From an uncultured Bacteroidota bacterium (GTDB taxonomy: Bacteria > Bacteroidota > Ignavibacteria > Ignavibacteriales > Ignavibacteriaceae), in NCBI GenBank assembly GCA_963710745.1, contig CAVQBP010000025.1, positions 1-32,000 of the forward strand: DNA of 32,000 nucleotides. The letters are read 5' to 3'. Below are positions 1-32,000 of this stretch, piece by piece. The position numbers were made by a program, and so were the translations under genes. Each line of letters starts with the position of its first letter. The first letter of the stretch is position 1. Below the pieces are notes generated by a model. It was not told the origin of the DNA and ran no database searches. It saw only the letters and a program-made list of their open reading frames with translations.

Positions 1-264
1 AACTGATGTTCTTGTTTATGTTAAGTGGATTTATTATTAAATGCGAAGATTTTAACAGGTATAAAATTTGCTAATAAGACAATCAAAGAATCTATTGCAA
101 AAATAATTTTTTTGACTTAAGTTGAATTGAAAATAAAAATGAAGGGGAGAATCAGGCAATTCTTTTAAAAATATCCTCTTTAATGTAAAAAAGTAATTCA
201 TATAGCGAAATAACAAACAAAAAAGAATGATAAAGAAAACAGCTAAAATGAAACGGAGAAGTAA

Positions 265-1218
265 ATGGATTATAGGAAAGAATTAATAAACAATTATTGG
301 GAATATCAAGAACTGGCTTTCCCAAACATAAAAGAATATTTTAAATCATCTAAAATAAATGATAAGCCACCTGTTTTTTATCCGCAAACGGAATGGCTTA
401 ACGTTATTATTAATCCGGATGCAAATAAGGATGATATCAAAGATTTTCTAAATTTAATTCCACTTAAAAAAAGACATAGATGGTTTGGCAGTTTTAATAG
501 TTCACAAGCTTTGGCTTTAAGTATTTTAGGAAATCTTAAATCTAAGCTAGAGTATTTAGACGAAATAAAAGATGATGAATTTAATGAAGGATTATTACAG
601 AATGTTCAACCTTTCTCTCCTAAATTTTCATTGGAATTTAAAGTTAATTATTTGAATGAACCTAGAAATACAAGTATCGATGCTTTTGTTGGAGGTGAAT
701 ATCAGATTGCGATTGAATGCAAATTTACTGAAGAAGACATCGGGAATTGTTCACGACCAAAACTTACTATAAAAGATGCGAATTATTTTACTGATTTTTG
801 TAATGGTTCATATTCAATTCAGCGAGAAAGAACGGAAAGATGCTCATTAACCGAAATTGGAATCTTGTATTGGAAATACATTCCTTACTTATTCAATTGG
901 AAAATTGATATAGATTACTCTCCTTGTCCACTTAATTCGACTTACCAGTTAGTAAGAAATATTTTAGCAGCTTGTCTAAAACCCGATAGTGAGTTTCCAT
1001 CGGAAGATAACGGGCATGCATTATTACTTTATGATGAAAGAAATCCGTTTTTTCAAGCCGGTGGTAAAGGAAGTATTGCTTATTCCTTAACGAAAGACGC
1101 ATTAAAGAATAAAAGATTACTTCGTAAATGTAGCTGGCAGAAGATAGTAAGTCATCTTCGTTCAAAAAAAGAATTTGATTGGTTAACAAAAGAAATAAAA
1201 TTAAAATACGGTATATAA
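265..1218 (+). CDS. hypothetical protein, putative PD-(D/E)XK (restriction-endonuclease-like) nuclease
   Basis: 317-aa ORF. The segment SIDAFVGGEYQIAIECKFTEE gives D-x11-E-x-K, the PD-(D/E)XK core pattern. Convergent with the minus-strand block. No other domain recognised. Confidence 0.45.
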   Translation: MDYRKELINNYWEYQELAFPNIKEYFKSSKINDKPPVFYPQTEWLNVIINPDANKDDIKDFLNLIPLKKRHRWFGSFNSSQALALSILGNLKSKLEYLDEIKDDEFNEGLLQNVQPFSPKFSLEFKVNYLNEPRNTSIDAFVGGEYQIAIECKFTEEDIGNCSRPKLTIKDANYFTDFCNGSYSIQRERTERCSLTEIGILYWKYIPYLFNWKIDIDYSPCPLNSTYQLVRNILAACLKPDSEFPSEDNGHALLLYDERNPFFQAGGKGSIAYSLTKDALKNKRLLRKCSWQKIVSHLRSKKEFDWLTKEIKLKYGI

Positions 1219-1252
1219 AAAACAAAAATAAAGAAAGGGTCTGTAAAATAAT

Positions 1253-2129
1253 TTAAGCGACAAAATCTTGTTGATTTGGTATCAACTTTAGGATTTTCCC
1301 AATCGTCATCGGCGCACACCCCTCATAGTGATTATTTACATTCAAATAAACATCCACTCCTCTATTATTCAAATCTTTTATCATCTCAACTATATCTTTC
1401 AATTCCTCATCCCGAGGAATATAAATCTTATTCCAGTTCTCTCCCGATATTTTTTCGATTCCGCTTCTGTCCGGACCATGCAGCCTTATAATTGTCTGAC
1501 CTGTAATATATTCTTTGTATTTATTATAGATTCCTACAACCGGCGGCATAAAATATCCCTGAAGAAAAACATTTGGTAAGATCCAGGTCTTTTAGAAATT
1601 TGAAATAATTGGTGTTAAGATAATTCGGATTTCTAATTTCAATCGACATCGGCGGAACATCTGCCGGCAGGGAGGTGAAGAACCGGTGAAGGTGGTTTTG
1701 GAATTCCGACAGCGAAGACATTTTCTCCTTGTTAAGATACTCAAACTGGAAGATTAAAGAGCCGATTTGATTTTTTATCGGCTTCATTGTCTGCAGGAAC
1801 TCCTCAAACAGATCTACCGACATGAAGTGCGGATTCTTTTGTAGTGGTGCTGATTTATTCCTGTTATAGTAATGAGTAAGAGTAATTGAATTAGGAACTT
1901 TAATCGTGAACTTGAAATCTTCCGGAACTGATGCTTTATATTCTTCAACTGTTTTTTTCTCGGGAAGCTTAACGATATCAAACAAGGACCAGAACCACTG
2001 ATCGACTTCAACAGAGTTGTAATGTTTGGAATATTCTTTGAGATAATTAATTTCATCAAGCTGGGGATAAATTATTCCTTTCCAGGAATCATACTTCCAG
2101 CTGCAGGTGCCTATGATTAGATTTGACAT
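1253..2129 (-). pseudogene. DUF72 (YecE/UPF0759) family protein, split by a single frameshift
   Basis: The 201-aa ORF (1524..2129; MSNLIIGTCSWKYDSWKG...) and the 98-aa ORF (1253..1549; ...IIRLHGPDRSG...VYLNVNNHYEGCAPMT) together cover a full-length DUF72. The second frame is already open as KTWILPNVFLQGYFMPPVVG upstream of its ATG, so the frame switch lies at about 1570-1592. Confidence 0.7.
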
Positions 2130-2167
2130 AAAAATAAATTATACAAATTATAGGAATATGTAAAAGA

Positions 2168-2407
2168 TTACTTTTTATATTTCTCCTCAACCCTTTTCTC
2201 TATAGCTTCTCTTTCAGCTTTTAATATTTTTTGAAGAAAATCATTATACTTTTTTCTATTCTGGGTGCAACCCATACACGAACACTTCTTTTCGTCCAAA
2301 TCAAATATCCGGTAAAGCAGTTCTGCTTTAACTATGGCGGTATAATCTAGTTCATTAGGATTTATATCTCTTCCAAAGAGGTAGGATTTAAATTTTCTTT
2401 TAACCAT
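2168..2407 (-). CDS. hypothetical small protein (79 aa)
   Basis: ORF co-directional with the neighbouring ORFs, 30 nt after the upstream one. Lys/Glu-rich C-terminus. No recognisable domain. Confidence 0.4.
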   Translation of the reverse strand: MVKRKFKSYLFGRDINPNELDYTAIVKAELLYRIFDLDEKKCSCMGCTQNRKKYNDFLQKILKAEREAIEKRVEEKYKK

Positions 2408-2437
2408 TGTGAAAAAACAATTCGATAAATACAGGAA

Positions 2438-2737
2438 TTATATCAAAAAAAGCTTCTCAACCTTTGGTATCTGCTTATAAACATTTAAAAATGCTGTTTT
2501 GTATGAAATCCTGGAAGGAAAGCGGAATAAATCCTCCCCGTCTTTTTTAATCAATACATAATAAACTATTTCCGGTTTTTGGGTAAATAAATTATAATTT
2601 TCATCTTCATAAAAGGTGATATCATAACCCCTGTTTATTAAATCATTAAATTTTGATTCAAAATCATCCATTTTAACCTCCATAAAAATAGTGTACAAAT
2701 GTACACTATTATATTTTAAAATGTCTATATTTGCCAT
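2438..2737 (-). CDS. hypothetical small protein (up to 99 aa; an internal Met start is possible)
   Basis: ORF downstream of, and co-directional with, the NTPase gene. No recognisable domain. Confidence 0.4.
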   Translation of the reverse strand: MANIDILKYNSVHLYTIFMEVKMDDFESKFNDLINRGYDITFYEDENYNLFTQKPEIVYYVLIKKDGEDLFRFPSRISYKTAFLNVYKQIPKVEKLFLI

Positions 2738-4659
2738 AACATTTATGAAAATTTTTTATTGAAAAAATGGAAGAAAAGCAGAAACTCCTGGAATTTGAAA
2801 TTTCCATTAAGGAACGGACCAACTGGGGGGTTACCGGAAAAACGTTTTCAAATCAGGTATTAAAAACAAACCGGGTTACGGTATTAAACTCAAAATGCTT
2901 TAGTTGATCAAATGAATAAATTTTATTACAAGATGGATTAGTGCAGATTATTTTTTTTGAGCTCTCTAAAAAACTTTGTATAATTTTATTAAAATCGAAA
3001 GGTCGGGAAATAAAATACTTACGATATTTTGAACCCTCAGGTTTGCCCCACCTTAAATTACTTTCTGAACATAAACCATAGTTTAATGAATAAATTGATT
3101 GTTTTGAACCGTCTCGATCACTCATTTCATCATATTTAGAAATAAAGAAATTCAACTCCAGTGTACTTATAAATTTTTCATAAGTAGGATTAAAATAAAA
3201 ATGACTAGTGAATGGATTTGTCTTTGATAACTCGTATGCACTACCAGATAATTCATTTGTAATTATTCTTTTTCTTATATCAGAAAGTTCCACCAAAAAT
3301 AATCTGAGAAGTTCTTTTAACTGAAGAATCGATATTTTTTCATCGAAAGCCATTCGTGAAAAAGTTGTTTTTTCAAAAAAGCTAGATATTATTTTATTAT
3401 AGTACTTCTGTGATGCAGATATTAGTGCAGAACGATTTATTGGTTTATCAAAAATAATATTACTTTCATAACAATAGTAAAGAATATAACCAATTATTCT
3501 AGGAACGTTCATTGATATTTGAAAAAGCAACTCATAATAATCATCCATAGTATCTTTACTGGTATCAAAGAAATAATCACAAGATCTATTTGTAAAGTAT
3601 TCAATTCTTCTGATTACTAAACGTCTTGTAAAATCTATGGCTCTTTCTTCCATCGTTGACCTATCAAACTCTGAATAAAGGTTATAAAAATCTAAATCTA
3701 ATATGTCTATCTTACCCTTATCAATGCGTCCATAATAAACACGATTTGGATAAGCGGCAACTTTGAATTTAATAAACTCATCAGACCAATTGTTTAAAGG
3801 AGCAAGTAAAACATCTACAAAGGTTTGCATAGAAACGTCATCAATTTCAGAAAAATCATCAAGAAGTATATAAAGTTTCTTTATACCGAGAATCGATAAT
3901 ATATTTTTAATCTCAGTTATAATATCCTTAATACTAAATAATTGTATCAATATTTCAGAATATTTTTTTTCAAAAGCACCTTGAGATGATTGAGAGATAC
4001 TGGAGGTTAAATTGTTTCCATATTTAATTATAAAAGCAGGATTTGTTAAAGAAGCATTTATATCAATATCAGAATTAGTCCCTTCAGAAGATGTCCTAGA
4101 ATTTTCATTTGCAGAAAATAGTGTGGTATTTATTTGTTTGAGTAATGGAATTTCAATTGATTTTAGTTTCTCATTATTATCTATACAATCATATAGTTTT
4201 TCAAGTTCTTCTCTAACAATGTCTGATTTATCTAAACCTAATAGTTTTTTTAGTTGGGTAAGAATTGGTTTTGATTTTTTATCTAACTCTTCTTTTATTT
4301 CTTTTAACACATTTTGAAGAAAATTTCTTTCAAGAAGGTAATTATGTAGAATATTTTGTGGTATTATATCTTTAAGATAATCGAGAGAAATAAATTCTGA
4401 GCGTGATGAATCATAAATAGAAAACGTGTCAATATAACAAGATATGGTTTTGGGATCTTTTCTAATTTCTTGTTGTAATTTTAAGAAAATAGTTGATTTA
4501 CCAGTTCCTTTTCTTCCAATTAAATAAGTTGTGTTATCTTTTAGGCAAGAATTTAATATTTGATCCTTGGGTAACAAATCTGTATATAAATCATCAATAA
4601 GAGTATTCCCCTCATTATCCGATAATTCTGCACGTCTATACTTCTTTAATGAATCTACT

Positions 4660-4664
4660 GCATT
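4660..4664. repeat. target-site duplication GCATT (left copy)
   Basis: GCATT directly abuts the IS end and is identical to 7153..7157. Confidence 0.8.
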
Positions 4665-4714
4665 TGTTGATTCCGGTTGAAAATTGACCCAGTATTTCGG
4701 TCAAAACTGACCCA
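4665..4714. repeat. IS21 terminal inverted repeat (istB-proximal end)
   Basis: TGTTGATTCCGGTTGAAAATTGACCCAGTATTTCGGTCAAAACTGACCCA aligns with the reverse complement of 7102..7152. Confidence 0.85.
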
Positions 4715-4720
4715 TCTAAG

Positions 4721-5473
4721 TTAACTAGATTTAATTATATTTTTCAACCTAAAGCTCTTTCCATTTATTAAAAAAGGATAAGAATGATGTAATAGTCTGT
4801 CTAATACAGCAGCAGCAACTACATCGTCATTAAATACTTCACCCCATTCTTCAAAGGGTTTGTTAGTGGTAATAATAATCGAACCGGACTCATAACGTTT
4901 AGATATAAGCTGAAAGAATAATTTAGCAGTCTGTTTACTAAGTGCAAGATAACCAAGCTCATCGATAATAATCAAATCTACTCTTGAGAGACTGTCTAAT
5001 GTTTTATTAAGATTACCTGCAAGTTCAGCAGAAGCAAGTAAAACAGTCAGTTGTTCAGCAGTGAAAAATAGAACTCTTTTCCTTGCTTGTACAGCTTTAA
5101 CACCCAGAGCAGTAGCAAGATGAGTTTTACCAACACCGGGAGCACCAACAAATAGTATGTTCTTTGCTTCATCTAAAAAGTTAAGAGAAGCGAGTTCCCT
5201 GATTAGTTTTTCATTTATCTGAGGTTGATAAGAAAAATCAAATTCCTCCAGACGTTTTATTTGAGGGAAACCAGCGATCTGCATCTTGCGGTTAATTGAA
5301 CGTTCTATTTTGCTTAGAACTTCTATCTCCAAAAGCCGCTGCAAATAGTCTTGGTAACCCAGTTTTGCTTTTGCAGCTTTATCAGCTTCATTTCTATAAG
5401 ACTCTTTTATTCTATGAAGTGAAAGTGTCTTTAAGTATTGGTCCGTTAAGGTTTCAGATTTTCCTTCAGTCAT
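4721..5473 (-). CDS. istB: IS21-family helper ATPase IstB
   Basis: 250 aa. Walker A is GAPGVGKTHLA and Walker B is LIIIDELGY. Typical IstB/DnaC-like length and position downstream of istA. Confidence 0.9.
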   Translation of the reverse strand: MTEGKSETLTDQYLKTLSLHRIKESYRNEADKAAKAKLGYQDYLQRLLEIEVLSKIERSINRKMQIAGFPQIKRLEEFDFSYQPQINEKLIRELASLNFLDEAKNILFVGAPGVGKTHLATALGVKAVQARKRVLFFTAEQLTVLLASAELAGNLNKTLDSLSRVDLIIIDELGYLALSKQTAKLFFQLISKRYESGSIIITTNKPFEEWGEVFNDDVVAAAVLDRLLHHSYPFLINGKSFRLKNIIKSS

Positions 5474-5568
5474 AATGTTTATGCTCCTTTTATTTTAACT
5501 AATGTCCGCTCCACTTTCAGCTTCGCTACGAGATTTCTATGGTCTCTTCGCTGAAGCTGAAGTTCCGC

Positions 5569-7056
5569 TTAGAATAACTTATACTGTGATAATTCACGTT
5601 TTACCTGTCCTTTTGGTATTTCTGTTTTCGTTTTTATTGGTTCTATTCTAAATGATTGTTTATGATTCTTCTCCAGGTACCCGGAGATAAATGAATGATT
5701 AAATACATTGTATTCCATAGACTTATTTAATGCCTCAGTTAAATCAATCTTACTGTAGAGCTTTGATAGATAAAGTATCTGCTTTAGTTGCCTATGGGCA
5801 TTGATTCTTTTCTGAGCCAGAAGTTTTTCCAGAAACATGCTATACCCAGGAAAGCTTTCCAGGAACTTCTCTTTAAGTGTTTCAAAGCTTTCTGTAATGT
5901 CTCTATAGCTTTTGTAATGTTCCGGGATAATAATAGTGCTGCTTTTCTTAACTGAGAGCTGATGTTCTGTAATAAATTTATTTGACTGTGAGTATATCTG
6001 CAGGTAATAGCCTTTTGATATTTTTATCCAAACAAATTTCCCGGCAAACATCCAGGGAACTGAGTATCTTGAGCCGTTATAAGATATAAGACAATCGTAT
6101 GATACTTTACGAGTATCTTCTTTGACTCCTACATATCTGTTCTCTGGTAAGGTAAGTAAAGACAGTTTCTCTTTGTTAAACAAATCATCCGGTGTTGTTT
6201 TAGTTGTTGAATGGACTCTGTTGTTTACATCCTTCTGAAAGTCTTTAAGTTTGTTCTGAAGATCCAGGAAGTCTTCAAAAGAAGAACCTGCAATAAAGTG
6301 AGTCTCAACAAAGCTGAAGGGTTTTTCAACTTTACCTTTACTCCAGGGATGACCGGGAAGAGACCTTGAGGGACTAAATCCATAATGGGCACATAGAGTA
6401 AGATAACGAGGATTCCATTGGAAATTATTCTTGGAAGCATTGATAACAAATGCTTTAGCATTATCCGTCTGAACTCTAAGGCATGCACCTTCTGACTGAA
6501 TTATACTATTTTCCAGAGCTTCGAATATAGCTGCCTGGTTCTGAGAAAGTGATACTTCAAATATCTGGTAACGGCTGAATGAGTTGATGTAAGAGCAGAG
6601 ATAAATTTTGGTAAGCTCTCCTCCAATTAGAACCGTATATGGACTCCAGTCATACTGAGCCTGTTCTCCAGGTGCTGTCTCATAAGGAGTAAAGTGTTTT
6701 TGCTCAGAGATTTTTATTTTGGATAAGAAATCATAGAATGCTGTTTGACTTCCTTTATATCCTTTTGACTTTACTTCGTTAAGTATCCTTGAGCCCTTAA
6801 ACTTCTTCACATTGGTCATCTCGAATATAACATCTCTAAATGGTTCAAGAGCTGATACCTTCTTTTGTCGTTTATATTCGGGAACTTCGCTTCTTTGAAG
6901 AGCTTTCTTAACTGTATTACGGCTTATACCAAGCAGACTTGCTATTTGTCTTGACCCTAATCCGGGATTACGTTTTTTGAGATTTTTTATTGTGACCCAG
7001 TCTTCCATTGTAATCAACTCCTTGTCTCCTTGTAAATGTTTGTTTTTGTTAAACAA
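5569..7056 (-). CDS. istA: IS21-family transposase IstA
   Basis: 495 aa. N-terminal HTH (SRQIASLLGISRNTVKKAL) followed by a DDE/integrase-core-like region (YDWSP..., TDNAKAF...). The real start may be the internal MEDWVTIKN. Confidence 0.9.
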   Translation of the reverse strand: MFNKNKHLQGDKELITMEDWVTIKNLKKRNPGLGSRQIASLLGISRNTVKKALQRSEVPEYKRQKKVSALEPFRDVIFEMTNVKKFKGSRILNEVKSKGYKGSQTAFYDFLSKIKISEQKHFTPYETAPGEQAQYDWSPYTVLIGGELTKIYLCSYINSFSRYQIFEVSLSQNQAAIFEALENSIIQSEGACLRVQTDNAKAFVINASKNNFQWNPRYLTLCAHYGFSPSRSLPGHPWSKGKVEKPFSFVETHFIAGSSFEDFLDLQNKLKDFQKDVNNRVHSTTKTTPDDLFNKEKLSLLTLPENRYVGVKEDTRKVSYDCLISYNGSRYSVPWMFAGKFVWIKISKGYYLQIYSQSNKFITEHQLSVKKSSTIIIPEHYKSYRDITESFETLKEKFLESFPGYSMFLEKLLAQKRINAHRQLKQILYLSKLYSKIDLTEALNKSMEYNVFNHSFISGYLEKNHKQSFRIEPIKTKTEIPKGQVKRELSQYKLF

Positions 7057-7101
7057 ATCTATATAAGGAGATATTTTTAATTCATTTTCCTTTTACAAGG
7101 G

Positions 7102-7152
7102 TGGGTCAATTTTCAACCGGAAAAGTGGGTCAGTTTTCAGACGGAAAAAACA
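7102..7152. repeat. IS21 terminal inverted repeat (istA-proximal end)
   Basis: Its reverse complement is TGTTTTTTCCGTCTGAAAACTGACCCACTTTTCCGGTTGAAAATTGACCCA, with two internal sub-repeats like the other end. Confidence 0.85.
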
Positions 7153-7157
7153 GCATT
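7153..7157. repeat. target-site duplication GCATT (right copy)
   Basis: GCATT directly abuts the IS end and is identical to 4660..4664. Confidence 0.8.
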
Positions 7158-7621
7158 AAAAAAGTCATCAAGATTATTTTTCTCATAACTCATAGATACA
7201 CCTATTATGTCTTTTATCAATATAACAGCATTTTATTGTTGTTTTTTCTTAATAATTGGATTTATTCTTAGCTATATAGTTTTTGAATTAAGAAGACACT
7301 TAAAAAGGAATATTTGGTATGGAAGGCAGAGTATTAGAAGAAAAAGCCCCTATATTTAATATCCCTGAATACGTTCATTTTTAAAGTATATTAAAAAAAG
7401 AACATTTACAATAATAATTTATACTTTATTTAATTCTGAAATACTAATAGTTAAAAGTGAGTATTAGTTGGTAGGATAGGAATGAGAGTGATTAAGTGAA
7501 TAATATTTTCTAAAAAAATGAACACCCATATTAAATATTTTATCTAATGATGGTGGGTATAATAATTTTTATATAATTTTTAATCACTTAGTCACTAATT
7601 TGATATTTTCTTCAATATATT

Positions 7622-8227
7622 TCAGTGTGTTTCAAAATCATTTAACCAAGTACCTAATTTAATTGAACAGAATATTTCAAATATTGCAAGTTCTTCTACA
7701 TTATCTATATTAAATAACGCAACCTTTTGTTTCATCAAAAAGGTTTTTGCAGGTTCAACAAAGTTCTTAAAGTCAAACTGTTTGCGTTTACCTACATATT
7801 GATGACCATTCCGAAACTCATAAACAATTAATCCAATTTTAAATGCGAGTGTTGAAGTGTAATGACTTTTACCTTTTAAGTGCTGAAGGATTCTACCAAT
7901 CACTCCTTTTGATATTCCAACGTAAAAAGGTGTTGAATCAACAAAAAAGACATATAAACCTCTAAAATCAATTTTCTCTGTACCGTCTTTTGTTAAATAC
8001 GTTCTTAACCAATCCTCTTTGATTATGCCATCTTTAACTAGCAATTTTTTTGCAGTCTTTTCACCTTTGTTTAAACCAAAATAGTCCTCAACATTAAAAG
8101 TATTCTGTTTCGAATTTAATGACTTGAATCTTTTGTCAAGATTGCAAATAATTTCTTCAAATGTTTTATCGTATTTACGAGATTGACGGATTACTTTTAG
8201 TATTACCTTTTCAAGTTCTTCATTCAT
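7622..8227 (-). CDS. GIY-YIG-like nuclease domain protein
   Basis: 201 aa. GLYVFFVDSTPFYVGISKGVIGRILQH matches the GIY-x10-YxG-x7-R-x3-H layout, and a downstream acidic segment (EELAIFEIF) could supply the catalytic Glu. Starts 41 nt after orf371 on the same strand. Confidence 0.5.
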   Translation of the reverse strand: MNEELEKVILKVIRQSRKYDKTFEEIICNLDKRFKSLNSKQNTFNVEDYFGLNKGEKTAKKLLVKDGIIKEDWLRTYLTKDGTEKIDFRGLYVFFVDSTPFYVGISKGVIGRILQHLKGKSHYTSTLAFKIGLIVYEFRNGHQYVGKRKQFDFKNFVEPAKTFLMKQKVALFNIDNVEELAIFEIFCSIKLGTWLNDFETH

Positions 8228-8268
8228 TTACAAAACTTATATTGTGTTTAATGAAAAAATTAAAATTT

Positions 8269-9384
8269 CTAAAAAGGTGGCTCTTCTTCAAATTTAAATT
8301 TGCCCTTATAATTAAAATAATTTTTTAATATTCTACCAACATGACTCTCAATAAATTTATTTATATTTAATTTTGAGATTAGAGTATCTGGTATATCCAA
8401 ATACAAGATTAGTTCCTGATCGAAGTATCCAAAATCAATATCTTGTATACCTTTAAATGAATTATCATTGTCAATTTTAGAAATTCCAGCATTTATAATA
8501 TTTAATAACTGTTTTTTACAGATTGAATATTGAAACTGGATTTTATTATAATCAGAGACTATATCACTAAAAAATTCATCTCTTAAATCAGAATAGAATT
8601 TCTTATTCCAATTGAATAGTTCATCATAGCCACACAATATATTTTCAAAATTATCATATTTAACGATGTTAACTTTAAAAAACTCATCCTTACCACTGAC
8701 TATAAATCGGTTAATATAGTTGATATTGTTTACCTCATACCCATCAAGGTTAGACTGGTAAAAATTCATATTGACTAAATCTGTTTGTGCTACAGAAATT
8801 AAGTTAAAATTATAAAAACATTTTGATTGTTTTCTTTCAGATAGACTTTTTAACTCAAATGCTAATGCTTTGATTAAAGTTGAAATTGATTCAAAGATTT
8901 TTTTATCATTTTGAGGTGCACCATTTGTCTTTTTCATTTCTTGGAAGGCAAATACTTTTTTTTCAGTTTTATAAATATTATTTAAAAATTCTTCATGCTG
9001 TAAATTATTATTTATTCTATTCTTCCAATCTGAATTCTTAAGCATATATTCTATGTATCTTTCATTTGTCCAATTCGAGATTGGTAAATAATCAAGATTA
9101 GGGTCAAGTTTATCTGCATTTTTTGAAAGAAATACCCAATCATTTTCCTCGGATTTTTTACAGCTAATAAGTAAAGCCGTGTAATAATAAATATCTTTAA
9201 CAAGCTTTACTTTATAGGCGACTATATCGATTTCCCTCACATTCTCGGTAATATCGTCAACATAGTATCTGTTATTAATTACATTCCATTTGTGCTTGGA
9301 GAGGATTTCACTTACTTGATATTCTAATATGTACCCTGTTTTTTCAATTTGATTTTTATATAAGTCTATTTTCTCACTCATCAA
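8269..9384 (-). CDS. hypothetical protein with an N-terminal PD-(D/E)XK-like (Mrr/NERD-like) module, translationally coupled to hsdS
   Basis: 371 aa. YILEYQVSE...REIDIVAYK...ALLISCKKSE gives an E...D...(S)xK pattern. Its ATG overlaps the hsdS stop by 4 nt (ATGA). Confidence 0.5.
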   Translation of the reverse strand: MMSEKIDLYKNQIEKTGYILEYQVSEILSKHKWNVINNRYYVDDITENVREIDIVAYKVKLVKDIYYYTALLISCKKSEENDWVFLSKNADKLDPNLDYLPISNWTNERYIEYMLKNSDWKNRINNNLQHEEFLNNIYKTEKKVFAFQEMKKTNGAPQNDKKIFESISTLIKALAFELKSLSERKQSKCFYNFNLISVAQTDLVNMNFYQSNLDGYEVNNINYINRFIVSGKDEFFKVNIVKYDNFENILCGYDELFNWNKKFYSDLRDEFFSDIVSDYNKIQFQYSICKKQLLNIINAGISKIDNDNSFKGIQDIDFGYFDQELILYLDIPDTLISKLNINKFIESHVGRILKNYFNYKGKFKFEEEPPF

Positions 9385-10604
9385 TTAACCTTTTGTTCGA
9401 ATGCTTCCTTTAATGCTGATTGGAGGAGTTGTTGTATTAAGTCTTGATTCTTCTTTACTTTTTTTTCTAACTCATCACAAACTTTTAATAATTCTTCTAT
9501 TTTTCTACCTATTCTTTTTTGTTCATTCTTTGGTGGAAGTGGGAAAATTTTTGGATATATTCTTTTACCTGAAATGACAGGTTGAGCACCTTGAAAAGAC
9601 ATACTACCTAGATTCAATGCTCTTAAAGTCCATATCAACCAATCTCTATCTATATTATTTTTTGAATAACTAACAATGAATGCATTATCAGTAATCCAAG
9701 CTTTATTTTCAGTTAAATGAACATTCCCACAATTAGCACCAACTCTACCAATAATAATCGTACGTTCTTCAATATTTGATTTTATATGGTAACCATTTAC
9801 ACCATTACCACCATAAACTGGTAAATTGCCATTTTTATCCATTTGATCAGACGTTAGACCATCACCTGATGTAACGGTTATAATATCACCTAACCTACAC
9901 CAAACCCAATTATCAGGAATTACAAATGGAATATCTTCTTCTTTAGTTGGTGGAATTGGTCTTCCCTTTTTGAGTCTCTTTGCTTTTATGAGTTTCTCTT
10001 TTTCTTGTTGAATTTTTTCTAAAAGAAGAAAAGCAGGTTCATCATTTGGGTCTTTTAAAACTAGCTTACCTTGAATTGCATTATTTAAAATCCGTTGCTT
10101 CAGTTTCTTTAAATTTAATTCTTGATTATTAAGAAGTGAACTTAACTTATCAATAAGTATTGATAATTTTTTTTCTAGTCCAATTATTTTTTTCTGCTTA
10201 TCTAAGGATGGGATCTCAATTTCTAAATCTGCAATTTTATTCATTGGTAAACTAACATTTGCCGCCCCCTTCATTAAAGGGACTAGGAGACTGTCCTTAT
10301 ATTGAGTTAGGTAAATATGAAGATATTTTGCATTTATTATCTTTTCATTCCTTGGAATTAGAGCACATAAAATTGTTCCCAATGCAAACTTACCTTCCTG
10401 ATAGTGAATTCTTTTCATACTTGCATGACCGTGACCTGTACTTGAAATCAGCGGTACGATTACTGCTTTTGCGTTAAACTGATAATTGTTATGTGTTTTT
10501 CTCTCTTCAGATAATGTTACCAATGGATAAGAACCTGGTACTGCCTTTGTAATTCCTGTTGTTCCTTTAGTAAGAGTACATATATCATCTAAACGAAATA
10601 TCAT
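9381..10604 (-). CDS. hsdS: Type I restriction-modification specificity subunit HsdS
   Basis: 407 aa. Two target-recognition halves separated by a coiled conserved spacer (LDKQKKIIGLEKKL... and a C-terminal EQKRIGRKIEELL...). 4-nt overlap with hsdM. Confidence 0.85.
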   Translation of the reverse strand: MIFRLDDICTLTKGTTGITKAVPGSYPLVTLSEERKTHNNYQFNAKAVIVPLISSTGHGHASMKRIHYQEGKFALGTILCALIPRNEKIINAKYLHIYLTQYKDSLLVPLMKGAANVSLPMNKIADLEIEIPSLDKQKKIIGLEKKLSILIDKLSSLLNNQELNLKKLKQRILNNAIQGKLVLKDPNDEPAFLLLEKIQQEKEKLIKAKRLKKGRPIPPTKEEDIPFVIPDNWVWCRLGDIITVTSGDGLTSDQMDKNGNLPVYGGNGVNGYHIKSNIEERTIIIGRVGANCGNVHLTENKAWITDNAFIVSYSKNNIDRDWLIWTLRALNLGSMSFQGAQPVISGKRIYPKIFPLPPKNEQKRIGRKIEELLKVCDELEKKVKKNQDLIQQLLQSALKEAFEQKVN

Positions 10605-12058
10605 GATTTAGTGAGCAATTCTTTAATTTGTGAAATCAGTTCATTCATCTTTTTATCATTTTCTTCAATATTATTCAAAATATCATTTAACGATTCTATA
10701 TTATCCTCACTAACAGAATTGGGATTTTTAATATCTAAGTCATATTTTCTTTCAATTATAGTTCTAATATCTACCCTCCACGAATTACCACTCTCTTTTC
10801 TATTGTTCCACCATTTTTTAATAGGTTCAAATTCTTTCAGACTAAGTGGATTAGTTTTAGAATATGATTTTATACCTTCTTGATATTTATGTTGGTAGTA
10901 CCATACTTCTTTAGTTTTCTTTCCTTTTTGAAAGAATAATAAATTCGTGGCAACTGTGGCGTAGGGTTTAAAAACAGAATTAGGTAATCGTATAATAGTA
11001 TGAAGGTTACAATCCTCTAAAAGTTTTTGCCTAATCCTTTCTTTAACTCCTTCACCTGTCAAAGAACCATCAGGCAACACTATTCCTGCTCTACCACCAT
11101 CTTTAAGTAAGTGAATCATTAAAATCAGAAATAAGTCTGCGCTTTCTTTTGTTTGATAACTCTTTGGAAAGTTTCTTTCATAATTATTTGCTACTATACC
11201 GCCAAAAGGAGGATTAGCAAGAATAATATTCACTCTGTCCTTTTCGGAATAGTTAATTAGTGGTTTATCTAGCGAATCTCTATAAGTAATGTTTGGAACC
11301 TCAATATCGTGCAAAATTAAATTTGTCGTTGCTAAAAGATATGGTAATGGCTTACTTTCCCAACCTGCTACCATATTTTTTATTGATTGTCTTTCTTCAA
11401 CACTATTTGCTTGCGCTTTTAACTTCTCAATTACCGCCGTAAGAAAACCACCAGTTCCGCAAGCAGGATCTAAAATCTTTTCATCTAATTTTGGATTAAC
11501 CATATCGGTTATAAACTGAGTAACAGCACGAGGAGTATAATATTCTCCACTATCACCTGCACTCTGTAACTCCTTTAATATACTTTCATAAATTTCACCA
11601 AACAGATGTCTGTCTTTTGCAATGTTAAAATCGAGTTCATTTAGTTTGTTCAAGGCTTTACGAATGTTGATACCACTTTTCATGTAGTTGTGGTTACCTT
11701 CGAAAACTTCACGAACAATCAATGCTCTGCCATTACCTGTGTTAAGGCTTAGATTTCTTAAGGTTGGGAACAATTTTCTGTCCACGAATTCAAGTAATTC
11801 ATCACCTGTCATTCCTTCATCATCACCCGCCCAATTTCCTTTTTGTTTAATCCAATGAAATTCTTCTGGGATCGGTGACTTGTATCTATCATTGATGAGT
11901 TCTAATTCTCTATCTTTATCACTAAATATTTTTAAGAATAACATCCAACCTAATTGTTCAATCCGTTGAGCATCACCATTAATTCCGATGTCCTGCCTCA
12001 TAATATTACGAATGGATTTTACAACACCTGAAATGTTTGACATAGTATTATCTTTCAA
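10601..12058 (-). CDS. hsdM: Type I restriction-modification DNA methyltransferase subunit HsdM (N6-adenine)
   Basis: HsdM_N-like N-terminus (DAQRIEQLGWMLFLKIF), AdoMet motif DPACGTGGFL and catalytic NPPFG. The tracked start at 12058 is TTG; ATG at 12043 (MSNISGVV...) is the likelier start. Confidence 0.9.
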   Translation of the reverse strand: MKDNTMSNISGVVKSIRNIMRQDIGINGDAQRIEQLGWMLFLKIFSDKDRELELINDRYKSPIPEEFHWIKQKGNWAGDDEGMTGDELLEFVDRKLFPTLRNLSLNTGNGRALIVREVFEGNHNYMKSGINIRKALNKLNELDFNIAKDRHLFGEIYESILKELQSAGDSGEYYTPRAVTQFITDMVNPKLDEKILDPACGTGGFLTAVIEKLKAQANSVEERQSIKNMVAGWESKPLPYLLATTNLILHDIEVPNITYRDSLDKPLINYSEKDRVNIILANPPFGGIVANNYERNFPKSYQTKESADLFLILMIHLLKDGGRAGIVLPDGSLTGEGVKERIRQKLLEDCNLHTIIRLPNSVFKPYATVATNLLFFQKGKKTKEVWYYQHKYQEGIKSYSKTNPLSLKEFEPIKKWWNNRKESGNSWRVDIRTIIERKYDLDIKNPNSVSEDNIESLNDILNNIEENDKKMNELISQIKELLTKS

Positions 12059-12833
12059 TAATAGGAAACCAAAATATGTTTAATAATTTGAGTAGCCATT
12101 CTCGATATTCAATAAAATTAAGGTATATATTATCACTTTGCTCAGGTAAAAATGAGATTAATTCTTCTTGGAATGCTATTTCTCTTAAAATACTCAATTC
12201 GGAACTAATACCTTCCGTGAAGTTTATTGAATCATATGCACGATTAATTTCAAGCAATTGATTAACATCTATTGTGGTTCCTTCTATTTTTATTGGGTCT
12301 GAACAAATATGTTTATCAACCGTATCGAAAAGAACTAGCGGAGATGAATTTATGGGAACTTTTAATCTTTGTATCTCTTGCTGAGCCATATCAAAATGCA
12401 TTGTATTAGTCATTATCGTTTTCTGAGAGAAAAAGGTATTAAAATCATTCATAGTATGAAATAGAGGAGCACAATAATATACTTTCTTTCTTGGTTTCTT
12501 TGCTAACTTTTGCAAATAATTAAATTGTTTAGAACCTGAAACATTATAAATATTAAAAGCATGTTTAGGTGTTATGGAGGTATTAATTGTTATTCCACCT
12601 TTTAAAGAATAAAATATTTTATGATTATAATACTTACTTCTCTTGAATTGGTAATAAACAGAGTATTTATACCTATTCTTTTTACCATATTTTTTCAAGA
12701 TTAAATCCGCAGCCCATTCCTTTTCTTCTCGAGTTGATGGAGCATAAATTCTGAATACATTTGGAATTGAATTAAATAGCTCTCTTGCGTAACCAAGTAC
12801 AAACTGAGTTTCTGAAAATTCACTCTTTAACAT
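12048..12833 (-). CDS. hypothetical protein embedded between hsdR and hsdM; possible PD-(D/E)XK-like fold
   Basis: 261 aa. Its ATG lies 14 nt inside the hsdR 3' end and its stop is 4 nt before the hsdM ATG. SETQFVLGYARELF...WAADLILKK...SVYYQFKRS resembles the E...D...QxK arrangement of DUF4365/NERD-type nucleases; this is a weak, motif-only call. Confidence 0.45.
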   Translation of the reverse strand: MLKSEFSETQFVLGYARELFNSIPNVFRIYAPSTREEKEWAADLILKKYGKKNRYKYSVYYQFKRSKYYNHKIFYSLKGGITINTSITPKHAFNIYNVSGSKQFNYLQKLAKKPRKKVYYCAPLFHTMNDFNTFFSQKTIMTNTMHFDMAQQEIQRLKVPINSSPLVLFDTVDKHICSDPIKIEGTTIDVNQLLEINRAYDSINFTEGISSELSILREIAFQEELISFLPEQSDNIYLNFIEYREWLLKLLNIFWFPIIER

Positions 12834-15213
12834 TATAAATCCTGTAAATTTCTTGTTCTAATTCTCTCACAGCAAAGAGATAATTATCCTTATTACCAAA
12901 TTGATTTATAATTTCTACTGCTGAACCAAAATCTGTTAAAGGTTTAACCTTTAATATTTCCATACTTTCAATATTATCAATCCCTTCGTCAGAGTATTTA
13001 TCTAATAATGCTTCAAGAACCTTTCTTAATTGCTCACCATACTTTGTAAAGTAATTTCTCTTTTTAACATTATTTGCTCGTTCTTTTCGTGTTAATGGTG
13101 GTTGGTCATAAGCAACATGACAAATTATATCAAACAGGTCTACTTCCCAATTAACTGCTTTAAGAAGTTCATCAACCAATACTCCCTGTTCTTCAAGTTC
13201 TTTTATTATTGCTGTTTTTCTATCAGCACTGCTCCAAGAATTTATAAACTCATCGAGTGATGAATAATTTCCTTTTATTATTTTTCTTGTATAATCTTTA
13301 AGACTTGTTGTAATTGGTTTACCATCATTATCAAAATATAAATTACGTGTAACTAAGACTGATACATCAATACCATTTACATAAACTTTTTTACTAGGTG
13401 GTATGTCTATACCTGTCGGAGGTTTTCTAATTTCCGGTGGAACAAATATTATCTCTTCTCCACTTTCATCATCAATCACGGGTGTAGTTTGTAGTTCTTC
13501 CTCATCAACAATTTTTCCAATATCGGTATCTTCAGTTACAGGTTTTATCCTTATTGGTTCACCATCAAAATCTTTATCTGCAAATAAGTCCGTTGCGTTT
13601 CTGAAATCTAAAATATTAAAATATAGTTTATCAAAATCTTCCCTTATTCGAGTTCCTCTACCAATTATCTGTTTAAATTTAGTCATTGATTTAATGTTTG
13701 AATCTAATACAATTACCTTACAAGTTTGTGCATCAACACCTGTAGTCATTAACTCTGAAGTAGTAGCAATTACTGGATATTTTTCTTCGGGATTGATGAA
13801 ATTATCTAATTCCCTTTTCCCTTCATCATTATCACCGGTGATTTGCATTATATACTTGTAATTTTCATGAACAAGATCAGGATTATGCTGAGAAAGTGCA
13901 AACCGCATTCTTTCAGCATGATCAATATCAACACAAAAGATTATTGTTTTTGCAAATCGGTCATAACCTTTTAAGAATTCAGTTACTTTCTTTGCTACCG
14001 TATCTGTTCTTTCTTCAATAACAAGTTTTTTATCAAAATCCGTTCGATTATAAATTCTATCCTCAACGGGTTCTCCCCAAATATCAGTTTTATCTGTAGT
14101 AGGTCTCCAGCCTTCAAGGTCTACATTTAATCCAATTCGAATAACCCTGTATGGTGCAAGAAAACCATCTTCGATACCTTGCCGCAATGAATAAGTGTAA
14201 ATCGGGTCTCCAAAATACTCGATATTACTTAGCGTTTTTGTTTCTTTGGGAGTGGCTGTAAGACCTATCTGAGTAGCTTTATCAAAATATTGAAGTATAT
14301 CTCTCCAAGCACTATCTTCTTTAACACTTCCCCTATGGCACTCGTCAACAATAACCAAATCAAAGAAATCTCGAGAGAATTGTTTGTAGATATTCTTGTC
14401 TTCTTCATTACCTGATAAACCTTGATATAATGACAAATAAAGCTCATAACTTTTATCAACTTCTCTATGCTTTACTACTGTCATTACATCTTTAAAATGT
14501 TTGAAATCCCCAATCCTTGCTTGGTCTATTAAGATATTTCTGTCTGCTAAAAATAGTATTCTTTTTTTAGTACCTGCCTTCCATAATCTGTATGCTATTT
14601 GAAATGCCACATAAGTTTTACCCGTACCTGTTGCCATCACAATAAGAATTCTATTTTCACCCTTTGCAATAGCTTCAACACAACGGTTAATAGCAATCTG
14701 TTGATAATATCTCGGTTTTCTACCAGAACCATCAAAATAAAAATCCTGTGTAACTACTCTTTCAATTTCAGGCGTTTGTATACCTTTAAACTTTTTATAT
14801 TTCTCCCATAAGACATTAGGTGAAGGAAAACTATCAATATCTAATATTACTTCAATACCTTTATCGGTTGCAGTTTTATCATGGAATAGAAATCCATCAC
14901 CATTACTGCTGAATACGAATGGTAAATCAAGTATCCTAGCATAATCTAGTGCTTGTTGTATACCGGCTCTAACTGAATGGTTATTATCTTTTGCTTCAAT
15001 GACAGCAATAGGAATATTTGGTTTATAATAGAGGATGTAATCTGCTTTTTTTGCCTTTCCCCTTTTTGTAAGTTTTCCCCTAACATAGATTTTACCATCT
15101 GTGAAATAAACTTCTTCAAGAAACTGCGTTTGTTTATTCCAATCTGCTTTCTCAAGAGCAGGGGTAATAAATTTTGTGCAAATATCACGTTCTGAAAGAG
15201 TTTTTTTATCCAA
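12820..15213 (-). CDS. hsdR: Type I restriction enzyme endonuclease/translocase subunit HsdR
   Basis: 797 aa. N-terminal SERDICTKFITPALEKADW, helicase motif I MATGTGKT, motif II VIVDECHRG, and a C-terminal DUF3387-like tail. Confidence 0.9.
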   Translation of the reverse strand: MDKKTLSERDICTKFITPALEKADWNKQTQFLEEVYFTDGKIYVRGKLTKRGKAKKADYILYYKPNIPIAVIEAKDNNHSVRAGIQQALDYARILDLPFVFSSNGDGFLFHDKTATDKGIEVILDIDSFPSPNVLWEKYKKFKGIQTPEIERVVTQDFYFDGSGRKPRYYQQIAINRCVEAIAKGENRILIVMATGTGKTYVAFQIAYRLWKAGTKKRILFLADRNILIDQARIGDFKHFKDVMTVVKHREVDKSYELYLSLYQGLSGNEEDKNIYKQFSRDFFDLVIVDECHRGSVKEDSAWRDILQYFDKATQIGLTATPKETKTLSNIEYFGDPIYTYSLRQGIEDGFLAPYRVIRIGLNVDLEGWRPTTDKTDIWGEPVEDRIYNRTDFDKKLVIEERTDTVAKKVTEFLKGYDRFAKTIIFCVDIDHAERMRFALSQHNPDLVHENYKYIMQITGDNDEGKRELDNFINPEEKYPVIATTSELMTTGVDAQTCKVIVLDSNIKSMTKFKQIIGRGTRIREDFDKLYFNILDFRNATDLFADKDFDGEPIRIKPVTEDTDIGKIVDEEELQTTPVIDDESGEEIIFVPPEIRKPPTGIDIPPSKKVYVNGIDVSVLVTRNLYFDNDGKPITTSLKDYTRKIIKGNYSSLDEFINSWSSADRKTAIIKELEEQGVLVDELLKAVNWEVDLFDIICHVAYDQPPLTRKERANNVKKRNYFTKYGEQLRKVLEALLDKYSDEGIDNIESMEILKVKPLTDFGSAVEIINQFGNKDNYLFAVRELEQEIYRIYNVKE

Positions 15214-15321
15214 CCTTATTTTTTCCCGTCTGTTGGAATGCTAAATTCACTTTGTTAATATTTCTGATAAAAACAAATTTAAGTTTTTATAACTTAAAAA
15301 AACAATAACTTTATTTGGTTT

Positions 15322-15972
15322 CTATAATGATAATTTCTTTCTAAGGTTAGAAACTAATTTCTTATTTAATTTATTCCTGTGGATATACATGAGAGTTTGT
15401 AACATATGTTCTGCCTTAAATGCATGGTATATTTGTGAATTATGAGTGCTTATTTCAAGAATTTTATTTAATTGTCTAATATTGTAATCGGAGAACTGTT
15501 CAAGGATTTTTACTCTTTGATTTGTTGACTCAAAATCTTCGCTTTTCCCAAAATAGTTAATAGCACTATTTAAGAATTTAACCTTAGTTTTTTTATGAAG
15601 AATCTCAATAATTTTATTATAAGTATACCCATGATTTGATTTTCTGAGATTGATTGCTTGAATTTTCGATAAGAAACCATATGGATTTAAATCAACTTTA
15701 ATCGGGATTATTAGAATTTGTTTTCTTAACGCATATCCTGATTCTTGATCTGTCCAGTCAGACTTTTTAAACTCCTTAGTTAGCAAGGGAATAAATACAT
15801 CCATTTTCTTCAAGCTTTTTAATATTTGTGTTTGCCATTCATCTGTTGGATTAATTGTATCATGCGCTAAGAAAACTTCTAAACCATATTTATTAAAATA
15901 TGCTTTCATTTCACCTGCTAATCTTTTATTTGAGGTGGAATAACTTATAAAAATTTGCAGTATTGATGTCAT
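15322..15972 (-). CDS. TIR-domain protein (stand-alone, ThsB-like size)
   Basis: 216 aa. IFISYSTSNKRLAGEMKAYFNKYGLEVFLAHDTI...DVFIPLLTKEFKKSDWTDQESGYA follows the bacterial TIR_2 pattern, including the conserved Glu. The C-terminal ~100 aa are unassigned. Confidence 0.75.
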   Translation of the reverse strand: MTSILQIFISYSTSNKRLAGEMKAYFNKYGLEVFLAHDTINPTDEWQTQILKSLKKMDVFIPLLTKEFKKSDWTDQESGYALRKQILIIPIKVDLNPYGFLSKIQAINLRKSNHGYTYNKIIEILHKKTKVKFLNSAINYFGKSEDFESTNQRVKILEQFSDYNIRQLNKILEISTHNSQIYHAFKAEHMLQTLMYIHRNKLNKKLVSNLRKKLSL

Positions 15973-16153
15973 AATATCCCTCTTGTGCTTTTTAATAAAC
16001 CGCTTTTAAATTTCAAAAGAAAATAATAACTTATCAATAATTAATTTGATTCCTTTTTGATCGCTTAATGATATATTTGGAATAGATATTGCTTTATAAT
16101 ATTAACAAATTAACTAATAATTAAGTTCTTTGGAAGTATGTAGGTAGTTAAAA

Positions 16154-16209
16154 TTGATCGCTCATTTGATCGCTCATATCTAATTTTAAAGCGATCAAAA
16201 TGCGATCAA
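16154..16209. repeat. composite inverted repeat built from TTGATCGC units (2 forward, 2 reverse; a fifth copy at 16057..16064)
   Basis: TTGATCGCTCAT TTGATCGCTCAT - 13 nt - GCGATCAAAAT GCGATCAA. Every unit contains GATC. Lies upstream of the TIR gene. Confidence 0.75.
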
Positions 16210-16307
16210 TTATCATATCTGGGAATTATGGTAAGAATCTATGTTTCACTTTAAAACCAAAAAACCTTCAAAAACTATACATTTTCAAAGGTTTTTTGTT
16301 TTAAGTG

Positions 16308-16368
16308 CGGAGAGACAGGGATTCGAACCCCGGAAGGACTTACATCCTTAACGGTTTTCAAGACCGCC
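16308..16368 (-). pseudogene. tRNA-Ser(UGA) 3' fragment (anticodon arm, long variable arm, T arm, 3' acceptor); 5' part missing
   Basis: The reverse complement reads GCGGT-CTTGAAA-ACCGT (anticodon UGA), then a long variable arm, CGGGGTTCGAATCCCTG and TCTCTCC-G. No D arm or 5' acceptor strand follows. Confidence 0.7.
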
Positions 16369-16406
16369 TTTTATCTTTATTTACGACATATTCTATCTCT
16401 TCCTGC

Positions 16407-16648
16407 TCAATCTCCTCCACTGATTTTACCCTCTTCCTTTCGAATCCATCCATCCAAATCATCCTTATGAAAATAAATCTTCTTACCATTCAGTTTATAG
16501 AAAGGAATTTTCATAGCGTGTGTCATTTTATATAAATGACTTCTGATAGCTACAGATAATTAGCAGCTTCATTCAGAAATAAAAATGTTTTATTAAACTT
16601 TAACAGTGATTCGATTGTCTTCAGTCGGCTTAGAATTTCTTCAAGCAT
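16407..16648 (-). pseudogene. excisionase-like HTH_17 DNA-binding protein, frameshifted
   Basis: MLEEILSRLKTIESLLKFNKTFLFLNEAANYL* in one frame continues as (L)SVAIRSHLYKMTHAMKIPFYKLNGKKIYFHKDDLDGWIRK in the -1 frame. Total length is 242 nt, one short of a multiple of 3. Confidence 0.55.
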
Positions 16649-16702
16649 AAATAACTTTTTTTTATAAAAAATCTTTAGTGGAAAAAATTAGAATTGACTT
16701 AT

Positions 16703-16776
16703 GAGCCTCTTAGGATTTTGAACCTATGGTCTTCCGCATGTGAAACGGACGCTCTAACCAGCTGAGCTAAGAGTCC
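16703..16776 (-). tRNA. tRNA-Val(CAC)-like gene with a defective 3' half (possibly a pseudo or hybrid tRNA)
   Basis: Good D arm (GCTCAGCTGGTTAGAGC) and anticodon arm (TCCGT-TTCACAT-GCGGA). The T arm has only 4 bp with an 8-nt loop, and acceptor pair 3-70 is A.G. Confidence 0.5.
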
Positions 16777-16989
16777 TCGGCAAAATAAAATCTCAAAATG
16801 AAAAACAATCAATTTAGAAAATTGTAATTTTAACCTGATATCTCTATATTTCAAGTCCCTTCAATTGACATTCCTTTTTTGCCCGCCTTCCAAAGAACTT
16901 TGTTCGGCGGACAGGCCAAGATAGGAATATTAATTAGAAGACTTCGTTGAACCTGCCTGCAGTAGCCTTTCGGCAAAGGCAGGCAAGAG

Positions 16990-17026
16990 TACCCGCTTTC
17001 TACTTTGTGAAGCGGGTATTTTTTTT
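16990..17026 (+). terminator. rho-independent terminator
   Basis: TACCCGCTT-(11 nt)-AAGCGGGTA followed by T8. No protein-coding gene lies upstream on this strand. Confidence 0.65.
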
Positions 17027-17217
17027 GCTCTATAAGATACTTTTGAATTTGAGCCCGGACTCAGCATATTTCTACCTTATTTCCTTGCACAATTTCTTTT
17101 TTGATTGTTTTTTTTGCTTCCTTTTTTATTCCATTTTTCTGCCACCTGAAAAAACTTTTCCACATATCCACATTACTTTCCTAATCTCTCTTTCTTCTTC
17201 TTTCTCTATGTATATAA

Positions 17218-17270
17218 TTTCGGGTGAAGTTTGCCATTTTTCGCCCGAAGTTTTAAAAACTTCGGGCGAA
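17218..17270. repeat. three copies of TTCGGG(C/T)GAAGT, including a 13-1-13 palindrome
   Basis: 17242..17268 reads CGCCCGAAGTTTT-A-AAAACTTCGGGCG. A further direct copy, TTTCGGGTGAAGTTT, lies at 17218..17232. Confidence 0.75.
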
Positions 17271-17575
17271 GTCATATTTTTTATCAAAATTTGTATAGTA
17301 GAGTATACAATTTTAGCATTTTTGGGGTAATAATATATTGATAAGACTAGTGAAATTAAGGAAGGTTTTTGAGCAATTAATACCTATTGAAAATAATAGT
17401 TGATTTTATTGCACAAAAAAGCATACTTATTCATTAACAATTTTACTGTAAGTTGATAAAATTGCGTATCTCTCCACCACAGGCTTATAAAAAGAGCCAT
17501 AAAATGAAAAGTAAATATTTAGTACACTAAAATATTTCCCGGTTCCTCGACGCAATCCGGGATTAAAAGGAAGGA

Positions 17576-17785
17576 TTATATATTCCTTTTGTCCCCTTTA
17601 TTTTTTATCATACTTTTAGCTACTGCAAGATCCGAATAAGCATTTACAACCCTGCGTATGTATAAATGTTTGTTACTATCTGACGCATCAAACATTAGGC
17701 TGACGGCTTCCTCAAGATGCAGATGAAACGGAAAGAGTCTTTCATCAATTGGGTCAGTATATACATCCTGGTGATCTTCGATCAT
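17576..17785 (-). CDS. hypothetical protein (69 aa)
   Basis: Last ORF of the minus-strand operon, followed by the hairpin TCCCGG...CCGGGA at about 17540-17570. Confidence 0.4.
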   Translation of the reverse strand: MIEDHQDVYTDPIDERLFPFHLHLEEAVSLMFDASDSNKHLYIRRVVNAYSDLAVAKSMIKNKGDKRNI

Positions 17786-17874
17786 TTTTTTTACTCCTCT
17801 GAATATAGTGTAAGAAAATTAACTACCTAAAAAAAGAACCGAATATTACAATTATAAAGACAAAATATTAATTG

Positions 17875-18240
17875 TCAAAATAATTCATAATTTTTGTCTG
17901 TCGGGGTTATACCATAGACAGTCTTGATTAAATCGGCGAAAGAAATGTTATCACAATTTGCAATCGCTTTTAATTCATTGTTTATTGCTACAAGTCTCTG
18001 CTTCTTATATGATTCCCATTCCGCACGATGTAATGCTACATAGTATCCTCTGCTGTCCCCGATAATCCAGTGGCCGTTAGAACGGGCAGCATGTGCAAGT
18101 GATCTCACTTTACGTTTAAATTCGAGCAGGTTAGTCACTTCGAAATTACCTGCTAAATGTTTTGCCCTGACTGCATTATTCTTTCCGTACTTTAGACAGT
18201 TGAGCAGCTGGTTATAGTTCTCAAGCTTTCCCATCTTCAC
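17875..18240 (-). CDS. hypothetical protein (121 aa)
   Basis: ORF starting 2 nt after the upstream gene. No recognised domain. Confidence 0.45.
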   Translation of the reverse strand: MKMGKLENYNQLLNCLKYGKNNAVRAKHLAGNFEVTNLLEFKRKVRSLAHAARSNGHWIIGDSRGYYVALHRAEWESYKKQRLVAINNELKAIANCDNISFADLIKTVYGITPTDKNYELF

Positions 18241-18242
18241 CC

Positions 18243-18563
18243 CTATAATTTTTTGTTGATTAAAAGTTCCACTAACATTTTACAGTCATTGAGGTTTCTG
18301 ATAATCCGGAAGTGCAGCGATTTGTTTAAAGAACTTAGATGAGATAAAAAGAGCTGCAGCTCCTTTTTATCATCCGAAGGAATTTCTTTACCCGGATTAA
18401 CTTCAATAAAAATCAGATATTTCTTTGACACAATAATATGATTTACAAAATATTTCAGGCCGAAAGAAAGGTCATCCTTATTGTTGAAACTGAAGATTTT
18501 AAATCCAAAGTTCGCAAGCCGGCTGAATTCCTTATATATCTGCCTATCGATTTCTTTATCCAT
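18243..18563 (-). CDS. hypothetical protein (106 aa), possibly VRR-NUC/resolvase-like
   Basis: ORF starting 3 nt after the upstream gene. LIFIEVNPGKEIPSDDKKELQLFL loosely resembles the VRR-NUC E-V-K...Q segment (weak). Confidence 0.4.
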   Translation of the reverse strand: MDKEIDRQIYKEFSRLANFGFKIFSFNNKDDLSFGLKYFVNHIIVSKKYLIFIEVNPGKEIPSDDKKELQLFLSHLSSLNKSLHFRIIRNLNDCKMLVELLINKKL

Positions 18564-18566
18564 TTA

Positions 18567-18959
18567 TTAAATGCTAAAAATTTTAGTATGCTTAATATCC
18601 TTTTCTTTCTGGTAACGCTTACGCGATTCCTCACGCTCTTTCATCACAAGCTGCAATGAATCCCGGACTATATCTGTAGTTACAGATCCATCAAGATTGA
18701 TTATTAATTCACATTCATGTGTGAGAATTGTTATAAACCGCTCAAACTCTTCTGATGAAAGCGAGAGGTCATTCATTACAGCCGCTCGAATCTGTTTCTT
18801 TGATAATTTAAGAACGCAGTTTTCACTTGCGGCAATCATATTATTTAACGCCCAAAATTTACCCTCAGCTTCCCAGCCAAGCAGGGAGCGGAGCAATTTA
18901 AATTTCCAATGGTTATGGCTGTCAACGTAATGCGGATAGTACGTAATATTCCTTTTCAA
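18567..18959 (-). CDS. DUF4373-like (phage replisome-organiser N-terminal-like) protein
   Basis: YYPHYVDSHNHWKFKLLRSLLGWEAEGKFWALNNMIA matches the DUF4373 opening pattern (Y/F-x-H-x-x-D...K...L...G..G). Confidence 0.5.
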   Translation of the reverse strand: MKRNITYYPHYVDSHNHWKFKLLRSLLGWEAEGKFWALNNMIAASENCVLKLSKKQIRAAVMNDLSLSSEEFERFITILTHECELIINLDGSVTTDIVRDSLQLVMKEREESRKRYQKEKDIKHTKIFSI

Positions 18960-19210
18960 TTTTTTGAAACTATCATTTTTTCGAAAATTACATTTAAGAG
19001 TATTAAATTTGGCTGAAGCTGTTTTAACTTCACCTCAAGGTTTTTATTTCTCCTGAAAATAAAAAAATATTTTTCGTTTAGAGAAGAATTTATCTTATCA
19101 TAATTTGAAATCTTTTTCTTAAAGTGCTTTAAATAAAGATATCTTGCGAATAGGAAACCTGACAAAAAACTTAAAGAAATCCCCGATACGTAAATATAAA
19201 AATTGTTCAA
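18956..19210 (-). CDS. small membrane protein (84 aa)
   Basis: N-terminal hydrophobic helix FYIYVSGISLSFLSGFLFARYLYL. 4-nt overlap with the downstream gene. Confidence 0.4.
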   Translation of the reverse strand: MNNFYIYVSGISLSFLSGFLFARYLYLKHFKKKISNYDKINSSLNEKYFFIFRRNKNLEVKLKQLQPNLILLNVIFEKMIVSKN

Positions 19211-19348
19211 TGCGGCTCCCTTGATTTAAATTGAAATAGAGTATGTTAATTAAATCTTTCCCTCAGCGGCGCACCGCTTGAGCTAATCGATGTTCTATTC
19301 TTGAAATGGAGTTTAGAACAGGAAAGCTGGAGGTATAATTTTTTAGAT

Positions 19349-19525
19349 TCAAAATTTAACTCCTTTTCTCTTTAGCGATTCCATCAATTCTTTAGTTGCA
19401 AATTCGCCTAAATTAGGTCCATAAGTAGCGCAATAAATTTTTAATTGCTTATGAACTTCAGGGTCAATATGAATAACACTGCACAATTTGGGGATTTTTT
19501 TCTTCGAATTGTTTACTGTTTTCAT
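19349..19525 (-). CDS. hypothetical small protein (58 aa), not in the supplied ORF track
   Basis: Manual translation: MKTVNNSKKKIPKLCSVIHIDPEVHKQLKIYCATYGPNLGEFATKELMESLKRKGVKF. Its ATG overlaps the upstream stop (ATGA), and GAAGG lies just upstream. Confidence 0.4.
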   Translation of the reverse strand: MKTVNNSKKKIPKLCSVIHIDPEVHKQLKIYCATYGPNLGEFATKELMESLKRKGVKF

Positions 19526-19731
19526 CCTTCATCTTTCATTTTGTTATTGTATGTATATCTTTCGATAAATTTATTAATTGATTCCATAGTCACCTTTCTG
19601 TGTTTTTTCCCTGGCGGCAGGAAGAAATCAAGTTCACCTTCAGCCAATAAATAAGAAACATATGAAGGGCTTACTTCAAGCATCCTGGATGTTTTTTTTA
19701 TTGATAATGCCGGAATATTTGTTATATTCAT
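19522..19731 (-). CDS. HTH_17/excisionase-family DNA-binding protein
   Basis: LSIKKTSRMLEVSPSYVSYLLAEGELDFFLPPGKK fits the HTH_17 layout. First gene of the minus-strand operon. Confidence 0.6.
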   Translation of the reverse strand: MNITNIPALSIKKTSRMLEVSPSYVSYLLAEGELDFFLPPGKKHRKVTMESINKFIERYTYNNKMKDEG

Positions 19732-19847
19732 AAAAATTAAGTATTTTTGTACATATGCTAAGAATTAAATATTTTCTGATAATAAAATACAAGTATTTAT
19801 AATAAATTGCAAGAAACGTTAAGTTATTGCAATAGGAAGTTTAGTCT

Positions 19848-20201
19848 ATGAAAATAAGTGAAGCCAAATTAAGAGAAGCAATAGTAAAAAAATTCGGGAG
19901 TCAAGCTAATTTTGCTAAAAAAATGGGGTTAACTGAAGGTCAGGTTTCAAGGGGTATAAAATCCCAGACCACGAAATATATTTTAAAATTTAGGGAATCT
20001 GGAATTAATATAGATTCTCTGATGCAAGATGAAGAGGGAAAGAGGAAGGGAAATTTAGAATTTGAACTGAAAATTGCTGAAAAAAGAATTAAAGAACTAG
20101 AAGCATTATTAGTGCAGAAAGATAGTTTATTGGAACAGAAAGATAATTTAATCAAATCTTATGAATTAGTAATGAAAGAACAATTTAAAGACAAACAATA
20201 A
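19848..20201 (+). CDS. Cro/CI-type HTH regulator with a coiled-coil tail
   Basis: KKFGSQANFAKKMGLTEGQVSRGIK is an HTH_3-like motif. Divergent from the HTH_17 gene across a 116-bp AT-rich spacer. Confidence 0.6.
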   Translation: MKISEAKLREAIVKKFGSQANFAKKMGLTEGQVSRGIKSQTTKYILKFRESGINIDSLMQDEEGKRKGNLEFELKIAEKRIKELEALLVQKDSLLEQKDNLIKSYELVMKEQFKDKQ

Positions 20202-20262
20202 CGCTTACCTGATCCGCCGCGTAATACTTAACATATCATAACAACAAATTAGGGAGGATGAA

Positions 20263-20784
20263 ATGGCTAATCTCAGAGCTAAAGAGGCAGGTATTATACC
20301 GCAAAAAGAGAAGGTCCAAATATTAGACGGACTTAGAGAAAAAAACCGCAAACATTATCAGCTAATTTATTTTTTACTTGCTACGGGGTTCAGAGCTGGC
20401 GAGGCTTTGAACCTGGATTTTAAAGATATTGACCTCAAGAGGGATTTAATTCTTGTCAAAAATGCTAAAAGTAAAAGAATAGATTGGTTTCCAATTTATC
20501 CGGCGTTAAGAGAATTCATAATTGATGAATTTACGTTTAGGGTAGGAAAAGTTTTTGATTTCAAGAACCGTCATTCGTTAAAATTTTTTGAACGTTTTCT
20601 TAGGGATTTAGGTTATAATCATTACACTTTACGGGCACTTAGAAAAACATTTATAAACGACTTAGTAAATTTTGGATTACCAATTACAGACGTCATGGTA
20701 ATGACCAGACTTAAGCAGCCACCTTTTATAAAAAATCTGAACTTGATGAAAAGTAAATATGCTTTGAAAATATCTCATGAATAA
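20263..20784 (+). pseudogene. tyrosine recombinase remnant (catalytic domain only, degenerate C-terminus)
   Basis: Paralogous to 21327..21962 (NRKHYQLIYFLLATGFRAGEA vs NRKHYRVIAFLLLTGLRRGE; SLKFFERFL vs SLKFFEKFL). It lacks the N-terminal domain and the final H...Y motif. Confidence 0.6.
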
Positions 20785-20874
20785 GTATCGCTATCAATTT
20801 AAAAGGAATAATAACGCTTACCGTATCCGCAGCTTATCTAAATAATCATTTAACAACTAAGCAGGGAGGATGAA

Positions 20875-21962
20875 ATGTATAAAGTGGAAATAAAAAACAG
20901 AGATGGATGGTTATACCTTTTTTATTATATCGGAGGAAAACGGCAGCGAGAATCTTTGAAGCTGAAGAATACGCGGGAAAATATGATTCAGGCTAAAATA
21001 AAAAGAGATGAAAAATTAAAAGAACTCACCGCAGGCAGATTAAAACCGAAGAATAAACTTGTCAAAAAGAAAAAATTAACAATATCAGAAGGGCTTTTAG
21101 AATTTGAGACAAATAGAGATGATAATAAAGAAACAACAAAACAAGCATATCAGAATGCTGTAGATAAATTTATTCAGCTCGCTGGAGATATTGCTATAAA
21201 AGATGTTACGCAGGAATTAGCGAAAGAGATAGAAAAGAAAATGAGAAGAGATATAAAGAAGAATGGAGATTTTCTATCAGAAAATACCGTGGCAAGTTAT
21301 ATAAACCGGTTACATATAATTTTTAATTTCTTTTAAAGGAAGGATACAGTGAAAAGAATCCCTTCATTTCAAAAGAAATCAATATCAGGGAAATAGTAAC
21401 TATACCGGATAAAGATCTGGATAATATTCTTGAAAAGTTAAGGAATAAGAACAGAAAACATTATAGGGTAATTGCTTTCCTTTTGCTCACCGGATTACGG
21501 CGCGGGGAAATCATCGGACTTAAATTTGAAAATAATGTAGATTTTTCTCAGAAGATACTGAAGGTATTCAATTACAAAAAAAACAGAATTGATAAGTTGC
21601 CATTATATGGAGAGCTGGAGGAATTTTTAATAAAAGAATGGAATAGATATGAGGGGTTGTTATTCGATTATAAATCGAGTGACTCTTTAAAATTCTTTGA
21701 AAAGTTTCTGAGCCAGGAAGGATATATCAATTACTCATTTCATACTCTGCGGAAAACATTTATCTCTAAATTAATCAATAGCGGGATGAATGTTTATGAT
21801 GTTATGAACCTTGCTAGACATAAGAATATTAAGACAACCTTAAAACATTATTCAGCTGCAGAGTTGAGCAGGATGGGGGACGAAATAACAAGCAGGACCA
21901 ATCTTAAAGAAATAGTAAACGGGAAAAAGAAAGATAATCTTCGGCTGCTGAAAATAGGATAA
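20875..21962 (+). pseudogene. tyrosine recombinase/integrase, split by one frameshift near 21325-21338
   Basis: The N-terminal SAM-like part (153 aa, ...YINRLHIIFNFF*) continues in another frame from 21327 (FLKEGYSEKNPF...TIPDKDLDNILEKL...). The catalytic residues are present: RRGE, HTLRKTF, ARHKNIKTTLKHY. Confidence 0.75.
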
Positions 21963-21978
21963 ATCATTTCACTCAAAC

Positions 21979-22010
21979 AACAGATGTACATAATTGCATG
22001 TACATCTGTT
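21979..22010. repeat. perfect 12-8-12 inverted repeat (candidate recombinase core site or hairpin)
   Basis: AACAGATGTACA-TAATTGCA-TGTACATCTGTT, starting 17 bp after the integrase stop. No U-tract follows. Confidence 0.75.
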
Positions 22011-22082
22011 ACCTCATAAAACATAAAACCCCAAAGATGCGTACATTAAAAACCTATTTAACGGATTACCTTCTGCAAAAAT

Positions 22083-22104
22083 TGACACAAATGCTGACAC
22101 AAAT
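22083..22104. repeat. tandem direct repeat TGACACAAAT x2 (12-bp period)
   Basis: TGACACAAAT-GC-TGACACAAAT, about 70 bp from the 12-8-12 repeat. Confidence 0.7.
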
Positions 22105-22350
22105 TTGTTTTTCCTGAAAAATCCTGCGAATTTAATTTATAAAGTGGGTTTAAAATAAACAACCCACTGTTGGGGAAACAGTGGGTGCGACCCGTTACCA
22201 TCAAAGGGCAGGGGAGAACCCTTTGAAAGGGTCAAATTTTATTTTGCTAGCGGCAAAAATTTACAAACAAGAAGTCTATAAGTCAATAACTTTTTCTCCT
22301 TTAATCCATTGCCTTGTGCTTATTATCACGCTAATCAATTTATATAAATT

Positions 22351-22380
22351 ATCGCCTCAAAATATTACTTTTAAGGCGAT
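22351..22380 (-). terminator. hairpin downstream of the TonB-dependent receptor gene (putative terminator)
   Basis: ATCGCCTCAAAA-TATTAC-TTTTAAGGCGAT is a 12-bp stem with 1 mismatch, 15 nt after the stop codon. The flanks are A/T-rich but lack a clean U-run. Confidence 0.45.
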
Positions 22381-22395
22381 TTAAAAATGCAGGAT

Positions 22396-25062
22396 TTATA
22401 GATTAATTCTTACGCCGGCATTGAAATATCTCGGGAGTCCAAGAAATACTTCTGCTCTCTGTGCAGAATGGCTTGGAGCTCCGCTTATTCCATTATACTG
22501 ACTGTTATCAGTTGCATCCTGAATATAAATCTGATCGAATACATTAAATATATGAGCAAAAAATGTTAAATGAACATCATTAAGGTCAATAGGTAAAAGA
22601 TAACTGAAATGAAGATCAAAAACACCATAAGCCGGAGTTTTCCAAACCTGTCCCACATCATTAGAGGTAGTTCTTGAGAAAGGATCCCAGTTTGCATAAT
22701 AATTACTGTTATGTCTGTAAACTATCTCGGCTTCTAAACCGCCGATTGGAATGAAAGTTCCCTGCAGGGTGAATTGAGTCTGCGGTGCATCCCCAACTTT
22801 CAGATCTTTAACATAATAATGATATTTTGTTTCGGTTAGTGTGTTTCCTGAATAATCTTTATATACACCGTTTACATCATCTGTATACTTCCAGTTTCCA
22901 AGTGAAGCAGTTACACCTAATCTGAAAAAATTAATAGGCTGATAGGCCGCATCTAATTCAAATCCTGAATGAATGGAATTTACACCGGTTAAGAAGATAA
23001 CACTTGTATTTCCTGTTTCATCGGTAACATTTATTGAATTTGCCTGATTTTTCCATATTGTATAATAGTAGTTTAATTTAACTGCTAATTTACCTCCCAA
23101 GCCGTTAAAATTTATTCCGCCTTCAATATCCGTATAGTTTTGAGTTTTAGGATTATCGGCTTTAGTGCCTGTGACATCATCAATTACCTGGTCAAATATT
23201 GGAACCTGTACGACATAACCTGCGTTTGCGTAAACATCAACATTATCTGTTACACGGTAACTGGCTCCGCCTTTAACCTGGTATCCATCAATATTGCTTG
23301 ATTGAAGAACAAGTTCATTCCCGCTTGCATCTTTGTGGAAATGATCAGTAAATTTATATTTAATGGTTGACCATCCGTAAGTACCATATGCACTTAATTT
23401 ATCTTTTGTATATTCTGCCTGAGCATAAAATCCAAACCAGTTTACATTATTTGTCTCATTATATGAGAACTTATCTCCTAATCCTTTCTGGTACTGAGAC
23501 GGCGAATCAAATTCATTACCGGTATAATAATAATAAGATCCGCCTAATAAATCTCTGACTTCCTGATAATGCTCGATTTGAGCGGTTCTCCAATCAATAC
23601 CACCGGATAATTTTATTTGGTCGGTGAGCTTATAGAAAGCCTTAGAAATAGCGCCGATAGTCCATTGTGTATTTACACTATTTCTTAAAATTCCTAAAGA
23701 ACCATTAGAGGAAGTATCATTTTTTGCAATTGTTGCATCCCAGTTAACTACTTGAGAAGGACCGGTTCTATCCCAGGCCATACTTCCCGCAGTCCCGCTT
23801 CCGCCGCCTTTACCACCCGAATAGTATAGTGTTGTATACCAGCTTGTCTTTTCTGATAATTGAGTATAATAATTTAAATTAACAATCGGTTTGTCATAAT
23901 AATTTTCTCTTTCATTAATGAAATTTTGGCTGTAGCGTGAATTTACATTTCCATCCCAGTATTGTTTACCGGTATAAGCAGGACTAACACCATTCCAGTT
24001 TTCATTATAAGAAAGGCCTCTTTCAGGTTTGATCGCAAGCTGAGCATTAGTATAACCCAAGTCAGATGCGAAAGAATGACTGTAAGCTGCAATGTTCTGC
24101 TCGTAAAGATTTTGACCGTGACGCTGCGGTGCTCCCAGTGCATATAATTCAATTCTATTTTTATCATTAATATTATAGCCCGCACCAAAATAATAAGCCC
24201 AGGCATCTGTCCAGGTGCCATCAACAATACCAACGCCTGTTTTACGCACTACAAGAGCATTGAAGCCAAATTTACCGTTTATTAAACCTGAGTTTGCCGA
24301 TAATGTAGATTTCTGAAAAGCACCGCTGCCGAATTCCTGCTTGAAATTTACACCGTATTTTTGTGCTGTCGGATCGGTTATAATATTTATTGTTCCCCCT
24401 ATAGAAGGTGTTGCTAAAGTGGTAGCACTTAAACCGCGCTGGATTTGTATAGAAGCGGTTGCATCACCGACACCATCCCAGTTTGACCAGTAAACCCAAG
24501 CATTTTCCATATCATTAACCGGAACACCATTAATCATTATTGCTACATTACGCTGATTAAAACCTCTCAAATTTATTCTTGAGTCACCGGCACCTCCGCC
24601 TTGCGGAGTAGCATAAACACTGGGTGTTGTATTTAAAGCTAAAGGAATATCTCTTGACCCAAGTCTCATTTCCATTCCTCTTTTTTCAATATCGCTGAAT
24701 GCAACTGGAGTTTCTCTTTCCTTAGCTCTGTCTGCAATCACAGTTACATTAAGAGTAAATTGATAATCTTTAAGAGTAAAATTCAATTCTAAATTCTTTT
24801 TAAGATTAATATCCTGCTCCACTTTCTCGTAACCGATGTAACTGCAGGCTATGGTATATTCTCCGGCAGGTGCGGAAATGGAGTATTTCCCGTTTTCATC
24901 GGAGGCAGTTCCAATAGAAGTTCCTTTTAAAACTATATTTGCTCCTTCAAGTTTTTCATTTGAAGATGAACTGGTTACTACACCGGAAATGGTGTAATTC
25001 TGAGCTAACATACTGGTTGTTAGAAACAGCACTAGTATTAGCATTTTGTAAATATTATGCAT
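22396..25062 (-). CDS. TonB-dependent outer-membrane receptor with an N-terminal CarboxypepD_reg-like domain
   Basis: 888 aa. Signal peptide, then YTISGVVTSSS...LEGANIVLKGTSIGTASDENGKYSI (CarboxypepD_reg-like), a plug region (PSVYATPQGGGAGDSRINLRGF) and a long beta-barrel. Confidence 0.9.
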   Translation of the reverse strand: MHNIYKMLILVLFLTTSMLAQNYTISGVVTSSSSNEKLEGANIVLKGTSIGTASDENGKYSISAPAGEYTIACSYIGYEKVEQDINLKKNLELNFTLKDYQFTLNVTVIADRAKERETPVAFSDIEKRGMEMRLGSRDIPLALNTTPSVYATPQGGGAGDSRINLRGFNQRNVAIMINGVPVNDMENAWVYWSNWDGVGDATASIQIQRGLSATTLATPSIGGTINIITDPTAQKYGVNFKQEFGSGAFQKSTLSANSGLINGKFGFNALVVRKTGVGIVDGTWTDAWAYYFGAGYNINDKNRIELYALGAPQRHGQNLYEQNIAAYSHSFASDLGYTNAQLAIKPERGLSYNENWNGVSPAYTGKQYWDGNVNSRYSQNFINERENYYDKPIVNLNYYTQLSEKTSWYTTLYYSGGKGGGSGTAGSMAWDRTGPSQVVNWDATIAKNDTSSNGSLGILRNSVNTQWTIGAISKAFYKLTDQIKLSGGIDWRTAQIEHYQEVRDLLGGSYYYYTGNEFDSPSQYQKGLGDKFSYNETNNVNWFGFYAQAEYTKDKLSAYGTYGWSTIKYKFTDHFHKDASGNELVLQSSNIDGYQVKGGASYRVTDNVDVYANAGYVVQVPIFDQVIDDVTGTKADNPKTQNYTDIEGGINFNGLGGKLAVKLNYYYTIWKNQANSINVTDETGNTSVIFLTGVNSIHSGFELDAAYQPINFFRLGVTASLGNWKYTDDVNGVYKDYSGNTLTETKYHYYVKDLKVGDAPQTQFTLQGTFIPIGGLEAEIVYRHNSNYYANWDPFSRTTSNDVGQVWKTPAYGVFDLHFSYLLPIDLNDVHLTFFAHIFNVFDQIYIQDATDNSQYNGISGAPSHSAQRAEVFLGLPRYFNAGVRINL

Positions 25063-25521
25063 ATCTATCTCCTGATAGTAATAAAATATTAGTTAATTAT
25101 TTTGAATATGAAATGGCTTTGAGCCGGTATATGGAAAATCTCTAACCCTCAAGAAAAATTGATTTCATATCAAATTTTCTTATTTAAAAGATTTATAAAC
25201 CAAAATTAGCTAACATTCCACTTTTGAACAACATTCAAAGTGAAATTTAATATTAAGTTAACTTTGTATATCCGAAATTTGTTTTTCAGTTCAATAATGA
25301 TGTTTCTGAATCTGTATTATTTATAAAATTCCGGCTGGATTCTTACAGGCAGGATAAATGTTATAAGACGATGAGTGTTAATCGGTTTTTGTGCAGGATA
25401 TAAATGCCTTTTACGAATCTCCGGCTTAATCTTAACTAAAATCACAAATAACAAAAAAATTTATTTATAGAATTATATTTTGATTTAAAAATAAATATTT
25501 TTCTATCTCAGGGTTTTATAA

Positions 25522-27309
25522 TTGAAAATGCCATTTATCAAAGAAATAAAGACAATTAATGCAGCTCTTCTATTCATTTTGATTGTAATAATCGGAATAG
25601 GATTTATTACTTATCAATCAATTAATCAAATATTTGATTATACCGAATCCAAAAATCTGTCTTATAATACATTAAATCTAATCGAAGAAATATTATCGCA
25701 GGTAGCAATTGCTGAGGAAGGACAGCGAAGTTATTTCCTGACAGGTAATGATGTATATCTTGATTCTTATAAATCTGCAAAAACAGTTATAAACTCCGAT
25801 ATAAAGAAATTAAAAGATCTACTGACAGGAAAATTTATTCAAATCGGGAAAGCCGACAGCCTTATTGCTTTAATAAATAAAAGAATAGCCTTTGTAGATA
25901 ATAAAGTTATCCAGCAGGAAAAAGGTAAAACAGATATTGAAATTAGAAATATTAAAGCCGGCTTAAGTGAAGTTTACGTTAACAAGGTTAGAAAGATCGC
26001 CTCTTCCATGGAGAATTATGAATATGAACTTCTTAAGCTTAAAGATGAAGGGGCTGTTTCTACTATCAGGCGGACTTCGATTACCATTCTAATTGGAACC
26101 TTAATTACTTGTATAATATTTCTAATGGTTTTTTATATTCTCAGTAAGGAAATAGTAGAAAGAAAAAATATTGAAAATCAGATTAGGGAAGAAAAGGATT
26201 TCTCCGAAAGATTACTAAACAGCAGCATTGATGGTATTACTGCTTTTGATAAGAATTTAATATTTAGTTTATGGAATCCGGGTATGGAAAATCTGACCGG
26301 GATTAGCAAATCAAAAGTTTTGGGGAAAAAAATTTTTGAGGCTTTCCCTCTGCTTGCAAAAATCGGTGAAGACAGGAATATACTTGAGACTTTGAAAGGT
26401 AATTATGCGATTGTTAAAGATAAATTCTTTTCAATTCCTGAAACTAAAAAGAAAGGTTATATCGAAGCTTATTATTCACCAATCTATAATGCCGACAGGG
26501 AAATTACGGGCGGTTTGGTTATTATAAGAGACAGGACGAAAAGAAAGCTTGCTCTTGAAGCACTTGAAAAAGCAAAAAAAGATCTTGAAAGAAGAGTGGA
26601 AGAAAGAACGGGGGATCTAATAAAGGTCAACCAGGAATTAAGGAAAGAAATAAAGCAAAGAGAAGAAGCGCAGGAACAAATAAATAATTCGTTGAAAGAA
26701 AAAGTAGTTCTTTTAAGAGAAATTCATCACCGGGTTAAAAATAATTTGCAGGTTATTTCAAGCTTGCTGAACCTGCAGTCAGGATATATATCCGATAAAA
26801 AATCTCTGGAAGTTTTCAGGGAAAGTCAGAACAGGGTTAGATCAATGGCTTTGGTTCATGAAAAATTATATAGATCAAAATCATTGAATAAAATTGATTT
26901 CTCGGATTATATAAATTCTCTTGCAAAGGATCTTTTTAACTCTTACAGTATAGAAAACAAACGGATAAATTTTATTAGTGATTTTGACGGGACTTTTCTT
27001 GAAATAGACACCGGGATTCTGTGCGGTTTGATTGTTAATGAGCTGATATCCAATTCACTAAAACATGCTTTCCCGAACGGCAGAAAAGGTGAAATATATA
27101 TAAGTATTCATATTAACTCCGAGAATAAATATGACTTAACCTTCAAAGATAATGGAATAGGTTTCCCCGATAAAATTGATTTTCGAAATACAGATTCTTT
27201 AGGACTTCAGTTAGTAACTTCCCTTACTTCTCAATTAGGCGGTGAAATTGAATTGAAGCGGAATGGATTCACTGAATTTGAAATAACTTTCCCCGCCGGT
27301 ACTAAATAA
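25522..27309 (+). CDS. sensor histidine kinase (CHASE3 - TM - PAS - HisKA_2 - HATPase_c)
   Basis: CHASE3-like EEGQRSYFLTGNDVYLDSY, a TM helix, a PAS segment, a coiled coil, the H-box EIHHRVKNNLQVISSLLNLQ, and ATP-lid DNGIGFP...GLQLV. The tracked start is TTG; ATG at 25528 is likelier. Confidence 0.85.
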   Translation: MKMPFIKEIKTINAALLFILIVIIGIGFITYQSINQIFDYTESKNLSYNTLNLIEEILSQVAIAEEGQRSYFLTGNDVYLDSYKSAKTVINSDIKKLKDLLTGKFIQIGKADSLIALINKRIAFVDNKVIQQEKGKTDIEIRNIKAGLSEVYVNKVRKIASSMENYEYELLKLKDEGAVSTIRRTSITILIGTLITCIIFLMVFYILSKEIVERKNIENQIREEKDFSERLLNSSIDGITAFDKNLIFSLWNPGMENLTGISKSKVLGKKIFEAFPLLAKIGEDRNILETLKGNYAIVKDKFFSIPETKKKGYIEAYYSPIYNADREITGGLVIIRDRTKRKLALEALEKAKKDLERRVEERTGDLIKVNQELRKEIKQREEAQEQINNSLKEKVVLLREIHHRVKNNLQVISSLLNLQSGYISDKKSLEVFRESQNRVRSMALVHEKLYRSKSLNKIDFSDYINSLAKDLFNSYSIENKRINFISDFDGTFLEIDTGILCGLIVNELISNSLKHAFPNGRKGEIYISIHINSENKYDLTFKDNGIGFPDKIDFRNTDSLGLQLVTSLTSQLGGEIELKRNGFTEFEITFPAGTK

Positions 27310-27311
27310 AT

Positions 27312-27662
27312 TCAAAATTTCTCTTGAACTCTTTGATTTACTTCAGTGAAGAAATCTTTTTCTATTATGTTATATTTTACTTTTTGTTTATTATTTAGAA
27401 TTGATATGATATCATCTTCTGCTTTTTTAAGATTTCGAGCTGAATTATTTCCCCTGTTCAATTCATCAATATATTTTGATAAAATTACTTTTACTTCAGC
27501 TGTCTGTTCATCTGTTAATATAACTTTTTGTTTAAGTTTCATGGCCATAAGTTCCGCAACATTATTTCTTTCTGACTGCTGGGAAAATAAGTTAGAAGGA
27601 TACAATAGCAGAACAAAAAAAGCAGTAAAAAATAAAATATAAGCTCTTCCTTTAGCATTCAT
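27312..27662 (-). CDS. small periplasmic LTxxQ-motif (Spy/CpxP-like) protein
   Basis: 116 aa. Signal peptide (ILFFTAFFVLLLYPSNLFS), an LTDEQ motif and a second LNNKQ repeat. Confidence 0.55.
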   Translation of the reverse strand: MNAKGRAYILFFTAFFVLLLYPSNLFSQQSERNNVAELMAMKLKQKVILTDEQTAEVKVILSKYIDELNRGNNSARNLKKAEDDIISILNNKQKVKYNIIEKDFFTEVNQRVQEKF

Positions 27663-28098
27663 TTTTGACTCCCTGAATGAACATGTTTTAATCTAACATC
27701 ATATTTGTGCAATGTCAAATTATTTTTATCTTAATTTAAAATTTATCATCATTAGTTACTATACTGATTTGTCACAAATTTGGCAGAACGGTGATAAATA
27801 AGACAAGACTAAATAAAATTGATGATATTTCGACAATTAATTAAATAAGATTAATTGTATATATCAGTTTTAAGGTTGTTTGTAATTTAATTATTTTTGT
27901 AATCGAAAATTGTAAAATATTTAAAAAAGGCTGGAAAGACTTACATAGTCCCGGGTAAAGTTTTGAATATATTCAAATAAATTAAGGAATTATTTCATTT
28001 TAAATTAAAATAATAAGAAATAAAAAGCTTTTAAGATATTCTCCGTTTGTTCGAAAATATGCTATAACGGGGGTATAGTAAATTTCAGGAAGGAATGT

Positions 28099-29196
28099 AT
28101 GGCTAGAACTAAGGTTAGAAAAATTGGAATTTTAACAGGTGGTGGTGATTGCCCTGGTCTTAATGCCGTAATTAGAGGTGTTACTAAACCTGCACAAGAT
28201 AACGGTATGGCTGTCTTTGGAATTATAGATGGTTTTGAAGGACTGGTTGAAGGCAGAGCGCGTGAATTGAAAAATGAAGATGTCTCCGGTATTCTCGCAA
28301 GAGGAGGGACAATTTTAGGGTCTTCCAACAAAGGAGATCCTTTTCATTGGCCGGTTGAAAAAGATGGGAAAATTGAAATTGTTGATAAATCTAATGCTGC
28401 TTTACGTAATTATGAAATATGGGGACTTGATGCTTTAATAGCCATCGGCGGTGACGGCACAATGCATATTTGTAATAAACTTTCCCAGATGGGAATTAAT
28501 GTTATTGGTGTTCCCAAAACAATCGATAATGATCTTGAAGCTACTGATTTAACTTTCGGTCATGATTCTGCTGTATATGTAGTATCAGAAGCACTTGACC
28601 GTCTTCATACAACTGCTTCTTCTCATCACAGGGTTATTGTGGTTGAAGTGATGGGCCGATATGCCGGTTGGATTGCGTTAAATGGAGGGTTAGCCGGAGG
28701 AGCGGATATAATATTAATCCCTGAAATACCTTTCTCGTGGGAAAAAATATATGATAAAATATTGAACCGCGAAATTATGGGGAAAAAATTCAGCCTGGTT
28801 TGTGCAGCCGAAGGTGCAAAACCAATGGGCGGCGGAATGATTACCAAAGGAGAAGATATCAAAAGACATGATCCTGTCCAGTTAGGCGGAATTGCTGAGT
28901 ATGTTGCCAAGAAAATTGAAGCGAATACTAAAAGAGAGACCAGGGTTACAGTTTTAGGTCATACACAGCGCGGCGGAAGCCCAACCCCATATGACAGAAT
29001 TCTCTCAACAAAATTCGGAGCATTTGCAATCCAGCTGGCAGCAGAAGGTAAGTTCGGCAGAATGGTCGCATTAAAAGGGAGTGAAGTTAAGAACGTAAAA
29101 ATTGAAGATGCAATCGCAAGGCAGAAATTGGTTAAATCTGATACACAAGCATTAATTGCAGCTAAAGCAGTGGGGATTTCATTCGGCGATTCATAA
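28099..29196 (+). CDS. pfkA: ATP-dependent 6-phosphofructokinase
   Basis: IGILTGGGDCPGLNAVIRG, IGGDGT, PKTIDNDL, MGRYAGW and GHTQRGG. Gly in GGDGT is the residue associated with ATP rather than PPi dependence. Confidence 0.9.
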   Translation: MARTKVRKIGILTGGGDCPGLNAVIRGVTKPAQDNGMAVFGIIDGFEGLVEGRARELKNEDVSGILARGGTILGSSNKGDPFHWPVEKDGKIEIVDKSNAALRNYEIWGLDALIAIGGDGTMHICNKLSQMGINVIGVPKTIDNDLEATDLTFGHDSAVYVVSEALDRLHTTASSHHRVIVVEVMGRYAGWIALNGGLAGGADIILIPEIPFSWEKIYDKILNREIMGKKFSLVCAAEGAKPMGGGMITKGEDIKRHDPVQLGGIAEYVAKKIEANTKRETRVTVLGHTQRGGSPTPYDRILSTKFGAFAIQLAAEGKFGRMVALKGSEVKNVKIEDAIARQKLVKSDTQALIAAKAVGISFGDS

Positions 29197-29310
29197 TTTT
29201 TGTTACGCAATGCGTAGAGACTTTCTGCAGAACGTCTCTACTACAATAGGTTGATTTTAGTATTTTCAAAGCATATATTTGATCTCTAATTTTTGTTCTT
29301 AATAAATAAC

Positions 29311-29384
29311 GGGGTCGTAGTTCAGTTGGTTAGAACGCCTGCCTGTCACGCAGGAGGTCGCGAGTTCGAGTCTCGTCGGCCCCG
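29311..29384 (+). tRNA. tRNA-Asp(GUC)
   Basis: Cloverleaf read by eye: GGGGTCG / GTTC-AGTTGGTTA-GAAC / CCTGC-CTGTCAC-GCAGG / GCGAG-TTCGAGT-CTCGT / CGGCCCC-G. CCA is not encoded. Confidence 0.9.
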
Positions 29385-29389
29385 CTTGG

Positions 29390-29422
29390 AAAGCTTCAAA
29401 ACAAATCGTTTTGGAGCTTTTT
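29390..29422 (+). terminator. rho-independent terminator after tRNA-Asp
   Basis: AAAGCTTCAAAAC-AAATC-GTTTTGGAGCTTT forms 13 bp including one G.U, running into a T-rich tail. Confidence 0.7.
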
Positions 29423-29457
29423 CTATTTTGAGACATTCCTAAAATCCCGCTGTCCAA

Positions 29458-29488
29458 GTACCGACTAGGTACCGACTTTGTACCGACT
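29458..29488. repeat. three direct GTACCGACT repeats at an exact 11-bp period
   Basis: Copies start at 29458, 29469 and 29480. They lie between the tRNA-Asp terminator and the 3' end of the SymE-like gene. Confidence 0.8.
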
Positions 29489-29564
29489 TTTTGTGGGCAC
29501 TTCCTATTTTTAGATGGTTGGTTAATATAGTTAGTTAAAATAGATGACATAGTATAATTAAAAT

Positions 29565-29744
29565 TTAATTATTTTCCATTTCCCTTTCAACAAGTACAAG
29601 TGTAATTTTACCCGGCTGGTATATTACAGCATATTCCTTCCCAATATTAAAACCATATCTTCTTAAATCATCGTTCTTGATTTTAATCTGAGGAACCTTC
29701 TTATAATCCCCTTTTGTTGGGTGGCTTGCTTCATATACTTTCAT
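29565..29744 (-). CDS. SymE/AbrB-fold (SpoVT-AbrB-like) small protein, candidate toxin; not in the supplied ORF track
   Basis: Manual translation (59 aa): MKVYEASHPTKGDYKKVPQIKIKNDDLRRYGFNIGKEYAVIYQPGKITLVLVEREMENN. VPQIKIKNDDLRRYGFNIG...V...GKITLV parallels the SymE segment IPAITLKGQWLEAAGFATG...V...GCIVL. GAGGGGG lies upstream of the ATG, which overlaps the upstream stop (ATGA). Confidence 0.55.
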   Translation of the reverse strand: MKVYEASHPTKGDYKKVPQIKIKNDDLRRYGFNIGKEYAVIYQPGKITLVLVEREMENN

Positions 29745-29935
29745 TTTATCCCCCTCGGGTCTGATTCTTCAAAGATTTTCCCGCATATTTTACATCTGCT
29801 TTTCTGATAGATTACAATGTTGTGAAGCGAATTAACAGAATGCTCCTGGATGAGTATCACAAGGTTATGTTTACATTTATGAGGTGGAGTGATATCTACA
29901 GATTCCAACCTCGGATTAAGATGATCATTGTTCAT
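29741..29935 (-). CDS. small zinc-ribbon-like protein (64 aa)
   Basis: HKCKH...CKICG is a possible metal-binding pair. A strong SD (AGGAGGT) lies 6 nt upstream of the ATG. Translationally coupled to the SymE-like ORF. Confidence 0.5.
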   Translation of the reverse strand: MNNDHLNPRLESVDITPPHKCKHNLVILIQEHSVNSLHNIVIYQKSRCKICGKIFEESDPRGIK

Positions 29936-29982
29936 GTTTTACCTCCTATGATAAAGTGAGGGGACAATACGCCCCAAAAAAC

Positions 29983-30220
29983 ATTTTTTGCCCCTTAAGA
30001 AAAAAATTTCTTTTGTTTTAGATTAACTGACGAAAAGGCAAGGCGAAAAAAACCGCCGGAACAATAAATCAGAACGAAGTTAATTAGAGTAGTAGTTTTA
30101 AACTATCTGGTGGTTTTTTTTTTGTCCTTGCCCCGGTAAAGTAAACATGAACATAATTGTTAACTGACAAGGGAAAGTAAAGACACTAAAACAGCAACTT
30201 AAATAGAAGGGGCAAAAAAT
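29983..30220. repeat. ~240-bp element bounded by a perfect 14-bp inverted repeat, with a long internal hairpin
   Basis: ATTTTTTGCCCCTT (29983..29996) pairs with AAGGGGCAAAAAAT (30207..30220). The internal stem is GGCAAGG-CG-A7-CCGCCGG (30037..30059) against CTGGTGG-T10-GT-CCTTGCC (30107..30132). TTAACTGAC occurs on both sides (30023, 30160). Confidence 0.65.
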
Positions 30221-30391
30221 ATTTTGAATTTCTAAGAAGAGCGATCAGCTCAAACAATATTGGAATTGAGTAGATAAGAAGAAAAAAAATTGTTTAAATG
30301 AAAATAAAAGATAAGTATACCAAGATAAGCAGGAATGACCGACAGGGCATTTCTGCGACCAAAGAAAAAGGAAAAGTATATATGATTAGAT

Positions 30392-30467
30392 AAAAAATAT
30401 TTGCGTTAATCATAGGAGTGTGAATAAGGCAAGCAATTATTTTTTTGATAGAATTGTAAATATGAGG
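30392..30467. repeat. direct repeat copy 1 (~75 bp)
   Basis: AAAAAATATTTGCGT...AAGGCAAGCAATTATTTTTT..GATA.AATT; roughly three quarters of positions match copy 2 by eye. Confidence 0.65.
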
Positions 30468-30522
30468 ATTTATAAAAAGAGTTGTAAAATGATGAAAGCT
30501 ATGACCTATTGTTCTTAAAAAA

Positions 30523-30571
30523 GCCTTGCTTAATCAATAATTAACCTATAAAAATTAAGCAAGGTTTTTTT
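30523..30571 (+). terminator. rho-independent terminator (A-run upstream, so possibly bidirectional)
   Basis: CCTTGCTTAAT-(19 nt)-ATTAAGCAAGG followed by T7, and preceded by A6. Confidence 0.7.
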
Positions 30572-30618
30572 ACACGCTGGAATGGGTAATCAATTTCAGG
30601 ATTTACTAACAAGGTGAA

Positions 30619-30693
30619 AAAAAATATTTGCGTGAGGATTGGGGGTGTGGTAAAGGCAAGCAATTATTTTTTGATAAGATTATCTATACTGGG
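30619..30693. repeat. direct repeat copy 2 (~75 bp)
   Basis: Same conserved blocks as copy 1, including an identical 20-nt core AAGGCAAGCAATTATTTTTT. Confidence 0.65.
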
Positions 30694-31276
30694 TAAAATG
30701 TTAAAATCGATTCAAACGAATTTATTGTGTATGAGCAATGAAATTATATTAGGTCATAAAAGAAATGATTGTAGTGAGAAAGAATTGGCAGAAAACCTAC
30801 GCTATTTCGTAGAGTTTTTTAGAGTTGCTTTAATGAAATGAAATACAATGAAGAAGAAATTTTGTATTAGGAATTAGAAGTATCAAGAGGGAAACAATTT
30901 CGAAAGTGTTTCACTGAACTAACCGGTTAGACAATTAATATCGAAAACTATTGATAATTGAAAAATTTTTGTTTAAGATTGTAATGAACGTAAATAAAGC
31001 TGAGAAACCTCCTGGCAGTTTATTTATGTCTCGTGATCCTTGTAAGATAAAAGGGGTGAGACATCTACCTGATTAATGGGGAGCATTTCTTAAGCAATTT
31101 CAATATACAAGGGAAAACAGTATGGGGTATTTTTTGAAATATACAATTTTGAAAAATAAAATCAACAATTTCCTTTCTAATGAGCAAATAAAGTATACTA
31201 AGAGACAATTTATAATTTTGGTTTTAGGGACTTCTCTATTCTTGTTTTCATTCAAACAATTTTATGAGGATATAAA

Positions 31277-31960
31277 ATGCAAAAGCAATTCATTTCATTT
31301 TTGGTTTTTTTTGCACTTACATTTTCGGGAATTAATCTTTTTGGAAATGGGATAATTCGTGCTCAAAATAACCATTCAATTCAAATTAATGGTGGGGTTA
31401 TTTCTCCAATGAGTTCTTCAAAAGGTTTGTCAATCTATCTACAATATAATTATTATTTAAACAAACAAATCATATTATATACTTATACAGGTTATTCAGC
31501 GTGGGATAAATACAAAATTAAATTACCGGATAATAGACCATTTTATTCCGGCATTGTGCCAAAATACTTTAATTCTTACTCCGCTGATGACCACATTCTA
31601 ATTCCAATTTATTTAGGAAGCAGAATAAATTTTTATTCTAATAATCTGTTTACTCCTTTCATTAATTTTGAAATAGGCTATTCGTACTTAAGCTATAATA
31701 GCTATGATCAACAGGAAGAGATAAACCCTGAGACTGGAGAAACTGTAGGTTATTATCCAGATAATACTACAAAAAAAGCAAACAGAGAAAACTTATTTGG
31801 CGTTGGAATCGGAGCTGGGCTGTCTCACCAAATCTCTGAGAATATTGATTTGTTACTCTCTTTTAAATTGAACAGCTATGTAAACGAGAATTATAATGAT
31901 TTATTTAGCACACAGGGGACTTATACCGTTTTTATTGCTGGATTTAATTTTAAGTTATAA
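31277..31960 (+). CDS. outer-membrane beta-barrel (OmpA-barrel/porin-like) protein
   Basis: 227 aa. Signal peptide (FLVFFALTFSGINLFG), alternating aromatic/hydrophobic beta-strand pattern, Gly-rich GVGIGAGLSH, and a C-terminal ...AGFNFKL. Confidence 0.7.
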   Translation: MQKQFISFLVFFALTFSGINLFGNGIIRAQNNHSIQINGGVISPMSSSKGLSIYLQYNYYLNKQIILYTYTGYSAWDKYKIKLPDNRPFYSGIVPKYFNSYSADDHILIPIYLGSRINFYSNNLFTPFINFEIGYSYLSYNSYDQQEEINPETGETVGYYPDNTTKKANRENLFGVGIGAGLSHQISENIDLLLSFKLNSYVNENYNDLFSTQGTYTVFIAGFNFKL

Positions 31961-32000
31961 CATTATGAGAAGAAGATGAAATCAATAATCATTTCCTCTG

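Follow-up and report, generated by a model that had tools for sequence, protein, structure and literature searches.

A doubly disrupted copy of an ORC/Cdc6-like ATPase gene in an Ignavibacteriaceae genome and the remote kinship of its family to DS-41

Described relatives and architecture of the ATPase family

DS-41 ("AAA2," WP_033812887.1), whose relatives are named the Sll1717 family, is a validated single-gene anti-phage system of E. coli (DeWeirdt et al., Science 2026, PMC13092281). The second set of proteins used for comparison belongs to the ORC clade and comprises archaeal Orc1/Cdc6, BrxC of BREX, MtsA/DUF499 of MANTIS, SspC, and TnsC; of these, MtsA loads a methyltransferase in MANTIS (bioRxiv 10.64898/2026.09.23.753747). 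The window, by which we mean the whole stretch of 32,000 nucleotides analysed here, holds a copy of an ATPase gene that we compare with both.

The gene belongs to a family of ORC/Cdc6-like AAA+ ATPases with a native product of ~710 aa (695 to 740 aa in 81 of the 85 loci), and uninterrupted homologues of about that length were found in bacteria and archaea. In the native protein, the AAA+ domain, with its ~150-aa coiled-coil insert after strand 2, is followed by a lid and by an alpha/beta domain of ~90 aa that is very conserved; then come a zinc ribbon with four Cys and, at the C-terminus, a MarR-like winged helix. In the AlphaFold2 model (pLDDT 84.6, pTM 0.84), the insert occupies residues 115 to 270, between strand 2 (85 to 91) and the Walker B strand (275 to 281). 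[quoted passage not shown]

The fold check that had been proposed, carried out with AlphaFold2 and Foldseek, points to Orc1/Cdc6: the best PDB match was 2qby_B (E 3e-5, probability 1.0), followed by ORC subunits of the ORC4/5 type, BrxC (9zdx), and TnsC. The family appears to share with the ORC clade an AAA+ core followed by a lid and then by putative DNA-binding modules of the winged-helix type, and a subset of its loci adjoin methyltransferases and restriction enzymes, in parallel with MtsA and its methyltransferase. It differs in that the TM-scores are low (0.2 to 0.5), because the protein has many domains, in showing no sequence-level membership, in being mostly solo, without a PglZ, PglX, BrxB, DUF3870, or HerA partner, and in having a coiled-coil insert that far exceeds the usual helical insert in length. 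When the post-lid domain was modelled by itself (pLDDT 77.5), it gave only non-significant matches of the wHTH type (E of at least 0.15); the alpha/beta domain had no significant fold match, and no effector domain was recognised in the family.

The sequence-only reading had described the Walker A as KAP/STAND-like, followed by a ~200-aa low-complexity insert. The Walker A stands, but neither label does. The KAP_NTPase Pfam model did not match, the insert is predicted to be a coiled coil that is soluble and disordered at its tip, where KAP proteins have transmembrane helices within the P-loop domain, and the sole structural KAP match was one non-significant match in BFVD (E 4e-3). No NACHT, NB-ARC, or nSTAND profile exceeded its threshold; the STAND models NPHP3_N and nSTAND_NTPase5 scored 17.7 bits (cut-off 24.8) and 12.9 bits (cut-off 34), respectively. 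The insert itself is mostly predicted to be helical, with only ~35 residues disordered. We also rejected a MarR-family regulator, which is a ~150-aa dimer with the winged helix as its main body, whereas intact members resemble MarR only at residues ~640 to 712, a domain missing from the window copy. These last ~75 residues match MarR/ZitR/MepR with a Foldseek probability of 1.0 and E of 0.04 to 0.3, with weak sequence-profile matches to Lrs14 and AspA, but the wHTH makes up only ~10% of the protein and the remainder is ATPase.

At the level of sequence, the Sll1717-family model matches the family at E 6e-9 to 5e-12; for the comparison with DS-41 and the Sll1717 family, HMM matches reach E 1e-8 to 5e-12. 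On that model (NF047389, cut-off 75 bits), the window protein scores 35.4 bits and eight of nine intact members score 33 to 46 bits, and DS41_1_antiphage (NF053860) matches three of the nine (E up to 7e-12) at 26 to 45 bits, short of its equivalog cut-off of 370. With hhalign, the match to the DS-41 family (probability 66.6%, E 5.4e-5) covers the Walker B-to-lid region only. These matches suggest that the family is remotely homologous to the Sll1717 P-loop ATPases, including DS-41, as a sub-threshold relative. Both are single-gene systems that span bacteria and archaea, and both have an N-terminal helix, a Walker A, a long helical insert, a Walker B, a lid with (S/V)PR, and a C-terminal DNA-binding-like region after the lid. 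DS-41 differs in its length of ~502 aa, the present proteins being about 200 aa longer at ~710 aa, and it is without the very conserved alpha/beta domain, the four-Cys zinc ribbon, and the MarR-like winged helix. No Pfam or PADLOC model is specific to the family; the sole match in PADLOC-DB v2 was mad8 (E 0.006, 14 bits), a generic P-loop match of the kind that MeaB also gives.

Genomic neighbourhood of the family

The family, with ~1700 members, is widespread, horizontally moved, and single-gene; intact members are found, e.g., in Vibrio cholerae, in Nostoc, and on plasmid pRHBSTW-00012_3. Its phyletic pattern is patchy and discordant with taxonomy, and no neighbour cluster is conserved across its loci. 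In roughly a fifth of the loci, a gene for a type II restriction endonuclease (REase), a methyltransferase, AbiJ, or a RelA/SpoT-like protein lies immediately upstream, and some of these upstream restriction-modification (RM) or defence genes overlap the ATPase start codon. RM-like ORFs make up 5.6% of the ORFs within 2 kb versus no more than 1.1% beyond 4 kb, and such neighbours are spread over several separate clades of the family. In several unrelated lineages, the gene is translationally coupled to an upstream REase gene of the DpnII, AlwI, or TdeIII type. In the window, the ATPase gene sits in a defence-rich stretch, after a type I RM operon and with TIR and REase-ARP genes nearby.

The sequence-only reading had proposed a candidate defence module. 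For the ATPase family, though not for a module, a defence role appears plausible because of the remote homology to Sll1717/DS-41 and the repeated adjacency to RM genes. Counting against a defence reading are scores far below the curated cut-offs, an hhalign probability of 67%, and the lack of a PADLOC model, as well as neighbours that are mostly ordinary or unknown and the lack of a recognised effector domain.

The family might instead have no immune function and consist of ATP-dependent DNA-binding regulators or of replication or maintenance factors of mobile elements, such as an ORC-like initiator, a loader, or a partition-type protein, that travel with plasmids, phages, and islands and come to lie near defence genes only by hitch-hiking, which we consider unlikely. 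Databases label the family as MarR/ArsR/wHTH regulators, the nearest structures are ORC/Cdc6, TnsC, and clamp-loader folds, and housekeeping genes flank many loci. On a 6-kb MOBP plasmid, there is a 4-bp overlap between the ATPase gene and the stop of the Rep gene, and the V. cholerae copy borders on a KSF-1-like filamentous prophage, the phage genome having the first 367 bp of the gene. The coupling to Rep on this one plasmid also fits a role in replication or maintenance. However, defence genes are common cargo of small plasmids and prophages, and no gene for replication, an integrase, or partition is repeatedly found as a neighbour. RM genes, concentrated within 2 kb, are the only recurrent neighbours, and a validated anti-phage protein is among the members of the closest sequence family.

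Two lesions in the window copy

The window lies in an Ignavibacteriaceae metagenome-assembled genome (MAG) and holds a dead copy of this single-gene accessory locus, dead because the last ~105 codons are lost in addition to the insertion of an insertion sequence (IS) in codon 14. The features are as follows.

7153..7193, minus strand: 5' part of the disrupted ATPase gene, running from the ATG at 7193 through codon 13 and 2 further nt (MSYEKNNLDDFFN), which aligns with homologue N-termini
7153..7157: target-site duplication copy 1, GCATT on the plus strand
4665..7152 (2488 bp), minus strand: IS21-family insertion sequence, oriented like the ATPase gene
7103..7152, minus strand: istA-proximal terminal inverted repeat of the IS, starting TGTTTTTTCC, with repeated TGACCCA blocks
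5569..7008, minus strand: istA transposase gene (ORF open to 7056), with NF033546, rve, and Mu-transpos_C_2 matches
4721..5473, minus strand: istB gene for the helper AAA+ ATPase, 250 aa (PF01695, E 1.3e-79; NF038214)
4665..4714, plus strand: istB-proximal terminal inverted repeat of the IS, starting TGTTGATTCC
4660..4664: target-site duplication copy 2, GCATT on the plus strand
2883..4659, minus strand: main fragment of the ATPase gene, codons 14 to 606
4491-4517: Walker A, GRKGTGKST, within the main fragment
3846-3875: Walker B, LYILLDDFSE, within the main fragment
2928-2945: first Cys pair of the zinc ribbon, within the main fragment
2883..2885: deletion junction with 3-nt AAT microhomology, placed by related contig L093 and the homologue alignment
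2853..2882, minus strand: tail of 9 foreign codons (TVTRFVFNT) plus a stop, which come from reading the neighbouring gene in antisense

The element is an ordinary member of the IS21 family on every family criterion tested. Ends of this family have inverted repeats that start from 5'-TG, internal repeated blocks, and a target duplication of 4 to 8 bp; here, both ends (TGTTGATTCCGGTTGAAAATTGACCCA... and TGTTTTTTCCGTCTGAAAACTGACCCA...) start with TG and carry TGACCCA repeats, and the 5-bp GCATT duplication is perfect. Both istA and the downstream istB are intact, and their products exceed the NCBIfam equivalog cut-offs (IstA, 222.9 bits versus 160 for NF033546; IstB, 280.7 bits versus 200 for NF038214). 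The length of ~2.5 kb is likewise that of the family, from which we found no difference, and further copies or close relatives are present in related Ignavibacteriaceae assemblies. The identical insertion occurs in an independent assembly (L092), and related contig L091, in which istA is called as a 479-aa gene, holds a near-identical IS copy with the same right junction as in the window and a different left flank.

Much of what the sequence-only reading had said of the insertion was borne out. The IS does lie between the two GCATT copies, its excision together with one copy restores the frame, with ATG-7193 joined to ...AVDSLKKYRRAE... over 615 codons, and both Walker motifs were located; frame restoration and the IstA and IstB scores agree with the knockout of a P-loop NTPase at codon 14. 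The native start lies upstream of the insertion, as the repaired N-terminus aligns gap-free with homologues across the junction, which is spanned by conserved F11, A14, L18, and K19.

The IS is not the sole lesion, however, because a 3' deletion took ~105 codons. The 615-aa product had been taken as the whole protein, free of further decay, but relatives have ~710 aa and homology ends at residue 606 (EFN606, window position 2883), the last 9 codons being foreign. The main fragment also carries the coiled-coil insert, the lid, and the conserved alpha/beta domain, and the copy retains 88 of the 89 family-invariant positions among those covered. The Cys-containing tail noted earlier is real, but it is the first half of the four-Cys zinc ribbon, and neither the second CxxC nor any of the winged helix remains. 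Related contig L093 agrees with the window only from 2885 downward, and a convergent 67-aa ORF and a DUF72 gene are intact there, whereas the deletion at 2883-2885 removed the 3' end of that ORF in the window. An IS21-family element transposed into codon 14, leaving the 5-bp duplication, and a separate, independent deletion with AAT microhomology removed half of the zinc ribbon together with all of the winged helix, joining the ATPase gene to the truncated ORF.

That the truncation is an assembly artefact, the real genome having a full 3' end with the IS as its sole lesion, seems very unlikely to us. The window does come from a MAG, and L091, from the same population, has an odd join of the ATPase gene to DUF72 at lower identity; therefore, strain mixtures exist. 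Nevertheless, de Bruijn assemblers make false joins only from overlaps of k-mer length, only 3 nt (AAT) are common to the two unique sequences at the join, and both genes there are truncated as a real deletion would produce.

Beyond the junction lie the features of the flanking block.

2767..2885, plus strand: truncated small gene, of which the ~39 initial codons (MEEKQKLLEFEISIKERTNWGV...) are left; the ORF is complete, with 67 aa, in related contig L093
2687..2710: perfect palindrome AATAGTGTACA-AA-TGTACACTATT, between divergent small genes
2438..2671, minus strand: 77-aa ORF (listed as 99 aa from 2737), outside the ATPase unit
2168..2407, minus strand: 79-aa ORF, outside the ATPase unit

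The 77-aa and 79-aa ORFs belong to a neighbouring conserved DUF72 block and not to the ATPase gene. Two ORFs of 99 and 79 aa had been said to follow on the same strand; strand and closeness are right, but the first is probably a gene of 77 aa that begins at 2671, preceded by a promoter-like site of its own and a palindrome. The palindrome is a possible operator, overlapping promoter-like sites. Neither ORF has a Pfam, PADLOC, or NCBIfam match, and the suggested co-occurrence was found beside none of 85 ATPase homologues (tblastn, within 10 kb on either side). We give almost no credence to a gene interrupted only by the IS, otherwise whole with its 615 aa, and forming a three-gene defence module with these ORFs: the three do lie close together on one strand, and the frame is restored upon IS excision, but the homologue lengths (the window copy being without the second CxxC and winged helix), the tblastn search of loci with no conserved neighbour, and the comparison with L093, the small ORFs having their own promoter-like site and palindrome and adjoining, in the related strain, a different left neighbour without the ATPase gene, refute it.

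A possible role of intact members

We lean toward the reading that the window holds a doubly broken, dead copy and that intact members of the family are stand-alone anti-phage or anti-mobile-element ATPases, broadly of the Sll1717/DS-41 kind. In such proteins, the winged helix and zinc ribbon would bind DNA, and ATP binding would drive an ORC-like assembly on it. This assembly would block replication of the invader or help to load or activate nearby nucleases, e.g., type II restriction enzymes, and the conserved alpha/beta domain may be an effector or a partner-binding surface.

A more specific version, which we hold to be distinctly improbable, is that the family represents a new immune or exclusion ATPase, acting as an ATP-driven, ORC-like loader or activator for classical type II REases or through an unrecognised effector in the very conserved alpha/beta domain; the loader or activator is suggested because of the translational coupling to DpnII-, AlwI-, and TdeIII-type REases. 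If true, a loader of type II REases would parallel MtsA, which loads the methyltransferase in MANTIS.

Insertion and deletion in the ATPase gene

The P-loop ATPase gene of the window is split by an insertion sequence (IS) with the following landmarks:

7193 (-): ATG start of the ATPase gene, then 13 codons (MSYEKNNLDDFFN), read from the minus strand of 2000-7400
7152 and 4665 (-): IS ends, TGTTTTTTCCGTC at 7152 and ...GGAATCAACA at 4665
4660-4664 and 7153-7157 (+): 5-base target duplication GCATT, at both IS ends

The termini are imperfect inverted repeats with a TG start and TGACCCA blocks repeated inside, and a perfect 21-nt inverted pair (4671-4691 / 7102-7122) lies within the ends. IstA scored 222.9 bits on NF033546 (cut-off 160) and also matched rve and Mu-transpos_C_2; IstB scored 280.7 bits on NF038214 (cut-off 200) and matched PF01695 with an E value of 1.3e-79. 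The element has all the defining features of the IS21 family, insertion of which into accessory genes is routine. Excision of the IS with one copy of GCATT brought the two parts of the ATPase gene into frame, giving 615 codons, and the alignment with homologues ran without a gap over the repaired junction, with conserved positions on either side. We concluded from this alignment that ATG-7193 is the native start and that the gene was truly interrupted by the IS; on the element, its target duplication and the restored frame, the sequence-only reading holds.

The same insertion is present in an independent, 99.99% identical assembly (L092, run ERR11523667), which ends 52 bp into the IS, and the right IS junction was also found in a metagenome-assembled contig, L091 (JBAVZG010000228.1). 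L091 carries the same IS at 99.97% identity, with a response-regulator gene on the other flank (regions 1-127 and 3066-3225). It contains 446 bp of the ATPase gene, up to window position 4214, and continues directly with the DUF72 gene at its 3' end (window 1452, 92.5% identity). This arrangement may be explained by another strain with a second IS copy and a larger deletion, or by a chimera of the assembly.

The repaired gene had been taken as an intact gene of 615 aa with no further decay, and on both counts we found otherwise. A search of 5.8 billion proteins returned 1726 relatives (best, 61-63% identity), and nearly all of the best 120 of these 1726 are 697-727 aa long, against 615 aa for the window product; among 85 genomic loci, 81 have a homologous ORF of 695-740 aa. 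In the alignment, the window protein tracks the family to ...QLKHFEFN (residue 606) and then continues for nine unrelated residues (TVTRFVFNT) to a stop. Beyond residue 606, the relatives complete a four-Cys zinc ribbon with its second half, KMxCxxC, and they end in ~75 residues named MarR, ArsR or winged helix by databases; the window copy has neither.

Comparison with L093, a contig from a related strain (97.9% identity), located the break. The match to the window is confined to positions 2885 down to 1296, and the sequences are unrelated left of 2885. The plus-strand ORF starting MEEKQKLLEFEISIK... is a complete 67-aa gene in L093 but is cut after ~39 codons in the window, exactly where the ATPase homology ends, and the two sequences have just AAT in common at the join. 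Positions 2883-2885 are therefore a deletion junction between two convergent genes, both of which were truncated there. Since this junction lies 1.8 kb from the end of the IS, the deletion is separate from the insertion, and an adjacent deletion mediated by the IS was ruled out as its cause. Although the window derives from a metagenome assembly, a false join is very improbable, because the overlap is only 3 nt between unique sequences, and assembler chimeras do not arise from such overlaps. The retained 606 residues keep 88 of the 89 family-invariant positions that they cover (the sole change is F59Y), so that inactivation was probably recent, as had been suggested from the sequence. The locus is an ordinary pseudogene with two lesions and by itself of little importance; the lesson is that homologue length should be compared before a gene repaired in silico by removal of an IS is called intact.

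The flanking block and the defence-rich stretch

The sequence-only reading had joined the ATPase gene with two small minus-strand ORFs (2168-2737; 99 and 79 aa) in a three-gene defence module. We found no tblastn match to either ORF within +/-10 kb of 85 ATPase homologues. In L093, where they are called as 77 and 79 aa, their block also contains an intact DUF72 gene (296 aa); unrelated non-coding sequence adjoins the block on the left, and there is no ATPase gene. The 77-aa gene has a GGAGG ribosome-binding site, and an exact look-up of the 99-aa product found no record, since the recorded gene call is 77 aa long. No family was found for the 99- and 79-aa ORFs in Pfam, NCBIfam and PADLOC scans or for the 46/67-aa ORF in Pfam scans. 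One further feature lies between the divergent 67-aa and 77-aa ORFs:

2687-2710: perfect palindrome with 10-bp arms (AATAGTGTACA AA TGTACACTATT), overlapping promoter-like hexamers

To judge from its sequence, this palindrome looks like an operator for a small regulator. The absence of the small ORFs around the 85 homologues, their own putative promoter and the ATPase-free block in L093 refute the module; the small ORFs are a transcription unit of their own within the flanking block.

Two further observations concern this block. The region of L093 that stands in place of the ATPase gene (1-713) is non-coding. An 8-nt motif (GGGAGTGA / TCACTCCC) recurs in it about seven times, in either orientation, and the region may represent an array of repeats or encode a structured RNA. 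In the window, the DUF72 gene (1253-2129, minus strand) is split into 201-aa and 98-aa ORFs by an extra base near 1579 that the intact L093 copy lacks, and is either a frameshift pseudogene or the product of a sequencing error.

The window ATPase gene lies downstream of a type I restriction-modification (RM) operon and two genes attached to it, all on the same strand, with TIR and REase-ARP genes nearby:

265-1218 (+): REase-ARP / PD-(D/E)xK gene
7622-9384 (-): 371-aa and 201-aa genes after hsdS, same strand
15322-15972 (-): stand-alone TIR-domain gene (TIR_2, E 1.6e-18)
16702-16777 (-): tRNA-Val gene, at the edge of the defence-rich stretch
20263-21962 (+): three adjacent tyrosine recombinase fragments (two catalytic-domain pieces, one Arm-binding/SAM-like piece)

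Together with the type I RM operon, the TIR and REase-ARP genes make 265-16000 defence-rich. There is a 4-bp overlap between the 371-aa gene and the hsdS stop, and the 201-aa gene has a weak GIY-YIG-like match; both may be accessory to the operon, in which a 261-aa gene also sits between hsdR and hsdM. Being fragments, the three recombinase ORFs are decayed integrases, and the direct repeat D5/D9, with a spacing of ~612 bp, points to remnants of integrases in tandem.

Architecture and relatives of the ATPase family

We built an AlphaFold2 model of an intact homologue, P0003, which is 61% identical to the window protein, from an alignment of 85 sequences (pLDDT 84.6, pTM 0.84). The model has the following parts, in order:

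N terminus: short helix
residues 62-70: Walker A, in the P-loop core
between strand 2 and the Walker B strand: helical hairpin of ~150 residues, with disorder confined to 202-235
residues 281-285: Walker B
after Walker B: helical lid with an invariant NVPR motif
about 495-580, after the lid: compact alpha/beta domain
C586, C591, C610, C613: zinc ribbon
C terminus, after the zinc ribbon: winged helix

In a Foldseek search of the PDB, the top match was archaeal Orc1/Cdc6 (2qby_B, E 3e-5), followed by ORC subunits, BrxC of BREX and TnsC, and the C terminus matched MarR-type regulators. Native members are ~710 aa long with conserved ATPase motifs, and the model predicts an ORC/Cdc6-like fold with C-terminal modules of DNA-binding type. 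Databases mislabel the family as a MarR regulator. The earlier KAP and STAND labels were rejected: no KAP profile was among the Pfam matches, NPHP3_N and nSTAND_NTPase5 fell below threshold, and the best fold is that of Orc1/Cdc6. Foldseek gave no significant match among viral structures, and a profile search of PDB sequences gave only weak wHTH matches. The alpha/beta domain is the best-conserved stretch (TSHF..P..E.F..TLELNFFISKY.E.SDRDG.K.S.Y.LNYGL...N.RWGKP). Modelled alone, with acceptable quality (pLDDT 77.5), it had no significant fold match in the PDB, leaving a nuclease fold unsupported and a nuclease role only a possibility.

The only curated sequence families that match the ATPase are the NCBIfam models NF047389 (Sll1717 family, "P-loop ATPase"), on which the family scores 33-46 bits against a cut-off of 75, and NF053860 (DS41_1_antiphage), on which three of nine members score 26-45 bits against a cut-off of 370. 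It was through NCBIfam that the link to DS-41 surfaced. The DefensePredictor study (PMC13092281) validated DS-41 ("AAA2", WP_033812887.1, 502 aa) as a single-gene system that acts against phages, and the relatives of DS-41 carry the NCBI name Sll1717 family. A profile-profile comparison of the two families gave a probability of 67% and an E value of 5.4e-5 over the Walker B-lid region. With this match and scores below the NCBIfam cut-offs, the ATPase family is a distant, longer sister of a family with a proven anti-phage protein, and not a member of it.

PADLOC-DB v2 has no model for the family, and a scan of the repaired protein and neighbouring ORFs gave nothing real; the family has no Pfam model of its own either. 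We found no published description of it in the literature on Sll1717, member accessions and ORC-like defence proteins. In published comparative work, ORC/Cdc6-type ATPases recur in DNA-conflict systems, among them BrxC, DUF499/MtsA, SspC and HerA-coupled systems (PMC12839542, PMC10853773, bioRxiv 10.64898/2026.09.23.753747). We regard the family as an uncharacterised variant of the ORC/Cdc6-type conflict ATPases. Membership of SspC, BrxC or MtsA was rejected, there being no partner genes and no sequence-level matches.

Neighbours, mobility and likely function

All-against-all clustering of 772 neighbour ORFs revealed no conserved partner; the largest clusters, of methyltransferases, each covered 7 of 82 loci. 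The immediate upstream gene shares the strand of the ATPase gene in 56 of 74 loci and encodes a type II restriction enzyme in about 8 of the 74 (DpnII, AlwI and TdeIII types included), in some cases overlapping or directly adjoining the start codon of the ATPase (L040, L042, L051 and L063). In the Lachnospiraceae-type cassette of L063 and L051, the gene order is MTase-MTase-DpnII REase-ATPase. Among the remaining upstream neighbours are genes for methyltransferases, for a type I R subunit, and for AbiJ-like and RelA/SpoT-like proteins. By BLAST with RM protein seeds, the share of RM-like ORFs was 5.6% within 2 kb, falling to 2.1% at 2-4 kb and to <=1.1% farther away; they occur in 11 of 81 loci, spread over several separate clades, which with so small a seed set is a minimum count. 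RM adjacency is thus a property of a subset of loci, and in several lineages the ATPase alone recurs, in the manner of a partner, beside type II RM cassettes that are otherwise classical. Conflict-type neighbours in gene-called contexts include NACHT, HigB and GmrSD fragments (Nostoc), a DUF4917 protein, which we take to be SIR2-like (Pseudoalteromonas), and a thymidine-hypermodification-like cluster (Sphingobacterium).

The family occurs in several archaeal lineages and in many bacterial phyla, with members in cyanobacteria, Vibrio, Bacteroidota and Clostridia. Intact members include WP_054104054 of Vibrio cholerae, WP_094348088 of Nostoc 210A and WP_181241462 of an Enterobacter plasmid (NZ_CP058193). 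In a full scan with HMMER, 1.84 billion cluster representatives yielded 474 clusters (counted at 50% identity) at E <=1e-3 and 166 clusters at E <=1e-30. The neighbour-joining tree is discordant with taxonomy, which indicates that the gene has moved horizontally. It is a solo, mobile gene, of which only one plasmid copy and one phage fragment (two database records of the same phage) were found.

The plasmid copy (L086 1901-4986; 34% identity) is a full-length member on a 6-kb MOBP mobilizable plasmid of Enterobacter hormaechei (pRHBSTW-00012_3, NZ_CP058193.1); its start overlaps the stop of the Rep gene (Replicase + PriCT_1) by 4 bp, and a CcdAB toxin-antitoxin pair adjoins. The phage is KSF-1phi (L087, NC_006294), the whole 7.1-kb genome of which maps to a prophage, broken by an IS3 element, beside a Vibrio cholerae member (L003 16-8367, CP173754.1). 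The phage genome includes the first 367 bp of that ATPase gene (residues 1-122, annotated as ORF XII and ORF XIII), so that the phage carries, or integrates through, the 5' end of the gene.

We lean towards the intact protein being an anti-phage or anti-mobile-element factor; the sequence-only proposal of a candidate defence gene is plausible, without its three-gene module. The main alternative, a role as a regulator or in the replication or maintenance of mobile elements, seems to us unlikely, but it draws on the translational coupling of one member to the Rep gene of a 6-kb mobilizable plasmid, and many loci are flanked by ordinary genes, which also speaks against defence. As a defence factor, the protein might, speculatively, recognise DNA through its zinc ribbon and winged helix and assemble on it in an ATP-dependent manner, as ORC/Cdc6, TnsC or BrxC do. 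The assembled ATPase could occlude replication or help to load or activate neighbouring nucleases, and a catalytic site, or one for binding a partner, may be built from the charged residues that are invariant in the alpha/beta domain. The value of the window locus lies in the family that it exposed, with >1700 detected proteins. If the family is defensive, single-gene systems would gain a DNA-binding ORC-like ATPase without an obvious effector, and with it a tractable means of testing the part that ORC/Cdc6-type ATPases play in immunity.

What the first reader, a model, noticed from the sequence alone, without database searches (positions are those of the whole stretch)
7622..15213. Type I R-M operon with non-canonical architecture: hsdR-orf261-hsdM-hsdS-orf371(-GIY-YIG)
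Every junction is an overlap or a few nucleotides:
- hsdR/orf261 overlap by 14 nt;
- the orf261 stop lies 4 nt before the hsdM ATG (or 11 nt of overlap with the TTG start);
- hsdM/hsdS overlap as ATGA;
- hsdS/orf371 overlap as ATGA;
- the GIY-YIG-like gene follows 41 nt later.

Two unknown, nuclease-like genes are therefore stoichiometrically tied to a complete Type I system. The established precedents are PrrC embedded in the prr Type Ic locus and the rlo genes of Campylobacter Type I loci. Neither orf261 nor orf371 shows the PrrC/RloC ABC-ATPase features. This may be a new R-M-guarded or R-M-assisted effector arrangement.
Basis: partly seen in the sequence, partly recalled or inferred. Interest (0 to 1): 0.75.

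Follow-up and report, generated by a model that had tools for sequence, protein, structure and literature searches.

The report
Type I restriction operon carrying swappable cargo
This is a complete type IB restriction-modification operon carrying three extra nuclease-type genes that behave as swappable cargo cassettes rather than fixed subunits, which is a known pattern, although the gene between hsdR and hsdM belongs to an uncatalogued family found almost only in that slot.

Summary
The gene layout is real. On the minus strand lie hsdR (EcoAI/type IB), orf261, hsdM, hsdS, orf371 and a GIY-YIG gene, all tightly packed. The claim that the extras are stoichiometrically tied to the system holds only in part.

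- **orf261.** It has no Pfam, NCBIfam, PADLOC or PDB relative. In 12 of 13 distinct homologous loci it lies inside an EcoAI-type Type I locus, and in 11 it directly follows hsdR. It still behaves as a cassette. In a sister locus with 94 % identical HsdR it is replaced, exactly from the hsdR stop to the hsdM ATG, by an FRG gene (PADLOC candidate PDC-S15). It also shares the slot with PDC-S26 or a GmrSD-like gene, occurs solo once, and shows a recombination tract between diverged loci.
- **orf371.** It has a NERD/Mrr-like nuclease N-domain plus about 270 aa with no structural match. It is a solitary gene: 2 of 80 genome homologues have hsd within 10 kb, and none has a conserved partner.
- **orf201.** It is a free-standing GIY-YIG nuclease.
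- **Selection.** All three are under purifying selection.

Genes embedded in Type I loci are already described (PrrC, rlo genes, TgvAB, Payne et al. 2024). I read this as a new candidate member of a known kind, of moderate interest.

The parts
12820..15213 (-). hsdR, type IB (EcoAI family) restriction subunit, 797 aa, TTG start
   Evidence: NCBIfam NF046051 scores 1153 bits against a cut-off of 550. Pfam gives ResIII, EcoEI_R_C and HSDR_N. The N-terminal nuclease motif D58...E73-A-K75 is intact. It is 65-94 % identical to HsdR of the sister loci.
12048..12833 (-). orf261, the cargo gene embedded in the hsdR|hsdM slot. It belongs to an uncharacterised family and is a putative PD-(D/E)xK-like nuclease with invariant E8, D43, Q62-x-K64, Q103 and P123.
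   Evidence: It overlaps hsdR by 14 nt. No Pfam, NCBIfam or PADLOC hit. It has 30 close homologues, and the superfamily has 597 cluster representatives. The AF2 model has pLDDT 77, and Foldseek gives only weak hits to PD-(D/E)xK folds. It is embedded in Type IB loci in 12 of 13 loci. dN/dS is 0.13-0.18.
10601..12043 (-). hsdM, the methyltransferase subunit (ATG at 12043; alternative TTG at 12058)
   Evidence: Pfam N6_Mtase 5e-72 and HsdM_N. PADLOC MTase_I 8e-184. The ATG is the point where homology with sister loci resumes.
9381..10604 (-). hsdS, the specificity subunit with two target-recognition domains
   Evidence: Pfam Methylase_S with two stretches. It has an ATGA overlap with hsdM. Only the conserved spacer regions align with sister loci, as expected when the recognition domains vary.
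8269..9381 (-). orf371, cargo gene placed after hsdS. It is a solitary-type gene with a NERD/Mrr-like PD-(D/E)xK N-terminal domain (E20, D52, S73-x-K75) and about 270 aa with no structural match.
   Evidence: The AF2 model has pLDDT 94.5. In Foldseek the N-terminal ~65 aa match the R2 RLE domain and AF1548 at probability 0.98-0.99. 9 of 61 family members give weak NERD hits. Only 2 of 80 genome homologues have hsd nearby, and there is no conserved neighbour. dN/dS is 0.11.
7622..8227 (-). orf201, a small GIY-YIG family nuclease gene lying 41 nt after orf371
   Evidence: Pfam GIY-YIG E=0.0057, which is sub-threshold. The motif GLYVFFVDSTPFYVG starts at residue 90. Homologues carry PF01541 and are named GIY-YIG nucleases. 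It is present in L001 without orf371 and in L010 with it, and it is free-standing in L106 and L107.
15322..15972 (-). TIR-domain gene 108 nt upstream of hsdR. It is neighbouring cargo that sister loci do not share.
   Evidence: Pfam TIR_2 1.6e-18. PADLOC gives ThsB-like hits, and the C-terminus matches PDC-S34. Homology with L001 and L010 begins only 14 nt upstream of the hsdR start.
4671..7146 (-). IS21-family element (istA 7056..5569, istB 5473..4721) about 0.5 kb downstream of orf201. It marks the present end of the cargo array.
   Evidence: Pfam rve/Mu-transpos_C_2 and IstB_IS21. Perfect 21-nt inverted repeats lie at 4671-4691 and 7102-7122. A second partial terminal repeat lies at about 7125-7146, so the outer boundary is approximate.
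16702..16777 (-). tRNA-Val (CAC) flanking the island
   Evidence: ARAGORN and Rfam.

Best explanation
The block is a complete EcoAI-family (type IB) hsdR-hsdM-hsdS restriction-modification operon. It lies in a defence island beside tRNA-Val, probably in an Ignavibacteriaceae genome.

The operon has two cargo slots. Slot 1 runs exactly from the hsdR stop to the hsdM start and holds orf261. Slot 2 starts exactly at the hsdS stop and holds orf371, followed by the GIY-YIG gene orf201.

The cargo genes are separately evolving single-gene nuclease-type modules. They are exchanged between related Type I loci by recombination in the conserved hsd flanks. They are probably co-transcribed and translationally coupled with the hsd genes.

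Each most likely acts as its own second-line or complementary anti-phage effector, not as a subunit of the Type I enzyme. orf261 is a putative metal-dependent PD-(D/E)xK-like nuclease (E8/D43/Q62-x-K64). orf371 is a NERD/Mrr-like nuclease head on an uncharacterised C-terminal region, which may be a sensor or regulator.

Shown here: gene identities, slot boundaries, cassette swapping, independent assortment, purifying selection, and slot-sharing with catalogued defence candidates. Inferred: anti-phage function, nuclease activity and a single transcript.
For: - The Type IB assignment is secure.
- orf261 homologues at 38-79 % identity lie in EcoAI-type loci in 12 of 13 distinct loci. In 11 of them orf261 directly follows hsdR with a 1-14 nt overlap or a 2-nt gap.
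- L001 and L010 share HsdR, HsdM and HsdS at 94, 90 and 88 % identity, yet carry orf261 versus FRG in slot 1 and DUF6161 plus a 230-aa gene versus orf371 in slot 2. Their DNA homology breaks 13 nt before the hsdR stop, resumes at the hsdM ATG, and breaks again at the hsdS stop. The window is a third combination, orf261 with orf371.
- The alternative slot-1 occupants are PADLOC embedded candidates: PDC-S15 (2e-113) and PDC-S26 (2.5e-115). In L009 the gene upstream of orf261 is GmrSD-like.
- Slot-2 cargo in sister loci is AbiZ-like, AbiP/AbiC-like, PDC-S11, PDC-M65A/B or McrB-like.
- Between L093 and L094, orf261 has dS 0.39 against 3.3 and 2.7 for the flanking hsdR and hsdM. DNA identity is 84-91 % across orf261 against about 77-81 % in the flanks, which indicates cassette exchange.
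- orf371 is solitary in 78 of 80 genomes and has no conserved partner. orf201 is free-standing.
- dN/dS is 0.11-0.25 for all three cargo genes.
- The orf371 N-domain matches restriction-endonuclease-like folds at probability 0.98-0.99.
- The general principle is published: Payne et al. 2024 and TgvAB.
Against: - There is no functional data of any kind.
- The orf261 fold assignment is weak. Foldseek E-values are 0.02 or worse in both libraries searched. hhalign finds no relation to orf371 or to the HsdR nuclease domain.
- The four distinct contexts of distant orf261 superfamily members that were examined contain no hsd genes. Those annotated by Pfam are polysaccharide-synthesis and pilin clusters, so 'defence' does not generalise to the superfamily.
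- The near-exclusive embedding of the orf261 clade, and its constant attachment to the hsdR 3' end even when PDC-S26 is inserted before hsdM (L109), would also fit a real functional dependence on the Type I enzyme.
- The 12 of 13 loci are not independent events, because the HsdR and orf261 identities are roughly congruent.
- The hsd survey around orf371 used phmmer with type IB probes and could miss very divergent Type I families.
Confidence: 0.6

Rival explanations
1. PrrC-like guard. orf261 is a latent toxic nuclease held inactive by contact with the EcoAI-type HsdR/HsdM complex. It is released when a phage anti-restriction protein (Ocr-, Stp- or ArdA-like) disables the Type I enzyme, and it then causes abortive infection.
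For: - The clade is almost exclusively embedded in Type I loci (12 of 13). Payne et al. single out this property for PrrC.
- The start overlaps the hsdR stop in most loci, which fits coupled 1:1 synthesis with HsdR.
- orf261 stays attached to hsdR when another gene is inserted before hsdM (L109).
- After cassette exchange it lands in the same slot again.
- It evolves faster than HsdR (39-85 % against 68-94 % identity) and has a variable C-terminal third, as expected for an arms-race interface.
Against: - It has no ABC-ATPase or other recognisable sensor module.
- It is replaced by an unrelated FRG gene in a near-identical backbone.
- A solo copy lies in a different defence-like neighbourhood (L095).
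- A copy truncated to 119 aa is tolerated in L097.
- Landing in the same slot is also what homologous recombination in the hsd flanks would produce without any functional link.
Confidence: 0.2
2. orf261 is an accessory subunit or regulator of this clade of Type IB enzymes. It might provide a second cleavage activity, act as an assembly factor, or control restriction alleviation. orf371 and orf201 would be unrelated neighbours.
For: - The conserved position and coupling to hsdR.
- Co-divergence with hsdR and hsdM in the window versus L001 pair, where dS is about 1.0 for all three genes.
Against: - HsdR keeps an intact nuclease motif of its own.
- L010 has near-identical hsdRMS genes (94/90/88 %), all full-length, without orf261.
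- orf261 has no DNA-binding HTH or known regulator domain.
- It occurs solo in L095 and truncated in L097.
- Type IB enzymes such as EcoAI are established as R2M2S1 complexes without extra subunits (general knowledge; stoichiometry restated in PMC11411939).
Confidence: 0.07
3. The extra genes are selfish or passenger genes with no role in phage defence, such as homing-type free-standing endonucleases or addiction modules. They would accumulate in the hsd operon because it is a tolerant 'genomic sink'.
For: - All three are small stand-alone nuclease-type genes.
- The orf261 superfamily, orf371 and orf201 are scattered in unrelated contexts.
- Presence/absence and replacement polymorphism occurs at exact gene boundaries.
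- An IS21 element lies next door.
- Payne et al. list the genomic-sink idea as one explanation for embedding.
Against: - Purifying selection acts on all three genes.
- orf261 diverges to 38 % identity while keeping its slot, which does not look like recent selfish spread.
- There is no empty-site allele. The slot is filled by other defence candidates instead.
- Neither orf261 nor orf371 has a relative in 50,697 phage records.
Confidence: 0.12

Closest known systems
PrrC anticodon nuclease embedded in the EcoprrI Type IC locus (and RloC)
   Same: It is a single effector gene nested inside a Type I hsd operon on the same strand. The family is found almost exclusively embedded (Payne et al. 2024), as is the orf261 clade (12 of 13 loci).
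   Different: PrrC and RloC are ABC-ATPase-plus-anticodon-nuclease proteins, whereas orf261 has no Walker A motif and no PADLOC PrrC hit. The host here is type IB rather than IC. Whether orf261 is regulated by the R-M complex is untested.
Embedded phage-defence candidates of Payne et al. 2024 (PADLOC PDC-S15 FRG-domain and PDC-S26 PDDEXK_4)
   Same: They occupy the very same hsdR|hsdM slot in sister Type IB loci (L010, L109). They are single genes on the same strand, tightly packed.
   Different: There is no sequence relation to orf261. Neither orf261 nor orf371 matches any PADLOC v2 model at E <= 0.1, so they are uncatalogued families.
TgvAB / BrxU (GmrSD-like type IV systems embedded in Type I R-M or BREX)
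   Same: They are defence genes embedded in a Type I operon that give complementary protection and work without HsdR activity (PMC11411939). A GmrSD-like gene sits next to orf261 in L009.
   Different: TgvAB is a two-gene DUF262/DUF1524 system that targets hypermodified DNA. orf261 is a single gene with neither domain.
Campylobacter jejuni rlo genes in Type I loci (Miller et al. 2005, cited in PMC11411939)
   Same: They are variable ORFs interspersed between hsdR, hsdS and hsdM, with different cargo in different strains.
   Different: They belong to different Type I families and different cargo families. The comparison is by architecture only and was not tested by sequence here.
NERD / Mrr-type PD-(D/E)xK nucleases (for orf371) and GIY-YIG nucleases (for orf201)
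   Same: The orf371 N-terminal ~65 aa superpose on restriction-endonuclease-like domains (R2 RLE, AF1548) at probability 0.98-0.99, and 9 of 61 members give weak NERD hits. orf201 has the GIY...YIG motif, and its homologues pass PF01541.
   Different: orf371 has S73 in place of the usual acidic residue of (D/E)xK. It also carries about 270 further residues with no structural match in the PDB. No orf371 member reaches a Pfam gathering threshold.

Membership tests
Type IB (EcoAI-family) restriction-modification system | HsdR of the EcoAI/FtnUII equivalog class with an EcoEI_R_C domain | tested here: met
   NF046051 scores 1153 bits against a cut-off of 550. PF08463 scores 2e-35.
Type IB (EcoAI-family) restriction-modification system | HsdM (N6-adenine methyltransferase with HsdM_N) and HsdS with two target-recognition domains, all in one operon | tested here: met
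   N6_Mtase 5e-72 and HsdM_N. Methylase_S gives two stretches. All genes are on the same strand with overlapping junctions.
Type IB (EcoAI-family) restriction-modification system | Intact HsdR catalytic motifs (PD-ExK nuclease and DEAD-box motor) | tested here: met
   D58...E73-A-K75 is visible, and ResIII/SWI2_SNF2 domains are present. Enzymatic activity cannot be tested with these tools.
PrrC / RloC anticodon nucleases | N-terminal ABC-ATPase with a Walker A motif | tested here: not met
   No [AG]xxxxGK[ST] motif in orf261, orf371 or orf201. No PADLOC PrrC or other ATPase hit.
PrrC / RloC anticodon nucleases | Kept latent by the Type I complex and activated by a phage anti-restriction factor | not testable with these tools
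   This requires co-expression and interaction experiments.
Genes embedded in defence systems (criteria of Payne et al. 2024) | Nested between genes of one multi-gene defence system, on the same strand | tested here: met
   Met for orf261, which lies between hsdR and hsdM. orf371 and orf201 follow the last system gene, so they are adjacent to the system, not embedded in it.
PADLOC v2 catalogue of known systems and PDC candidates | Match to a PADLOC HMM | tested here: not met
   No hit for orf261 or orf371 at E <= 0.1. orf201 gives only E=0.0086 to PDC-S14.
PD-(D/E)xK nuclease superfamily (orf261) | alpha-beta-beta-beta-alpha-beta core carrying E...D...(D/E/Q)xK | tested here: inconclusive
PD-(D/E)xK nuclease superfamily, NERD/Mrr-like (orf371 N-domain) | Restriction-endonuclease-like fold with a conserved acidic/Lys triad | tested here: met
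   Foldseek probability is 0.98-0.99 to the R2 RLE domain and AF1548 over about 65 aa. E20, D52 and K75 are nearly invariant. S73 replaces the usual acidic residue. Pfam NERD hits are sub-threshold in 9 of 61 members.
GIY-YIG nuclease superfamily (orf201) | GIY-(10-11 aa)-YIG motif and a match to PF01541 | tested here: met
   GLYVFFVDSTPFYVG starts at residue 90. The window protein is sub-threshold (17.4 bits against 22.6), but a dozen or so homologues carry PF01541 or PF20815 and some are named GIY-YIG nucleases.

The most novel reading that the evidence does not exclude
orf261 founds a new class of Type I-dependent guard effectors. In this reading it is a small PD-(D/E)xK-like nuclease, with no ATPase sensor, that is made 1:1 with HsdR by translational coupling. 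The type IB complex holds it inactive and it is unleashed when a phage anti-restriction protein disables that complex. It would be a PrrC-like logic built from entirely different parts, and specific to EcoAI-family systems.
Probability: 0.17. Interest if true: 0.7.

Novelty: new member of a known kind. Interest (0 to 1): 0.4.

Why it matters
The finding adds two uncatalogued protein families to the pool of untested defence candidates linked to Type I R-M. orf261 belongs to a superfamily of about 600 sequence clusters with no Pfam, PADLOC or PDB relative. orf371 combines a NERD-like head with a large domain of unknown function.

It also gives an unusually clean natural experiment. Three near-identical backbones carry different combinations of cargo, with breakpoints exactly at hsd gene boundaries. 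This shows how embedded defence cassettes are shuffled by recombination in the conserved hsd flanks.

The near-exclusive residence of the orf261 clade next to hsdR makes it a specific, testable candidate for a second PrrC-type dependency on a Type I enzyme. If instead it is only an independent nuclease, this is a routine addition to a long candidate list.

Tried and rejected
- **Profile searches for orf261.** Searches of the orf261 family (A1) and superfamily (A3) against PDB sequences gave only noise. Scanning 28 and then 67 members individually against Pfam gave no recurring family.
- **Tests of relatedness.** hhalign of the orf261 superfamily against the orf371 family and against the HsdR N-terminal nuclease domain found no relation. 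I therefore rejected the ideas that orf261 and orf371 are paralogues, and that orf261 is a detached HsdR nuclease domain.
- **Partner gene for orf371.** I looked for a conserved partner in 80 genomes by clustering the +/-3 neighbouring genes and found none. orf371 plus orf201 is therefore not a fixed two-gene system. orf201 also occurs without orf371 in L001.
- **Phage and plasmid relatives.** tblastn of orf261 against phage and plasmid collections found nothing. orf371 gave only five plasmid 'hypothetical protein' hits and no phage hit. A phage origin or an anti-restriction identity is therefore unsupported.
- **Promoters and terminators.** The sigma-70 promoter and terminator scans were no better than shuffled sequence. 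They say nothing about transcript structure, and this phylum probably uses other promoter types.
- **Structured RNA.** Rfam found only the two tRNAs.
- **putAbiC remnant.** I considered that IS21 had cut a putAbiC gene off orf201, as in L001 and L010. Homology to the sister loci ends at the orf201 stop, and no remnant was detected.

Full report
**1. Observation**

Six same-strand ORFs lie on the minus strand of the window:

| Gene | Coordinates | Length |
|---|---|---|
| hsdR | 15213..12820 | 797 aa |
| orf261 | 12833..12048 | 261 aa |
| hsdM | 12043..10601 | 480 aa (485 from the alternative TTG at 12058) |
| hsdS | 10604..9381 | 407 aa |
| orf371 | 9381..8269 | 370 aa |
| orf201 | 8227..7622 | 201 aa |

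I read every junction directly.
- hsdR and orf261 overlap by 14 nt.
- orf261 and hsdM are separated by a 4-nt gap. The ATG at 12043 is the conserved start, because homology with sister loci resumes 1 nt before it.
- hsdM and hsdS overlap as ATGA.
- hsdS and orf371 read AAT-TGA-TGA. This is a 1-nt overlap with the ATG start, or TTGA with the TTG start.
- orf201 begins 41 nt after orf371.

**2. The host system**

HsdR is an EcoAI/FtnUII-family (type IB) equivalog, scoring 1153 bits against a cut-off of 550. It has ResIII and EcoEI_R_C domains and an intact nuclease motif, D58...E73-A-K75. HsdM has N6_Mtase plus HsdM_N, and HsdS has two Methylase_S stretches, so both are canonical. The Type I system is complete and looks functional.

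**3. The region**

The block sits in a defence-island-like stretch.
- tRNA-Val lies at 16702-16777.
- A TIR-domain gene lies 108 nt upstream of hsdR.
- Downstream are an IS21 element with perfect 21-nt inverted repeats at 4671-4691 and 7102-7122, a 574-aa AAA_16 ATPase, a DUF72 gene and an REase-ARP nuclease.
- The closest protein matches point to an Ignavibacteriaceae MAG.

**4. orf261**

*Family.* orf261 has no hit in Pfam, NCBIfam or PADLOC. It has 30 close homologues at 38-100 % identity. An exhaustive profile search finds 597 cluster representatives at E <= 0.001, all of them single proteins of about 240-290 aa.

*Conserved residues.* Across 67 diverse members (mean column identity 19 %), the invariant residues are E8, D43, Q62, K64, Q103 and P123. 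None of the 67 matches a Pfam family, and no PDB sequence is related.

*Structure.* The AF2 model is usable (pLDDT 77, pTM 0.72). Foldseek finds nothing significant. The weak hits are repeatedly PD-(D/E)xK enzymes: HincII, the SPARDA nuclease domain and Card1 in the PDB, and VRR-NUC, RecU and Holliday-junction resolvases in BFVD.

*Reading.* With the E...D...QxK pattern this makes a PD-(D/E)xK-like nuclease the best guess, but it is an inference. hhalign shows no relation to orf371 or to HsdR's own nuclease domain.

**5. orf261 context**

I examined 13 distinct loci of the orf261 clade.
- **hsdR directly upstream (11 loci).** These are the window, L001, L004, L007, L093, L094, L097, L108, L109, L110 and L111. 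An EcoAI-type hsdR sits directly upstream of orf261, with a 1-14 nt overlap or a 2-nt gap. hsdM follows within a few nucleotides wherever the contig allows it to be seen.
- **L109.** The order is hsdR-orf261-PDDEXK_4-hsdM-hsdS, so orf261 stays with hsdR when another gene is inserted.
- **L009.** The gene upstream of orf261 is GmrSD-like (DGQQR motif) and the contig ends inside it. hsdM and hsdS follow.
- **L095.** This 40 % identical copy stands alone, next to DUF6934, ThiF, HNH and KAP-NTPase genes.
- **L097.** The copy is truncated to 119 aa.
- **Distant relatives.** The distant superfamily relatives examined (L098-L105, four distinct contexts) have no hsd genes nearby. Those annotated by Pfam lie in polysaccharide-synthesis or pilin clusters.

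The clade, but not the superfamily, is tightly hsd-embedded.

**6. orf261 is nevertheless a cassette**

- **Swap between L001 and L010.** The two loci share the same island backbone, with HsdR, HsdM and HsdS at 94, 90 and 88 % identity. L010 carries a 330-aa FRG-domain gene where L001 has orf261. DNA homology stops 13 nt before the hsdR stop and resumes exactly at the hsdM ATG.
- **Alternative occupants are catalogued.** The FRG gene is PADLOC candidate PDC-S15 (2e-113). The PDDEXK_4 gene of L109 is PDC-S26 (2.5e-115). Both come from the 'guilt-by-embedding' catalogue.
- **Exchange between L093 and L094.** orf261 has dS 0.39, while the flanking hsdR and hsdM are saturated (dS 3.3 and 2.7). DNA identity is 84-91 % over orf261 against about 77-81 % in the flanks. 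This is a recombination tract that coincides with the cassette.
- **Co-inheritance elsewhere.** Between the window and L001, dS is about 1.0 for hsdR, orf261 and hsdM alike, so there the block was inherited together.
- **Selection and rate.** orf261 is under purifying selection (dN/dS 0.13-0.18) but evolves faster than HsdR (39-85 % against 68-94 % identity). Its C-terminal third is the most variable part.

**7. orf371**

*Structure.* The AF2 model is excellent (pLDDT 94.5, pTM 0.89). Only the N-terminal ~65 residues match solved structures: the restriction-endonuclease-like domains of R2 retrotransposon proteins and AF1548, at probability 0.98-0.99. The near-invariant residues E20, R49-E-I-D52 and S73-C-K75-K76 fit a NERD/Mrr-type PD-(D/E)xK core with Ser in place of the second acidic residue. 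9 of 61 members give sub-threshold NERD hits. The remaining ~270 residues have no PDB match.

*Context.* Among 80 genome loci with homologues at 27-49 % identity, from many phyla, only two have anything hsd-like within 10 kb. Both are 5-6 kb away on the other strand. Clustering the three genes on each side reveals no conserved partner. Only the closest relatives (70 % identity; L010 and L011) follow hsdS.

*Conclusion.* orf371 is a solitary single-gene module that happens to occupy the post-hsdS position in this lineage.

**8. orf201**

The window protein is sub-threshold for PF01541. It has the GLY...YVG motif. Among its 52 homologues, about a dozen carry PF01541 or PF20815, and some are named GIY-YIG nucleases by their sources. 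It occurs in L001 without orf371 and in L010 with it. It is free-standing in a Flavobacterium genome and in a housekeeping context. It is an independent small GIY-YIG gene with dN/dS 0.16-0.25.

**9. Two slots that assort independently**

- Homology between L001 and L010 ends exactly at the hsdS stop and resumes inside orf201. The swapped cargo is DUF6161 plus a 230-aa gene against orf371.
- The window combines slot 1 of L001 (orf261) with slot 2 of L010 (orf371).
- Homology with the sister loci begins only 14 nt upstream of hsdR, so the TIR gene is a further variable neighbour.
- Slot-2 cargo elsewhere is AbiZ-like, AbiP/AbiC-like, PDC-S11, PDC-M65A/B or McrB-like.

The architecture is therefore a conserved hsdRMS scaffold with exchangeable defence-type cargo, not a fixed six-gene machine.

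**10. Comparison with what is known**

- Genes nested inside Type I R-M operons are an established theme. Examples are PrrC in EcoprrI, the Campylobacter rlo genes, TgvAB in Vibrio cholerae VPI-2 (PMC11411939) and the systematic 'guilt-by-embedding' study of Payne et al. 2024 (bioRxiv 10.1101/2024.01.29.577857).
- That study reports that more than half of embedded genes have no assigned function. It notes that PrrC is almost exclusively found embedded.
- It discusses a genomic sink, co-transfer, back-up, complementarity and co-regulation as possible reasons for embedding.
- orf261 and orf371 match none of the PADLOC v2 models derived from that work. They lack ABC-ATPase motifs.
- They are new candidate families within a known kind of arrangement.

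**11. Most likely mechanism, and rivals**

| Explanation | Confidence |
|---|---|
| Best: the cargo genes are independently acting nuclease effectors, co-expressed with the Type I system, that give complementary or second-line protection and are shuffled by recombination in the hsd flanks | about 0.6 |
| Main rival: orf261 is a PrrC-like guard that depends on the type IB complex | about 0.2 |
| The cargo genes are selfish or passenger nucleases | about 0.12 |
| orf261 is a true subunit or regulator of the enzyme | about 0.07 |

The guard model is favoured by orf261's near-exclusive embedding and its constant coupling to the hsdR 3' end. It is weakened by the FRG swap, the solo copy and the truncated copy. 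The subunit model is disfavoured because L010 has near-identical, full-length hsdRMS genes without orf261 and because HsdR keeps its own nuclease motif.

**12. Verdict**

I rate the finding as a new member of a known kind, with interest about 0.4. The most novel reading still open is a PrrC-like dependency built on a nuclease without an ATPase, at about 0.17 probability.

Noticed in passing
window 15322-15972 (minus strand): A TIR-domain gene (TIR_2 1.6e-18; ThsB-like PADLOC hits) lies 108 nt upstream of hsdR. Its C-terminal part (residues 125-200) matches PADLOC candidate PDC-S34. It is not shared by sister loci, whose homology begins 14 nt before hsdR. It is probably another independent defence cargo gene.
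   Followed up: partly
window 4671-7146: An IS21-family element (istA and istB) has perfect 21-nt inverted repeats at 4671-4691 and 7102-7122, plus a second partial terminal repeat at about 7125-7146. It lies where sister loci L001 and L010 carry putAbiC (AbiP-like) and DUF4268 (PDC-S11) after orf201. No remnant of those genes was found in the window.
   Followed up: partly
window 265-4577: Further defence-type genes lie beyond the IS: an REase-ARP/PDDEXK_13 nuclease (265-1218, plus strand), a DUF72 gene (1524-2129) and a 574-aa AAA_16 ATPase (2853-4577). None matches a PADLOC model.
   Followed up: partly
window 16702-16777 and 17875-18959: tRNA-Val (CAC) borders the island. Just beyond it are three small same-strand genes, one with a Lin1244_N domain, which may be a remnant of an integrated element. 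No integrase or attachment repeats were sought.
   Followed up: no
L093 9934-10833 versus L094: The orf261 cassette is 84-91 % identical in DNA between two loci whose flanking hsdR and hsdM are only about 77-81 % identical (dS 0.39 against about 3). This is a recombination tract that coincides with the embedded gene.
   Followed up: yes
L097 4296-4655: The orf261 homologue is truncated to 119 aa, with about 170 nt of non-coding sequence before hsdM. This copy is apparently decaying, so the gene can be lost while hsdR, and at least the start of hsdM before the contig ends, remain.
   Followed up: partly
L004 12195-14321, L093 12204-14513, L094 4985-7117, L108 8304-10259, L111 4083-6194: The HsdS-like genes in several sister loci are unusually long (650-770 aa against 407 aa here). 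The one in L004 has no precomputed Pfam hit. They may be fusions or carry extra recognition domains.
   Followed up: no
L009 1-1953: A GmrSD-like gene lies directly upstream of the orf261 homologue. It has the DUF262 'DGQQR' motif and an AlbA_2/Schlafen-like C-terminal region. It shows that the same slot can hold two cargo genes. The contig ends inside it, so hsdR was not seen.
   Followed up: partly
window 9378-9386 (minus strand): hsdS ends with a tandem in-frame stop, TGA-TGA. The orf371 ATG is formed across the first stop (TGATGA). The 1-nt overlap of the hsdS stop with the orf371 ATG is also seen in L010 (coordinates only).
   Followed up: partly
L012/L015 (Billgrantia ethanolica) and plasmid hits H1-H5: Solitary orf371 homologues occur next to a T6SS VgrG/DUF4123 cluster in Billgrantia. 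They also occur on plasmids of Priestia, Enterobacter and Leptospira, always annotated as 'hypothetical protein'.
   Followed up: no
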